Shown here: one piece after another, positions 1 to 64,000 of the stretch
How positions within the stretch are numbered: position 1 is the first letter of the stretch
Layout of the letters: every line of letters begins with the position of its first letter
From: Octopus vulgaris
Lineage: Eukaryota
Assembly: GCA_951406725.2 (NCBI GenBank)
Contig: OX597826.1
Location: 13,578,001 to 13,642,000, forward strand
Direction: 5' to 3'
DNA: 64,000 nt
Translations under genes and position numbers: made by a program
The notes under the pieces: generated by a model
Seen by the model: the letters and a program-made list of their open reading frames with translations, nothing else
Told to the model about the DNA's origin: nothing
Databases searched by the model: none

Positions 1-217
1 TTAGACGGAAACGGTGCAGATGCCCATTACAGATGCACGTGCACACACGTGTGTGTGCGTGTGTGTGTGATATAATTACATGCATCCCAACATATTTATA
101 TATATATGTATGTATATATATGTATATATATATAGACACACACGCATACATACACACTCGCGTATATATATATATAAAACTTGTTCGATATATATAAAAA
201 CAGTCCAGTTCTCTCAC

Positions 218-311
<94 letters not shown>

Positions 312-804
312 TTATATATATATGTATGTATATATTTGTGTATATGTATGTATGTATGTATACATATATATGTGCGTATGTAATTAGATCACACTCACAT
401 GCGCGCGTGCACCTGCAACAGGCATCTGCATCGTTTCCGTCTACTAGATTTCACTCTCTAGGCATTGGTAAATTCAAGGTTGTGGTACATAACACATGGC
501 CCCCAAGTTGTAGTGGGGGTACGATGGGATCCCGGAACTACGTGATTGCCAAACGAACGTCTTAAACAAGCTGCCTCGCCTGCGCCCCCTACCACCACCA
601 CTGCAACTGATGCCCTTCCGTTACGTTTCTCAGCAATTAGAGAAACGGTGGAAGAAAAAAACAGAAAATTACGCAGCCATGTTTTACTTTGGAACTCTTG
701 GTTTATTCATTCAGAATTGCGCTTTACCGTTATCGCATGTCCCCCCCCCCCCAACAACCGTAAGGGCTGCGAGTGCTACAGTAGCTACTTCTGTTGCCAA
801 TGGT

Positions 805-1355
805 ATTGATGAGGATGATGATGATGATGAGGAGGAGGAGGAGGAGGAGGAAGACGAAATTGATACAGCTATTACAACTACATCACCAATAACAATTACT
901 ACTATTACTACTATGTCTATGACTACTGCTACTACTACTACCACTACTGTTACTACTATCACCCCTACTACCACCACCAAACCGCCACCACCAAAAACAC
1001 CACCACCAAACACCTCCGCCGCCACCACCGCTGCCGCCGCCGCTGACGCTGACGCTGCCGCCAGCGCTGATGCTGCCGCCACCGCCACCACTGACGCTGA
1101 CGCCACCGCCGCCGCTGCCGCAACCGCCACCACTGCCGCTGCCGCCACCTCAGCCACTGCCGCTGCCGCCCCCGCTGCCGCCCCCGCTGCCGCCACCGCT
1201 GCCGTCACCGCTGCCGTCACCGCTGCCTCCACCGCAACCGCCGCTGCCGCAACCGCCGCTGCCGCAACCGCCGCTGCCGCCATCTCAGCCACTGCCGCTG
1301 CCGCCACTGCTGCCGCTACCGCCACCGCTGCCGCCACCGCTGCTGCACCACCGCT
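805..1355. repeat. Compound trinucleotide repeat (GAT/GAG/ACT/ACC/GCC)
   Basis: Direct inspection. Confidence 0.9.
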
Positions 1356-1812
1356 ATCATTTCTAAAAGTCAATTTCCCCTTCAGGCCTTTTTCTTCTCA
1401 TGGTGTCAATAACAAACTTGTGATACTCTGTAGAAAACTCTCTAAATCTTTATCGAGCATTTGTGCAACATATTACAATATTCGACTGACCTATATTTGC
1501 AAGAATCTTTGTAAAAATCTTGACCATTTAATTGGACTTCTCAAACGGCTTGCCTTTCCTTTAACGTACGTTCCCACAAAAAGACACCTTATGCGCTACG
1601 TAACATACAGCTTGTACATCGCACATGCAGATGCGTCCACACATATGCAAAATCGATCCTAACAAGATACTGTTCCTTCTATTAGAGATTCAATTCAATA
1701 AACCTTCAGATATAATTTAGCGATGTTACATTTGGTCTCCTCCGGTTTCTTTAAGTGATGAAGACATTTTTCAAGGTAACCCTAGTATCGATCAACTGCA
1801 TTTCAATCTGTT

Positions 1813-1851
1813 TTAGGGTTAGGGTTAGTTAGGGTTAAGGTTAGGGTTAGG
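1813..1851 (+). repeat. Interstitial (TTAGGG)n-like repeat
   Basis: ttagggttagggttagttagggttaaggttagggttagg. Confidence 0.85.
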
Positions 1852-3036
1852 AGTGGGGGGAAGGGTATCTTTTTTTCTTCACAAATGTAAATAAACCCAA
1901 TCTGTTTCTTAAACGAGGGACCTATTCATACGACACAGAATGGTCTTTTTTTACCTCAATAGACGTCAGTGATTGGTTGAAATTGCAGAAATTGAAGAAA
2001 AAAAACAACAAATATCTTACAAACTATATAATTTTCTCAATAAAGCCAAGAGAAAAAGATGTTTTATAAACACATTCTACCAGTATACGAAGTGTAAAAT
2101 TTTTAGTTACCTAGAAATTATGTTAAAAACTGCCGTTCAAACCGAAAAGATCCGAGACATGTATACGTATCGATAAGAATTTTTCACCGGCGCCGTATCG
2201 AATTACTGATGCTGCCAGCCAACTACTTTCACCTTACACTTGAATGATACGTCTTTAATAAATATGTATTTCTTCACATAACTCATACAGTCTCATAACT
2301 TGTAATCCGTGTAACTATAAGTAAAATTTAATAGCTGCCTGCAGACATAAGAGTCTTTTATTCAATGTATGCATCACTGATATATCCTTCTGGTAGAAAA
2401 TTTATCTGTATTATATTCGCATATAAATATATCTCGTATATGATTAACTATTGCTGCGTCGGTTTGACGTCACCTTAGTCACTGCATTAACTTCTCGCAA
2501 ATTGTTTGGCAATTTCTGTTTTCAGCTAAGTTTATACGATCCCACTCTCATAGAAAAGGATAATGCATGAGATTTTCGTTTAGTTATGAAAACAGAAATA
2601 CGTTTTAAAAACTTTTACATTCGAAACTGATATCTCTCAGAAAAAATTTGTTAAAGTTTTAACAGACATAGAATACCGATTTCAAATTTTGGCACAAGGA
2701 CAGCAATTTTGAGACTTGGCCTGAAATTTGGGGAAGGTGGATAGTCGACAGCATCGACTTCAGTGCTCAACTTGTACTTATTTTATCGACCCCGAAAGGA
2801 TGAAAGGCGAAATCGACCTCGGCGGGATTTGAACTCACATCATAAATGCGGACGAAATGCTTTAAGCATTTTGTCCGGCGTGTTAACGGTCCTACCAGCT
2901 CGCCACCTTGCAAGTGTAGAATATTGAATCCTTGTTATGGTTTCTAATTCTGGCTCACGGCCAGCAATTTTAAGGGAGTGGTAAATCTATTTCATCAGCA
3001 CAATATGTAACTGATACTTAATTTTATTGACCCTCG

Positions 3037-4212
3037 TAAGGATGTCCTTGGCGGGATTTGAATGCAAAACCTAAGAAATGCCACTAAGCATTTTATCGGA
3101 CGCGCTAACGATTCCTCCAGTTCACCACCATTTTTTAAAAAAAGATTAGTTATGTCTACCGAGAGACTTGAAACCATGATCCTCATTTACCTTTATACTA
3201 TATAAGTCTGACGCTTTAAATATTGAGCTATGTGGGCAGCTCAAGTGACTGCTTCTTTACTCGAGTGGTTTTAATATTTCATTAGCTAAACCTTGCTTTT
3301 CCCTTCTGCTGTATTTTTCAGGATGACCGACAGATATTTTTAACAAACGCACTATTTCGTCGATTTGCATGCTTTCTTGCTATGGTTCAGTTATTGGTTG
3401 AGTGCAGCCACTTGAAAAAGGTAAAAGAAAAACTTATAGATTTGCTTTGACGGTGTTTTTTCAGCTGCAGTGCATGGGATTCTTGCTGGGAGATAGAAGT
3501 TAGACACTTCACTTGAAAGGAACTTCAATACTACGTCCTGTGCATTCAACAAGTACCTTACCAAAGTATCAGTGTATCGAATCAAACGGTCGACCACAGG
3601 GATGCCTGTTTTTTTGCAGGAGACAGCGACTTGCAGCTTTTAAATCTAAACAATAGCTGCGTCAATTTCACAAATCTCAGAGTTTTTACAAAATCCTTCT
3701 TGACTAAGCCCTTAAAAAGTGGAATATGTGGACCTATAACAAGGCGGTGATCTGGCAGAAGCATTAACACACAGGGGGAAAATGCTTAGATGAGAAGAGT
3801 TATTAATATTCAAGGTAGACGTTGTGTTGCTCCAACCTTGTTTTTCAATCGTGGGTTTCCAAATATTTCTAACTGTTGTTTAGTAGTATCCTACCTATTT
3901 CTACTTAATTTATGAAATGGTGTGCTACTGCATATCCTCTTATTAAAATTGGAGAGTGTTTTTAAAGGCGTACATTTGAAAGAATGCTCTTGGTTTTGTA
4001 ATTTATTGTAATAAGGATGTCCTTGGCGGGATTTGAATGCAAAACCTAAGAAATGCCACTAAGCATTTTATCGGATGCGCTAACGATTCTTCCAGCTCAC
4101 CGCCATTTTTTTTTAAAGATTGGTTATGTCCACCGAAAGACTTGAAACCATGACACTCATTTACCTGTATTTGTTTATACTATGTAAGTCTGACGCCCCA
4201 AATATCGAGCTA
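3037..4212. repeat. ~195-bp direct repeats (3037-3230, 4012-4212) flanking ~780 bp of unique DNA
   Basis: taaggatgtccttggcggg...gtctgacgc...gagcta duplicated with scattered substitutions. Confidence 0.85.
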
Positions 4213-4966
4213 ACCCTAACCCTTAAGTCATTTGGAGTTTTTAAAGAATTCCAGTAACAGAGTCATATTTGCGATACTTAGTTATCGCCCGAGGTTTACT
4301 TTTATGTATTTCTATGGAATGGTAAGAATATGCAATGACAACTCAGTTACCTTTGATTCCGTGCGTAAGTTCAGATTCGACAATTCTAAATTACAAGGTT
4401 ATAGAGATGTGTTTAATTAACTTTATTGTATGTAATAATGTCGACTTTTCTTCTGTACATTGCTTCTGATATCGCTTAATCTACACCAGTTATTCTCTAT
4501 CGTATTTTCGTGAGTCTTTTTGTTTTTTTTAAGATTGTCTAATATTCATAAGAATTGCTTCCGTCTTTCCAAGTAAGTTCGTAACTATTCAGAATAAATC
4601 GTATCTGTTTGCATGTCTCGACAGCTTCCTGTTCAGACTCTGTTAAATGTAACTGAAGCCTCACAGCAGCGAATGGTGCCCGTCTTGCCAGTGTTGAAAT
4701 ACAATACATTTCGTCTCTATATACGCTACTATTATTACTTAGACTATTAATAAAATGGTTATTGTTATGACCATTATGCTCATAAGTAAAATTAATGTTT
4801 CTCTTAGTTTTACTAATATCACCACTTATTAGTTATTAGCGTCACTCACATCATTTCCTTTATTCGCAGTCTCCCCGACGAACGTCCTCTGCAACTCTTT
4901 CTTTTTATTCTTCCTTTGACTAAACATTGTCTTACTTATCAGCAACTTTTTTTCTGTACAGGTGAA

Positions 4967-5006
<40 letters not shown>

Positions 5007-5299
5007 GCACAGGCCGCCTATATGTTGTGGGCACATTTGTAACGGCTTTGTAGTACCATCGGGCATCTTTAAAATCATATTTTTGCCCATCTTCTTTTCT
5101 GCTTTGTTGTTGCTGGAAATTGTCGTTGGATTTTGTTGCGATGTTCTACTTCATAGTGGCATAAGTCCAGAAGATGAACTGTTATCTTTTACGATATACA
5201 GAGTCTATGTTAACTTCGTGTCATATTTTTTTTAAAGATCTGTATAATAAAATATTTAAAATTTCGAGAGATATACACTAATGTCAAATCCGACGAGCT

Positions 5300-5697
5300 A
5301 ATCTTTTCTACTATAGGCACAAGGCCTGGATTTTGTGGGGAGTAAGATATTCGATCACATCGACTCCAATACTCAACTGGTACTTGATTTATCGACCTTG
5401 AAAGGATGAAAGGCAAAGTCGACCTCGGCCGAATTTGAACTCAGAACGTAAAGACAGATGAAATACCTATTTCTTTACGACCCACAAGGAGCTAAACACA
5501 GAGAGGACAAACAAGGACAAACGGATTAAGTCGATTATATCGACCCCAGTGCTTAACTGGTACTTATTTAATCGATCCCGAAAGGATGAAAGGCAAAGTC
5601 GACCTCGGTGGAATTTGAACTCAGAACGTAACGACAAACGAAATATCGCCAAGCATTTCGCCCTGCGTGCTAACGTTTCTGCCAGCTCGCCCCCTTC
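5300..5697 (-). mobile_element. Same SINE, dimer
   Basis: Reverse complement of head/body/tail. Junction aaatacc|tatttc at ~5466. Confidence 0.85.
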
Positions 5698-7472
5698 ATT
5701 CGATGAGCTAATAAGATACTAGTTTTCTCTTTCGACATAATGCAACATAATAACAATGACAATTAATAATGGTTTAATAAGCGACTGTGTAGCAGTCAAA
5801 TGTAATAATACCAAGCGATTATGAAGGAGTTTGGGGGAGTCGAAATGCTTAGGAATTTAGTGCATTAGATATTGAATTTGAAATTTTGTCACACAGAAGT
5901 AATATATCCGTCATACTATTTAGAATTAGTACAAACGAAACGATACGCGACCACTTCCATAAATATGTCTTTAAAATAGATAGACCCCTTCCAAAGAATA
6001 TAAATGCGTGGACTTTGACGTATTGTCAGAGAATTTTCCCACAGTAATTGTAAGCTTTGAGCATGTTTTTCTAAGATGTACTTAATTATGTTTAATGTAA
6101 GGAGGGAAACTTCTGATGTGTTTTTCAAAACATGGATAAGAAAATAATCACAAACGACTATTAAAACCAAAGAAAATTAAAAGAACGAAATGTTTAACAT
6201 TATAGAAAGAATTAAACTGAAACAAGATTTCCAGGAACAAACAGCACAAAATAGCGGAAGGAAGAAGTTAAGAAATGTAGAAATGTTATCAGATGTGTGC
6301 AAGCTGTAGAAGTAAAGAAAACAATGCTTTTGAACCATTATTTCTTTTTGAATGGAAAATACTCGCTGGAAACGATTATGTTAATCTTATAATAATAATC
6401 CGACGTTACACAAGTAGCTTGGGTGCAACATGTAAGATATATAGGAAGTTATTCAATGTGGAATAGAAAGTGGGAAGGAGGACCACATTGCACAATAAGA
6501 GTAATTATTATAAGCGAAAAAACAGCTCTGCAAGAAACTGGATATAATTTTGAACATATTTTCCACAAATGACATATTGATAAGTCAGAAGACACATTGA
6601 GAAACCCGTTGATGGAAAACAAATAGCAGGACACAATGTATTAACATTAATAACAAGTCTTTAAGAAAAGCAAAAGGCGGAAGAGAAGATATACGTGGTA
6701 ATGAAAGTGATTAAGGAAGTGAAGACATTTGCAAGATATCATAAAAGTTAAGTATTAAGATATATCGGTTTCATATTTTGGAACAAGGCCAGCAATTTCA
6801 TGGGAAAAGGGCTAGTCGATTACATCGACTCCAACGCTCAACTGACCCCGAAACGGATGTAAAACAAAGTCACCTCGGCAGAATTTGAAGTTAAAACGTG
6901 AAGACCGCCGGCATTCTGCTAAGCATCTTACCCGGCGTGCTTACAATTCTGCCAGTCGCCACCTTAAAGTATTAAGAAATATTCAAACACAAATTTCGTT
7001 TCTCTTGAAAGCAGCCAAATGGCAATCCTTAACATGAATGACAAAATTACTCCCAGGATTTGTTCCGATGCTTTGCACACTGATCTGAAATCCGGCCGAG
7101 TTCAACGGTGCACTCATACATTCAGGGACAAGATAAAATCTAGCAGCCCAGGGCAACGGATTGTTGGACTGTTAGGGTGTCGAACGAGATGCTATGCATA
7201 ATTTATTTTGGCTCTTTGTATTCGGTGTTCTTAGTTGGTAGATTTAATCCACCGCCTGTTTTAACAAAAAACCATCTGACTCTTGAGTTTCTTTAGCATT
7301 CGGGTCTGATCAACCACTGTCAAGATACTTTCTTCCTTTCTTCGTCTCAGTCGCAAAAACCCTGTAAAAGTATAATCATGGATTGTAACATTCTCACTGA
7401 CGTAGCCTTAAAATACGCTAACGCTTGATAACTTTAAGCATTTTGATACATCATCTGCTCCTGCTGCTGCTG

Positions 7473-7522
<50 letters not shown>

Positions 7523-7939
7523 GATGCTGCTGCTGCTGCTGCTAAAATGTTGGTTATTTAATGCTTAAAGGTTTTCTAAAAAACGAGTCAGCGCCTATGA
7601 ACTGTTTGCAGGGTCTGTAAGAGTGGCCGGGAAAAAAGTGGAGGGAAGAAACTACTACTCATTGGTTGCTATAGTTCGAAACATGTTTCAGGTTGTCAAG
7701 TGGTGGTGGTGGTGGTGGTGGTGGTGGTAATGAGAACGAACACAGACACGAACACACATATATGTGATGAGCTTCTTTCAACTTCCGCCTACCAAATCTA
7801 GTTTGGACAGCAAGAGACTATAGTAGAAGACACTTGCCCAAGGTGCCACACAGTGGGACTGAACCTGATACCTTGTGATTTGTGATTGAGATGCAAGCTT
7901 CATGCCGCACAACCACGCCGACGCCTGCGTATGTATATA

Positions 7940-8356
7940 TACTCTTTTATTATTTTACTCTTTTACTTGTTTCAGTCATTTGACTGCGGCCATGCTGGAG
8001 CACCGCCTTTAGTCGAGCAAATCGACCCCGGGACTTATTCTTTGTAAGCCCAGTACTTATTCTATCGGTCTGTATGGCGGAACCGCTAAGTGACGGGGAC
8101 GTAAACACACCAGCATCGACTGTCAAGCAATGCTAGGGGGACAACACAGACACACAAACACACACACACACATACATATATATATATTTACATATATACG
8201 ACAGGCTTCTTTCAGTTTCCGTCTACCAAATCCACTCACAAGGCATTGGTCAGCCCGGGGCTATAGCAGAAGACACTTGCCCAAGATGCCACGCAGTGGG
8301 ACTGAACCCGCAACCATGTGGTTAGTTAGCAAGCTACTTACCACACAGCCACTCCT
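7940..8356 (-). mobile_element. Second tRNA-derived SINE family (CORE-like) with internal (TA)/(CA) microsatellite
   Basis: Minus strand ggagtggctgtgtggtaag (A box)...ggttcagtccc (B box)...ttgggcaagtgtctt. Tail gactgaaacaagtaaaagagta. Other copies 18130-18500+, 19320-19736-, 35290-35865-, 45525-45917-, partial 410-580, 7760-7925, 8950-9060, 32577-32682. Confidence 0.85.
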
Positions 8357-8778
8357 GAATGTGTGTGTGTGTGTAAAATCTCACCGTATGAAACATATGA
8401 AAATAACAACAATATTCTATGGTTTTGATGTACGGAAAGAAATACAGAATCTCCTGACGGGGGTTTCTGTTCCCCTAACATTGGTGAAGAATATTCATCT
8501 TCTAAATAATGCATTTAGGAACCTTATGCAAGAAACAAAGACAAAAAAAAAGACATGTAGTCCAGCAATGCTAGAAAAATAAAGAGGGAGAGCCGAGATA
8601 TTTTATTGCATCAGTGTACTGTTATATTATTTTTAATCTGGTTACACACACTGATAAACAATTTGAATTTCAGTACGTGGGTATACGAATGGATGGGTAT
8701 GTATTTATGCGTGTACGCATACATATATAATATATATATATTATATATTGTATAGGTATGTATGTATATAAATATATA

Positions 8779-8828
<50 letters not shown>

Positions 8829-8863
8829 TATTCGTATATCTATCTATCTATATATATATATAT

Positions 8864-8931
<68 letters not shown>

Positions 8932-9093
8932 CTTTATTTGTTTATTTATTTCAGTTGTTTGAATGCGGCCATGCTGGAGCACCGCATTTAGTCGAACAAA
9001 TCAACCCCAGGACTTATGTTTTGTAAACTTCCCACTTATTCTATCGGGGACGTAAACTCACCATATACATATATATACATATATATATATATA

Positions 9094-9140
<47 letters not shown>

Positions 9141-9576
9141 GCGTATCTGTACAAATATAAATATATAAATATACGTATATTTATATACTTAAATAGTATT
9201 TATGTGCATATGTATTATGTGTGCGTATCTGTGTAATTGAAGATAGCAAGAAGAGGCCGAAACCAAAAGAAAAATGATGACGATGATGATGATGGCGGCG
9301 GCGGCGGTGGTGGTGGCGTTGGGTAGTGTTGGAGGAAGAGACTGAGGGATAGGAAGGGTAATGGATGTAGATAGTAAAGAAAAAGCGGAAGAGGACATAG
9401 CAAAAATCGAGGTTTTGCTTGCCTCCAATTTCTGGCCTTTGTAGGGCAAAAGCGGAAATAATTTGATAGAGGCGAAATGTTTACCAAAGATTCTTAGAGC
9501 CAAGAAATTTATACTCGGTAAACAAATAGATGAATATACATACGTTAATTAATTGAAATATACATACCATACATGC

Positions 9577-9632
<56 letters not shown>

Positions 9633-9947
9633 GTGTATGTGTATGGTGTATGTTTGCGTTCGTAAGTGTTTGTGGACGTGTTTTACAAATACACATGCAT
9701 TCACACACACACAGACATATATGTTATGTATATTTAAATATATATATGCCTATATATACCTATGCATGTTTATATATGTGTGTGTGTGTGTGTTTGTACG
9801 TATGTATGTATATGTATATATGAGTGTGTTTGTGTGTATGTATATACATGTATGTATGAAATGAATCAATATGTATATACGAAGTGCTTATATATATATA
9901 TATATATATCTATATCTATATATGCTTATATATATATGTATATGTGC

Positions 9948-9996
<49 letters not shown>

Positions 9997-9997
9997 C

Positions 9998-10030
<33 letters not shown>

Positions 10031-10128
10031 ACGGGAAGCTTTATGAAAATAAACAAAAGACGAAGGCAGGTGGAAAACAAACGAACAATTGTATTAGTAT
10101 GGCGCTCAGGAAATATAAATAAAACAAG

Positions 10129-10166
10129 TCTTTAACGTTTCGAGCCTACGCTCTTCAACAGAAAGA
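10129..10166 (-). ncRNA. Minimal type I hammerhead-like motif, 3' pseudo-LTR (variant core CUGUUGA)
   Basis: UCUUU-CUGUUGA-A-GAGC(GUAG)GCUC-GAAA-CG-UU-AAAGA. Stem I UCUUU/AAAGA, loopless palindromic stem III. Confidence 0.7.
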
Positions 10167-10658
10167 TACACACAGAGAGAAAAACACAGAAAGAAGGAGA
10201 GAAAAAAAATGCGTGCAGTAGCTAACGAATCAACATGGCGATCTGATTTCGGCCAGAGGTCAAAGATCAAACATGAGACGCGAGAGCGAAATAAGGGGAG
10301 ATAATAGGGTTGAGGGACCAGCTAAAAGTGCGTGGGAGGGGTCTGGATGTGTGTATGTATAGGGTTGGTGTATGTATTAGTATGTATAAGGGTGTGTGTG
10401 TGTGTGTGTGTGTGTGTATGAGAGAGTATTAGTGCGTAGGATTGGTCTGGACGTGCGTATGTATGGGGTTGGTGTATGTATTAGTATGTATTAGTATGTA
10501 TTAGTACGTATTGGTATGTATAGGTGTGTGTGTGTGTGTGTGAGAGAGTATAAGTGCGTATGCGGGGTCTGGACGTGTGTATGTATAGGGTTGGTGTAAG
10601 TATTAGTATGTACTAGTATGTATTAGTACGTATTAGTATGTATTAGTTGGTGTGTGTA

Positions 10659-13334
10659 TTAGTATGGCACATCATATGTGATGTGATGTGTAAAGTCATG
10701 TGGTGTAGTGAGGAGAAGAGGGGGAGGGGAGAAGAGGGGGAGAAGGGGAGGGGAAGAAGAGGGGGAGGGGATGGTGAAGAGGAGAGGATGGGGAGAAGGA
10801 AGGGGAGGAGAGGGATGAAGGAGGAAAGAGGGAGAGGGGGAGAGAGAGGGAGAGGGGGAGAGAGGGGAGAGAGAAGGGGAGAGAGGGAGTGAGGGAGCAG
10901 AGGGAAGGGGAAGAGGGAGGGAGAAAGAGGGAAGAAGGGAAGAAGGGAAGGGGAGTAGGGGTGAAAGGATGAAGGACTGAAGAGGTAGTGGTCGGGGGGA
11001 GAAAGGATAGGTGAGGAGGGGGAGAGGGGGGTTAGATGAGGAGGGGGGAGAGTTGAGACCAAATGGCGTATAAGAGCGAAGAGAGAAGATTAATTCCTGT
11101 TCACGGCGCAAACGGGAATCCGGATGGCCTCTGTGTAAGGACAAACCGAACACAGATAGGTGTTGCAAGGAGTGACCGGTGGAGCGGAAATGGCGTGAGA
11201 CCGGTGTGTCGTTCGCAAGGTGGATGTCACGAAGGTGTTCCGCGAACCGGTCAGCCAAGCGGCGTCCCGTTTGTCCGATGTACAAGGAATTGCAGAGAGA
11301 GCAAGAGATGCAATAGATAATATTGCTGGAGGTGCAGGTGAAGGAGTGGATGATGGGATAGGGTCGATGGTGGGTGCTAGTGAGGCGGGTGGTGTTGGAG
11401 AGGTAAGGGCAAGTGCGGCAACGTGGGCGGAAGCAGGGGAACGAGCCGGGTTGGGAGGTAGGGTCAGGGAAGGAGCTATGGACCAAAAGGTCTCGAAGGT
11501 TGTGGGCTCGTTTGAAAGAGGGGAGGGGTCGGTTAGGGAAGAGGTGTGAAGTGGACGGGTCGGACTGGAGATGACGGAAAGCTCGAAGAATGGTGCGTTG
11601 GAGACGTAGGGTCGTGGGGTGGTAAGTGAGGGGAAAAGGGAGGCGGGAGACTACAGGGCGGGTTCGGGGAGAGAGAGCAGATACACGGTCCACGGACCGT
11701 GCTCTGGCAAGGGCGGTGTGGATAGTGGTGAGGGGGTATCCACGTAGGGTGAAGTGGTGAGCCATACGTTGAGACTGAGTCTCAAAGTCATGGTCGTCAC
11801 TACAGAGCCTACGTAGACGGAGGAATTGGGAATAGGGGATGGAAAGCTTGGTGTGTTCTGGGTGGGAGGAAGAGAAGTTGAGGTATGAGTGTGAGTCTGT
11901 GTGTTTGTAGTGAATGGAGGTGGTAAGAGTGGAGTCAAGAATGCTAACCGAAATGTCGAGGAAGGAGACAGAGGTGTTGGAGATAGTGGAAGTGAAGTGG
12001 AGGGCTGGATGGAAAGATTGGACGAAAGAGAGGAAGGAATCTAGATGTTCGCGGGAGAGTGAGGTGGCACCGATAATGTCGTCAATATAACGACCATATA
12101 GTTCAGGAGTGGGACCAGTGAAAGTAGAGAATATTTGGGCCTCAACATAGCCAACGAACAGGTTCGCATAGTTGGGGCCCATTCGCGTTCCCATGGCCAC
12201 TCCCGAGACCTGATGGTAGAACTCGCCCGCGAACGAGAAGCAGTTCAGAGTAAGGACAAGTTCGGCCAGACGAATGAGTGTGGAGGTGTCAGGTACAGGG
12301 TTAGAGCGGAGGTCAAGAAAGTGTCGAAGGGCCTGCAGTCCTTCGTGGTGAGGGATAACAGTATAGAGGCTTTGGATGTCCATAGTAAAAAGGATTTTGG
12401 AGGAGCCGGGAGGAAAGGAGAAAGAGTTGAAAAGCCGGAGAGCATGGTTGGTATCGTGGATGTGGGAGGGAAGAGATGCCACTAGGGGGGCAAGGACACG
12501 GTCGAGGTATTTAGAGATGAGCTCCGTGGGGCAGTTACAGGCGGAGACGATGGGGCGGCCAGGGTTGTTGGGTTTGTGGATTTTGGGGAGGAAGTAAATG
12601 GTGGGGGTACGTGGGGTTCGCACAATTAGGTTGGATGCGGTGCGGGGGAGACGGGAGGACGAGATGAGGTCTTGGACAGTAGAGGATACCGTCTGTTGGT
12701 AGCTACGTGTGGGGTTAGAGGGCAGAGGGGAATAGAAGGAGGTGTCATTGAGTTGGCGGAAAGCCTCGGCCCTATAGAGGTCCGCGCGCCACACCACTAC
12801 AGCTCCACCCTTGTCAGCCGGTTTGATGATAATGTCAGCGCGCCGTTGGAGGGAACGAAGAGCCAAGAGCTCAGCCGGGGAGATGTTGAGGCGGCGTTGG
12901 CGCCTGGAGAAGTTGAACCGCTCCAATGCACGCTGACAAGCGCCCGCGAAAAGATCCACTGCTAGGATCTGGCCAGGGGCAGGCGTCCACGGGGATGGTC
13001 GGCGGCCCAGGCCAGTGAAGCAGTCGTCCTCTTCGTTGGGTGTGGGTGGCGAGTCGTGGTAATGCGCACCCAACCGGACACGGCGTACAAAGCTGTGGAC
13101 ATCAACTCGCGTCTGGAATTCCTTACAGGATGGAGTGAGGGGGATGAAACGCAGACCCCTACCAAGGACGGAGCGTTCAGCCGCAGAGAGGGGAAGATCG
13201 GGGGGAATGGTAACAACAGACGGAAGTGGAGAAGGGGTAGGTGGAATAGAAGTGGGAGGGGTGGTAGGTCTCGTGGAGGTCTGAGGGGGAGGGATTGGGG
13301 AGGTGTGTGGGGGTGGTTGGGCGGGGCAGTAGGG
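10659..13334 (-). CDS. Penelope-type reverse transcriptase + GIY-YIG endonuclease (frame open to TAA at 13335-13337; track start 13073 is an internal TTG)
   Basis: Motifs KPADKGGAVVVW, FLPKIHK, GRPIVS, MDIQSLYT, GVAMGTRMGP, RYIDD, SQFLRLRRLCS. PCxxxxCxxC knuckle. IIYCISC...LYIGQT...RFAEH GIY-YIG. Upstream in-frame VVTIPPDLPLSAAERSVLGRGLRFIP. Confidence 0.95.
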   Translation of the reverse strand, partial: PYCPAQPPPHTSPIPPPQTSTRPTTPPTSIPPTPSPLPSVVTIPPDLPLSAAERSVLGRGLRFIPLTPSCKEFQTRVDVHSFVRRVRLGAHYHDSPPTPNEEDDCFTGLGRRPSPWTPAPGQILAVDLFAGACQRALERFNFSRRQRRLNISPAELLALRSLQRRADIIIKPADKGGAVVVWRADLYRAEAFRQLNDTSFYSPLPSNPTRSYQQTVSSTVQDLISSSRLPRTASNLIVRTPRTPTIYFLPKIHKPNNPGRPIVSACNCPTELISKYLDRVLAPLVASLPSHIHDTNHALRLFNSFSFPPGSSKILFTMDIQSLYTVIPHHEGLQALRHFLDLRSNPVPDTSTLIRLAELVLTLNCFSFAGEFYHQVSGVAMGTRMGPNYANLFVGYVEAQIFSTFTGPTPELYGRYIDDIIGATSLSREHLDSFLSFVQSFHPALHFTSTISNTSVSFLDISVSILDSTLTTSIHYKHTDSHSYLNFSSSHPEHTKLSIPYSQFLRLRRLCSDDHDFETQSQRMAHHFTLRGYPLTTIHTALARARSVDRVSALSPRTRPVVSRLPFPLTYHPTTLRLQRTILRAFRHLQSDPSTSHLFPNRPLPSFKRAHNLRDLLVHSSFPDPTSQPGSFPCFRPRCRTCPYLSNTTRLTSTHHRPYPIIHSFTCTSSNIIYCISCSLCNSLYIGQTGRRLADRFAEHLRDIHLANDTPVSRHFRSTGHSLQHLSVFGLSLHRGHPDSRLRREQELIFSLRSYTPFGLNSPPSSSNPPLPLLTYPFSPRPLPLQSFILSPLLPFPSSLLPSFSLPLPLPSAPSLPLSPSLSPLSPSPSLSPSPSFLLHPSPPLPSPHPLLFTIPSPSSSPPLLPLFSPPPLLLTTPHDFTHHITYDVPY

Positions 13335-13939
13335 TTAGGTGTAGGTGGATGGAGACTAACGGGAGGGGAGAAGGGGTTGTAGGGAGGGGCAGTGGGGTTA
13401 GGTGTGGGTGGATGGAGCCTATCGGGAGGGGAGAAGGGTGGTGGAGGAGTTGGGGTAGTGGCGTCGGGTAGGGTAGAATGGAAGAGTGATTGGAGTTTAC
13501 GAAGTTTGGTATCAGAAAGAAATTGATGGAAGAGTTGATTCAAATGGATAATGAAGCGTAGCGTGTTTGGAGCATAGAGAGGCGGCAGAGAGGAGAAGAA
13601 GGTGGAGAAAGCAGGAGGAAGAAGGCGGTTGATGGCATGTAGTTTGGAGAGATTGGAGCGAATGGTGGCCCGCATAAGGCGGTAAGATGTGGTGCGGAGT
13701 ATGGGTAAGATGGAAGAATCCGAGTGGAGAGCAGGGTGGAAGTGGAGGCGGAAACCTTTAGGGATGAGTCGGTGATGTAGGCAGCGGCTTAGGAAAGAGA
13801 CATGGCTAGAGAAGCGGGTTTTTTTAAAAAGAAGTAGAGAGAGATTAACGGACGGCTGAAGGCAATATACAGGAAGCGAACGTAGATGATCCTTCAAACG
13901 GTGATGGAGGGTGAGGAGGTAGGACCTAGGATCCGGCAT
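13220..13939 (-). CDS. N-terminal part of the same Penelope ORF (MPDPRSY...), in a different frame from the RT
   Basis: ATG at 13939. HVSFLSRCLHHRLIPKGFRL matches the typical PLE N-terminal motif. Pro-rich linker, then the frame switches by -1 somewhere in ~13220-13334 (lower bound approximate). Confidence 0.8.
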
Positions 13940-14665
13940 GATGGGATAACGGAAAAAAACGTTCGAAAAAACAAAAACAAAAAAAAACAAAAAACAAAAA
14001 TTATCGTATGAAAAAAATAGAAAAAAAGGATAGCGAAAAAAGGGGAAAAAACAAACGTTCAAAAAAACAAAAAAATAATAATCGTATGAAAAAACTAGAT
14101 AAGTAAGCGATAGGGGCAGAAAAGACGGGGCAAACGGAAAAGGGAAAGAAAGAAGGGAAGCAGAGAGAGGGGGAGGCAAAAAAAGGGGGTGCAGGCAGAG
14201 GAAACGGAGTATGGACATCCAGAGAGGGAAGAAAGACGGAAAGGAGAACAAAAATTCAGGAAAATGTGGAAAGCATGAAATGAATGTAAAAAAAGTGGTA
14301 ATATAAGAGAAAATAAAAATACAACAAACGGGACAGTTTATGCGAACAAGTTCAAGGTTGAAAGTTCAAGGTGAGAAATGTGTAGACGTCGTGGTATATT
14401 TTTTAAGGATTTCACATCAATGCAAAGTCACTTTGATCCGCGAAAGAGAGGTGCAGCCAATGGTAAGTATCCAAGAGGTAAAGAAAATCCAAGGTAGAGG
14501 TAAGTGTTGATAGTGGTATTGGTAGAATATAGGATGAAAGTGAGACCACGTGAGCGCATAATATATAACGGGAAGCTTTATGAAAATAAACAAAAGACGA
14601 AGGCAGGTGGAAAACAAACGAACAATTGTATTAGTATGGCGCTCAGGAAATATAAATAAAACAAG

Positions 14666-14703
14666 TCTTTAACGTTTCGAGCCTACGCTCTTCAACAGAA
14701 AGA
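14666..14703 (-). ncRNA. Minimal type I hammerhead-like motif, 5' pseudo-LTR (identical copy)
   Basis: Same sequence as 10129-10166, offset 4537 bp. Confidence 0.7.
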
Positions 14704-16037
14704 TACACACAGAGAGAAAACACAGAAAGAAGGAGAGAAAAAAAATGCGTGCAGTAGCTAACGAATCAACATGGCGATCTGATTTCGGCCAGAGGTCAAA
14801 GATCAAACATGAGACGCGAGAGCGAAATAAGGGGAGATAATAGGGTTGAGGGACCAGCTAAAAGTGCGTGGGAGGGGTCTGGATGTGTGTATGTATAGGG
14901 TTGGTGTATGTATTAGTATGTATAAGGGTGTGTGTGTGTGTGTGTGTGTGTGTATGAGAGAGTATTAGTGCGTAGGATTGGTCTGGACGTGCGTATGTAT
15001 GGGGTTGGTGTATGTATTAGTATGTATTAGTATGTATTAGTACGTATTGGTATGTATAGGTGTGTGTGTGTGTGTGTGAGAGAGTATAAGTGCGTATGCG
15101 GGGTCTGGACGTGTGTATGTATAGGGTTGGTGTAAGTATTAGTATGTACTAGTATGTATTAGTACGTATTAGTATGTATTAGTTGGTGTGTGTATTAGTA
15201 TGGCACATCATATGTGATGTGATGTGTAAAGTCATGTGGTGTAGTGAGGAGAAGAGGGGGAGGGGAGAAGAGGGGGAGAAGGGGAGGGGAAGAAGAGGGG
15301 GAGGGGATGGTGAAGAGGAGAGGATGGGGAGAAGGAAGGGGAGGAGAGGGATGAAGGAGGAAAGAGGGAGAGGGGGAGAGAGAGGGAGAGGAGGAGAGAG
15401 AAGGGGAGAGAGGGGAGAGAGGGAGTGAGGGAGCAGAGGGAAGGGGAAGAGGGAGGGAGAAAGAGGGAAGAAGGAGGGAAGAAGGGAAGGGGAGTAGGGG
15501 TGAAAGGATGAAGGACTGAAGAGGTAGTGGTCGGGGGAGAAAGGATAGGTGAGGAGGGGGGAGAGGGGGGTTAGATGAGGAGGGGGGAGAGTTGAGACCA
15601 AATGGCGTATAAGAGCGAAGAGAGAAGATTAATTCCTGTTCACGGCGCAAACGGGAATCCGGATGGCCTCTGTGTAAGGACAAACCGAACACAGATAGGT
15701 GTTGCAAGGAGTGACCGGTGGAGCGGAAATGGCGTGAGACCGGTGTGTCGTTCGCAAGGTGGATGTCACGAAGGTGTTCCGCGAACCGGTCAGCCAAGCG
15801 GCGTCCCGTTTGAACTACACGTGTTTCAGAATTGGAAGATTACAATATATATACATATACACAACTGTATACCTATATATGTATACATATATAAATACAT
15901 ATATGCAATCATTAGATTTACAATTATTCCAACACATCTTCAGGTTCTATTTCAAAATATTATATATCTAATTTTACATCCCATTAAATATAAGCAATAC
16001 AATGAAGCATTAAAGATTAAAAATTACGAATTAGAAA

Positions 16038-16337
16038 TCTTTATATATAAAAGTGAAGTTGTGTGTCTTTCTCCTACAATTTAGATTCCTAACTACTCCC
16101 ACATTTTGCGGTGCAGTTAAACCAAAAGCGGGTATCTTATAGTCGTGATTCATATCGAGCCCTTCCGGGTATTAGCGCGCGTCTACGATGAGTCTACGAT
16201 TTAAAAAAAAAATTACCATAATTTTTCCGCATTTTTAATGCATTTTCGCTCGGTTTATATAAGGGAAGTAACTCTCTATAAATGCTTATATAGTTATTTC
16301 CCTTACAAACCTGAGCAACGCCGGGCGATACTGCTAG
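16038..16337 (+). mobile_element. Non-autonomous Helitron, copy 1
   Basis: A|TCTTTATATATAAAAG...gagcaacgccgggcgatactgCTAG|T. TC/CTAG ends, A-T target, subterminal GC-rich hairpin. Confidence 0.85.
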
Positions 16338-16538
16338 TTAAGAATAAAAATTAAGAATGAAAATTGAGAATAAAAATACAAATTCAGAATGAAAAATTAT
16401 ACTTTGTAATATTAAGAATTAAATTTTTTAAATTATACATTATAAATATGAATTAGTATATATATCAATCATGACTGATACACTTCAATGTGCGCGCGCG
16501 CACACGTGTGTATATGTATGTATCAATATTTATGTATA

Positions 16539-17120
16539 TACGAGGTGGTATCAAAAGTTTTCCGGACTAGTTCTGGTGCGCGCCAACAGATGGCAGCAAA
16601 CGGTTGCGTGCTCAGTGAGAGCTAGCAGTATCCTTCATGAGCCAGTGTGCCAAGTGACATCGGTCTGTTCATTTCGCAAGTTGTGACATTTGTGATACCC
16701 TGTATGCCGTAAGTGTGCCATTTTGTCATGGACAGTAAGTTGGAGCAAAAAGCCAACGTGAAACATTGCGTTAAACTTGGGAAGTCTGCTACGAAAACGT
16801 TGAACATGTTTCGGCGACGCAGTGTTTCGGGTGGGACGGGCGCTTAAAAAGTGAAAGACGATGAGCGATCTGGAAGATCGGCCACATGCCTCACCTCCGG
16901 AGTTGTGGCGAAAATTTATCAGCTTGTGCATGAAGATCATCGGAGGACAACCAACGACATGCTATCCAGCCACTGAGCAGAAGCAACATCGCATCGAAGT
17001 CTGTCAAGATCTCCGTCAGAATGCCGCTGGATGACCCATCTTTCATGTCGAGGATTATCACCGGTGACGAGAGTTGGGTCTACGGCTACGACCCAGAGAT
17101 GAAGCAGCAGTGGTCACAAT
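16539..17120 (+). mobile_element. mariner transposon relic (5' part)
   Basis: TA|CGAGGTGG TIR-like start. MDSKLEQKANVKHCVKLGKSATKT; DDPSFMSRIITGDESWVYGYDPEMKQQ. Confidence 0.85.
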
Positions 17121-18736
17121 TATCATCGTGGTTTCGCGACATTATCATTGGGACATTTTCATTCTGCCGGCGCCACAATGATATTTTGGTTCATTGACTG
17201 ATGAGGAAAAGTAATCTGCGAATATTCCGTGTATCGTGTCTTTGTCTATATTTCCTGTCCGTTAAGTTGTCTAGTTTCCGTTTTCTCTGCTTTTGTCTAA
17301 CTTTTTCCCTTCGTTGTGTTCTGTCAGTTCAACTCTTGAGACATCTACGTAGCGCAACGCACACCCTGTTTGTTTACTGTATATATATGTGCATGAGTGT
17401 GTATAGTTATGTATATATGTATGTATATATGTGTGCATGTATGTATGCATGTAATTAGGATACGTACATACATACATATATTGCTCTTTTTTCTTCGTTT
17501 CTCTGCCCACCTTGTTGTTTCTATACAAAGACTTCTCATACAATTACACGAGATGTTATCAGAATGCTTTTCAGACAGCACGTGTTGCAATTCTACTGTT
17601 CTACGGAAATACATTCGCTGACTAAGATCTCTAATCCCTAGACTTCTGTGGTATTTTTCAAAAAGTTCATACTACTCATTAACAGCCTTGCGATTCTACG
17701 ATCCTTCCAACGTTCTATGAAGACATTCCATGGAAAGCAAAAGCAAAAGCGCCCCTTCAAATCGGCGAGTGAAATTCAGACGGAATCGCAGACAGTATTA
17801 ATGGGCCTTCAAGAAGAAAACTGGTTTCTAAGGCATGGAAGGATACGTTTCCATCCTAATGGGACTGTTTCGGATGGGATGCTACCAAAATATAAATAAC
17901 ATATTAAATATGCTATTTGATGAAGCACTCGACTACTTTTTCAGATGCCTCTCACTTCGGCATATATACACAGGCAAACATATACCCGCACTCAAACATA
18001 TATCATACATACATGAATTCATACACCTATATATTTACAAATCCATAAATAATGACGTAGATTTCTATGTATATAAAATTGGTTAAAACGTGAAGTTCAT
18101 AGCAGTGTAGTTAAAAATACAGTAAGAAGCAGCAAAGCAGGTGACTGTGTAGTAAGAAGCTTACTTCGAAACAACGTTATTCCGGGTTCAGTTCCACTAC
18201 GCGGCACATTGGGCAAGTGTCTTCTACTATAGCCCCGGGTTGACTAAAACTTTCTGAACGGATTTGAAAGATGGAAACTGAAAGAAGCTCGTCGGATTAC
18301 GAGTGTGTGGGTACGTGTGTGTGTTTGTATTTTTCTCTGTCCCCACCCACCGCTTGATAACTGAAGTTGAACTGCTTATTAAATGTCACCGATAGAATAA
18401 GTACAAGGCTCCAGGAAATAAGTACTGGGGTCGAGTCGTTTGACTTAAAACCCTCGAAGATGATGCTCCCGCATGGTTGCAGTTCAATTACTGAAATATG
18501 TCGAAGATACACACACACATAGGTCTTGCGACGTATTACAAAGTAATATCAGACCCCGCAGCATATAATTGAAGATAATGCACAGCACTGTAGAATGCTT
18601 TCACGGTCTAGAACTGTATCTTCGAAAACCATTTCCACAGTAACCGACGAAATAGCTGTGCGATTAAGATACTAAAACAAAGAGGAGAACGTAATTAAGA
18701 TTATGAGCTGGAAAGTTTGCTTCTGCGTTCCTGATA

Positions 18737-19120
18737 TCTTTATATATAAAAGTAAGGTTGTGTGTCTGTCTCCTACGATTTAGATTGCTAACTACTCCCA
18801 CATTTTGCGGTGCAGTTTAACCAAAACCGGGTATCTTATAGTCGTGATTCGTATCGAGCCCTTCTGGGTACGATGAGTCTACGATTTAAAAAAAAATTTA
18901 CCATCATTTTTTTCCATTTTAATGCATTTTTTTCGCTATTATATAAGGGAAGTAACTCTCTGAAAATGTCTACGATGAGTCAACGATTTTAAAAAAAAAT
19001 TACCATAATTTCTTTCCATTTTTAATGCATATTTTTGCTATTTTTTGGCTATAACTCTCTAAAAATGCTTATATAGTTATTTCCCTTACAAACCCGAGCA
19101 ACGCCGGGCGATACTGCTAG
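18737..19120 (+). mobile_element. Non-autonomous Helitron, copy 2
   Basis: Same termini and body. Internal subrepeat duplicated. Confidence 0.85.
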
Positions 19121-19794
19121 TCATATAAATATCTACAACACTTTGGCATCAAAACACATACACAACCTCCGAGGACCAAAGAACAGGATCTTTCAAATCC
19201 GATTTCTTAAACATGATAGACAGCACACCCTTACGTAAGTATATCTTCGAAAATAAACTGAGCACTGACAAGAAAGGTATTAAGAATTTAACAAAGACAA
19301 ATTTTTTTGTATTCTCTCTTTTACCTTTTTACTCTTACTCTTTTACTTGTTTCAGTCATTTGACTGCAGCCATGCTGGAACACCACATTTAGTCGGGCAA
19401 ATCGACCCCTGTACTTATTCTTTGTAAGCCTAGTACTTATTCTATAGGTCTCCTTTGCTGAATCGCTAAGTTACGGGGATGTAAACACACCAGCATCGGT
19501 TGTCAAGCGATGTTGGGGGGACAAACACAGACACAAACATATACACACACATACATATTTATATATATGTACATATATACGATGGGCTTCTTTCAGTTTT
19601 CGTCTACCAAATCCACTCACAAAACTTTGGTCATCCCAAGGCTATAGTAGAAGACACTTGCCCAAGGTGCCACGCAGTGGGACTGAACACAGAGCCATGT
19701 GGTTAGTAAGCAAGTTATTTACCACACAGCCACTCCTACGCATGGTTAATCTAGAAAATACACTTAGAAATAGTAGTACTTAGAAATATTAATA

Positions 19795-19924
19795 TTAGGT
19801 TGTCCCAAAAGTTCGTAAGCACTTGCGAAATTTGAATTTTTACTCGCCAAGCACTAACAAAAACAACAAAAATTATTCCTCAAAATCAAGACATTTATGT
19901 TTACGAACTTTTGGGACAACCTTA
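19795..19924. mobile_element. mariner-derived MITE
   Basis: TIR aggttgtcccaaaagttcgtaa / ttacgaacttttgggacaacct. TA flanks. Confidence 0.8.
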
Positions 19925-21078
19925 TATTACTCCAAATTATAAACCGATTAATCTAAACATTTACTGATCGATAAACAAGGGACATTTGGCTAAAACAATG
20001 GAATCTCATAGCAGGTTATATTGTGTAACTAAACAGGAAATGCATATTGCGTTTAAAGATCTCAAAGAGAACTACTCGTTTCTCACTGGATTATACATAA
20101 AATGGCGTAGCTACAGATGTGCCCTCCAAAAGTTTCAACAAAATCGTTTCAGATAGGTTAGATTATGATTATATCAGAATTTTATGCGAAAATTAATACA
20201 GGGAAAAGTAATTCATGCACCTCCTTAAGATGTATGAGGAAACAAAGTCGAGGTGTATGAATAATACGACGTCACCCTCTTCTTTTTTCACATCAAATTC
20301 TGACATAACCGTTATGTACACTTCCTGAAACATAGTTTGAGAAAATTTTAATAAAAAATATTCATGTTTCAGATAGATAACGAGGAAATAAATTCGAGGC
20401 GTGTGACATATCCAAAACTTTTTGCCCCACTTTCCGTGAAAGTTTTTCCCCACAAATTCTGAAATAACCCAAATCTACAAAATTTAAAATGCATTACGAA
20501 AATTCCATAAAAAATATGTATATTTCGGAAAGTTATAAAAGAAACAAAATCGGTTGGACACACATTTGCAGTTATGGCCATAAAATTCGAAGTTCAAGCC
20601 TTGTGACATCGTTTTACATTCATTTGGCCCTGGAAATACGTTAAGTATGAGCTTGTCTGTGACACACTAAGGCACTTACTCTTTAATTTCACGAGAAGAA
20701 ATTCGACTGGTTGACAACTGAAAACTCACGAGAGAAGACGAATGAGACACCACAATTTGTAGTTGAAGTATTATCTTCCTGGCAGAGGAACTTAGTTGCA
20801 TTAAAGTAATAGATCGTCGAACCTTGTAGAATGGTTACAAATGGATCGGGAGTGAAGAAGAAACCTAGTTGCGGGAATGTTTGAGCACTTTTTAAAATTT
20901 GTTTGAATGTCTAGTTGACAACCTTATTTGAGAATAGTTCAAGATTCATACGCGTGTTAGGTATTTTGGAACATATATTTTCACAGTCAATAGCAAATTA
21001 CTAATACATCAAACAGTTTGGAAATTTGGAACAAAAAATCATTATACTAAAGTTTGTTTCGAACAAAAATACGTACGA

Positions 21079-21115
<37 letters not shown>

Positions 21116-21116
<1 letters not shown>

Positions 21117-21360
21117 GTTCAGCAAAATTTAGATTCAAATGAATATGGTACTTAAGTTAGATGCACCAGAATTTTGTATGGTGTTATCCATATAAACACA
21201 TGGGGTGATTATAATCAAAATAAGCAGCAAGATAAATATATGTATTGATGGAAATCCTCTATAAATGGCTGATGATTGCTCAACATTTTAAAACTGTTGT
21301 AATACTTATAATGTTTAATAAAAATGATGTAGCATGAAACGATCGTACCAAATTACCGAA
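21116..21360. mobile_element. Internally inverted fragment of the same family as 32340-32575
   Basis: 21128-21232 is the reverse complement of tail 32460-32568 (agattca.atgaatatggtacttaagtt; aatcaaaataagca.caag), while the hammerhead is on +. (TA)n both sides. Confidence 0.7.
21266..21350 (+). ncRNA. Type I hammerhead ribozyme with long helix II
   Basis: UGG-CUGAUGA-[60-nt hairpin]-GAAAC-GAUC-GUA-CCA. Homologous to 32363-32450. Confidence 0.7.
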
Positions 21361-21373
21361 AAAAAATATATAT

Positions 21374-21423
<50 letters not shown>

Positions 21424-21486
21424 GAGTGAGTAAACAAACCAAGGAAAGTAGCGCACAAAATGTTTCATGTGGTTTTTATGGATATA

Positions 21487-22525
21487 TAAGGGTATATGTC
21501 ATAACTCCTGATTCTGGAAGTTATTAAAATAAAATCAGGGATTGAACAGTCACATCATTTTCGACATAGTCTCCTTTCTTTTCGATAACTTCCTCCAGCG
21601 GTCCACAAGCTTGCTTATTCCATAGGTAAAGAAAGTTTTCGACTGGTCTCGCAGCCACTTCATACACCGCTTTCTGCGCTTTTTATACCGTAACAAATTG
21701 ATGATCTCGTTTGAGGCGATGTTTGAGTGATCCAGAGAGGTGATAGTCTGAAGGTACGAGATATGTACTCTATTCTAGCAGCATGAAACCCAATTTTTCA
21801 ATGGTTTTAACAGTGTGGGCGACCATACGTGATCTTATACAGTCGTGCAACAATAAAAATTTCTTTGACAACAGAATTCGGAGCTGGTTTTAGTTTGTTG
21901 GCTAGCATTTCGCTTTAGGTCGACACTAGTGACTGTAAACCCTTTTTCCCGGATATGTTCAAATGTGGACCCTTTTGCATCCGCCTTTTGGGTTTTGCCG
22001 CAAAGTCATGGAGCCAGGTCTCATCTCCTGTGACTATTTTCTCCTATAAAGCTTCTCCTTAATTGTCGTAGCGTTCGAGTAAGCATTGACAGATCTCTAC
22101 ACGATTGCGCTTTGGTAAACTCTCTTGGCACCCGTCTCGCACAGACTTTACGGAAGCGCAGCTTGTCGTGAATGATTTCGTAGAACCATGACTAGACCAT
22201 GCACCTCATCACAGAGAACATACACTTCATCGATGATCACCGGTCAGTTCGCCAGAACCATTTGCCGAGCTAGTTGATTCTTCACGTCAGTGTTGAAGGT
22301 TGGTGGGTCTCCTGCTACCGCTTCGTGTTTCACGCTTGCCCGGCCATTTTAAAACCTCCCGAAGAACTCGTACACACTTCTACGTAGTTGAGCGCTGTTC
22401 CCATATTGTACTGAACGTCTGCGATGAATTTCATCCCCCTGACACATAGTCAGACGAGAGAAATCGGATCACTAATCTCTGTTCTTCTTGGTGCACACTG
22501 CTAGCGGAACAGTCAAGTTTACACT
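21487..22525 (-). mobile_element. mariner transposon relic
   Basis: Broken frames give VTGDETWLHDF, VPSDYHLSGSLK, GISKLVDRWRK. Boundaries approximate. Confidence 0.8.
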
Positions 22526-22800
22526 GTAACCCCCCCACCCATCCAACAAGTAAAGAAAACTGGGATATTCAAGGCCAAAGTTCGGTTATGTAATCACAAG
22601 AGTGGGGCCAACCCTAAGAAAGCGATAGAATAAGTACCAGGCTTATAAATATTTGTACTTGGGGTCGATTCGTTCGACTAAAATTCTCAAAGGTTGTGCC
22701 TCACCATGGCCGCATTCCAATGACTAAAAGACGTCCGAGAAATGCATGTATGTATTGCGGCGGAGGGTATTTTATACAAGTTGTTCGGGAGGTTTTAAAA

Positions 22801-23040
22801 TGGCAGCGAGCTGGCAGAAACGTTAGCACGCCGGGCGAAATGCTTAGCGGTATTTCGTCTGCTGCTACGTTCTGAATTCAAATTCCGCCGAGGTCGGCTT
22901 TGCCTTTCATCCTTTCGGGGTCGATAAATTAAGTACCAGTTACGCACTGGAGTCGATGTAATCGACTTAATCCGTTTGTCTGTACTTGTTTGTCCACTCT
23001 GTGTTTAGCCCCTTGTGGGTAGTAATGAAATAGGTATTTA
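22801..23040 (+). mobile_element. Same SINE, monomer (other monomers/relics: 2680-2910-, 6770-6965-, 25750-25983-, 27590-27770-, 40480-40670-, 50490-50635+, 63066-63298+)
   Basis: Shared head and gcctttcatcctttcggggtcgataaattaagtaccag body. Confidence 0.85.
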
Positions 23041-23440
23041 TACACAATTTCGCGTTTTGCATATGCATGTACGGATTTTTTGGCGAGTTCTCACTTCCTA
23101 ATAAAGAATGTTTTAATTGGTAAAATATTTAAGAAAGGAATGGAATAATGACAAAATAACTTTGCCTGATGTAAATATACATATTATTTCGCCACAACAT
23201 GTGTGAATTATACATAGATTTATTAAACAATAATATTACACTGGCTTCATTTCTTAACCATTAATTTTATTTATTTAAACAAAGTAAAAATATCGCTGCC
23301 AACAATAACATCTGTAAATTCCCGCCACTTCACTCGTTGCTCCCCTCCCAATACGACGATTCGTTCTTTCTTTCTTTCTTTTATCTCTTTAATTTGTTTT
23401 TCCTAGTATTCTTTGTTTTTGCGTTCTTGAATAATGTGTG

Positions 23441-23621
23441 TACATACATACATACATACATACATACATACATACATACATACATACATACATACATACA
23501 TACATACATACATACATACATGCATACATACATGCATACATACATGCATTCATATATACATACATATATATATACACATGTTATGCATATATATATATAT
23601 ACATATTATATATATATATAT

Positions 23622-23671
<50 letters not shown>

Positions 23672-24278
23672 GTATGTATTTATGTATGTATATACATATA
23701 TATATGCATACACATATACAAATACATACTTACATATATACATGCATACCTACCTACCTACCTACATACATACATACACACATACATACATGCATGCATG
23801 CATGCATACATACATACATGCATACATACATACATACATACATACATACATACATACATACATACATACATACATACATGCATGCATGCATGCATACATG
23901 CATACATACATACATACATACATACATACATACATACATACATACATACATACATACATACATACATGCATACATATATTAAGGGAACCAGACAAAGAAA
24001 GTGTATGCTTATGAACTCGCGCGCGCACGCCTGTGGTGTTACACCATATCTCTCAACAGTCCCTTTCTGTTCAGTCCCCCCCCCTCTACTGGTTTTTTGT
24101 CCAATTTCCTTCTCTTTCTCTTTCTCCCTCCCTTTCCCTTCACATTAATTCCTCCTCGAAGCATCTGGTATTCTTCAGCGACTGACGGTTTTGCATTGCC
24201 CTGCCTCATAGAATTAAATGCAACAGGGGTGGAAATTATACTAGAACGAATCACACCCATCACGCTTAATATATACAT

Positions 24279-24327
<49 letters not shown>

Positions 24328-24430
24328 TGTATGTGTATGAATATACGTATGCATGTGTATTTAATATGTATATATACTTGTGCGTGCATACATACACACA
24401 TACCAAATGGATACATAAATACACTATATA

Positions 24431-24479
<49 letters not shown>

Positions 24480-24567
24480 GTATGTATATATATATACATA
24501 CATATACATACATACATACACATACATACATACATATATACTTATATATATACATACATATATATAT

Positions 24568-24616
<49 letters not shown>

Positions 24617-24617
24617 C

Positions 24618-24651
<34 letters not shown>

Positions 24652-24680
24652 TGTATGTATGTATGTATGCATGTATGTAT
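23441..24680. repeat. (TACA)n/(TA)n/(CA)n microsatellite field
   Basis: Direct inspection. Confidence 0.9.
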
Positions 24681-25215
24681 GTGTACACAGATTTAAGCAT
24701 TGCATACTTATATAATTCGCTATTTAGATTTTACGCATCTATATACGTCTGTTTAAATAGCATTGTTTTTATTAAAAAAAGTAAATAGCATTAATATAAT
24801 TAGCTTCTGACATGTTTGGTAATAAATTGCATAATGATATGCCCGAAATTTTACTACAACTGTTTTTAATAACAATTTATGATTCATATGTTAAAGAATT
24901 ATAACTCGATTCATGTTGGATGTCTGCTACATTTTACTTATGTGTTTGTTTGTCTATCACTACCTGTGACATCTACTTTCAAGTTTAGTTTGATGATGTG
25001 TTTATTGAAGTTGTTCCTGAATATAGACATGGATTTCATCATCCAATCATTGATGGTTAATTCGTTTCGTTTAAAGAGACAATAACGCAGCAGTTATGGG
25101 AAATTATGAAATTGTAACGAATTAAAATATGGCTGGTTGTCTTTTTTCTGACTGTTATAGTGTCTCTAAATTGATATTAACAAGCTCGTAACACTAAAAA
25201 ATTTCGAAATTTATA

Positions 25216-25592
25216 TCTTTATATATAAAAGTAAGGTTGTGTGTCTGTCTCCTACGATTTAGATTCCTAACTACTCCCACATTTTGCGGTGCAGTTTAAC
25301 CAAAACCGGGTATCTTATAGTCGTGATTCATATCGAGCCCTTCTGGGTATTAGCGTGCATCTACGATGAGTCTACGATTTTTTTCCATTTTAATGCATTT
25401 TTTCGCTATTATATAAGGGAAGTAACTCTCTAAAAATGTCTACAATGAGTCAACGTTTTAAAAAAAAATTTACCATAATTTTTTTTTCCATTTGTAATGC
25501 ATTTTTTTGCTATTTTTTGGCTAAAACTCTCTAAAAATGCTTATATAGTTATTTCCCTTACAAACCCGAGCAACGCCGGGCGATACTGCTAG
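25216..25592 (+). mobile_element. Non-autonomous Helitron, copy 3
   Basis: Same termini and body. Confidence 0.85.
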
Positions 25593-26211
25593 TTGTATAT
25601 AAACGAGGCTCTATTGAGGTTATGCCTCTTTGAAGATCATTAGCAATGAAACCAAACTGAATAGAAACTTCTTTAAAATCACAGCAAGTCACATATTTAG
25701 CATTTACTCCAAATCACTAGCAAAATTATCTGATAGTAATGACTTTATACCTATTTCTTTACTACCCACAAGGGGTTAAACACAGAGGGGACAAACAAGG
25801 ACAGACAAACGGATTAAGTCGGTTATATCGACCCCAGTGCATAACTGGTACTTAATTAATCGACCCCGAAAGGATCAGAGGCAAAGTCGACTTCGGCGGA
25901 ATTTGAACTCAGAACGTAACGGCAGTCGAAATACAGCTACGCATTTCGCCCGGCGTGCTAACGTTTCTGCCAGCTCGCCACCTTTTAATGACTTTATATA
26001 TCGATACAAGACCACACGTACTTTTAATGGGGATTATTTTTTTTTATTAAATTGAGTTTATTATATCATAGTTTTTATCGACATCAGAGAAATAAAAGAC
26101 AAAGGCGAACTGATATGAAATGAACTCTTATCCAAAAGAGATGAAACTTTACCGTTTAGTATACTCTGAATTGTATAGAAAGGGCATCCAATAACAGAAA
26201 CTATGCAATAA

Positions 26212-26595
26212 TCTTTATATATAAAAGTGAGGTTGTGTGTCTGTCTCCTACGATTTAGATTCCTAACTACTCCCACATTTTGCGGTGCAGTTTAACCAAA
26301 ACCGGGTATCTTATAGTCGTGATTCATATCGAGCCCTTCTGGGCTTTAGCGCGCGTCTACGATTTTAAAATAAAATTACCATCAATTTTTCCTATTTTTA
26401 ATGCATTTTTGGCATATATAAGGGGAGTAACTCTCTAAAAATTTATTATTAAATCTCAGAACGTAAAAAGCTACAGTAACACCCACCCCCCTTGTGGTTA
26501 GCCATATTGAGATGGCTATTATACTTTACATGTCTAAAAATGCTTATATAGTTATTTCCCTTACAAACCCGAGCAACGCCGGGCGATACTGCTAG
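26212..26595 (+). mobile_element. Non-autonomous Helitron, copy 4 (extra ~90-bp internal segment)
   Basis: Same termini. 26442-26532 absent from other copies. Confidence 0.85.
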
Positions 26596-28671
26596 TGGAA
26601 TATAAAAACCAAGACATATTCTTCCAACTTATCTAAGGAAGACTAGCTTCCTAGGCACTGTAAATAGCATGTACATGGTGTTATATGTCAGCTGGTAATT
26701 TGAGTTTCACCACAAGCTCAGCCCAAGAAAGAGTTCACTACCATTTTGCTTGTACATAATGTTTTGTATATCACAACTGGAGCATTGGTAGTCACAAGCT
26801 TCCGACAGGCCAACCACTGCTCACTATATTTCTGAAAGAATAAGTAGTACAGGAGTAACTATAAACTTGATGCAGAACAAATTTTTCAAAGGGCTTCATT
26901 TGTAAAGCACCAGTTTCTCTGACCAGTGACACAGTCTTATTAGATTACTAGATTGTTTAAACATTTCGGGTTACTTAAATTAATTAACAATTATAATCTG
27001 TTACGCTAACCACTCTTTAAAAATGCTTAATCGTTGGAAGTTTTCAGTTAGGAAGAAGGTGAACATTTACAATACGGAATATGCTTGTCCATTATATCGA
27101 ATTTACAAACGTAATAGACAACCAATTACTGTAATACTAGAGAATAAAAACGACTCGTATAAGGTATCCGAAGTCATTACTAGGGTTCATTTGAATATCT
27201 GTTTGAATATCACTGGCTTATGATTAAGAACAGTCATGAATCTGAGTGGAAGAGATATAATTTATGATCGTAATGCATTTTCTAAATACATTAATAGAGT
27301 AAAGGAAGAGAAATATCTTTAACTTAGAATTAAAAATCTGCCAAATCTTCAAGAAGGCTGTTCGAGCCGTGATTACTCCGTCATTATTTAGATATAATGT
27401 ATCCAGAATTTATAATCCCATGTGATATCACTTCTTTTAAGGAGGAAGCGCAAAATTTGTGGAAGATTTGGCTGCTGAATTTAGTATATCGTATGATCAT
27501 TTAGAAGTATTCCTCGTGGTTCGATATTTTGAAATATTGCGACGAATATGAATTATCATGTTTTGTCGTGAAATGATAACAATCCTCTCTAATATAGGCA
27601 CAATGTCTGAAATTTTGAGGGAGAGGGTAGTCGATTACATCGACCCCGGTACTTGATTGATACTCATCTTATCGATCTTGAAAGGATGAATGGCAAAAAA
27701 GTTGAACTCAGAACATTGAAATGCTAACCATTTTGTCCGGCGTGCTAACGTTCCCGCTAGCTTGTCGCCATAAATAGAATGATAGTTATAAGGTAATACT
27801 TCCGCTTTCATATATAACGAATTAAAATTCTGAACACTGAATACTGAAACAAAAAAAGAACATATACTTCACAATCTCCAGCTACTCTGCCTATAAAATC
27901 TTGAATTTATTTGTACGCTAGAAGAATATTCCTGACTCAAAAAGGTTAACTTTAAATTAACTTTCACAAGCACACATTGTACACACACTCACACACACAC
28001 ACACACAGAAAAGCATTTTCACACTTTCTTCAAGAATGATTTTGATCCTACCTCTTCTTCCCCTCTCTACACGTAGCTGAACTGCTTGACCAATGCCACA
28101 AACCAATTAACACACCTACACATACCCATTTTCACATTCTGAACTTGCATCCATCATATTGCACTTGCACTTCTTTCAAAACAGCTCCTTGTTTCTCCTC
28201 TCCTTCTTCCGTCGGTACTTATCTGTCGTTTCACAGCACTTACAGACGTACTTTACTTCACTATCTTTTCAACTTCCCGCGTTTAAGCTCTTTCATAATC
28301 ATGCCATATTTTCACCGGGATCTTTTACCATTGTCTTCGGTTGTTACTTTCACTTCCGACGTTTACTATCGTAAATTTTCTGTTGTCTGTCTTAATCCTT
28401 CACTCTTTGTTTCACTGTTGTACGTCCCCAAAATAATGTTTTTCTCACCTACCTTAATATATTTTCAGTTTATGCACATTGCAGATGGTTTCACCTTTCC
28501 ACGTAAGCTGCAGTACTTTCTTGGCACCTGTAGTTACATACACACTCGTTCATACAGCCTTGCATACACGCTTTCCGACTACTTACCCAACGTTAACACA
28601 ACAACATCATCCCACTCATCCCATAACCAAAGACATCAAATTTTCACCCTTAAACATCGATACACATGCAT

Positions 28672-29105
28672 ATACGAGGAGGTACCCAAAAGAAACCAGA
28701 ATTTTGCTGGTAGAAACGTTAGCACGCCGGGCGAAATGCTTAGCAGTATTTCATCTGCCATTACGTTCTGAGTTCAAATTCTACCGAGGTCGACTTTGCC
28801 TTTCATCCTTTTGGGATCGATAAATTAGGTACCAGTTACGCACTGGGGTATATGTACTCGACTTAATCCCTTTGTCTGTCTTTGTTTGTCCCCTCTATGT
28901 TTAGCCCCTTGTGGGCAATTAAGAAACAAGAATTTTGCAATATTATCTTATTCACTTAGTTTTCCATGTTTACACTTTTGTCGCCTTCAAAGTATTCTTC
29001 ATTTGAAGCAATGCATCAGTCCAAACGCGTTTTCCACTGTTCGAAACAATGCTAGAACTCTTGCGAAGTGATGAATTTTAACGGCTCTGTTATTTTTTCT
29101 TCCCT
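28672..29105. mobile_element. mariner end fragment interrupted by a SINE (28707-28925)
   Basis: TA|CGAGGAGG start. aagaaac(c/a)agaattttgc duplicated either side of the SINE (TSD-like). Confidence 0.5.
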
Positions 29106-29818
29106 TCTCCCACATCTGCAAATGCCGTAGTACTAGCTTTCGTCACTAGTGATGACTTTCGAAAACGTTCCGGATCAACTTCCAGCTGTTCTTTCAGTTC
29201 ACGAGGCACAATCAGTCGTGACTGCTTTTCACCTTCTGTGAGCAAGTGACCTTCTGAAAGCATTAAGTTATTACTGGGTTTCAGTCGCTTTGCCTTCTCT
29301 GTATTGTACTGCAGTTTTTGCATTCCATTACACACACACACATATATGTATGTGTATATGCTTTATATGCGTACTAAGGCTGCTATTGGTTTCATGTTAA
29401 AGAATAACTCAAGAATTATCAAACCTTTCGCATCGGAGCTCGTCTCCATTTTGGATTAAAACACGATAAGTCACGGAAAGTTACAAGAAAATCACGCGAG
29501 AAGTTCGGTGGCAAAAAGACAGAAGACATCGGGGGAACAACTCTAGGATGATTATCTCCCTTCGATTCGACTTCTCGTAAAATTAAGATTCACATTTGTA
29601 TACATGTATACACAACCCTGAATTAATATTTAACGTGCATAAAATTTTACAATTTCAAAATTTGTTCACTTAAAAGTTCCTATTTACATACATGTGCACC
29701 TGGTTGGTGAATGTTTATCACATACTATGACATCAAAATTTTAGTGTTTTTGTAATTTCATATACTACTGAGTTTGTGGATATGTGCGTATTCATAGATT
29801 AGTATATTTATCTGTCTT

Positions 29819-29890
<72 letters not shown>

Positions 29891-29901
29891 ACTATCTATC
29901 G

Positions 29902-29963
<62 letters not shown>

Positions 29964-29976
29964 TCTGTGTGTCTGT

Positions 29977-30084
<108 letters not shown>

Positions 30085-30230
30085 GACATAGTATATATTT
30101 AAATACATAGAGAATCCACTTATAGGGATTCCACGTGCTAGAAAGAACAGCTAAGTTCTATAACCACCAAAAATTGGGAATAAGATTCGACAGGAATAAA
30201 TTTGGAAATTAAAAACATTTACCATCTAGA

Positions 30231-30308
30231 TTCCTGGACCAATTAGTTTCTAATCTTCTTTTAGCGAGTCATAGAGAGCTCACAAGGGCTGATTTTCGTT
30301 AGCAAGAA
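30231..30308 (-). ncRNA. Hammerhead-like motif with CUAACGA core (inverted copy)
   Basis: Reverse-complement copy of 30531-30608 with a few substitutions. Confidence 0.55.
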
Positions 30309-30530
30309 CCAACTTATCTACACGAGACAAAACAGGCTACCTGTCCCGTGTACGTACAACCTAACTTTTCAAATTTTCTTCGCAGACGCAATAAACCGCC
30401 AACTTTTAACCGAAAATTATCCAAAAATCTGCAGTATTCAATCATATCAAAGGGAAATGGAATTTAATTAAAGTTAAAAATATTCAATCAAGAAACATAT
30501 AGCATATTTTGTCTCGTGTAGATAGGTTGG

Positions 30531-30608
30531 TTCCTGCTAACGAAGATCAGCCCTTGTGAGCTCTCTATGACTCGCTAAAAGAAGATTAGAAACCAATTGG
30601 TCCAGGAA
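30531..30608 (+). ncRNA. Hammerhead-like motif with CUAACGA core
   Basis: UUCCUG-CUAACGA-[45 nt]-GAAA-CCAAUUGG-UC-CAGGAA. Perfect 6-bp stem I, palindromic stem III, GUC site. Confidence 0.6.
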
Positions 30609-30887
30609 TCTAGATGGTAAATGTTTTTAATTTCCAAATTTATTCCTGTCGAATTTTATCCCCAATTTTTTTTGTGGTTATAGAACTTAGCTGTTCTTTC
30701 TAGCGCATAGAATCCCTATAAGTGGATTCTCTATGTATTTAAATATACACTGTATCGTATGACTAATATATAGTCTTTTTTTACTAAAATCTTTTACGCG
30801 TTGGACCACTGGAAAAGTAATTTTTGATTGAATGCTTTTAACTTTAATTAAATTCCATTTCCCATTGATATGATATATATATACACT

Positions 30888-30941
<54 letters not shown>

Positions 30942-30947
<6 letters not shown>

Positions 30948-31372
30948 CAATTAAGGACAACTTCTTAATAAGGAAAACTTAACAAGAAATTATCTGGTAG
31001 ATAGCGTGAAAGACCTCATAAGAGAAAACATTTCGAAAATAATTCTTTCTTATAACATATTAATTTATATATAGAGGGCATTATTATACATACATGCCAC
31101 ACGCTAAGAGGGACAAAATTAGTCATTTCTACCAAAAATTTTACTAATCCCACCGAATGCAATTTTTCAAAGTAAGACATTTAAAAATATGGACTTGTAT
31201 CACCTGTGATTTCATACCTCTGTATTCATCAGCAAGCCTGGACGTATCATAAATGTCTTACTTTGAAAAATTGCATTCGGTGGGATTAGTAAAATTTTTG
31301 GTAGAAATGACTAATTTTGTCCCTCTTAGCGTGTGGCATGTATGTATAATAATGCCCTCTATATATAAATTA
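30942..31372 (-). mobile_element. 3'-end fragment of a probable Penelope-like element with 5' fold-back
   Basis: Apparently perfect ~123-bp inverted repeat (31061-31183 / 31250-31372) with a hammerhead in the spacer. (TA)n flanks. Confidence 0.7.
31192..31238 (-). ncRNA. Canonical type I hammerhead ribozyme
   Basis: GGCUUG-CUGAUGA-AUAC(AGAG)GUAU-GAAA-UCAC(AG)GUGA-UA-CAAGUC. All three stems and the full core are present. Confidence 0.88.
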
Positions 31373-31389
31373 TATATATATATATATAT

Positions 31390-31614
31390 TGATAGAAATG
31401 GCAAGACAACAAAAGAATGATGGAGACCTCGATATTATGTAACTAGAGGAATTTATCTGTAAATGTAATATGTGACAATTATTCAGTAGCCATGATAAAA
31501 CTCCAAGTTTCGGATGTCGGGGCGGAACCCACGCCGACACCTCTTCAGTTATCTGGTCATAAAAAAAATGCTATGAAAATGACCGTTAAACAGTCCTTTG
31601 TTTAACGGTCATTT
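31390..31614 (-). mobile_element. 3'-end fragment of a probable Penelope-like element
   Basis: Hammerhead 31494-31553. Tail ends in (TA)n. 16-bp perfect hairpin 31577-31614 at the 5' junction. Confidence 0.6.
31494..31553 (-). ncRNA. Type I hammerhead ribozyme
   Basis: GAUAA-CUGAAGA-GGUGUCGG...CCGACAUCC-GAAAC(UUGGA)GUU-UUAUC. Confidence 0.8.
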
Positions 31615-31616
31615 AT

Positions 31617-31689
<73 letters not shown>

Positions 31690-32362
31690 AAGAGAGAGAC
31701 TTTTGTATACATAAACATGAAATGTACTTATATCTGCATTTCTGTGCGTACATTTTGGACACTTATACGTGATTGTGAAATTTCACGTATATGTTACGAA
31801 CATATTCTTACAAGTATCTTAATGTCGAATTTGTAATATTCTTCTTAATAATCCTCTGAATAACCCTAAACTTTAACTTTATACAATATAGCACTATTTT
31901 TTAAAATATTTAACTATAGTACGACATGATAAGATTTCCCCTGTGTCATTATCAATGGTCCGCTAGTGGCCAGCCCCTTAATTGTCAGTTAACATCTTGA
32001 TTTAAGTTTTTCCTTTACCAAATCTCATGATATTGCTTCTAATAAATCTTGATTTTTTTATGACTATACCCACTATGATTTCTGTCGACTCCCTCAGCCC
32101 TACCCCTAACAGACACTGCCGCTTGTCCTCTCGGCCTTAGATATACAAGGATTTGATAAAACTAGTCTATAAATTATAACTGACCCCATAAAACAGTGAC
32201 AAGCAAGATCTGTAACAAATCTTTCTTCCTGATACCTTAGTAACTTCTAAGTTGAAGTGAAGGCAGCATGTTCTTTGTCTATCTCCTTACCTTCTTGGAG
32301 ATTTCAGGTAAAATTATACTAATGTATCCATCTGTTTTAATTTAATTAAATTCTATGTCTTT

Positions 32363-32450
32363 GTGCAGCTGAGGATTGCTCTGCATTTAAATTGATGTAA
32401 TGTTTGCATTGTTCAATTAAATGTAGTTGCGTGAAACGATCGTACTGCAT
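32363..32450 (+). ncRNA. Type I hammerhead ribozyme with long helix II
   Basis: GUGCAG-CUGAGGA-[57-nt hairpin incl. CUGCAUUUAA/UUAAAUGUAG]-GAAAC-GAUC-GUA-CUGCAU. Confidence 0.82.
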
Positions 32451-33195
32451 TACTTCTGGATATCCTTGTTGCTTATTTTGATTTTAACCACCTTATTTTG
32501 AAATTGTATGGATAATACCGAACTAAATGCTGGTACCTCAACTTAAGTACCATATTCATCTGAATCTATGTATATATGGCCCGAGGCTATAATCGAAGGC
32601 ACTTACTCGAAGTGACACGCAGAAGGATTTAACCAGGAACCCTACTGTTCAGAAGCAAACTTCTTGTCACACAACCACGCCTTTCCGTGCGCATGTATGT
32701 GCGCATGCATATAATTACATAACACACACATACTTATACACATACACGCACCCACACACGCACCTACACGCACCCCCACACACACATATATGAATATGTA
32801 TACATAAATATACATGTCTATATAAATAAATAAAAATATATCATATACACACGCTACATAGATACATACAAAGGCGCTTTCATGCTTATATGTATATATA
32901 TTTATATAGACCTATGAGGGCGAGAAAGAAAGAAAGAAAGAAAGACAGAAAGGAAGAAAGAAAGAAAGAGTGATGTACGAATAAATACGAAATTAATCTC
33001 TTGGTATGATGGAGACAAAAGAGCGTAAGGAGAGAACCATTCATGTGTGGTCTAAGAGTTTGTTTACGTCTTTCGGTTCCCTTTTTTGCTTGTAAACTTC
33101 GGCTGTATATTCAAATGTATATATATATATTTGGTTGTTTGTTTATGCACTCGTGAGTATGAGTGTATATATGTATATGTATGTATATATGTATG

Positions 33196-33228
<33 letters not shown>

Positions 33229-33286
33229 ATATATATGTATATATGTATATATATCTCTCTTTCTCTCTCTCTCTTTCTCTCTCTCG

Positions 33287-33435
<149 letters not shown>

Positions 33436-33816
33436 AATGTATGTATCTATGCATGCATGCATGTGCGTGCTCGTCCTATAGCTGCGCAGTTAAACAAAGA
33501 AACTGTGTGTAATTTAATATTTCAAAACACAACGACCGAACAACAAACAAACATATTTAAAACTACGATGCTAGTTTTTCTTAGATAGACATCAGACGGA
33601 CAAACACGCTGCCAGGACGGCAGAAAGTCATGCAGGCAGGCAGTATGCGGTGGTGGGGGAGAGGGACGTGCAGGGAAATATTTCGAAACACGCAAACTTT
33701 TAAGAAGGTATGGATAGATGAGTGGTTAGAAAGTTCACTTGACAACCACGTGGTTTGGGGTTCAGTCCTACTGTGCATTTGCTTCGGCAATTGCCTTCTA
33801 ATATTATCGTGAGATA

Positions 33817-34745
33817 AGGCGGTGAGCTGGCAGAAATGTTAGCACGCCGGGCGAAATGCGTTGCCATATTTCGTCTGCCGTTACGTTCTGAGTTCAAATT
33901 CCGCCGAGATCGACTTTGCCTTTCATCCTTTCGGGGTCGATTAAATAAGTACCAGTTACGCACTGGGGTCGATGTAATCGACTTAATCCGTTTATCTGTC
34001 CTTGCTTATCCTCTCTGTGTTTAGCCCCTTGTGGGTAGTAAAGAAATAGGTATTTCGTCTGCCGCTACGTTCTGACTTCAAATTCCGCCGAGGTCGACTT
34101 TGCCTTTCATCTTTTCGGGGTCGATTAAATAAGTACCAGTTACGCACTGGGGTCGATATAATCGACTTAATCCGTTTATCTGTCCTTGTTTATCCTCTCT
34201 GTGTTTAGCCCCTTGTGGGTAGTAAAGAAATAGGTATTTCGTCTGCCGCTACGTTCTGACTTCAAATTCCGCCGAGGTCGACTTTGCCTTTCATCCTTTC
34301 GGGGTCGATTAAATAAGTACCAGTTACGCACTGGGGTCGATATAATCGACTTAATCCGTTTATCTGTCCTTGTTTATCCTCTCTGTGTTTAGCTCCTTGT
34401 GGGTAGTAAAGAAATAGGTATTTCGTCTGCCGCTACGTTCTGACTTCAAATTCCGCCGAGGTCGACTTTGCCTTTCATCCTTTCGGGGTCGATTAAATAA
34501 GTACCAGTTACGCACTGGGGTCGATATAATCGACTTAATCCGTTTATCTGTCCTTGTTTATCCTCTCTGTGTTTAGCCCCTTGTGTGTAATAAAGAAATA
34601 GGTATTTCGTCCGGCTTCAAGTTCTGAGTTAAAATTTGCCCGTCATCCTTTCGGGGATGATTAAGTAGGGGTTGGGTACAGGGATCGATGTAATCGACTT
34701 ATCTCCTCCCACGAAATTGTTGGCGTTCTGCCAAAATTTGAAATC
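33817..34745 (+). mobile_element. tRNA-derived SINE (Meta-like central domain) tandem array, 184-bp period
   Basis: Head ggcggtgagctggcagaa with B-box-like gttcaaattc. Junctions at 34049, 34233, 34417, 34601. Confidence 0.9.
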
Positions 34746-34754
34746 AATATAAGC

Positions 34755-35101
34755 TGCTGAGCTGAAAACCCCTCGATCATGACTGACCATGGGACTGCAC
34801 CTGGAAAGTTACCCTCCCATTCACAAGTCCGGGCAAGGTTGTTTATGGAAGACCAGCAGTTGCCCATGCATACCAGCCTCCCCTCTCCCCGCCACCAGTG
34901 TTGTCCAAGGGAAAGGCAAAGGGGCCGATGCAGCTTGGCACCTGTGACGTCGCAACTCATTTCTACAGCCTAGTGAACTGGAGCAACGTGAAATAAAGTG
35001 ACTTGCTCAAGAACACAACGCGCAGCCCGGTCCCGGAATCGAACTCACAGATTCCCGATTGTAACCTCGACGCTCGAACCACTGAGCCATGCGCCTTCAC
35101 T
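34755..35101 (-). mobile_element. Fourth tRNA-derived SINE
   Basis: gcatggctcagtggttcgagcg A box, gagttcgattcc B box, cttgagcaagtcacttt CORE-like block. Confidence 0.75.
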
Positions 35102-35506
35102 AATAACTTGCGCGCGAATTTGGTTGACGAATATCGTGTAGAATACCGTCATGTATATGTGTGTGTGTGTGTGTTGAGTGTGTGTTGTGTTTGTGTCTAT
35201 GCTGAGAGCGTGTTTATGCGTGCATGTGTCTGTTTGTGTGTGCGTTTATGCAGATGCCCACATTTTTGTGTTTAAGTTCATTTGCGAGATCATCTCTTTT
35301 ACTCTTTTACTTGTTTCAGTCATTTGACTGTGGCCATGCTGGAGCACCGACTTTAGTCGAGCAGATCGAACCCAGGACTTATTCTTTGTAAGCCTAGTAC
35401 TTTTCCTATCGGTCTCTCTTGCTGAACCGCTAAGTTACGGGGACGTAAACACACCAACATTGGTTGTCAAGCGATGTTGAGGGGACAAACATAGACACAC
35501 AAACAT

Positions 35507-35591
<85 letters not shown>

Positions 35592-35628
35592 GAAGCACTC
35601 CGTCGGTTACGACGACGAGGGTTCCGGT

Positions 35629-35684
<56 letters not shown>

Positions 35685-36049
35685 ATATATATATACATAC
35701 ATATATACAACGAGCTTCTTTCAGTTTCCGTCTACCAAATCCACTCACAAGCCTTTGGTCGGTCCAAGGCTATAGTAGAAGACGCTTACCCAAGGTACTA
35801 CTCAGTGCGATTGAACCCGGAACCATGTGGTTCGTAAGCAAGCTACTTATCACACTGTCACTCCTACGCCTACCATCGTTGTTTTTTTTGTTTGTTTTTG
35901 CATCTCAGTGATTCACCAAAAAAGAAGCTGATAGAATAAGTACCAGACTTTAAGTACTTGAAACGATTTAATCAACAGTTGTAAACTGAGACTTAGTATG
36001 GCTGTAGTCCGATGATTGAAACAGTTAAAAAAATTAAGAAAGTATGTTC

Positions 36050-36480
36050 ATATAAGGAGAGTTTTTTTGAAAAAAACAAAAGACGAAGACTGGTGGTGTA
36101 CAAACCAAACAGATGTATTAGTATAACGCTCAGGAATAGAAAAAGTCTTTAACGTTTCGAGCCTACGCTCTTCTACAGAAAGGAACACAGAAAAAAACAA
36201 GGAGAGAAACAAGTGTTTGTAATGGCTAACGATCTATCATGGCGACTGACTGCCGGACAAAAGGGTCACACAAGTGGGCGAAGAATTAGGGGAGATAACA
36301 AAGTAAAGATGACCCCCAACACGAAGGTGCGTGTGTGAATAAGAGAGTATGTATATGTGTGTGAAAGAGAGCTGGTGGTCTGGACGTGTGTGTGTGTATG
36401 TATGTGTAGGTGTGAAAATGTGGGGATGGGAATTGGTCAGTGCTGGTGTGTGGGGTGGTATTCTTCTTTGGGCTTTGATA
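36050..36480 (-). mobile_element. Diverged 3'-end fragment of a related Penelope-like element
   Basis: Aligns by eye to 10031-10400 (aaacaaaagacgaag, tgtattagta..cgctcagga, gtctttaacgtttcgagcctacgctcttc, catggcga, ggggagataa, gtctggacgtg). Boundaries approximate. Confidence 0.85.
36147..36182 (-). ncRNA. Hammerhead-like motif (core CUGUAGA)
   Basis: CUUU-CUGUAGA-A-GAGC(GUAG)GCUC-GAAACGUU-AAAG. Differs from the pLTR core only at the free position 7. Confidence 0.65.
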
Positions 36481-36671
36481 ACCGGGGTGCAATCATTCTG
36501 TAGTAATACTTTCAAAGTTTTTTAGTGAACCATAACGAACTTGATACTTATTTAGATTGATATTTATTTTATACGTTCCACCCTGTCGAATGTCTATATA
36601 ACAGTTTCACATACAGAAAAGCAGCTCGATACAGCTGAGTGATTGTGTATATGTATACATACACACACACA

Positions 36672-36875
36672 CAGCTTGTAATCTAGATAGAGTAACTGCA
36701 GATTTCTCAATAGTTCAGCATAGGTATTCTGATTTTCACTGATCTTCAGCTTTATGTTAACATCAGCTGGGCAGCTAATTTCCACAACTGTCCGCAGTTT
36801 CTCTTCATCCCAAATCATTATATCAGGTCTGTTGTGCTTACATTTTATTGAGGTTTTCACTGGTACATTCCACAA
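36672..36875 (-). mobile_element. Short endonuclease-domain fragment of the same R4/Dong-like family
   Basis: [39 protein letters not shown]. Matches 58540-58736. Confidence 0.85.
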
Positions 36876-36932
36876 GTATGTATGCATGTATGTATGTATG
36901 TATGTATGTATGTATGTATGTATGTATGTATG

Positions 36933-36965
<33 letters not shown>

Positions 36966-37881
36966 GATATAGTCCTCTCTTTGTTTCTTCGTCAATAAAT
37001 TCCTGATCTTACTTTTTCGCAGACAGTCAATTTAAGTTGTTCCCACTTCATGGGAAGATACACGTAACCGTTATTTCATTTTGCAAAATACCATTGCAAT
37101 GCCACACTTCACATTTAGAGATAATTTTTCTCTTTGTTGACTGATGAAAGAAAAACATCGGAATGAGAGATTGAGATTTCTGATATATAAATTTCCCTTG
37201 GATTTTGTTCTTCTCTCTTCCGTTCTCGAAAATAATTACTTTTAATTGAAAGGGTACATTCTATTCTACCGTTGTTGGTGTGTGTCTGTGTGCGTATGTA
37301 TATGTGCGGAGACGCATGCGCGTGTATGTATGTGTATGTGTGGCTGCTCTCAGAGTGATACAGCAATCTATCTCTGTCTGTCTCTATATAATAATCTATT
37401 TATCTACATGGCTGATTCTGTCATTTTAGATTTGAAGTACTTCTAGAGAAGTATTTTTGAAAATGGCAATACGTACTATTACGGCTAAAGCTAAATTAAG
37501 ATAATTGATGCCATTTATCAGGGACAGATTAAAAAATTTCCACCGGTATTATGTTATTTTACGCATAAATATTATGCTTGTGTGTATGTACGTACGTATA
37601 TATATATATGTGTCTGTGTAAATATATGTGCGTATTTGTGTGTGTGTTTGTATAACAGACATGCGCAACTATTTAAAGTAATGATAACCGCTTCATTTTT
37701 CATTAATCTCCACTCGAGGGTCGGTATGTGTACCACAACGTTATGGATATGTGGATATATATGCTTGCTGTTCTTGTAAAATGAAAATAAAAATAACACA
37801 ACGTTATTTAGTTGTATTCAAGTTAATGATTTCAGTTTTGTTTTTACTATGTTTGTTTGCATTTCAAGTGAAGGTACTTAC

Positions 37882-37920
37882 GTTTCAGTAGACAAACACA
37901 AGCACTTATGTGCTTTGAAA
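37882..37920 (-). other. Candidate 39-nt host exon
   Basis: Minus strand: long polypyrimidine tract + ATAG acceptor, then AC|GTAAGT donor. Confidence 0.35.
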
Positions 37921-38188
37921 CTATAAAAAGAAGAGAGAGAGAAAAAAAAAAAGTAAAAGTAATCACTGAAACGTTATCAAACACTTCAGTTGAAAAGTTG
38001 CATCTACTGTAATAGAGTGGGAAACCGTCCACGAATCCAGCCGACAGTTCTTCTGGTGTGTCTCGGATAAAATGACTCTCGATAGTCTCTTCAACAATTA
38101 CTTGATACATACCAGTAATTCAGCCCTCATGGTGTATATTACTGATTACTTTGATATTCCTAGGAAACACATAATCACAGCTATTACC

Positions 38189-38243
<55 letters not shown>

Positions 38244-38262
38244 GTATATATATATATGTATG

Positions 38263-38299
<37 letters not shown>

Positions 38300-38302
38300 A
38301 TG

Positions 38303-38337
<35 letters not shown>

Positions 38338-39346
38338 GTATGTATATATACATATATATACATATATATACACACATATATATATATATATATGTATGTA
38401 TATATACATATATATATACATATATATTTATATATATATATATATAAATGTATGTATATATATATATATATACGTCATATGTATATGTATATTTGTTTTA
38501 TTTATCTATTTATCTTTGTAAAATCTTTTTTATTACCAGTTTCATAAAGCTATGGTTTGATGCCAATATGAAAACAAATAAATTACAATTATGCTAATGA
38601 ATTAACTCTAATATCAAATAAAAGTAGGTGGCGTATCCGTGCTAATATAAGCTGAAGCTGCATGTAATACAGGGTAAATTAGTGAAGTCTACATATTTCT
38701 TGAGAGATGCTACCTGACACTATTTTTGTAAGGAATACGATAGTTTTATGACAGTCTTGACACCCGTGCTCTGGAATAGATATCCGAAAACCTAAACCGA
38801 TGGTATGATGCAATGTTATTCATCAAAATTCGTAGGGAACAGAAAACAATCTAGTGGACATAATATTTATTAGTTTCTTTATATATTTAGAGTCATGAGA
38901 ACTTTACTGGAGTAGGATATGCAAGCTCTGCTTAGAATATACCAAAACCTTTTCCTATTACTCCTGACAGTAAAGAAACAATGAGCGGTGACGAAGCCCA
39001 TTCCCAATATATCCAACCAGTGTTGAAAAGCATCGGAGTTATGCAGTTGCTCTAGTCAAGAGGAAATACACAAAACAGAGACGAATATATATTCATCATG
39101 ATTTATATAAATGATTCTTAAAACAGTACAGAAAGTCTCTAAATATTTCAAACTAGTTTTTTAATAGCACATTGGGTCAGACTGCAGATAAACCGTTTCC
39201 AAAATACCAAAGAATCGGTCTGTAATGACCGACATTTAGGCCAAACATTGACTTAAAAATAATATGTAAAGTCAAAGAAAAATTCCAAGTAATCAAGAAA
39301 CACCCAAGAAACTTGTTGTAAAACATGTTTCCTATAATCAAGCTTT

Positions 39347-39645
39347 TGTGGAGGCACATGGCCTAGTGGTTAGAGCAGAGGACTCGCGGTCGAGGGATCG
39401 CGGGTTCGAATCTCAGATCGGTGTGTGTGTGTTTATGAGCGAATCACCTAAGCTCCACGCGGCTCAGGCAGAAGGTAATGGCGAACTTCTGCTGACTCTT
39501 TCGCCACAACTTTCGCCACAACTCTTTCCTCCTGCATCTTGCAGCTCACCTGCGACGGACCGGCGTCCCGTCCAGGTGAGGAACCTATACGCCAATGAAA
39601 CCGGGACACCGGCCCTGATGAGCCAGGCGTGGCTCGAGAAGTAAG
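39347..39645 (+). mobile_element. Third tRNA-derived SINE family (V-domain-like), copy 1
   Basis: tggcctagtggttagagc A box, gggttcgaatc B box, cctgcgacggaccggcgtcccgtccagg domain. Confidence 0.8.
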
Positions 39646-40913
39646 AAAGAAAATAAAGCTTTTGATCTTTGTTGACAACTCTTTAATGTTGGCAAAATGT
39701 AATCTACGAAGTTCCAACGACGAAACTTTTATAAGAATCTGACAGAAAATGTTGATCAATTTCATTCATAATTGTTGCTGGTGTGTCTTGCCTATAAGAT
39801 TATGGCTCTGAAAATAAAATTCACCAACATTATTTCATAGAAAAGCATAAAATATTCAGTTAAATATAAATCTGCAGAGCTAGTCTTTTTATTTTCGATG
39901 AATTCTTCATCAAGCGTGTGTAAATTGTGGTTAATTTAGTTAATCTGTCTTTGTTTGCTAAAAGGAGTTTTGAAGAGCTGTGAAAAACGTTCATTGGTTT
40001 GTGCACCATGAAAATCTTGTCAGTTGAAAAGTTGAATCTTTAGCAGTAAAAGTAAATAAATAAATAAATAAACAATCCAGTGGTAGCAGACACTTAATGT
40101 CCTCCAGATAACGTTCTGTATACTTTTTTATTCTGTTCTCTCTGTCAAAATTAATCTGAAAGAAAGTGTGGTGATTGTGGTGTTATGGGCTGTGATGACC
40201 TATGCGGTGTTGGTGGAGAGGATTGCAGATGAGGTAAACGGAAGTGAAGACTGTAGGGGCCGGCGGAAGAGCCACGGGGGCAAGTGTGGGCAAAAAGAAC
40301 GTGCGGGCAGTTCGATGAGAAACGGCAGCGTGCAAGGACGTGTTTTTACTTCACAGTGATTGCCTAGGTCAACAGGTAAGGTCTCCGTATTTCTTTCTCC
40401 CTTTTGCTTCTTTTTCTGTTGTCTTTCTCCTCCATCACGCGACAGAAAGGCAATGATATTCCAACTGCCGTATATCTTGATTTCAAATTTTGGCACAAGA
40501 CCAGCAAGTTTGGATGAGGGGGCTAAGTCAATTAGATCGACCCCAGTGCTCGACTGGTTCTCCTTTTATCGACTCCGAAAGGATGAACGTGACATTTGCA
40601 CTCGGAACACAAAGACAGACGAAATGCTGCTAAGTATTTTGCCCGGCATGCTAACGATTTTACCAGCTCAATTCATGTCATTATGGTATCTTCTATAATT
40701 CCAGCTTTTTGAGTCAGGGGTTGTGAGGCAATGCTTATGCCACTGTGCAGAACCTTCAAGACTGGTTGGAGAGAGGGAAAGGTAGAGGGCTGTTTCCTCA
40801 AACTGAAGACCTAGCTTGAATACTTGTAACAGAATAGATTCCGCCAAATGCTCCCAAGGTTCCAAGGAGTGGTGTTAAACTGGACGTCAGATTAAGCCTA
40901 CCCACCCCACAAG

Positions 40914-41218
40914 TGTGGAGGCACATAGTCTAGTGGTTAGAGCAGCGGACTCGCGGTTGAGGGATCGCGGGTTCGAATCTCAGACCGGGTGATGTGTGTG
41001 TTTATGAGCGAAACACCTAAGCTCCACGCGGCTCCAGCAGAAGGTAATGGCGAACTTCTGCTGACTCTTTCGCCACAACTTTCTTTCACTCTTTCCTCCT
41101 GCATCTTGCAGCTCACCTGCGACGGACCGGCGTCCCGTCCAGGTGGGGAACCTATACGCCAAGGAAACCGGGTAACCGGCCCTGATGAGCCAGGCATGGC
41201 TCGAGAATGAACAAACAA
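40914..41218 (+). mobile_element. Third tRNA-derived SINE family, copy 2
   Basis: Highly similar to 39347-39645. TSD-like ccccacaagt on both sides. Confidence 0.85.
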
Positions 41219-41599
41219 AACCCCACAAGTAGGCCATATCGGGATTTGAATTCAGAATGTAAGGATCCAGAACGAATACTGCAAGGCATCTGGCCTAACA
41301 GTTTTCCAGTGTCGCAGGTTTGCCTCGGATTTTCGGATAGGTGCTTTTTTATTGGCTCCGAAAATTCAGAAAGGCAAATTTGACCTTAGTAAGATTTGAA
41401 CTCAGAATGCAGTGAGTAGGAACAAATGTCGCGAGACATTTTATCAAGCACTTTAACAACTCTATCAAATGGCCGCCCAAACTGACAGAAATGCTGGAAT
41501 AAAGAATATCAAGTGGAAGAGTTTACGTTCAAAAGCACAGTTTATAAAACCGACGTAACTCTTATAAAGTTCGGAATAAGAAATAACACATTAGAACGA

Positions 41600-42090
41600 A
41601 TAAACGGGGTGACGCACTATAAAGTAGCCGGGCTTCTTAAGCATGGTGTAAATACAGAAATAAGTTTAGTAGTTTGTTTTTCTCATCCACTTTTAATTGC
41701 TGTACACATGTGAAATGATATGCCTTCAACTTTTGATTTTTCAACACCCACTGGCACGACCTCCTGCTTATGTGAGACGGCTGCGTCAATTTACATGATG
41801 ACTTATTTGGATTTTTAACAGTCCTTTGGCGAATCTCCTGAATAATCTCCAGCGTTCGAACTGTTGTGTCTTTCTGTTTGGGATGCTGTGTATTGACCCC
41901 GTAGCGTGTCACTCCTTAACCAACATTTATATCGTTCTCTTTATCGGTAAGGCTTTAGCTAGAAAATTCACTTCAAAAATTCCAAGCGTTTGTTTAACAG
42001 AATCCGTTCTTGCACATGCTTCCACAATCTTCACTCTCTCTGCTGTTGAGTAAGTCATCTTGCAGATAAGACTAGAGATGTTCATTCAAT
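41600..42090 (-). mobile_element. Tc1/mariner-superfamily relic (HTH N-terminus, internally deleted)
   Basis: ATG 42058 MTYSTAERVKIVEAC...ATGSI; TVRTLEIIQEIRQ...NPNKSSCKL...LKAYH. Confidence 0.55.
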
Positions 42091-42398
42091 GCGATATTAC
42101 AATCAACTAATGAGGCGAGGATGCGGTGAAGATAACGTAGCAAACAGTCGACTCGTGCGCCACCTTTGTTCAGCAGTAACAAACGGTCGCACTAACACAA
42201 CGACACTTGCAAACGAAACGCTGTGTACTTTACTTTTTCGTGTGCATAAATTTGTTTCTGCATTTACACAGTGCTATAGAATCCAGACTACCTTTTCGCA
42301 CTTAACTGTCTGGCACACCCAAACACCACAGACACAACTTACTTTTCCAATATCCCACATTTTTTATGCTTATTGAATCACAAGATATACATAACGAA

Positions 42399-42995
42399 GG
42401 CGGCGAGTTGGCAGAATCGTTAGCATGCCGAGCGAAATGCTTAGTGGTATTTCGTCTGTCGTTACGTTCTGAGTTCAAATTCCGCCGAGGTCGACTTTGC
42501 CTTTCATCCTTTCGGCGTCGATAAATTAAGTACCAGTTACACACTCGGGTCGATGTAATCGACTTAATCCCTTTGTTTGTCCTTGTTTGTCCTCTCTGTG
42601 ATTAGCCCCTTGTGGGTAGTAAAGAAACAGGTATTTCGTCTGCCGCTACGTTCTGAGTTCAAATTCCGCCGAGGTTGACTTTGCCTTTCATCCTTTCGAG
42701 GTCGATAAATTAAGTACCTGTTACACACTGGGGTCGATATAATCGACTTAATCCCTTTGTCTGTCCTTGTTTGTTCTCTCTGTGTTTAGCCTCTTCTGGG
42801 TAGTAAAGAAATAGGTATTTCGTCTGGCGTTATGTTCTGAGTTCAAATTCCGCCGAGGTTGACTTTGCCTTTCATCCTTTCGGGGTCAATAAATTAAGTA
42901 CCAGTTACGCACTGGGGTCGATGTAATCGACTTAATCCCCTTCTCTGTCCTTGTTTGTCCCCTCTCTGTTTATTGTGGGCAATAAAGAAATAAGA
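42399..42995 (+). mobile_element. Same SINE, 3-unit array
   Basis: Junctions at 42630 and 42814. Confidence 0.9.
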
Positions 42996-43699
42996 AATAC
43001 ATAATTGATGAACCTCCTATCCTGACCAAGTGCAAGAGAGCTAATGCCAGTAACTGTTCAACTTAATCCTAGAGATAAACACAGGGCCATTGGTGACATT
43101 TGTAGATGAATCATATGCACTGTCATGTTATTTTCATCTAAACCTGGATTGAGTTCTCTTAGCTTCTATAAGTCAGGCGTTTGTAAGAATTTGGAATTGA
43201 CACTGCAACAGCGATCGCTGGTACATAGAGACTAGGTCGTGAAAGTTGATATCTTTAACTTTGACCGGCTCCGAACCATTGACCCTTCAACTTGTAGTCT
43301 GACACACTATCTTGTGGTGTAATATCTGTATACGTGCTGAAATGTGAAATCTCTATTGGAATTGGCATTTTCGCTCAATGAAATATGACTAAAGAAATGT
43401 CACCTTTGATCTGATTAGAAATTTCTTTTTCGACATCTCTTAATCCGTCGGCATGGAGCTATTATGCAACACAATAATATTAAATATCAATCTTGGTTCT
43501 TAGAAAGGCATGTTAAGAGAAGAAGAATCAAAGTCGACAGAGTCAATTAATAACAACCACAACAACGATAACAACAGCAACAACTAAAACGGCAACTAAC
43601 ATAACAACAACTACAACAACAACGTTTGAACAGATGTTGCAAGTCTTAAAGCTAACAAGAAAGTGAAATAAACAAACTTTTAAATATACACACATGCGT

Positions 43700-44191
43700 A
43701 TATACATGCATACACATATATATGCAAATGTATATACACACACACATACATACATACATACATACATACGTACGTACGTACGTATACACACAACATACAT
43801 ACATAAATACATATATACATACATGCATATATACATACATAAATACATACATACATAAATACATATATACATACATACGTACGTACATACATACATACAT
43901 ACATACATACATTAATACGTACATACATACATAAATACATATATACATACATACATACATACATACATACATGCATACTTAAATACATACATACATATAT
44001 ACATACATACATACATACATACATACATACATACATACATACATACATACATACATACATACATACATACATACATACATACATACATACATACATACAT
44101 ACATACATTAATACGTACATACATACATAAATACATATATACATACATACATACATACATACATGCATACTTAAATACATACATACATATA

Positions 44192-44225
<34 letters not shown>

Positions 44226-44495
44226 CATACATACATACATACATACATACATACATACATACATACATACATACATAAATACATACATATATACATATAT
44301 ACATACATACGTACGTACATACATACATACATACATACATTAATACGTACATACATACATAAATACATATATACATACATACATACATACATACATGCAT
44401 ACTTAAATACATACATACATACATACATACATACATACATACATACATACATACATACATACATACATACAGTTGTGTATGCATGTATGCATGCA
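43700..44495. repeat. (TACA)n array with higher-order structure
   Basis: attaatacgtacatac...atgcatacttaaatac block recurs at ~43911, ~44107, ~44339. Confidence 0.85.
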
Positions 44496-44687
44496 TTGAG
44501 AGGCATTTCAGCTTAGGGGTATCAGTTCTGATATGAATACTTAACGTATTTAGATATCTTATCAAAGAGGATAAAGAAGAGGGCGGGCCGGGGAGGGGGC
44601 GGGGTGGCTAAGGGAATTTGAATCGTTTAGATATATATATTGATGTCCTTATTATCGTTGGCAGCTGCAGGGCAATGATTACGGCGG

Positions 44688-44742
<55 letters not shown>

Positions 44743-44793
44743 AATGACGACGTCGACGACGACGATGCTGATGGTGATGATGATGACGATGAC

Positions 44794-44834
<41 letters not shown>

Positions 44835-44879
44835 CGACGACGACGACGGCGATGGTGATGATGATGATGATGATGGTAG

Positions 44880-44912
<33 letters not shown>

Positions 44913-44936
44913 GGATGATGATGATGATGATGGTAG

Positions 44937-45010
<74 letters not shown>

Positions 45011-45014
45011 GTAG

Positions 45015-45046
<32 letters not shown>

Positions 45047-45081
45047 GTAGTGATGATGATGATGATGATGATGATGATGAC

Positions 45082-45118
<37 letters not shown>

Positions 45119-45213
45119 GTTGTGATGATGATGATGATGAGGATGAGGATGAGGATGAGTATGAGGATGATGATGATGATGATGGTAGTGATGATGATGA
45201 CGACGATGATGAT
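44688..45213. repeat. (GAT)n array
   Basis: Direct inspection. Recurrent GGTAGT interruptions. Confidence 0.95.
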
Positions 45214-45919
45214 AGGCATACACAAACATATATGCGCATATGTGTATGTTACATGCGTGCATGCAGTAGTGGGGTATGGGGCGCGGATGCGTGTTTGTCT
45301 ACATGGTGCGCGTGCGCATGTGCATTAACATAACAAGAGTTATAGGGAGCTTTCAGAAGTAGGACGTTTTTCTACATGTAAACACAGGTGCAAGCTTGGT
45401 CCAGGAAAATATATATAAACATGTATGTATGTATGTATGTATGTATCTGTTTGTGTGTATCTATGTGTATATACATAGATCTAATACACACACACATACA
45501 TACATATATATATATATATACTGTTTTTCTTGTTTCAGTCATTTGACTGTGGTCATGCTGGAGCACCGCCTTTAGTCGAACAAATCGACCCAGGCCTTAT
45601 TTTTTTTGTAAGCCTAGTACTTATTCTGTCGGTCTCTTTGGCCGAACTGCTCGTATACGGGGAGGTAAACACACCAGCATCGGTTGTCAAGCAATGATAG
45701 GGGGACAAAAACAGACACACAAGCACACAACACACATACATACACACCCACACACACACACGCATACGACAGCTTCATTCAGATTCTGTGTACCAAGTCC
45801 ATTCATAAGGCTTTGGTCGGTCCGAGGCAATAGTAGAGGTCATTTGCCCAATGTGCCACGCAATGGGAAGGGAACCATGTGCTTAGAAAGCAAGCTTCTT
45901 ACCACACAGCCACTCCTGC

Positions 45920-45987
<68 letters not shown>

Positions 45988-46513
45988 ATATGCATGTATA
46001 TATACACATGTATGTGTGTATGACTGGAGATAGGGGGTGAGCTAGATATATATATGTGTGTGTGTGAGTGTATACAAACACACATACATATATAGAAACA
46101 TATACATCGCTCTCGCTCACTTCCCCTCACAAGTCATACACACATACATCGGTAAATACACATGTATAAGCATGCATATGTATATACACACACATATACA
46201 CATATATATATATATATATACATAGGGGATCTAATGCGCTTGGCTTAGATTTCCCTTGGCGGGCTGCCCATATCGGAGCAATCTCAAGATTAATCAGCCG
46301 AAATTGCTAAGATGATCTGGTTCTTGACTGATGACTGAGGGCTTCGAATGTCCCGTCCTGTGGTTCTTGTGTCGTCTCTGTGGTGTTTCATGTTCTTGTC
46401 CATGTCTGTAATTATTTTTACTGTTTACCTATATATATATATACATATATATATATACATACACAAATATACATACATATACATACGTATATATATATAT
46501 ATATATATGTTTG

Positions 46514-46579
<66 letters not shown>

Positions 46580-47099
46580 CACACAAACATACATACAGAG
46601 GCACAAACGCACACGCGCGCGTGCACACCCAAACACACGCACACACATACACATACTCATCCATTTCCACGTGTCACTACTTCCCTATGTTGAAACTTCT
46701 TTGTAACATGTAGAACTGTTTAAAGTAGAAAAAAATAACACAAGGAAAATGCGTAGAGCGAGGGAGAGAGAGAGAGGGAGAGAGAGGTGGGGAAAGAAGA
46801 AATGAAAAACTCAAACAATCCAAAACATTATAAGGAATATAAAGTGTAGACAGTAGGAAAATGTACTTAGATAAGAAGTTCCTACAAAACGTGTTTCTTT
46901 GAGACAAAATAGAGACATACACAATTTTCGTTTTTAATCCTCTTTCCTTTCTCTCATTCTGTGACAACCCCGACTCTACTGCTTTGAATGTGTCCCTTGT
47001 TATGTCTCTCATCCGTTGCCACCATGAAAAATTAAAAAAAACATCATAATCAGCAGCAGCAGCAACAGCAGTAGCACTTTATTATTATCATCATTTGAA

Positions 47100-47820
47100 G
47101 TTGGCGTGCTGCCAGAAACGTTACGTTCTGAGTTCAAATTCCGCCGAGGTTGACTTTGCCTTTCATCCTTTCGAGGTCGATAAATTAAGTACCAGTTACG
47201 CACTGGGGTCAATATATTCGACTTAATCCCTCTGTCCTTGTTTATCCTCTCTGTGTTTAGCCCCTTGCGGGTAGTAAAGAAATAGGTATTTCGTCCGTCT
47301 TTACGTTCTGAGTTCAAATTCCGCCGAGGTCGACTTTGCCTTTCATCCTTTCGGGGTCGATAAATTAAGTACCAGTTACGCACTGGGGCCAATATAATCG
47401 ACTTAATCCCTCTGTCCTTGTTTGTCCTCTCTGTGTTTAGCCCCTTGCGGGTAGTAAAGAAATAGGTATTTCGTCCGTCTTTACATTCTGAGTTCAAATT
47501 CCGCCGAGGTCGACTTTGCCTTTCATCCTTTCGGGGTCGATAAATTAAGTACCAGTTACGCACTGGGGTCAATATAATCGACTTAATCCCTCTGTCCTTG
47601 TTTGTCCTCTCTGTGTTTAGCCCCTTGTGGGTAGTAAAGAAATAGGTATTTCGTCTGCCGCTACGTTCTGAGTTCAAATTCCGCCGAGGTCGAATTTGCC
47701 TTTCATCCTTTCGGGGATCGATAAATTAAGTACCAGTTGCGTACCAGTCAATCTAATCGACTGGCCCCCTCCCCCAAAATTTCAGGCCTTGTGCCTATAG
47801 TAGATAGGATTATTATTATT
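47100..47820 (+). mobile_element. Same SINE, 4-unit array (180-bp period), last unit with alternative tail
   Basis: Junctions at 47285, 47465, 47645. Followed by further SINE copies 47830-48170. Confidence 0.9.
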
Positions 47821-48279
47821 GTCGTATAAGACGGCGAGCTGGCAGAATGCTTAGCGGTATTCGCCCGTCGCTACGTTCTGGTTTCAAATTCTGCCATGAT
47901 CGACTTTGCCTCTCATCCTTTCGAGGTCGATAAAATAAGTATCAGTTAAAAACTAGGGTCGATGTAATCGACTCACCCCCCCCCCAAATTACTGCCCTTG
48001 TGGCAAAATTTGAAACCGTTATTATTGTTATCATTTTAAAGTTTGATGGCTTGGGCAGAATCGTTACGGCGTCGGAAAACTGCCTTGCTACTTGTGCTCT
48101 GACCCTTCCACATTCTGAATTCAAGTCCTGCAGAGGTCAACTTTGCACTTCGTCCTTTCCGGGTCGGTTGTATCAGTCAGGTATGGTGTCGTTGGTGACG
48201 ACTAATACCCTACTTACAATATTGCTGAACTTGTACCTAACTCATCGTCATCGTCATCATCCTCCTCCGCGGCTCTCGG

Positions 48280-50470
48280 TAGTAAGTGCAAGGTTCAGCG
48301 AAAAGCCGATAACGGCCACTGAAATACGAGAAGTGATTGCACAAGTCGCAAATTGCCAGGCTTAGATAGTCTGCCCTATGAATTTTATGTATTCGTGCCC
48401 GATTTGTCTGGCGACGTTATGTCGAACAGTTACTGACGTTAGTTGGGAAGTGGTGACACTGCTGAAGAAGGACGCCAACAGTGGGGACATACTAGGGATT
48501 TTTCGGCCCACAATTCTACTAAACACTAAGTTTAAGATTTTGGTCAAGGTGTTGGCGAAAAGGTTGGTGATTGTCGTTGGTTATCTTGTAGGAGAAGTAC
48601 AAACATGCACAATCCCAAACAGGTCTATCCACGACAACCTCCACCTTATGCGATACATCATAGAGAGGGCTGGAACTAAAGCTGGCTTCGGTGGGGCCCT
48701 GATCCATTTGGATCAATCAAATGCATTCGATAGAGTCGAGCATCGCTACCTGGAAGCTGTCCTTAAAGCGGACAGTTTCGAACCCTTTTTCAGAGGGTGG
48801 ATCGCTGTATTGCACAGCGGAACCTTCTCGGTGGTCAAAGTAAATGGCCATCTATCAGAACCGCTTAGCATCGTACACTCGGTCCGTCAGCGCTGCCTAA
48901 TGTCACCACTTCTGTACGTGCTGGCTCTCGAGCCGAGAAGTAGGCGAGCTTGCGACTGGGCACCTGGAGAGGCTGTCAGGTGGCCCCGTCGGACGCTAGA
49001 CTGCCGGACTAGTTAAATTGCTCGGGTTCTGGTTTGGTCTCGACCACCCGGTCGATAAGAACTGGGACAAGGTGACGAACAGGATGGTCAATCTTATCCA
49101 GAAATGGGTTGAGAGGAAGCTGTCCTTGAAAGGTCGGGCAGAGGTGGCGAATACCTACAACACCTCCGTCATCATTTATCATCTGACGGTTGTGCCTTTC
49201 CCCAGTTACTGCTTGATCAAGTTGGAGTGTCTCTTGTTCATGTTCTTGTAGAAGGGGCGCGTTTCAATGGTCAGGCAGTCAATCTACTGTCAGCTCCCTC
49301 TGAGTGGCGGCTTAGGCATGCCGTGGCTTTTGATGGGCAGATATGCGCTCAGATTGCGCCATCTGCAACGATTTCTAGAAGATGAACGTGTGTGGGCTCC
49401 GTTTGTGAGGCACATGTGTCCGCAACTCGTCTCTTTAACGGAGCTGCAGTCCTGGGTGAAGGGTAAACCAAGAGTGGGCGCCTGGCACCTAGAATGTCGT
49501 CAGACGCTCACTGTCCTCTACCAGTCGGGCAGTAGGATCGGTGGATGTTCCACTTTAGCAATCTATAGACGATTAGTGACGGGAAAGTGCGACGACGTCC
49601 TAAGGGAAACTGGGCGTTGATGAAGATGAACTGACTAGTATGTTTCGGAGGACTTTTCGGTCGGGGACTATTATGGATAATTTCCAGGTGTCTTTGGCTT
49701 GGCGGTACTACCGGGGTGGGGGTGGGGCACCACCGGTTAGTGGTAAACTCTACAGTCACAGATGTGCTGGCAGACGGGCTTGACCGAGGTGCACGCAGAG
49801 CAACGAAACCGTTCTGCATGCACTCATTCAGTTTCCGGTAATTGTTGACTTATGGAGTTATGCCGAACAGCTGCTGTCGCGTGTGGAACGGATCCGTCAG
49901 TCGTCCGCCCCATAGTGATGATTGTCCTGCTGTCCTCCTTTAATCGGGCAGACAAGGCAGTTTTCCTTTACCTGGTTGCTGTGGCGAAAGAGGTTGTCTG
50001 GTGGACGAGGCTGAAAGGAACGGGGACAGTGACGTTCCTCTTTAGTAAAGGCCTCATCGACTTTTTAAGTTTCACTTGAAAACCAAAGTGAGGGTGGAGA
50101 GGCGAGTGTTGACCTCGAGTGAATTTATGAAAAGGAGTGTGAAAGTTGCGAAAATGGCAAGAGTGGATGGTGCCACTCTCAATGTAGAGCTGTGAGTCGG
50201 AGGAAAGGAGTTGGAAAAGGTATCCGTCCGAGGTATTCAGGGTCGTCTTGGATGGTGGGGATATCCCTAGGGGTCCTCCTCTGTCAGAAGGACCTCTATC
50301 ACAATTTTCTTTTACATATTGCTGCACACTATATATACCTCTCTTCTTTTAATGTAAACTGTATATACCATTTTTTTTCTTGTCATTCCATTATGTATAA
50401 GCCCCCAATTTTTATGTCTATCTTTGTATTGTCCCTTTATTCTTCGCCTTGGTGGTAAATAAAAGAAATT
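48280..50470 (+). mobile_element. 5'-truncated, decayed L1/Tx1-type LINE (RT pseudogene)
   Basis: FRPTILLNTKFKILVKVLAKRL, LDQSNAFDRVEH, SVRQRCLMSPLLY, LSLKGRAEVAN, GGLGMP across broken ORFs. YADD region appears deleted. Ends aataaaagaaa(tta)n. Confidence 0.85.
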
Positions 50471-50690
50471 ATTATTATTATTGTTCCTGTTGTTCAAATT
50501 TCGCCGAGGCCGACTTTGTCTTTCCTCCTTTCGGGGTCGATAAATTAAGTACTAGAAAAACACTGGAATCGATGTAATCGACTAGTCCTCTCCCATCAAA
50601 TTTAAGGCCTTGTGCTTTTAGAAGAAAGGATTATTATTATTATTAATATTAATATTAATATTAATATTAATATTATTATTATTATTATCG

Positions 50691-50772
<82 letters not shown>

Positions 50773-53252
50773 AATAATATTATTGCCTCTTCAGAGAATA
50801 GTTGTCTTAAATTCTGTATTGTATCATTTTACGGGAATTGACTCTGAAGATGGCCATTTACTTGTTCGACCCCGAAAAGGGATTGAATTAACTTTAAAAG
50901 ATTTTGTTTGCAATTTCTTTTATAAACATTAGAAACATTGAAAATTGCATTATGCGATAAAAAAAGGTGCAAACTCAAGAGACAGCAGATAGTGAGGGTC
51001 ATTTTTCAAGTAGAAAACTCATGCGTCTCTTTAACTGTACCGCGCTATCGCCATATCAAAACCGAAGATGGTAACAGCTACAATTATTTATACTAGTGTA
51101 TCTAGCAATCATTACTGTGACCACCAAATGACCTGACCCTACTGACAAGAAGATAAGATGACAGCTACAAGACACGCATACAACAGCAACCACAAGAACA
51201 ATGAAGATGTCGTAGTAGCAGCAGTAGCAAGAACTTACTTAATCGGAGACTGGATAGATTTAGATTTCGAAGATCCCAAAAGAGGATCTCAGAAAGATGA
51301 GATGAAATTTGTTAGTGTTTTGACCGAGAACCAAGCCACATGACTAATGATTTTGTAGAAGAAACGGGTAGGAGGACAGTAACATATCTGTGTTGTCCAA
51401 CGAAGATGGAAGCGTTTACTGTGTCACTGAGGAAAGATTTGACCAGACTTTTTTTTTATGTGTATCAAGCAGTATGTAATGACTTATGAGGAGAAGAGTA
51501 CATAGTAGTTACTCTAATGCTTATAAAAACAAAAAAAAGTGCATTACACCATGAACAATATGGTTGTTACGACGCAAAATGACGCAAAGTAACGAGGCCA
51601 GAAAATAAGAGGAAAATGTATGTTAGAATTGTAGTACAGACGGCAGCCAAAGAAATAACAAAAGTAATCTTTACTTGAGAAGCAAACCAAAGAGATACAG
51701 AATGAAACTGCTGTAGCTGTGCTACTGCTAAAGTATCTCGGGTCTCCGCTTCGAAGATGACCGGAGAATAGGAAACCACCACATTCTCACTCTCACCAAT
51801 GTGCACTAGGTAGGAAAGTGCAGTCGAGAAATTTATCCCTAACACAGCCGGATTGTTCAAGCACTGTTTTCGACCCGGGTAGAATTAAATGGACTCATTC
51901 AGAAATTTCACGAGGAGAAACTGTTGCTTAAATCGAATGAACAAACGCCAAAGAAATTAAGGTTTTCTTTCACGAGACATCTTTTTGCTTCCTTGGTAAA
52001 ACAAAGAAATCCTGGATTAATAGAGACAGTTCACCACACTTCATTATTTTCCCTTCACATCTGCACGAAAGTCAGGATTTAAAACTATTGTTTGGACGGC
52101 TGTGGCCTAACTCAACAACCTCATCTTACTCAACTTCAATATGTCAGCCATCAATGAAACTAAGATTAGCCAAAAGCACTCATTCGCAATTCTTCCCATC
52201 GACTGCAATGTCTACATGACTCATTTGTTTAACCTGAGTCGTGTGGGCTGACGACGGGAAAGGCTTATGTTTCGCAGTAAGGTTGGTGACAGTCTCTGCT
52301 CTGACAGGAGGAGGACAACCAGCCCTTTCAGGCGCCTGATACACTTTCAAGGTCCATCTCATTCAGTAGTATTAGTGAAGAACTGGAATGACATCTTAGT
52401 CGCATACTCAGATTGCGTAGAGTTAGCGCTGCATTGTATATAGACATTTGCTCAGTGGCATCGGAAGATGGCCTCTAAAAAGAACCATTTCGTATCGTAG
52501 ACTCCTTGGACTGTGTCCTTCCTCGTTGATTCTTCGACGCTAGCCATTTCGTATCAACCCTGGTAGAGCTCGGCTAAAATCTATGACGGCAAACTTTTAT
52601 ACAAGTAATAATATAGATTTTTATATAATATATCAAATTAAGAGTCTCTTTTCTATATGACTGCCGATATGCAATAAAAAAAATGAAATATGAAAGACGG
52701 CAACATCTGTTATAAATTACATTAACAGTAACTGCACAATGAAAAATCTCTTCTTTTAGTGTTTTGCCGCAAAACGGAGTGCAATGACTTCAAGATTTAG
52801 GTTTTTTTGACACGTCGCCTGTTCATGAGAACAGTGCCTAATATGTTATTCCCCGTGGAATTTCATAGATAAGACTTGAATTTCCATCACTTGCAAAACA
52901 TCGTTCGCAACCTACATTACTTACTGGCAGCGTTAGTGCAATTTAATGCAGTTTGAACATTTCAAAGAAGGCATCACAGTAAAGTTGCTAAATTTCGCTT
53001 TGTCTAAAATGAGTGTCTTCCCGCTCTGTTTTCAGACCGTACAAGTTCAGCCGATGTATCTTCGCCATAAATGTGGGACAAGCAATTTTTAGAAATTATT
53101 CACATTTGATGGAAAGGCGCTTCATAATATTATACAGTTTTGTACCTTAAAAAATTGTGTCTGTACTCTAGGCAAGTTCAACCTAAAACAGGAATTACGT
53201 TTTTACAGAAAGTATCGTCAAAAGAGCCTTATTTACTTTAGAGTTGTTCACA

Positions 53253-54430
53253 CACTGAACCGCAAAAGAAACGCAAGACGTGTGTGACTGTGAAATATGT
53301 TTTAATTTCATTATGTCAGAGATAAATTTTGATAAATCTGATAAAATCAATTTCTTGGATGCACTTTGGCCACATTCTATGGGTCGTTGTCATCTGTTCT
53401 GGTAGTGAGCAGATCCAGCACATCGAGACATGTTCAATACCGTGTATGGCCTCCCTGGGTGTTCAAAACAGTCACACACCGTCGGTACATGGAGTGCATG
53501 AGGTGGTTCTCAAAAGCCATTTGCATCTGTACCCACACCCTGAGGAAAGCTGCCTAGTGTCGTCAGCCTTGGGACCACCTAATTCAGCATTCTCTGGATT
53601 TCATCCTACAAGTGCTTAATTGGGTTCAAATCCGATCTGAGAGCTGGCCACGGCATGGTTCTTTTGTTGTACTGACGCAGGAGGTCCATGGTGATCCTGA
53701 CCGTGTGGAAGGGAGCATTGTCTTGCTGGAACACGTGGCAATGGTGACACGGAAAGAAGAGCACGATGTGAGGTCTGAGGATTTGGTCAACGTAGCGTTG
53801 CGCTGTGATGCCATTCCCTCTGCCTGCACCAACATTTTGGAACACATGGAGCCCAATATTCTTATTCAAGCCTATAGTACCCCAAACCATGATGCTTTGG
53901 TCACCCCACGCGTCTCTCTCCATCTCTGTAGTGTTCACACACCCCCCCACACCAAACCCTCATTCTGCCATGCGAGATAGAAACTTAGTACCGGCTCTCG
54001 TCAGGGAAGACTATCGACCTCCATTGTTGACGCCGCCAAATGTCAGTGCTGTGTAGCCCACTGTAGTCGTGCCTGACGGTGACGGGCGGTGAGGACAGGC
54101 CGTCGGGCAGGACGACAACAACGCAGATTGTTGGCGGCCAGTCGACATCATACCTTGTAGTCGCTGATGCGACACTGTCCAGTGCCAATGGTCTCGTGAG
54201 CTGTCACGCTGGTCGAGGCGATCACGGCAGTGTTGCAGGTGGATGAAGCGGCCCTGCATGGGCGTGGTCATCCGGGAGCGCCCCCTGCAGGCACGGACTG
54301 CAGTACTGTTGGTGATGTTGTATCGCTATTGCAGGCAATAAATGGTGCTGACACGGTCATTGTAAGCTTTCGCAACAACCAGTTTGCAATCGGCCGACAG
54401 CTTGTTCTCTCCGCCTTTTAGTTTCCTTCA
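53253..54430 (-). mobile_element. Tc1-type transposon relic
   Basis: WRSIVFPDESRY, IMVWGTIG, FQQDNAPFH, WPALRSDLNPIKHL. Confidence 0.9.
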
Positions 54431-55403
54431 TGTTTTAGACTCACGTGGCTTTATTTACTGTCAATATCCACGTCACTTCCTTTTATCTTTTGCCATATAT
54501 ATCGGGCGATAAGCGTCTCCTCTCCAGCCTTACTTTCCTTTTAAGATGGACCGGATATGAAGGCACCTATCACCACTCTCCTCATTCGTGTCCTCCAAAC
54601 AACCTCATTTACTATCGGAAACAGCGAGAAAACACACATTGCCTTCTTTATGCAAGGAGGATGGTGGAACAAACTTTATAATCGATTCGAAGCAGTAAAC
54701 ATCAATTTACTGTGCGTTACCTTTAGCCTCATCCAAGTAATTTGGATATATTCTCTTCCATGCATCTAATATCTCAGATACCAGACCGATTTTGTAAAGG
54801 AAAATAGTGGAACTGTGACATCTGCTGAGATTAGCAGATTGTGAAGAGGTGTGACCACTGTCAATGAAGCATGTTCTGTTTCAGCTCGTCTCATTAACTG
54901 AGTCGAGCATAAACCAAGATCGGGCATCTAGTATCTGAAATGTCCGATTTTTACATACTTGTAGCAGTCGAATACGTCGTTGGTGGAACACCATAACTCA
55001 CAAACTGTGGAGGGCTTGTGGTGGGCATAAGTGACTTTGCTCTCGGGAAGACCCTTGGGGTTCACTTGGCGCCCTAATCCAGATGACTTTTGGTTGAATG
55101 TTTACAGAGAATTTCCTGTGTAATTTCTTGTATAAGTCGGTAGGATTCATTTCTTTACTATTTCTTGTAAATGGGGCTCCAGCGTAGGGACCCTTTCAAT
55201 AATGATAAATCATACAGTAAGGGTTGCTAAATATGATACCATTGTGACAGTGAGGTAATTAAATATCACATTACACGGAACATGGATATTTTATGCGGTC
55301 ATTCTAATTGTTAGAAATAGCTACCGAATCTCCTTCAAATTAAACTGTAATCTTATAACAGAACAGGGAAACACTGGACAATATAGCTCAACAACAACAG
55401 TAT

Positions 55404-56750
<1,347 letters not shown>

Positions 56751-57203
56751 AATGTACGGCAAGACTATGAACAAAGAGAAAGCGGAAGCCCTGCAGTTGG
56801 AACAATAAGAATTCCATTACGATGTCTCATTAAAAATGGTTATGGTAACGAAACGTAGAATTAGGCAGTTAATAGCCTGTCTATTACCTAAGCCTTAATC
56901 TTGATCAACGATCAACTTCAAACGATGAATTAACAGCCGGATGCAGAACAATTGTCATGACGGGTAAAGATTTGATGAAGATATATGGCCAGAGAATAAA
57001 TAATAGTGAATAACGAGGGAAAGGAAATTTAAGATTTCAAACAAATGGCAAGGTTAAGATAGGAAGAGCTGTTTGAGATTTTCAGAGTAGATTTAGTATT
57101 TTGACAAATGAGGTGCATCTTTTAAACAGATGCAGAAGCGGCCAACTATAGGACCAAAGCGGGAGACGCTTATCTAGATGATGCTAGTCTCATGGTAACA
57201 CAC

Positions 57204-57241
<38 letters not shown>

Positions 57242-57836
57242 ATGCACACACACACACACACACAGATGTATGTAGAGAGATAAATAGATAGATAGATATG
57301 TGTGTGTGTATATATATATGTGTGTGTATGTATATATATATATATATATATGTGTGTGTTTGTGTGTGTGAATACATATATAAATATATATAAAATAAAA
57401 GAAGGAAAATGCACACACTTTTCATAGTTTTAATATATTTTAAAATATATTTTAAATATATTTTGTATTGTGTTTGTCGACCGGTTTCGCTTTCGCTAAT
57501 CATGACATTGAAATTATTGTAATTTTGTATTTTCTCAAGAAAATTTTAGTCCATGTTGTATGTGGAGAAGTTTATGAATGAGTGATTCAACAAGTAGAAA
57601 AATATAAGGTTAGGTAATCGGTGATCGTTATTATTGGGGACAAGGGAGGTAATTGTTCTTTTTTCAGGGAGGGGATAAATATGCACAATATGGGTATGTG
57701 ATCATGAATTAAAATATATACTGAAATCAAAGTTGGTTATGCGTTCATATTTCGACGCGTTCACTATTTTTCGCTAAAATTCAATTTAGCAATTCTAAAA
57801 CACATTTCACAATATATAATATATGTATATATATAC

Positions 57837-58081
57837 TTAAGAGACATAACCTCTATTAAGCAATTCCATAATGAAAGATATCCATATTAAATAGAAAAAA
57901 TTTAAATATACTATAATAAATATTATTAAAAAATCAATAAATTAAATAATCATTATTAATGTTTATTTAATTTATTGATTTTTTAAAATAATATTTATTA
58001 TAATATTATTTAAATTTTTTCTATTTAATATGGATAATGTCTTTCAGTATTGAATTGCTTAATAGAGGTTACTTCTCTTAA
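57837..58081. repeat. AT-rich imperfect palindrome (fold-back element) with TTAA at both ends
   Basis: ttaagaga..taacctctattaagcaattc...tatccatattaaatagaaaaaatttaaat mirrored on the right arm. Confidence 0.8.
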
Positions 58082-58172
58082 TTATATACATATACATATG
58101 TATATATATGTATGTATGATTATGTATGTATGTATGTATGTATGTATGTATGTATGTATGTATGTATGTATG

Positions 58173-58223
<51 letters not shown>

Positions 58224-58489
58224 TCAGTGGTTTCAAGCGAACGAGCAAGCTCTGCTCAGTATATTTTATAGAGTATACTGTTTATTGAAACTGAATATTT
58301 ATCTCGTAATTCGTGCTTAGCGACCCTGCCTGAAAATCGTGATAGTATGAAACTCGAGTCGCGAGATAACCATTTGCTTTTAACAAACTATATATTCGTG
58401 GTGTGTGTAACTGTGCGTACAAGTGTGTCTATGTGTGTGCATATGTACGTATGCACCTGCGCATGTATATTATACACACATGGATATAT

Positions 58490-60610
58490 ATAGTAGGCAG
58501 TGTGTTACATATCCCTGGACCCCAATAATTACAAGTATAAACCTGAACTTGCAATCTGGATAGAATAACAGCAGATTTCTCAATAATTCAGAGTAGGTGT
58601 TCACTTTTTCACTGAACCTTAGCCTTATGTTAACATCTGCTGAGCAGCTAATTTCCACAAATGTACATAGTTTCTCTTCTCTATCCCAAATCATTATATC
58701 AGGTTTGTTGTGCTTACATTTTACAGAGGTCTTCACCCCATATTATTATGAGTAGCTATGGCTTCTACCATACAGTGGGTTCTTGTCTTTGTCCTCAGGG
58801 TTATCCTTCCGACGGATTTCATTATAGAGTATCCTAGCTACAACATCATATCTCATTGGTAGATAATACCTTGATGACATTTTCGGACAGCTGCTTATGA
58901 TGTGGGTGATATCTTCGGTGTTAATTTCACAAAGTCTGCATTAGTTGTCAAGTTTTACTGCTTTTCCTGCATCTCTATCCCTTTTGTGCATCAGGTACTT
59001 GGCTGATGTTTCCTCATCTTTGATTGCAAACGCATATCCTTCAAAGTGGGAGGTAGTAATCCGGCTATTGGTCCATGATAGACTGCTTTGATAATCAATG
59101 TTACTATAATCTCGGAGCTTTCTACTAACATATCCATGCATAGTCTTCTGCTCATATAGGCTCATCCTTTCATCTGATGATACGTTGCGATAGAGTCGTG
59201 TGACTTCTTTGGGCATGTATTCTAGCTTATCTGACAAGGAATGTTGGTCAGGGAGCTGCCTTCCAAGTCTTATGATGTTATCAGCCTCATGTGTGCGAAC
59301 TTGGTCAAGGGATGCACTTCGATACTTGGTGGATAAAAGATGTTGCCGAAAGGATATGATACGACATTCAAAGGCATTTAGGATCAATGTTAAGCCTCTG
59401 CCGCCTTGTTTTTGTTTGCTCTACGTCACTGTTTATGTGGAAATTATGAGTACTTGTTAGTATTTTTCGGGTTTTCACATCAACGGCCCGGGTCTCATCG
59501 AGCGTCCAATCAAGCATCCCAAGTGAGTACTGGCACAGCAAACACATTGTGGGCCACGGTTTATTGAATGCAGAGAGTTCTGAGGTCCAAAGTTTCTTTA
59601 TTCGGCTGTAATATTCTTTAGTGACGCGTGTTTTGTTACCGGTGCCATTGTAAGATATGTTTTCATCTACGCCCCCCTTTCTCACAACCATATAACAAGA
59701 TTTATCCTGACCAAAATTCAACCCTACATCCTTTGAGGATGTTGTAACTAGGTCAAGGCTCTTTTTAATTTCATGCATATTCTTTGCATGAAGTTTCAAG
59801 TCATCCACAAACCAACAGTAATTTTGGTATTTCTGTTTCCTTGTGAACCAGTGAGATATCCTTCAGACCTTCGTAACATGGATGACAAGGGGTTTATAGA
59901 CAATAGAAACAACATCACTGAGAGTTTGTTCCCTTGAAATATGCCTCTGCAATACTGTATTCTATCAGTGATAATACAGTTACTCCTTGTGTTTAATTTC
60001 AAGATGGTGGCACACCATGAAGTCAAGTCAGATATGGCTTTGACTATGCGCACTAAAACTTTAGCAAACTGAAGCGCTTCTAGCATCCATGAGTGGGGAA
60101 CAGAGTCAAAGGCTTTCTTGCTACTTTGAAACTAGGTTCCTTCAATGCTCGGCAACTCTGGCATTACAGTTTCGTTGATTAACAATTGCTCGGCACATCA
60201 CCAGACTCCTTTCTTCCCAGCAGCTTGTTCTGCTGTGATGATGTTATTGATTTCACAATGGTCCTAGGAGAGGTTTAAGCATGTTGTACACTTCTTATAC
60301 ATTCAGTTCTGGCATGCAATTGACTAGTAGTTTTTGTCACGTGGTGGTTCTGCATTTGAGGATCAATGTTGTCTCCGCAGAACTAACCAGTGTGGTACGC
60401 TACTGTTCCCATTGAGAGCTAGCTGGTAGAGATTGATAAGATATGGTCGGTAGAAGGTTAGCACCTTGTACCAATATCTAATAATCAAGTCTCTTCCAGT
60501 TGCTTTTCCATCCTGGAGTTTCTGAATCACGGCTGCAAAAGTTTCACCATCATTGTTGCATGTCTTGGGTGTAATGCAGGAGCAATAACTTCTTCGGATT
60601 TCCTCCAGCC
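58490..60610 (-). mobile_element. Decayed R4/Dong-like non-LTR retrotransposon (RT + CCHC + restriction-like endonuclease)
   Basis: KAFDSVPHSW, RGIFQGNKLS, MDDLKL, CRLC..EDITHIISSC, KPDIMIWDREEKLCTFVEISC in broken frames. Confidence 0.85.
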
Positions 60611-60646
60611 GTATGTATGTATGTATGTATGTATGTATGTATGTGA

Positions 60647-61245
60647 GGTGGCGAGCTGGCAGAAACGTTAGCATGCCGGGCGAAATGCGTAGCCGTATTT
60701 CGTCTGCCGCTACATTCTGAGCTCAAATTCCACCGAGGTCGACTTTGCCTTTCATCCTTTGAGGGTCGATAAATTAAGTACCAGTTACGCACTGGGGTCG
60801 ATATAATCGACTTAATACGTTTGTCTGTCCTTGTTTGTCCTCTCTGTGTTTAGCCCCTTATGGGTAATAAAGAAATAGGTATTTCGTCTGTCGTTACGTT
60901 CTGAGTTCAAATTCCGCCGAGGTCGACTTTGCCTTTCATCCTTTGAGGGTCGATAAATTAAGTACCAGTTACGCACTGGGGTCGATGTAATCGACTTAAT
61001 ACATTTGTCTGTCCTTGTTTGTCCTCTCTGTGTTTAGCCCCTTGTGGGTAATAAAGAAATAGGTATTTCGTCTGTCGTTACGTTCCGAGTTCAAATTCCG
61101 CCGAGGTCGACTTTGCCTTTCATCCTTTGAGGGTCGATAAATTAAGTACCAGTTACGCACTGGGGTCGATGTAATCGACTTAATCTGTTTGTCTGTCCTT
61201 GTTTGTTCTGTCTGTGCTTAGCCCCTTGTGGGTAATAAAGAAATA
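60647..61245 (+). mobile_element. Same SINE, 3-unit array
   Basis: Junctions at 60878 and 61062. Confidence 0.9.
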
Positions 61246-62374
61246 TGTATGTGTGAACGTATGCATGTATGCATGTACCTGTGATTGCTTTTTAATCATT
61301 CTCAATACATGCTTATAATAGAAATGTGTGAAGACTTGTTAGTATATCCGTGAGTTTTAACAAATAGTGAAAGCCTATACCTAAAATATACAATTGTGCA
61401 CGTTTATTTAGTAATTAGCCGTCACGCTTTCAGCAAGGATAGTGAAAACTATGCTTCACTGATTAAATAAAACTATGTCCAAAACATAGAACGAGTTATT
61501 TCCCTTATTGAAAACAATAGTAGTTACGGACTATTGGTTTTAATCTTACGATGGACACAAGCGAATATTTGTTGGCATATGCCATTTATTGCCTTGCATG
61601 CTTTACAACACACAATAAACCTTGGCTTTAGGGCACCGTAGCCATCCAGGAGGGTTGCAAAGCAAGAAGTAGCATAAAATGTGGAAACAGGAGGACATCC
61701 ATGAGTCATGACTGGATGCGGTCCGCCTCCCTTCCACAGAGTATAAAGAGTTAAGGGTCGAAACACTTGTTTGGAAATGAGATTTCTTTGATGATCTTCT
61801 GCAGTTCATCGCTCCCTAGAGTTTGTTCCTATTATGAGTGTCAGGTCGGAACAAATTCTTTACTTTGGTTCTCTATGTTTTCACATATGCAGTAGTTGAT
61901 GAAAGTTTTCTTTGTGTGTGTGTATATATGAATGTGAGTGTGAAAGAGGGCATAATCAAACATGTACCCAAAGTACTCGCAACTGCGCATGTACCGAAGC
62001 ACCTTTAAATGAAATTAGCTTGTTAATTCTATTTTCCCTGCTAAATTGCTTGTAGCAATAAAAATAAAAAAGTAAGCGAAAACAAAACGTAATATAATAA
62101 AATACTTGAAAAATTAGATTTAAGTGCTTAATTTCAGATTGAGAGATTAGCTATCGCTTTACTTTATAATTGGTGACACGGTCGACAGTTAAGTGATAGA
62201 TAAGTGGTGGGTATCCCGACTCTACGACTGTATTGTATGCTATCTCAGATTGGTGCTAATGTAATTTTGCGTTGGAGATCTAAGCAGCTCTTTTACATAG
62301 ATAGATAGATGCATCCACATACACACACACACACACATACAAACATGCACCCCCACATACTCACACTCACACAA

Positions 62375-62507
<133 letters not shown>

Positions 62508-62514
62508 CATATTC

Positions 62515-62700
62515 TAATATATATATAATAGACCTCTGTGTGTGTGTTCGCCTTTCACGCGTAAACGGCTGCACGAATTGGCTTCATACTCGGGGTGCAT
62601 GAATAATTTTACCTAGGATACAATAATATGGTCTTGATTTATTTATTTTTATTAAAAATAAATAATATTGCTCTATATAAGATTAACTCCTTTAGAAAGG
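62515..62700 (+). mobile_element. Helitron-like 5' end relic, diverged second copy at ~63560-63700
   Basis: taatatatataata..tgtgtgttcg..tttcacgcgtaaacggctgca shared with 63561-63690. Confidence 0.5.
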
Positions 62701-63346
62701 TTTTTCAATATCTACTTCCGTTGATGACGTAGCAACTGCGGCGAGATAGACGCACACGTATATCTGACGTAGCAACTGTGGTTAGCTACACAAATGTACG
62801 TATACAATACGCCGTTGGTGAATATTTATATTTTAATCGCTTCTATTTCATTCAGTCGCATTGTGGCTTTGGTTCCTAGGGAAAATACATGGACGTCACA
62901 GCTTCCTATATATTTTTTTGCTGGAAAATCTTACTCTTTCTGTTCCCCAGAGAAACATTTTGTTTCTTGGAACTACATTCTTTTTTGTCATTCTTCTAAG
63001 GATATTTGTTGTCTTTGTTACTATCTGTCTCTCTATTTATCTAAATCTATATCTCTCTGTCTGAAAGGCAGCGAGCCGGCAGAACCGTTAGCACGCCGGG
63101 CGAAATGCGTAGCCGTATTTCGTCTGCCGTTACGTGTTCTGGGTTCAAATTCCGCCGAGGTCGACTTTGCCTTTCATCCTTTCGGGTTCGATAAATTAAG
63201 TACCAGTTACGCACTGGCGTCGATATAATCGACTTAATCCTTTTGTCTGTCTTTGTTTGCCCCCTCTATGTTTAGCCCCTTGTGGGTAGTAAAGAAACAT
63301 ATATCTGTCTGTCTCTCTCTCTGTCTCCCTATCTATCTACCTATCT

Positions 63347-63547
63347 CAGTGCTTTTCAAACTTTTTGCAGGAGCGGAACCCCAAAGAAACATTTCACTGG
63401 CTCGATGAACCCCTGTGCAATAATTTAATTGTCTTATGCACACATATCTGCACAGGAGAATTAAAAATTACTGCCGATTTTAGCAGTTTTGCAACTTCTT
63501 GCGGAACCCCTGGACTGTACTGGCGGGACCCTGGTTGAAAACCACTG
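63347..63547. mobile_element. hAT-type MITE
   Basis: TIR CAGTGcTTTTCAA / TTGAAAAcCACTG. 8-bp TSD ACCTATCT / ACCTAGCT. Confidence 0.8.
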
Positions 63548-63746
63548 ACCTAGCTAGCTATGTGTTCGATTTTCTCGCGAAAACGGCTGCATGAGTTACT
63601 ACCATACTTGTGTGCAGGAATAATTTGACCTGAGACAGAATGATACGGTCTTGAATCCTTTTTTCATTAAAAATAAATAATATTACTTTAATAGAAATAT
63701 TAAAATTACTAAGTCTCTCTAAAGGAGATTACGGCAGCATTACTGG

Positions 63747-63937
63747 ATATTAATAGTTATCGCCATACTAATATGGCAGTCTATAAATATAAGACTAAAG
63801 CTGTCGCTGATTAGCTCCAAGAGGCCATCGTGTGTCATATAGCTAGCTAGAGGCGAAGGCCTCTTGGAGTTAATCAGCGACAGCTTTAGTCTTATATTTA
63901 TAGACTGCCATATTAGTATGGCGATAACTATTAATAT
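63747..63937. repeat. Near-perfect 80-bp-arm hairpin (fold-back/MITE-like)
   Basis: Arms 63747-63826 and 63858-63937, one mismatch seen. 31-nt spacer. Confidence 0.9.
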
Positions 63938-64000
63938 TACTTTATATCTATATATAAGATTCACTTCTTTACTAAATGTACTTTCTCTCACTCCTCTTGT

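Follow-up and report, generated by a model that had tools for sequence, protein, structure and literature searches.

The window analysed here, i.e., the whole stretch of 64,000 nucleotides of Octopus vulgaris DNA (contig OX597826.1, positions 13,578,001 to 13,642,000 of the forward strand), carries on its minus strand a Penelope-like element (PLE) with partial-tandem pLTRs. The 3′ pLTR (10024..11273, minus strand) comprises the end of the endonuclease region, the 3′ UTR, a hammerhead and about 104 nt of 3′ tail, and ends in a (TA)n microsatellite, while the 5′ pLTR (14561..15812, minus strand) is a 5′-truncated tandem copy; in each of them some 104 nt separate the hammerhead from the 3′ end. 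In a global alignment the two pLTRs are 99.1% identical over 1255 columns, with 1 mismatch and 10 gap columns. Judged by its sequence, the element is a young, recent insertion that already carried a uridine at position 6 of the hammerhead core (U6).

The reverse transcriptase (RT) and the C-terminal GIY-YIG endonuclease share one open frame (10659..13334, minus strand). The RT was recognized as Pfam RVT_1 at about 12012-12581 (E 1.1e-7, above the cut-off) and has the DKG motif; the endonuclease, at about 11220-11321, scored below the cut-off (E 0.0063), and a CX4CxxC linker is found at about 11409-11435 (C566-x4-C571-xx-C574 in protein P0121). Among 37 sequences DKG, R628, H632 and H647 are invariant, and C610, C613 and H653 nearly so. 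Homologues of the protein numbered 1744 among 8000 scored candidate proteins at E <= 1e-30, the best being 55-56% identical. The N-terminal part of the PLE ORF, with its ATG at 13939 (13240..13939, minus strand, lower end approximate), does not share the frame of the RT part, and in tblastn five of five full-length homologues matched frame -2 and then frame -1. The frameshift sits in a C-rich, proline-coding tandem duplication (about 13240-13460, minus strand) that is missing in the aligned homologues; it may be an assembly error or real. From the end of the 5′ pLTR to the ATG runs an unusually long (~620 nt), pyrimidine-rich leader (13940-14560, minus strand). With regard to a splice-acceptor reading of the U-rich flank at the hammerhead, no splice donor GT(A/G)AG was found on the element strand from 14700 to 13900, and a U-rich 5′ flank is a feature of the published consensus for such hammerheads too.

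The element shares with the Neptune EN+ PLEs of PMC8557442 a DKG RT, an endonuclease of the GIY-YIG type at the C terminus, a CX2-5CxxC linker, partial-tandem pLTRs and insertion at a (TA)n target. The linker, the position of the endonuclease and the target fit a Neptune-type PLE, the linker type being common to Neptune and Nematis (PMC8557442). A quick protein tree (52 rows, none of them a named reference), built on the 258 residues at the C terminus, set the window element on a long branch and left its position unresolved. It is unlike the published Neptune elements in that its ORF is frameshifted in the assembly.

The hammerhead of the 3′ pLTR (copy A, 10129..10166, minus strand) is a minimal type I motif. 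Helix I (UCUUU/AAAGA, 5 bp) encloses the core CUGUUGA (C3 at 10161, U6 at 10158), which is followed by one extra A, by helix II, GAGC(GUAG)GCUC (10153-10142), and by GAAA-CGU-U, where the ACGU palindrome occupies 10138-10135 and H17 is the U at 10134, with the predicted cut 3′ of this U17. Copy B (14666..14703, minus strand), in the 5′ pLTR, is identical to copy A at an offset of +4537, with its core at 14698, U6 at 14695 and a predicted cut 3′ of 14671. Copy C (36147..36182, minus strand) comes from a sister subfamily and is held in a 5′-truncated 3′-end remnant with no ORF left (36053..36430, minus strand, upper boundary approximate), which is 75% identical to the main element over 221 nt; its core at 36178 reads CUGUAGA (U6 at 36175), with A7 where copy A has U7, and its helix I is 4 bp long. 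In all three copies helix III is the loopless ACGU palindrome, C3, U4, G5, G8, A9, G12, A13, A14, A15.1, U16.1 and H17 are present, and position 6 is U, i.e., the A6 of CUGANGA is absent. Because A6 is replaced by U in 3/3 copies, the motif is classed as a variant and not as a plain member: it is a minimal PLE hammerhead with U6 and a core otherwise of the standard metazoan type. The original prediction of a non-canonical CUGUNGA hammerhead in a Neptune-type element, common to its subfamilies, with loopless palindromes, two copies 4537 nt apart and a predicted new 5′ end at 14670, was correct in these respects, coordinates included.

A pattern search of the whole window with up to three mismatches returned exactly these three matches (mean 0.00 in 100 dinucleotide shuffles), and a covariance model built from the window motifs and related motifs revealed no fourth copy in the window (three strong hits, three more at E > 1). 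Over 10080-10260 the Rfam covariance models gave no match with an E of 10 or below, a null result that is uninformative because the canonical-core hammerhead at 31232, taken as a control, likewise had no hammerhead match among its 11 hits; for the window, no hammerhead was among the 150 of 306 matches listed, which are microsatellite artefacts. Two alternative explanations of U6 were rejected. A register shifted three bases downstream in copies A and B (UUGAAGA, with a U3-G8 wobble) would restore A at position 6, but it uses up half of helix II, and at the base of helix I a G would face an A; copy C would then have A at position 4. Sequencing error would have to produce one and the same base at three loci, and the differences between the pLTRs are nearly all indels.

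The canonical-core hammerhead (CUGAUGA, type I, 31192-31238, minus strand) has a short looped helix III, in a style similar to Hydra-clade motifs (PMC8557442), and sits in a 66-nt spacer within an inverted repeat that is perfect over 123 bp, next to (TA)n; the region as a whole (31061-31372) probably represents a PLE 3′ end that is truncated and accompanied by an inverted copy. The host genome is that of an animal, with many microsatellites, and some of its SINE-like repeats resemble those of octopus; broken open frames at 48366-49016 (plus strand) and 58941-59862 (minus strand) look by eye like fragments of non-LTR reverse transcriptases.

Minimal hammerheads (min-HHRs) in the pLTRs of metazoan PLEs have been described as inactive in the monomer and as cleaving weakly, and only as dimers or trimers (PMC4209133). 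Their consensus (CUGANGAH, G10.1-C11.1, palindromic 15.2/16.2, NUH and the U-rich 5′ flank; PMC4209133) is matched by the window motifs in every feature but position 6, and the likeness extends to the type I topology, the presence in both pLTRs, the 4-5 bp helix I, the extra base after A9, the loopless palindromic helix III and the common GUU triplet. The difference is that A6 was present in 56/56 aligned published min-HHRs, which had been collected with a descriptor that required canonical boxes; the core variants given in that source are U3-A8 and U3-G8 at 3/8, with none at position 6 (PMC4209133), and A6 is present in 34/34 rows of File S2 of PMC8557442. The available portions of PMC11167929, PMC6765202, PMC6155905, PMC11014351 and bioRxiv 10.64898/2026.07.22.740005 make no mention of a position-6 variant, and literature searches, whose reach did not include the dimeric PLE hammerhead work of Lunse et al. 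(PMC5785218), returned no natural A6U hammerhead. The nearest precedent is the natural A6C hammerhead of phage Bcep176, which is slow but active, with a kobs below 0.1 per min (PMC3088659); an A6C mutant was measured at 3.6e-6 per min in 0.3 mM Mg2+ and 0.33 in 10 mM, and prefers Mn2+ (PMC7151607). This case resembles the window motif in having a natural pyrimidine at position 6, with an activity that is there reduced yet real (PMC3088659, PMC7151607), and it differs in being C and not U, a single phage intergenic case with a full helix III architecture and no retrotransposon dimer motif. Elsewhere in the same turn, a U4C hammerhead still permits viroid infectivity (PMC3088659). When a type III hammerhead was mutagenized comprehensively, single changes in the CUGA turn all gave low activity (PMC9901934).

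With 99.1% identity between their pLTRs, copies A and B make up a single sample, and the independent samples of U6 are two, A and C. Between these, the motif is identical at 35/36 positions without indels, the sole change falling at the free N7, as had been proposed, and the flanks are 73-83% identical, depending on gap costs (four gap settings). With ungapped columns only, the flanks match at 163/210 to 171/206 (77-83%; one-sided Fisher P 0.002-0.016), and with indels counted as events at 162/222 to 171/227 (73-75%; one-sided Fisher P 4e-4 to 1e-3). When corrected for scanning, i.e., for any 36-column window as good, 1654-7818 of 20000 shuffles (ungapped) or 384-949 of 20000 (counting indels) did as well, which amounts to 0.02-0.39; the fair comparison is the a priori one, because the motif was defined by its structure. 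The 31-nt exact run that the copies share goes a few bases beyond helix I, loop II and the bases directly beyond helix I are invariant as well, and the flanks hold other perfect A/C blocks of 10, 11 and 15 nt, some of them in the 3′ tail.

These comparisons lend moderate support to the view that the hammerhead fold looks constrained while U6 was in place. Parsimony puts U6 in the common ancestor of both subfamilies, and during its presence the rest of the core would have been under purifying selection. The retention of U6 itself says little, because any free site keeps its base about 75-80% of the time and n = 2. The contrast between motif and flanks, set beforehand as the test on which the claim of a selected core variant could fall, came out with the motif higher; that claim survives with moderate strength for the motif and not for U6 itself, in view also of the scan-corrected values, and the flanks described as diverged are so only to a moderate degree, with their perfect blocks.

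Related elements were sought in a collection of genome contigs. An exact-pattern scan of it, with positions 6 and 7 and loop II left free, gave no match; a protein-alignment scan gave 10 loci from 23 candidate stretches. Nine of these are PLEs of the eukaryotic type (44-59% identity) on contigs of one MAG, and in the tenth (L010), which matches at 25%, no hammerhead motif could be detected. The contigs of L001-L009 (CBDDTI01...) belong to a GTDB MAG labelled as a bacterium, at least nine contigs of which hold eukaryotic-type PLE loci, and this points to eukaryotic contamination. All ten hammerheads of the related elements have A6. The core is canonical in three (L003, L007, L008), and in seven it has a different change in the same turn, U4C (CCGACGA): L001:2615(+), L002:2062(+), L005:4119(+), L006:1991(+), L004:2640(-), L009:5302(+) and L009:2216(-). 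Further canonical-core minimal hammerheads, at L001:4739(+) and L005:2187(+) and 295(-), belong to other repeat families and were left out of the ten.

The U4C copies, which were absent from the earlier reading, form one young family with 85-98% nucleotide identity, in which C4 is found in 7/7 and whose proteins are 55-59% identical to that of the window element. When its two most diverged members are compared with L002, 33/34 and 32/34 positions agree in the hammerhead, against 88/101 and 85/101 in the UTR. The family has the G(A/G)GC/GCUC helix II, the tetraloop size and the ACGU palindrome of the window element, and its hammerhead is that of the published Acropora Neptune except for U4C, which lends indirect support to placing the window element in Neptune; the Acropora digitifera Neptune hammerhead in turn has a helix II nearly identical to that of the window (GGGC/GCUC, tetraloop) and the same ACGU palindrome (PMC4209133). 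Among eight distinct sequences of three families, seven of eight pairs in helices I and II are changed on both sides, a figure reached in none of 500 shuffles, a test that kinship inflates, and compared with 0-2 in slid controls. This covariation arises across the families, where the core is invariant and the helix sequence varies, and there is none among the U6 copies themselves; it supports the hammerhead fold and bears no information on position 6. As the relatives have A6 in 10/10, U6 is the derived state. The uridine turn of Neptune-type hammerheads thus seems open to changes that extend to whole families (A6U, U4C), and the occurrence of U4C in a related family points to a relaxed constraint on the turn and not to a special U6.

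Nearest-neighbour calculations (secondary structure only, 37 °C) predict that in the monomer U6 forms a pair with A15.1, by which the core is closed onto the palindrome through UGU(U)/(A)ACG, with a probability of 0.98 for copy A and 0.57 for copy C; with A6 this is 0.00, and the pairing is lost in both subfamilies. A double hammerhead is calculated to be less stable than two folded monomers by 7.5 (A) and 3.8 (C) kcal/mol, and by 5.4 and 2.8 kcal/mol for the A6 versions; the dimer being disfavoured, pairing of two motifs would need help. Mispairing of the core with the palindrome is also predicted, via C7, for the A6 copies L001, L004 and both L009 (0.87-1.00) and more weakly for L008 (0.7), and is mostly absent in L003 and the second L001 motif, so that the closed hairpin is no special property of U6. 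The folding z-scores (-1.46 and 0.21) are unremarkable.

The reading that we favour, with confidence and doubt in about equal measure, is that the motif is an attenuated PLE ribozyme, assisted by dimerization and by protein, which likely still cleaves slowly; U6 would then reduce the rate of cleavage without abolishing it. A transcript that begins in the 5′ pLTR would include one hammerhead or both, and the RT-endonuclease, probably as a dimer, would join two motifs through ACGU and swapped helix I strands, either in trans or, over a distance of 4.5 kb, in cis. Cleavage at a slow rate, 3′ of U17 (predicted 3′ of 14671 and of 10134), may then trim or process a tandem precursor RNA. Fast cleavage would not be needed in such a scheme, and Neptune-type families could for that reason fix weak turn variants such as A6U and U4C. 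Pairing of the two pLTR copies fits, by analogy, the published dimer model (PMC4209133). A model of protein dependence is the anole Poseidon element (PAc), in which the pLTR hammerhead, again close to the 3′ tail, is active in cleavage only when the PLE protein, itself a predicted dimer, is present (PMC11167929). It differs in its clade and in that its hammerhead overlaps the start codon (PMC11167929), whereas in the window element the cut site precedes the ATG by about 730 nt.

In favour of a ribozyme speak the restriction of the A/C change to N7, the covariation of the helices, the recent insertion that carries U6, the separate U4C family, and the measurable activity that A6C and U4C retain (PMC3088659, PMC7151607). 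Against it, the U6 motif is predicted to be a closed hairpin, with a dimer disfavoured by 3.8-7.5 kcal/mol; the scan-corrected conservation is weak, the independent U6 samples are only two and the relatives have A6 in 10/10. Min-HHRs are already weak, and A6U may therefore bring the activity to zero. In the anole element, moreover, catalytic mutants left in vitro insertion unimpaired and RNA-seq showed no ends at the cut site (PMC11167929), so selection may not act on cleavage.

These last findings lead to a tentative alternative, doubtful though serious, in which the U6 motif does not cleave and its fold and sequence are kept for binding of the PLE protein, in RNP assembly, template choice or positioning of the RT near the 3′ tail. 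Besides the unimpaired anole mutants, it can draw on the Naiad PLEs, which multiply without canonical hammerheads (PMC8557442), on the low activity of CUGA-turn mutants (PMC9901934), and on the invariance between A and C of loop II, of the bases past helix I and of blocks in the 3′ tail, as recognition by a protein predicts. It does not account well for the fact that N7, which is catalytically free, took the sole change within the motif and all other core bases were kept, nor for the invariance across families of the core rather than of the helix sequence, and A6C and U4C variants are, after all, measurably active (PMC3088659, PMC7151607).

That there was no selection on the motif at all is decidedly unlikely. 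A6U would in this case have inactivated the ancestor, and the identity of A and C would reflect either chance, the 3′ end being conserved in general, or a recent exchange between the subfamilies. Flanks that are themselves 73-83% identical, scan-corrected values of 0.02-0.39 and only two independent samples are compatible with such an account. Against it stand the a priori definition of the motif by its structure (P 4e-4 to 0.016), the like pattern in the U4C family, and the fact that diverged sequence borders the identical block on either side, which would call for two crossovers in an exchange. Very unlikely, finally, is selection for U6 itself, either as a lock, to be opened by the PLE protein, in which its pairing with A15.1 keeps the core closed onto the palindrome, or as a shift in metal requirement of the kind seen with A6C, which alters cation preference (PMC7151607): the predicted pairing does come and go with U6 in both subfamilies, but similar mispairing in A6 copies (L001, L004, L009, weaker in L008, and mostly not in L003 or the second L001 motif), the ~75-80% chance of retaining U6 and the unremarkable z-scores speak against it.

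The attenuated-ribozyme reading bears on a question that is unsettled for PLEs in general, as their hammerheads are widely conserved, weak in vitro and, in one reconstituted system, dispensable for insertion (PMC11167929). Core variants fixed in young families are natural tests of a catalytic versus a non-catalytic role. If the A6U and U4C motifs cleave with protein, the rule at position 6 would be dependent on context and a protein could compensate for its violation; if they do not, the fold would owe its conservation to some task other than catalysis. Turn variants escape, by design, any survey that requires CUGANGA, which would leave PLE hammerheads undercounted, and the canonical-core descriptor used first here in fact missed 7/7 U4C copies. 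A more far-reaching proposal, rather unlikely at present, is that the uridine turn has been rewired repeatedly in Neptune-type elements (A6U here, U4C elsewhere) and that the variants are gated by protein, the core of the monomer lying on the palindrome until a dimeric RT-endonuclease opens it and compensates for the lost contacts. If this were true, a class of protein-dependent hammerheads would have been overlooked by canonical-core searches across animal genomes.

Follow-up and report, generated by a model that had tools for sequence, protein, structure and literature searches.

Penelope-like elements of the Hydra clade carry hammerhead ribozymes, and almost all of them insert in (TA)n (Craig 2021, PMC8557442). 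The supplement of that paper includes an element from Octopus bimaculoides, Hydra-1_Obim, with a (TA)n preference and a hammerhead. One of two inverted Penelope ends can bear a tail of 30-40 bp (Arkhipova 2013, PMC3846280; PMC8557442), which has been traced in vitro to two internal reverse-transcription start sites (Frangieh 2024, PMC11167929). With the anole element used in that work, the start sites were equal between the strands and hammerhead cleavage was unnecessary. Minimal hammerheads of metazoan Penelope-like elements (PLEs) have been described as opposite-strand pairs 100-700 bp apart (Cervera and de la Pena 2014, PMC4209133). A second kind of hammerhead carrier, the animal non-LTR retrozymes (Cervera and de la Pena 2020, PMC7229834), was recently argued to consist of non-autonomous Penelope derivatives (Li et al. 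2026, bioRxiv 10.64898/2026.07.22.740005). Penelope-like elements have been proposed as the movers of retrozymes from co-occurrence and phylogeny. A 2026 repeat annotation of Octopus vulgaris reports recently active Penelope families and mentions neither hammerheads nor Hydra in its main text (PMC13282606). Our literature search on octopus hammerheads and Penelope, with subscription journals and Repbase mostly out of its scope, returned only Craig 2021 as relevant, and a search on Penelope twin priming with an inverted arm and a tail returned one unrelated review.

Here we analysed a cluster of five hammerhead folds in a stretch of 64,000 nucleotides of Octopus vulgaris DNA, called the window throughout. 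We read the cluster, with a probability of roughly 85%, as four 5'-truncated insertions, three of which are chained by (TA)n. Two belong to the Hydra clade (families C and D) and two are units without an open reading frame (families A and B) that were likely moved in trans by Hydra enzymes. In itself the cluster is everyday debris of transposons, of a kind already described, made of new families of a known clade and of a known non-autonomous kind. As far as our literature search reached, two things are new compared with print: ORF-less units that bear the Hydra footprint, and a near-strict rule that pairs one short end with one long end.

Hammerhead folds and the state of their cores

A descriptor scan recovered all five type I hammerheads that a sequence-only reading of the window had proposed: hammerhead 1 at 30229-30310 (minus strand), hammerhead 2 at 30529-30610 (plus), hammerhead 3 at 31192-31238 (minus), hammerhead 4 at 31494-31553 (minus) and hammerhead 5 at 32363-32450 (plus). 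Dinucleotide shuffles of 30085-32575 (n=1,000) gave no fold in 993 cases and one fold in seven, as compared to five in the real sequence. The core pattern had been widened to let in folds 1 and 2, and the canonical core alone recovers three of the five. No further folds were found in the rest of the window with a stricter descriptor. Rfam returned no matches across the whole window at the gathering score, and hammerhead families were absent among the 26 window matches at E up to 10, a silence that would be expected of divergent Penelope-type motifs. When folded as monomers with 15-20 nt of flank, all five hammerheads lay 2.4-7.5 kcal/mol above the minimum-energy fold.

The type I core (CUGANGA / GAAA / UH) with stems I-III is present in folds 3, 4 and 5, which all have intact cores. 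Folds 1 and 2 both read CUAACGA, a change of G5 to A. As this change served as an inactivating control in published work (PMC4027429), hammerheads 1 and 2 are predicted from their cores to be probably inactive. The change is common to both arms of insertion A and was thus probably already present in the template; most other A copies retain G5. Among the sampled genomic copies the core was intact in 15/26 for A, 26/26 for B, 25/29 for C and 26/30 for D. The sequence-only reading had proposed self-cleaving motifs on both strands if the locus is transcribed; the three intact cores span both strands, and two of the five folds are probably dead.

Intact cores on both strands are also what would be seen if the locus were a selected module, used by the host to cleave transcripts of either strand. 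We consider this very improbable, since both A cores carry the inactivating change, the window copies of C and D (93% and 92%) show the same divergence from their families as is seen in other copies, and insertion fully explains the layout. We infer that the hammerheads at this locus are passengers of the insertions.

Layout of the four insertions

The cluster had been described as a stack of four families, and this number was right. The number of insertions is four and not five, because folds 1 and 2 lie in mirror arms of a single insertion (176 nt at 94% and 93 nt at 92%, inverted repeat 30081-30760). Fold 3 lies inside a second inverted repeat, 123 nt long and perfect, which the earlier description did not include.

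Insertion A is flanked on its left by its target, a (TA)21 tract (30042..30083). Its left arm (30068..30495, minus strand) holds the end of a previous unit, hammerhead 1 with a palindromic stem III, and a tail to the short end at +170, which merges into the TA tract. The right arm (30495..30872, plus) carries hammerhead 2, identical to hammerhead 1 at 79/82 nt, and a tail to the long end at +270. A (TA)n tract (30873..30940) then links the long ends of A and B, tail to tail. The long arm of B (30941..31254, minus) is a piece of a 459-nt ORF-less tandem unit, with a tail that reaches +257 and with hammerhead 3, whose helices are of canonical size (6 bp in stem I and 4 bp in each of stems II and III). 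The inverted arm of B (31250..31377, plus) covers +15 to +141, the short end, and is identical to the long arm. The short end of B is linked by a short (TA)n (31378..31388) to C at its long end. C (31389..31592, minus) is a 5'-truncated pLTR of a Hydra-clade element that consists of hammerhead 4 and 110 nt of 5' leader. D (31830..32577, plus) sits 240 nt from C and is the 5'-truncated end of a second Hydra-type element, with a 530-nt piece of the 3' region, hammerhead 5, in which stem II is long and stem III palindromic, and a tail to the long end.

Insertions A, B and C are thus chained via pure (TA)n. The arms of B are 100% identical and those of A 93.6% (6.4% difference), which makes B the youngest insertion, likely the last to enter, between A and C. 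As had been proposed, the tails run to TA-rich or (TA)n sequence, at +170/+270 from the cut site in A, +257 and +141 in B, +110 in C and +122 in D; the sequence reached is (TA)n in A, B and C, but only a small TA-rich patch in D.

The 5' junction of C (31575-31612) contains a 16-bp hairpin, an inverted repeat of about -97 to -80, followed by (GA)n. It represents either a second arm reduced to a stub or a fold-back of local origin. The fragment of about 100 nt behind D (32578-32682) is found at 71-78% in many unrelated loci and is probably a SINE piece.

Families C and D have the features of Hydra-clade elements

All four pieces are dispersed genomic repeats. First-look searches of the 2.8-Gb genome gave 1,671 candidates for A, 2,021 for B, 3,904 for C and 5,573 for D, which are not copy numbers. 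For each family 40 candidates were scored and the best 30 of these 40 were used as copies, a sample that is biased to similar copies, most of which show neutral decay.

Long C copies continue upstream into an ORF for a GIY-YIG endonuclease. A search with this endonuclease returned pieces of a reverse transcriptase (RT)-endonuclease, and hammerhead C lay downstream in 15 of the 30 best-scored loci. In near-complete C copies a hammerhead is followed by a leader, an ORF with its ATG at about +210, a 3' region and another hammerhead, each unit measuring about 3.1 kb, and the whole hammerhead-leader-ORF-hammerhead unit is present at locus L336. This layout identifies the C piece in the window as a pLTR, in which a hammerhead is joined to the opening 110 nt of the following copy's leader. 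The tail of C was said to be non-coding, and it is, being the 5' leader ahead of the ATG. When D was walked upstream, the ORF was absent within the first 2.6 kb and was reached on a further walk. D has a 2.7-kb AT-rich 3' region with decayed internal duplications, then an ORF homologous to that of C; the entire layout is found at locus L324, together with an inverted short arm at the 5' end. The decayed repeats inside the 3' region of D (L181-L185, L324) are about 840 nt long, and an Asn-rich insert precedes the endonuclease linker.

Both C and D have a single ORF with RT and, at the C-terminus, GIY-YIG. The protein has 11 full-length homologues at 34-42%. In Pfam the GIY-YIG match (E 0.029) was below the cut-off, and RT families gave no match with the natural ORF pieces and three homologues. 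The motifs RWK and DKT are present in C, and D has DKT, with RWI in the single copy read. Both have a CxCX5C linker and CxxC and CxH around the endonuclease, and CCHH is absent from the translations as read by eye. With a hammerhead in the pLTR, insertion in (TA)n and a tandem or inverted layout, C and D show the defining features of the Hydra clade. We read them as ends of autonomous Hydra-clade Penelope-like elements, with the published alignment compared by eye.

Shared with the described Hydra clade, Hydra-1_Obim included, are a C-terminal GIY-YIG, RWK and DKT, CxCX5C, CxxC and CxH, a pLTR hammerhead, a (TA)n preference and an inverted 5'-truncated arm, and by eye the C protein resembles Hydra-1_Obim. 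Compared by eye, the hammerhead of Hydra-1_Obim is unlike those of A-D, which are other families. Unlike published Hydra elements, D has its 2.7-kb 3' region with duplications, an Asn-rich linker and a total length of about 6 kb. The sequence-only reading had, as one of two alternatives, taken the pieces for 3' ends of uncharacterised Penelope-like families. C and D are indeed ends of such elements, but of the already described Hydra kind, and the pieces consist of a hammerhead and the start of the leader of the next copy. The four families had also been called unrelated, with no flanking sequence in common; C and D are related via their proteins.

Near-identical C copies are clustered on contig C17 (L124, L126, L131, L135, L136, L142 and L147), where they likely spread through segmental duplication.

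Insertion footprint

The ends of a given family fall at two set distances from its cut site: about +170/+270 in A, +141/+264 in B, +48/+112 in C and +42/+122 in D, and +42/+112 in an intact Hydra family of 727 aa from the same genome. The (TA)n preference suggested by the window was borne out in the genome, with (TA)4 within 10 nt at 145 of 236 distinct ends versus 4.6% in the background. Some microsatellite lay within 22 nt at 203 of the 236 ends, as compared to 13% of sampled positions. D ends less often in (TA)n (30/74).

Two-armed insertions paired one short end with one long end in 36 of 38 cases, in a count limited to insertions with a microsatellite behind both ends; the dropped pairs include L023, which is long/near-long and against the rule. 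Selection for the long end played no part in the A and B queries, and in these two families 24 of 25 pairs were short and long; in the 727-aa family all four two-armed insertions (4/4) were. At L094, L153 and L168 the arms abut in spite of an offset of over 1 kb between the two 5' starts, which argues that the second arm was primed independently. Fold-back copying as the source of the inverted arm is excluded by the same abutting arms.

This footprint resembles the published Penelope tail and inverted pLTR, with two internal RT start sites and a tail at one inverted end (PMC3846280, PMC11167929). The tail in print is optional or 'often' at one end, whereas here it is near-strict, and it is also longer, 64-123 nt versus 30-40 in described Hydra-clade elements (PMC8557442). 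Moreover, the tail of C is a non-coding leader, unlike the published Penelope tail, which is an ORF start. The hammerheads share with those of PMC4209133 an extra base before stem II, a long stem II and, in A and D, a palindromic stem III, as well as the many families per genome and the opposite-strand pairs 100-700 bp apart. Stem II of A and D is longer still than in that source, with 45-57 nt between the core boxes.

We propose that a Hydra RT-endonuclease would cut both strands within (TA)n, and that two cDNAs would be primed at two internal leader sites downstream of the hammerhead, one per DNA end. If both cDNAs stopped early and were joined head to head, one short-ended and one long-ended arm would result. 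Priming 40-270 nt behind the hammerhead would explain why even the shortest stubs retain it. The chaining of three insertions by (TA)n would likely follow from each of them cutting in (TA)n and leaving TA repeats for the next.

Among four runs covered in the form of contigs, one loose end in run X3 looks like a template-switch adapter.

Families A and B are ORF-less tandem units

Family B is a 459-nt unit in head-to-tail repeats, and consecutive hammerhead-bearing units were seen in L190, L200 and others. The period of A, which was seen as partial tandems, is 468-508 nt. The longest ATG frame is 23 aa in A and 67 aa in B, and neither family has similarity to the C and D monomers. The sampled B copies are 99.3% alike. 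Relatives of B at 73-82% with their own hammerheads were observed at L203, L322 and L337, the last being the 10 kb before the window, so the ORF-less lineage is older than B itself.

In these traits A and B are like the non-LTR retrozymes (PMC7229834): both are short tandem units, rich in AT and devoid of an ORF, in which every unit has one type I hammerhead, and the hammerhead of B has canonical helix sizes. The alternative that the sequence-only reading had allowed, short non-autonomous ribozyme-bearing elements, fits both of them. The units are 459-508 nt long, and no arm among the examined loci holds more than about two and a third of them. What sets A and B apart is that they bear the full Hydra insertion footprint, of which the available text of PMC7229834 and bioRxiv 10.64898/2026.07.22.740005 holds no description. 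This footprint suggests that A and B were likely moved in trans by Hydra enzymes. The partner is putative, as no autonomous element sharing their sequence was found in 26 A and 45 B places or among 30 loci of other Hydra families.

A and B could instead be truncated pLTRs of unsampled autonomous Hydra families, with the tandems arising by template jumps. The sampling leaves room for such families, with the best 30 of about 2,000 candidates used per A or B search and a genome rich in Hydra families (150 of 2,290 candidates scored). Yet we consider this origin unlikely. Among 69 distinct B long-end contexts, 35 ran on into the same unit again, 32 into TA-type repeats, two were an internal variant and none ran into an ORF. 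The junction that closes the unit was identical in all 35 run-on contexts (35/35), one variant locus excepted, and was therefore inherited in the template. Also, C and D reached their ORF in one to three walks, but 45 distinct B and 26 distinct A places never did, nor was a Hydra protein match joined to A or B in any of them; at L199 an unrelated Hydra protein match lies 4 kb off. No sequence match was found between A or B and 30 loci of other Hydra families, a comparison that covered families other than those of 717 and 718 aa.

Movement in trans remains the preferred reading of A and B. For B we go one step further and lean, with some reserve, to a 459-nt retrozyme, existing as a circular or tandem RNA, that is currently or was recently active and is moved by Hydra enzymes, its footprint reflecting an obligatory asymmetry whereby each of the two cut DNA ends has a different, fixed priming site on the RNA. 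If this is true, the insertions would be direct, insertion-level evidence for the proposed partnership between retrozymes and Penelope-like elements.

Intact Hydra families in the same genome

Among the Hydra candidates of the genome, of which 150 of 2,290 were scored, are several young families whose open frames of 717-727 aa have stayed intact across dozens of nearly identical copies (L374-L400; e.g. C1:57210894-57219004). Some of these copies form arrays of about 2,585 nt, arranged head to tail. Over 20 copies the 727-aa family is 98.8% alike, and it has a very short hammerhead 176 nt ahead of its ATG. It has no detectable shared sequence with A or B, and is a candidate partner for them. 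If B is active and moved by Hydra enzymes, this intact family, of the same age and in the same genome, would be a ready test partner for it.

The cluster is an entry to two questions, which enzymes move animal retrozymes, and how the Penelope tail and inverted arm originate. With the young B family, the intact Hydra families and the short/long rule, both are testable in one genome.

Genomic background of the cluster

Sixty evenly spaced 10-kb stretches (600 kb) contained nine descriptor hammerheads, and shuffles of them 0-1. Scaled to the genome, this extrapolates to about 42,000 hammerheads, which is a floor, since the short hammerhead of one intact family is largely missed by the descriptor and the leader of that family occurs in 5 of the 60 stretches.

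With a background this dense and underestimated, the cluster might be a chance pile-up in a hammerhead-rich genome, with shared targeting absent, the more so as the window was chosen for looking unusual. At the low estimate, 0.09 such 2.5-kb windows would be expected genome-wide. We hold chance to be improbable, because A, B and C are joined by (TA)n alone and because family members elsewhere show the same tendency: the flanks of 108 family loci contained 14 hammerheads of other families in 276 kb, 3.4-fold over the background with the same descriptor (p=0.0035). The 47 descriptor matches outside A-D fell into 25 clusters. The enrichment points to the cluster as the upper tail of shared targeting. 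The term hot-spot, used in the sequence-only reading, has to be set against a genome with, by extrapolation, tens of thousands of such motifs.

Other repeats in the window

A repeat family with a unit of 180-184 nt forms arrays of 3-4 copies at 33867-34611, 42446-42972, 47121-47738 and 60695-61250. A duplicated block with the same tandem repeats is located at 10158-10955 and 14695-15481, 4.5 kb apart, and possibly represents the terminal repeats of another element.

Follow-up and report, generated by a model that had tools for sequence, protein, structure and literature searches.

The fold-back at 31061-31372 of the window (the whole 64,000-nt stretch of Octopus vulgaris DNA that was analysed) is probably a short, heavily 5'-truncated insertion of a Penelope-like element (PLE), or a non-autonomous derivative moved by a PLE enzyme. 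Its membership of this family is inferred from its anatomy and not from homology. As part of the same reading, the hammerhead in its loop is most likely an ordinary pLTR ribozyme of the dimer-working type, with its catalysis predicted, and the hairpin is best explained as a by-product of integration rather than a selected device. The sequence-only reading that was followed up here described the structure and did not name PLEs as the element class.

The two arms are exact reverse complements at 123 of 123 positions, with no mismatches and no G-U pairs, and are separated by a spacer of 66 nt, which bears out the mismatch-free fold-back of about 123 bp described earlier. No tandem repeat was found over 31061-31372. 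The inverted copy ends 14 nt before it reaches the predicted cut site of the ribozyme. The parts of the fold-back are listed in Table 1, together with the full-length PLE of the window.

Table 1. Features of the fold-back and its surroundings, and the full-length PLE in the window
Feature	Position	Strand	Basis or measure
Unique segment of 119 nt, from the left arm to the next (AT)n tract	30942..31060	-	
Direct copy of the ribozyme's 3' flank, putative 3' part of a pLTR	31061..31183	-	
Unpaired loop of 66 nt, 5' part of the direct copy	31184..31249	-	arm alignment
Type I hammerhead	31192..31238	-	motif reading and descriptor search
Near-palindromic stem III segment, 12 nt; between two molecules 5 pairs, 2 unpaired nt, 5 pairs	31199..31210	-	self-duplex -11.2 kcal/mol
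11 nt at the inversion junction, near-copy of 31202-31190 across the cut site	31239..31249	-	11 matched positions and a single gap of 2 nt
Inverted copy, shorter than the direct one, of the ribozyme's 3' flank (upstream arm when read on the ribozyme strand)	31250..31372	+	123/123 complementary to 31061-31183; polarity presumed from the strand of the ribozyme and the anatomy of PLEs
(TA)n tract directly adjoining the right arm; probable target, common to a neighbouring hammerhead remnant	31373..31389	.	
Full-length Neptune-type PLE	~15812-10033	-	RT and GIY-YIG frame, pLTRs, hammerheads

The complete hammerhead core claimed in the sequence-only reading (CUGAUGA/GAAA/AUA) was found on the minus strand of the loop. 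It consists of CUGAUGA at 31232-31226 (C3-A9), GAA at 31213-31211 within the GAAA box (G12-A14), the A15.1-U16.1 pair and A17 at 31198 (H17), and the AUA triplet precedes a predicted cut between 31198 and 31197, the same site as was given before. Helix I is open-ended and has 6 bp with one G-U (31238-31233/31197-31192), and stem II has 4 bp with a 4-nt loop (31225-31222/31217-31214); these lengths agree with the claimed stems of 6, 4 and 5 bp, whereas the third does not, as a 5-bp stem III would close a loop of only 2 nt and the monomeric stem III is instead 4 bp with a 4-nt loop (31210-31207/31202-31199). Two pairs are off the usual consensus, namely U15.2-A16.2, where the usual hammerhead pair is C-G, and A10.1-U11.1, which is not G-C. 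For the latter position G10.1-C11.1 is given as the norm in extracts of PMC4209133.

The presence of a hammerhead in the loop far exceeds chance expectation. With stems of at least 6, 4 and 4 bp required, a strict descriptor detected one site in the real window and none when the 64 kb were dinucleotide-shuffled 150 times; relaxed to 4/2/2, the descriptor detected two real sites against 11 in 150 shuffles. When the loop was shuffled 20000 times, a hammerhead of any kind arose in 0 cases. In Rfam the loop motif had no hammerhead match at gathering or at E<=10, which is uninformative because the control, the pLTR hammerhead of the window's full-length PLE, was missed too. An alternative type III fold with the junction near-copy as substrate was rejected (+1.4 kcal/mol versus -11.8).

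Nearest-neighbour folding, computed without tertiary contacts or Mg2+, gave -5.2 kcal/mol for the active monomer fold versus -10.2 for a misfolded form that has the core paired with stem III. Inside the full hairpin the ensemble is 4.6 kcal/mol below the active monomer fold, and across five of five sequence contexts this gap is 4.6-7.0 kcal/mol. For two molecules the double hammerhead (-22.4 kcal/mol) is more stable than two misfolded monomers (-20.4), and the best cofold (-24.0 kcal/mol) differs from this active dimer. These modelled energies are in favour of a ribozyme that works as a dimer rather than as a monomer, and the motif resembles the dimer type; they lower the expected activity of the monomer, which may still cleave. 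That the loop is able to self-cleave, as was claimed, is not supported as stated by this modelling, with the monomer fold so far above the ensemble and a motif that appears to be dimer-type. A palindromic stem III in a hammerhead of type I is described as a hallmark of PLEs, whose ribozymes act as dimers and have low activity in vitro (PMC4209133; PMC6765202, both in part). Set against PMC4209133 (in part), the folding places just such a palindromic helix III hammerhead inside the putative terminal repeat.

The full-length PLE provides a reference for this arrangement from the same window. Its frame of 891 aa matches RVT_1 (E=1.1e-7) and GIY-YIG (E=0.0064) in Pfam, the N-terminal part of the ORF lying in another frame than the remainder, and its protein has 742 relatives at E<=1e-50 among 8000 candidates scored. 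It carries a CX4CX2C linker, of the kind assigned to Neptune elements (extracts of PMC8557442). The pLTRs are about 1.24 kb long and identical at 1235 of 1238 aligned positions, each contains a minimal hammerhead (cores at 14698 and 10161, with U at position 6), and 103 nt past the cut the element reaches its 3' end, at an internal TA run that passes into (TA)n. A diverged fragment of this pLTR was also seen at 36249-36050.

From the cut to the next (TA)3 there are 124 nt in the fold-back, 110 nt for the cut at 31499, 126 nt for 32444, 86 nt for 57479, and 103 and 102 nt for the two pLTRs; the other hammerhead remnants among these end 86-126 nt before TA tracts. A spacing of 80-150 nt was found at six of nine candidate sites (5/8 with the two pLTRs counted once) against a background frequency of 7.9% for (TA)3 in this range, on a site list that was partly hand-picked and with a range chosen after seeing the data. 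The three sites outside it are 21347, 36151 and 18591. In the fold-back itself, the 3' end lies at an AT-rich target some 100 nt beyond the ribozyme, again a post hoc range, with TATATATA inside the left arm at 31073-31066, 124 nt past the cut, and (TA)n at the right arm.

Under the PLE reading, the element's endonuclease would nick AT-rich DNA at the (TA)n tract and reverse transcription would begin within the RNA of the element, 124-137 nt 3' of the hammerhead, at a point rich in TA. One cDNA would pass the ribozyme and halt 17 nt upstream of its core, and a fold-back or template switch would then append a second, shorter copy in the opposite orientation. The product would be head-to-head with the element's 3' end at both outer ends, 31249-31061 being a direct copy of 189 nt (the ribozyme plus 137 nt) and 31250-31372 an inverted copy of 123 nt, and the ribozyme would lie in the loop because only the longer copy, with its extra 66 nt, reached it. 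The geometry, the motif and the parallels within the window are direct observations; the nick, the priming and the switch are drawn from the literature and the anatomy.

The geometry fits a head-to-head inverted, 5'-truncated copy adjacent at the 5' end, where the polarity is taken from the ribozyme strand. An origin during integration by self-priming or template switching, as put forward in the sequence-only reading, is supported and matches the published PLE model, in which self-priming was proposed for head-to-head inverted pLTRs (PMC3846280, in part). PLE insertions are described as 5'-truncated, often with an inverted truncated copy at the 5' end, a one-sided tail and a bias for microsatellites (extracts of PMC8557442 and PMC8969392). 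The inverted pLTR of rotifer Pen2a is 37 bp shorter than the direct one, and TATATATA is present inside that pLTR (PMC3846280, in part), and in Schistosoma paired hammerheads occur on opposite strands 100-700 bp apart (PMC4209133, in part). In vitro, AT-rich DNA is cleaved by an anole PLE, and reverse transcription starts internally, 111-118 nt into the ORF and downstream of the hammerhead (PMC11167929, in part).

No informative target-site duplication (TSD) was found at the fold-back, where the TA context hides any such duplication. The segment 30942..31060, which has no further copy within the 64-kb window, is either host DNA or the one-sided tail of the direct copy; at 119 nt it exceeds the 30-40 nt of the published PLE tail (PMC8557442, in part). 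No microhomology was evident at the inversion junction as read from the sequence, and a perfect cDNA fold-back primed through stem I was rejected, as it predicts a spacer of 8 nt versus the 11 nt observed.

Searches for relatives were negative. In self-BLAST of the window neither the arms nor this hammerhead family recurred within the 64 kb, the fold-back has no similarity to the window's full-length PLE, blastn against plasmids and phages gave 0 matches, and an exact 26-mer of the arm was found in 0 GTDB genomes; one GTDB match to the core motif was discarded as chance since it is without stems I and III. Pfam assigned 0 families to the 11 frames of at least 30 aa in 30940-31620, and tblastn and HMM searches from 120 PLE proteins gave no signal near 31061-31372 and none that was significant at 57.5k. 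As for coding potential in the arm, a 54-codon frame begins 17 nt past the cut; its sole match among 1.84 billion proteins, a saposin-repeat protein (E=5e-5), was rejected as a repeat-summing artefact. The missing PLE coding trace is weak evidence because the full-length PLE of the window also has a long non-coding stretch after its hammerhead.

The fold-back could instead be a MITE or fold-back DNA transposon with terminal inverted repeats (TIRs) of about 120 bp, moved by cut-and-paste, whose spacer captured a PLE hammerhead as a passenger. We consider this unlikely. The arms are perfect terminal inverted repeats around a non-coding interior, the ends can be read as TA-flanked, and the window has fold-backs at 30068-30772 and 63747-63937 without a recognisable hammerhead, all as such an element would have it. 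However, the spacer is almost exactly one intact ribozyme, spaced from the TA-rich end as in the window's PLEs, and there is a single copy in 64 kb. To our knowledge, the ends of the fold-back are also unlike the common starts of transposon TIRs.

It is rather improbable that the insertion derives from a non-LTR retrozyme monomer (a tandem hammerhead repeat with a circular RNA intermediate) that was likewise inverted upon insertion by a PLE enzyme. Helices I and II, at 6 and 4 bp, have the 'canonical' metazoan lengths that are typical of retrozymes (PMC4209133, in part), solo monomers are common and retrozymes are derived from pLTRs (bioRxiv 10.64898/2026.07.22.740005, in part), and a tandem or circular template could have left the near-copy of the cut-site region that is seen at the junction. 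Against this, tandem hammerhead units of 150-400 nt are not found over 31061-31372, where there is one ribozyme only, and mechanistically the proposal is a variant of insertion as a PLE.

A library or assembly artefact, in which a fold-back chimeric read was placed over a genuine hammerhead-bearing remnant, is very unlikely. Such a chimera would have arms that are 100% identical, as they are here, but unique sequence continues past both arms and would require two switches, and neighbouring fold-backs have diverged arms (247/264, 130/137 and 79/80 identical). The decayed arms of these three other fold-backs therefore indicate that such structures are real in this genome.

The least probable explanation is a hairpin RNA gene retained by the host, in which the ribozyme loop would open the hairpin and yield blunt dsRNA for small RNAs. 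It would draw on the predicted hairpin of about -214 kcal/mol formed by a transcript of either strand and on the small RNAs that PLE copies yield in rotifers and flies (PMC3846280, in part). Against it stand the single young-looking copy in a transposon-dense tract, arms free of the mismatches or G-U pairs that an old selected hairpin would be expected to carry, and Rfam miRNA matches far under gathering (the best 53 bits versus 100). No paper on a hammerhead fold-back retrotransposon as a source of dsRNA or siRNA was found in a targeted literature search that covered few subscription journals.

Returning to the PLE reading, the position of the inversion relative to the cut was considered. The inverted copies end just 3' of the cut in both cases available (n=2), by 14 nt in the fold-back and by 3-20 nt in the element at 21116-21365 (the 21k element), whose cut at 21347 is about 19 nt from a TA tract. 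The 21k element and 32368-32568 are two plus-strand copies, 75-80% alike, of a hammerhead family whose stem II is long and whose palindromic stem III has 6 nt, and homology to the uninverted 32368-32568 indicates that in the 21k element sequence from downstream of the ribozyme is inverted and lies upstream of it. This element is unrelated to 31061-31372, and the polarity of its inversion equals that deduced for the fold-back; it has no direct downstream arm, so the parallel is partial. The score of the 11-nt junction near-copy, which was noticed after the fact, was reached by 38 of 20000 shuffled 11-mers, and the segment 31239..31249 is possibly a template-jump scar.

That the hammerhead sets where PLE 5' inversions break is a tentative and doubtful proposal. 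It would have the inverted copy reverse-transcribed from the 3' cleavage product of the ribozyme and the direct copy from uncleaved RNA; alternatively, the reverse transcriptase would jump at a folded or dimerised ribozyme. Ribozyme mutants were unaffected in insertion in vitro (PMC11167929, in part), and the role of the hammerhead in endonuclease-bearing PLEs has been called unclear (PMC8557442, in part), so inversion points relative to the cut bear on that role. If the proposal were both true and general, the ribozyme would act during integration, and a hammerhead in a fold-back loop would be a recurring footprint of cleavage in vivo. The targeted literature search, covering few subscription journals, found no paper tying a ribozyme to the position of an inversion.

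The window consists of animal DNA in which microsatellites and SINE arrays are dense. A SINE-like unit of 180-184 nt, which we take to resemble Octopus repeats, forms tandem arrays at 33867-34611, 42446-42972, 47121-47738 and 60695-61250 and has many solo copies; no hammerhead core was found in these arrays. Two tRNA-headed SINE copies on the plus strand (39351-39636 and 40915-41205) have candidate hammerhead-like boxes at their 3' ends in permuted order, a GAAA box and short palindrome followed by CUGAUGA and a hairpin, with no valid fold established; these ends could be a PLE-derived tail. Two other reverse transcriptase remnants and a weak DDE_3 transposase match were also seen (48366-49013, plus strand; 59371-60131 and 53609-53959, minus strand).

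Other structures with inverted arms or hammerhead-like motifs are present. An older fold-back at 30081-30874 has arms identical at 247 of 264 positions and an extra inverted segment of 54 nt (30441-30494 versus 30821-30874); no hammerhead was recognised in it, and it can be read as a pair of head-to-head copies, differently permuted, of a unit of about 480 nt between (TA)n tracts. The fold-back at 63747-63937, near a TA run, has 80-nt arms (79/80) and a 31-nt loop; no complete hammerhead was seen in this fold-back. On the minus strand, a second hammerhead-like motif (core 31548, cut 31499) lies within 31391-31614; its stem II is long and bulged, and its stem III is short and palindromic. It is 110 nt from the (TA)n tract of the fold-back and about 300 nt from the first hammerhead, and 5' of it is an imperfect palindrome of 38 nt (31577-31614). 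The tract 31373..31389 looks like a repeated insertion target. A degenerate minimal hammerhead lies within 57390-58109 on the minus strand, its cut at 57479 being 86 nt from a TA run, and a fold-back with 146-nt arms is at the far 5' side. There was no significant protein match in 57390-58109, and a PLE coding end was read there by eye only.

The earlier view that the event is recent is reasonable unless the arms were homogenised, as 0 mismatches in 123 positions give a 95% bound of 2.4% on arm divergence. With the calibration of JC 0.09 to 25 My (PMC13282606, in part), and if the arms were not homogenised, the fold-back would be under about 3 My old. The same source, in part, lists 31 recently active PLE families in O. 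vulgaris. Both PLE terminal-repeat hammerheads and head-to-head inverted copies are already published, and a single locus is for that reason of little weight. If it is a PLE, the fold-back shows a PLE inversion junction in a clean and young form.

Compared with the inverted pLTRs of endonuclease-bearing PLEs (Adineta vaga Pen2a, PMC3846280; PMC8557442 Fig. 2; both in part), the fold-back is alike in that the inverted copy is head-to-head and shorter, and in its direct repeat of about 190 nt, its internal TATATATA, its AT-rich target and the hammerhead within the repeat. It differs from them in that the copies have no ORF between them or next to them, neither a clear TSD nor a 30-40 nt tail was identified, and no sequence homologue was found. 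The loop ribozyme shares with the PLE pLTR hammerheads of Cervera and de la Pena 2014 (PMC4209133, in part) a type I topology, an intact core, a palindromic stem III and a predicted preference for the dimer. It differs from them in a stem III insert (10 nt) that exceeds that of the minimal forms, in A-U at 10.1-11.1, in lacking the extra nucleotide between 9 and 10.1 and in its canonical helices (6 and 4 bp).

Metazoan non-LTR retrozymes (PMC7229834; bioRxiv 10.64898/2026.07.22.740005; both in part) are alike in being non-coding and low in GC and in their canonical helix I and II sizes, and the molluscan ones are also without the usual tertiary-contact nucleotides (same sources, in part). Unlike retrozymes, the fold-back is not tandem, has one ribozyme and is an inverted and not a direct repeat. 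MITEs and fold-back DNA transposons are short and non-coding with long terminal inverted repeats in a TA context, as is the fold-back, whereas its interior is an intact ribozyme that is placed as in the 3' ends of PLEs.

Follow-up and report, generated by a model that had tools for sequence, protein, structure and literature searches.

Two motifs of the hammerhead ribozyme kind, each with a helix II of about 60 nt, raise the question of what sequence they belong to and where selection on their RNA structure, if there is any, would act. They lie 11 kb apart in the window (the whole stretch of DNA that was analysed, 64,000 nucleotides of the Octopus vulgaris contig OX597826.1; all positions below are positions in it) and are its only copies. 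We consider it probable that the two (copies A and B) are type I hammerhead motifs and that the abundant repeat which carries them at its 3' end, 5'-truncated and finishing in (TA)n, is likely the terminal repeat (pseudo-LTR) of a Penelope-like element (PLE); this assessment covers the whole explanation, including the mechanism proposed below. The parts of the motifs are as follows.

32364 to 32449, + strand: hammerhead motif copy A, type I (5-bp stem I, CUGAGGA, long helix II, GAAA, palindrome; predicted cut after A32444)
32376 to 32432, + strand: helix II of A (U.U closure, 3-bp base, 1x2 loop, about 19 more pairs, 4-nt apical loop)
32436 to 32443, + strand: palindrome ACGAUCGU of A (from monomer and dimer folding)
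21266 to 21350, + strand: hammerhead motif copy B (3-bp stem I, CUGAUGA, 60-nt helix II, palindrome as in A; predicted cut after A21347)
21276 to 21335, + strand: helix II of B (U.U closure, 4-bp base, several mid-arm pairs broken)

Both copies have type I topology, with three helices around the core and helix I open, and both carry the complete sequence signature of a hammerhead with an unusually long arm: the core C3 U4 G5 A6 N7 G8 A9 is complete, and G12 A13 A14, the A15.1-U16.1 pair and the H17 triplet are present as GAAAC...GUA. In copy A, stem I (UGCAG at 32364-32368 with CUGCA at 32445-32449) encloses the core CUGAGGA at 32369-32375, a helix II of 57 nt, GAA at 32433-32435, the palindrome and H17 (A32444); in copy B, stem I is UGG/CCA, the core starts at 21269, and helix II is followed directly by GAA, the palindrome ACGAUCGU at 21339-21346 and H17 (A21347). 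A sequence-only reading of this DNA had proposed that CUGANGA and GAAAC-GAUC-GUA are kept in two diverged copies and that helix III is a palindrome, and both statements hold, with the same 8-nt palindrome in two copies that are 75% identical over 89 nt. The proposal of a hammerhead-type family with a long helix II is likewise borne out, with arms of 57 and 60 nt: the pattern CTGANGA-N40-70-GAAACGATCGT has two matches in the window and none in each of 100 shuffles, and a stricter descriptor (helix I, closed helix II and the 8-nt palindrome) also has two, with none in 100 block shuffles. A covariance model built from the two sequences and run on the window matched only its own two inputs, the five further matches having E values of 0.88-4.7.

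Folding predicts a single hairpin for helix II in A (-16.6 kcal/mol, z -3.75, with 1 of 200 shuffles as good) and in B (-10.7 kcal/mol, z -2.29, 7 of 200), with pair probabilities of 0.7-1.0 near the base. A correction to the sequence-only reading concerns the closure of helix II: a U.U mismatch closes the helix in both copies, and the usual G10.1-C11.1 pair, which is quasi-conserved and not obligatory, is absent. U10.1-U11.1 is a known natural variant of the hammerhead, as described in parts of two reports (PMC3088659, PMC7229834). Helix III has only 2 bp in the monomer (pair probability 0.00), whereas the duplex that two copies form through the palindrome has 8 bp and -10.0 kcal/mol. There is no loop at the distance usual for a contact between helices I and II; the 1x2 loop of A corresponds to a bulge in B and to paired bases in a second subfamily described below.

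Standard searches pass over both motifs. Rfam at its gathering score had no match in the whole window; at E values up to 10 over 20900-32900 it had 137, none of a hammerhead family and none on A or B; and on the motifs alone it had five and four chance matches, none of a hammerhead family. As the sequence-only reading had suspected of length-restricted searches, the published descriptor of minimal hammerheads allows a stem II of 3-7 bp and a loop of 3-10 nt, 26 nt at most (PMC4209133, in the portion available), and A and B fall outside it because their helix II measures 57-60 nt. The long arm likely explains why Rfam misses A and B, but the miss is not specific to it, the short minimal hammerheads of a PLE in the window (below) being missed at the gathering score as well. 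Pattern searches in other sequence collections served as negative controls: among viral contigs the strict pattern had no match and a looser one had 29 loci, none of which (0/29) combined palindrome, helix I and closed helix II; among metagenome contigs none of 42 loci had a helix I of at least 3 bp plus a paired helix II base; and the motif pattern had no match in prokaryote genomes. A literature search that covered the running text of papers, short of the 2017 study of Lunse et al., which reportedly deals with variants of PLE hammerheads, returned no PLE-type hammerhead with an arm of such length and no hammerhead in a cephalopod repeat. The repeat annotation of Octopus vulgaris from 2026 includes Penelope-like families in its accessible portion, where neither 'ribozyme' nor 'hammerhead' occurs (PMC13282606), and PMC10085705 deals, as far as its available text goes, with other hammerhead variants.

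The visible covariation that the sequence-only reading described is real but not significant from two copies. In the alignment of A with B, which has 30 pairs, four are double changes (two in helix I and two in helix II), two are one-sided and eight are unpaired in one copy; the score was equalled by 38 of 500 shuffles, and sliding the partners left no double change. Compensatory change in stem I, one of the specific claims, thus amounts to two double-changed pairs, with two of A's five pairs lost in B; the corresponding claim for helix II also stands for two double-changed pairs, although the arm that had been quoted for B (CAACAUUUU/AAAAUGAUG) contains an A.A mismatch. On the + strand, G.U pairs outnumber A.C mismatches 5 to 1.

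A broader sample came from contigs of four public runs, aligned to 31720-32580 at 80% likeness. The family changes given here come from the listed part of that alignment, which comprised 24 loose ends (of 1487), 40 variant places (of 202) and 15 joints (of 94). The first core box, CUGA(A/G)GA, is kept in all six listed consensuses that span it, and the second, GAAAC...GUA, in both that span it. In a second subfamily (rows of 67, 61, 55 and 58 contigs), the 5' arm reads AGCGG and the 3' arm CCGCU, a linkage that we infer because the two arms come from separate rows. Its first helix II pair is A-U rather than U-A, G-C pairs replace the small internal loop, helix I begins with U-A rather than G-C (rows of runs X1 and X3), and one row has GGCC, another GGUC, at the centre of the palindrome, where A and B have GAUC; one family consensus, among those listed, has the palindrome ACGGCCGU. 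One consensus that includes both distal arms (39 contigs, run X7) turns a distal G-C pair into A-U and alters the apical loop while keeping the apical stem. Changes in the other direction also occur: position 32424 is G in 97% of the depth of run X1, so that the G.U pair of A is a purine mismatch there in most copies (B has A.A); a consensus of four contigs in run X15 breaks two distal pairs; and in one contig 46 nt of the arm, bounded by two short repeats, are skipped, which would leave a helix II of 11 nt. A loose end of run X7 behind 32388, at first a candidate for a symmetric deletion, proved on re-alignment to be a substitution variant.

Family consensuses beyond A and B, as far as their sequences go, therefore show compensatory changes in helices I and II and in the palindrome. 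The claim that covariation marks selection on RNA structure, for which the pair A/B alone is not significant, finds its support here, in the consensus loose ends of other copies. It is very improbable, by contrast, that the hairpin is an inverted duplication made at the DNA level in an AT-rich repeat, with a dead relic for a core and no selection on RNA. A and B are indeed old and partly decayed, and the opposite strand of A also folds better than shuffles (z -2.83 against -3.75, a weak strand asymmetry). Yet all core bases are intact in A and B at 75% identity and in all eight listed consensuses, pairing is preserved through changes in three helices and the palindrome, and the 5 to 1 excess of G.U over A.C is found on the + strand.

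What the motifs are attached to is a high-copy repeat, a context that the sequence-only reading had missed. Its parts at the two loci are these.

31830 to 32568, + strand: 5'-truncated copy A of the hammerhead-bearing repeat (depth from about 31830, tiling contigs), followed by a short TA remnant
32462 to 32568, + strand: 3'-terminal segment of the repeat past hammerhead A, 80% identical to the inverted segment of B
21116 to 21234, - strand: inverted 3'-terminal piece of the repeat in B, matching 32462-32568 plus the last 14 nt of the family, head-to-head with 21235-21356
21083 to 21115, no strand: (TA)n tract flanking insertion B on its left (repeat scan)
21366 to 21422, no strand: (TA)n tract flanking insertion B on its right (repeat scan)

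The stretch of A is matched by 10320, 9513 and 7817 contigs of three DNA-type runs with three organism labels. Summed depth is zero before 31778, 2-7 x 10^4 at 31836-31951 and 0.8-1.6 x 10^6 at 32387-32473; set against a single-contig depth of about 50 (the median of eight pieces listed per run), this amounts to 16,000-32,000 times that value at the hammerhead, against 300-600 times at the far end, to be read as an order of magnitude and not as a copy number. The repeat thus has roughly 10^4 copies, with which two copies per 64 kb agree. Overlapping contigs tile 31834-32568, which makes this one element of at least 740 bp; depth rises some 50-fold from 31836 to 32387-32473, a rise for part of which the 80% likeness filter may account, and by contig depth most copies hold just the last 250 nt or so.

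The ends of the repeat are staggered. In A coordinates they fall at 32454, 32483 and 32568-32582; loose ends with (TA)n follow 32483, 32567, 32568 and 32577, and TA loose ends occur in all four runs. The segment 32465-32568 of A matches, inverted and at 80%, the segment 21130-21231 upstream of hammerhead B, and the left end of B has the same last 14 nt that reads have behind 32568 ahead of (TA)n. Insertion B is therefore composed of an inverted 3' piece and a direct hammerhead piece, the latter ending 10 nt past the cut site, with TA tracts on both sides. According to the part of the source available (10.1101/2021.04.23.441226), PLEs insert as 5'-truncated copies to which an inverted piece and a tail are often joined, and (TA)n is the target of several clades; 5' truncation, the inversion in B and the (TA)n ends are the footprint of a PLE. 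We infer, rather than observe, that the repeat belongs to a PLE, because no reverse transcriptase gene is linked to the family here, and we class it as PLE-like and not as a PLE member, because the truncated 740-bp copy has no reverse transcriptase-endonuclease (RT-EN) frame: within the 530 bp that precede A there is no long frame, Pfam matches none of the six frames, and tblastn with the PLE protein of the window finds nothing.

The lack of a coding trace over at least 740 bp, and the restriction of most copies to about the last 250 nt, also suit a non-autonomous, gene-less element (a non-LTR retrozyme or a retrozyme-like monomer) that would depend on other PLEs for the enzymes that move it and might pass through circular RNA. 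Animal retrozymes have been proposed as derivatives of PLE pseudo-LTRs, measure 51-972 bp and also occur as monomers (10.64898/2026.07.22.740005, in part), and a U.U is found at the helix II base of the hammerhead in an axolotl retrozyme (PMC7229834, in part). We nevertheless regard this as decidedly unlikely: the repeat scan of both loci finds neither A nor B in a tandem array, none of the 15 joints listed (of 94) ties the 3' end of the repeat back to its start, the gradient of 5' truncation and the inversion are traits of PLE insertion, and the PLE of the window likewise has about 900 non-coding bases ahead of its hammerhead. Since there is no tandem, we do not class the repeat as a retrozyme.

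Two further observations concern the repeat. An ATG lies 64 nt past the cut site in A (32508-32582) and in the inverted piece of B (21116-21191), where a change in codon 3 is synonymous; as the start of an open reading frame it was rejected, the frame closing after 12 codons in A and 18 in B, and by analogy with the anole element it may be a decayed start codon of the frame in the following unit. The 946 contigs of run X15 were set aside as evidence of transcription, the RNA type of the run being only a guess and contigs being unable to show cut ends.

Since A and B represent the terminus of a repeat with many copies, likely of Penelope type, the covariation most likely reflects selection on active source elements and not on loci A and B, which we read as passive, decaying copies, selection being expected on the source elements. 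Host adoption, in which A and B would be ribozymes selected in place, is extremely improbable: the A stretch is found in runs of four organism labels (0.31-0.69 of its words), but a repeat of some 10^4 copies can account for shared words, and B has just a 3-bp stem I and broken mid-arm pairs.

The remainder of the window bears on both the element type and the arm. Seven hammerhead motifs emerged from a relaxed scan, which gave 0.11 per shuffle: besides A and B, there are three minimal motifs with a 13-nt helix II, one with 45 nt and one with 109 nt. Helix II thus measures 13, 45, 57-60 and 109 nt across four families, which have no sequence likeness beyond the core. The elements concerned are listed here.

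10030 to 15812, - strand: near-complete PLE that has RT and C-terminal GIY-YIG, ends in (TA)n and bears a minimal hammerhead (helix II of 13 nt) in both of its direct pseudo-LTRs
15812 to 15947, - strand: hammerhead of another family (type I motif, U.U closure, 109-nt helix II, palindrome ACACGUGU; relaxed scan and folding)
30531 to 30608, + strand: hammerhead of another family, a decayed motif (G5 changed) with 45-nt helix II and a 10-nt palindrome (relaxed scan)

The PLE at 10030-15812 is young, its direct repeats being 99.7-100% identical, and it has a Neptune-like CX4CX2C linker. Its RT-EN frame (13073-10659) overlaps an upstream frame (14251-12962), which indicates a coding region shifted by one frame change near 13070, and the best relatives of its protein in a protein search are 52-57% identical, the named ones coming from snails, sea urchin, coral and shark. 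The minimal hammerheads of both its repeats read CUGUUGA (A6 changed), and a third, older copy at 36178-36151 reads CUGUAGA; the hammerhead lies 103 nt ahead of the (TA)n end and follows about 900 non-coding bases. The 109-nt helix II contains a TA-rich microsatellite and folds better on the opposite strand than on that of the motif; its predicted cut, after 15816, is 3-4 nt from the start of the upstream repeat of the adjoining PLE, and its position beside that repeat is possibly a chance insertion or a template switch. The 45-nt motif belongs to a head-to-head inverted repeat (30084-30757) whose arms are 96% alike over 260 nt and adjoin TA/TATC tracts, with a decayed hammerhead in each arm carrying the identical changed core base.

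As for the arm, the long helix II is most likely a clamp that would hold a weak, U.U-closed helix base shut; pairing in the arm would be selected in the source elements and its length tolerated, and it looks tolerated rather than fixed because it takes four such different values in four families. PLE hammerheads show no loop-loop contact that would restrict helix II. That the arm has a specific job beyond clamping, as a dock for the element protein or for a dsRNA enzyme such as ADAR that switches cleavage, we consider unlikely but worth entertaining. The 57-60 nt are kept in copies 25% apart and, by continuous depth across the arm, in the bulk of family contigs; the distal stem has a compensatory change, a purine mismatch is kept at one place in most copies, and one PLE hammerhead is protein-assisted (PMC11167929, in the part available). 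Arm length nevertheless varies eight-fold among the families of the window, one arm carries a TA microsatellite, the internal loop near the base gives way to G-C pairs in the second subfamily, and the contig that omits 46 nt dispenses with most of the arm. A wider version, which is speculative and rather unlikely, would have several Penelope-type lineages independently gain a long hairpin in place of a short helix II (45-109 nt, U.U-closed in two families), the arm being a docking module through which the element protein or an RNA-editing enzyme switches cleavage on, with tens of thousands of such motifs per genome outside the descriptors.

Returning to the clamp and to a PLE-type repeat, the following mechanism would account for the two loci. 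The RT-EN of a PLE would nick TA tracts, and the element RNA would be copied from internal starts that lie beyond the hammerhead cut site by about 10, 40 and 125-140 nt; priming may be possible on either strand, and priming on both would give rise to copy B. With its 2-bp helix III, the monomeric ribozyme would have hardly any activity; cutting, predicted after GUA, would need either the pairing of two copies through the palindrome or help from the element protein. A and B would both have been made from uncut RNA, because both run across the predicted cut site, over which their sequence is continuous. There is precedent for several of these steps. PLE pseudo-LTRs carry type I hammerheads with a palindromic helix III, weak cutting and dimer cutting, in the available parts of PMC4209133 and PMC6765202; for an anole PLE in vitro, the accessible text of PMC11167929 describes internal initiation past the hammerhead, extension of both strands and use of uncut RNA, and the hammerhead of that element cuts only with protein present.

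PLE hammerheads are known, and their census relies on descriptors that limit helix II to about 26 nt. A family of about 10^4 copies with an arm of 57-60 nt, together with two more long-armed families in 64 kb, implies that such censuses can miss whole families, and claims that an element lacks a hammerhead merit a re-check free of the helix II limit. The natural series of arms from 13 to 109 nt and the thousands of diverged copies are test material for how far protein-assisted or dimeric hammerheads tolerate such arms; a long-armed family alone does not point to new chemistry or to a host function.

The window holds other repeats that we record as observations. It is AT-rich (31-54% GC per 2-kb bin) and has many microsatellites. 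Tandem SINE-like repeats of 180-184 bp, which we take to resemble an octopus SINE, lie at 33867-34611, 42446-42972, 47121-47738, 60695-61250 and 22850-22990; a text search of the literature with three short motifs of the 184-bp repeats returned no paper. A second reverse transcriptase remnant with broken frames occupies 48000-49620 on the + strand (RVT_1, E 1.5e-11 at 48378-49016). Four repeat copies of 300-380 bp, 78-87% alike (16039-16338, 18738-19121, 25217-25593 and 26213-26596), end in ...CTGCTAGT, which presumably marks a Helitron-like element. Inverted repeats typical of small DNA transposons lie at 31162-31271, 19790-19929 and 22343-22804, the last two with terminal arms of 30-32 bp, and a GC-rich, low-complexity frame of 350 codons at 610-1662 (+ strand), which has no Pfam match, may be a host exon.

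Comparison with known systems, each as far as the available part of its source describes it, places the repeat closest to PLEs. Animal non-LTR retrozymes (PMC7229834, 10.64898/2026.07.22.740005) share with it a type I hammerhead, a weak helix III and non-coding sequence, and the axolotl HHR_Amex2 (PMC7229834) shares with A and B the U.U at the base of helix II; retrozymes are defined, however, by head-to-tail tandems with a hammerhead per unit and by circular RNA, whereas the repeat here has no tandem and no evident loop-loop motif. A natural helix II longer than usual has a precedent in the minus-strand hammerhead of Chrysanthemum chlorotic mottle viroid (PMC3705267), in a viroid context, and the 'long helix II' hammerheads of chrysoviruses (PMC13725137) reach only 6-8 bp, in a fungal-virus context. 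EN+ PLEs that target (TA)n (Neptune, Hydra and Naiad; 10.1101/2021.04.23.441226) resemble the repeat in 5' truncation, an inverted terminal piece, staggered 3' ends and (TA)n flanks, and they and the anole Poseidon element PAc (PMC11167929) resemble it in a hammerhead about 100-150 nt before the end and in copies made from uncut RNA. The 3' ends of the repeat, however, lie at offsets of about 30, 85-100 and 128 nt, against one tail of 30-40 bp in EN+ PLEs, and Naiad PLEs, unlike the repeat, have no hammerheads. The PLE pseudo-LTR hammerheads of Cervera and de la Pena 2014 (PMC4209133) are, like A and B, of type I, with a helix I of 3-5 bp and a palindromic helix III suited to dimers, and occur mostly as solo copies in truncated repeats. 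Unlike them, A and B have no G10.1-C11.1 pair and no linked RT-EN frame in view, and while helix II in that set has 3-8 bp and a short loop, about 25 nt at most in 56 representatives, it measures 57-60 nt with about 23 pairs here, which is the variant feature of A and B. The nearest anatomy is that of the PLE hammerhead of Hydra magnipapillata (Fig. S3 of PMC4209133), which has the U.U closure, the UGC/GCA base and the palindromic helix III on a short arm.
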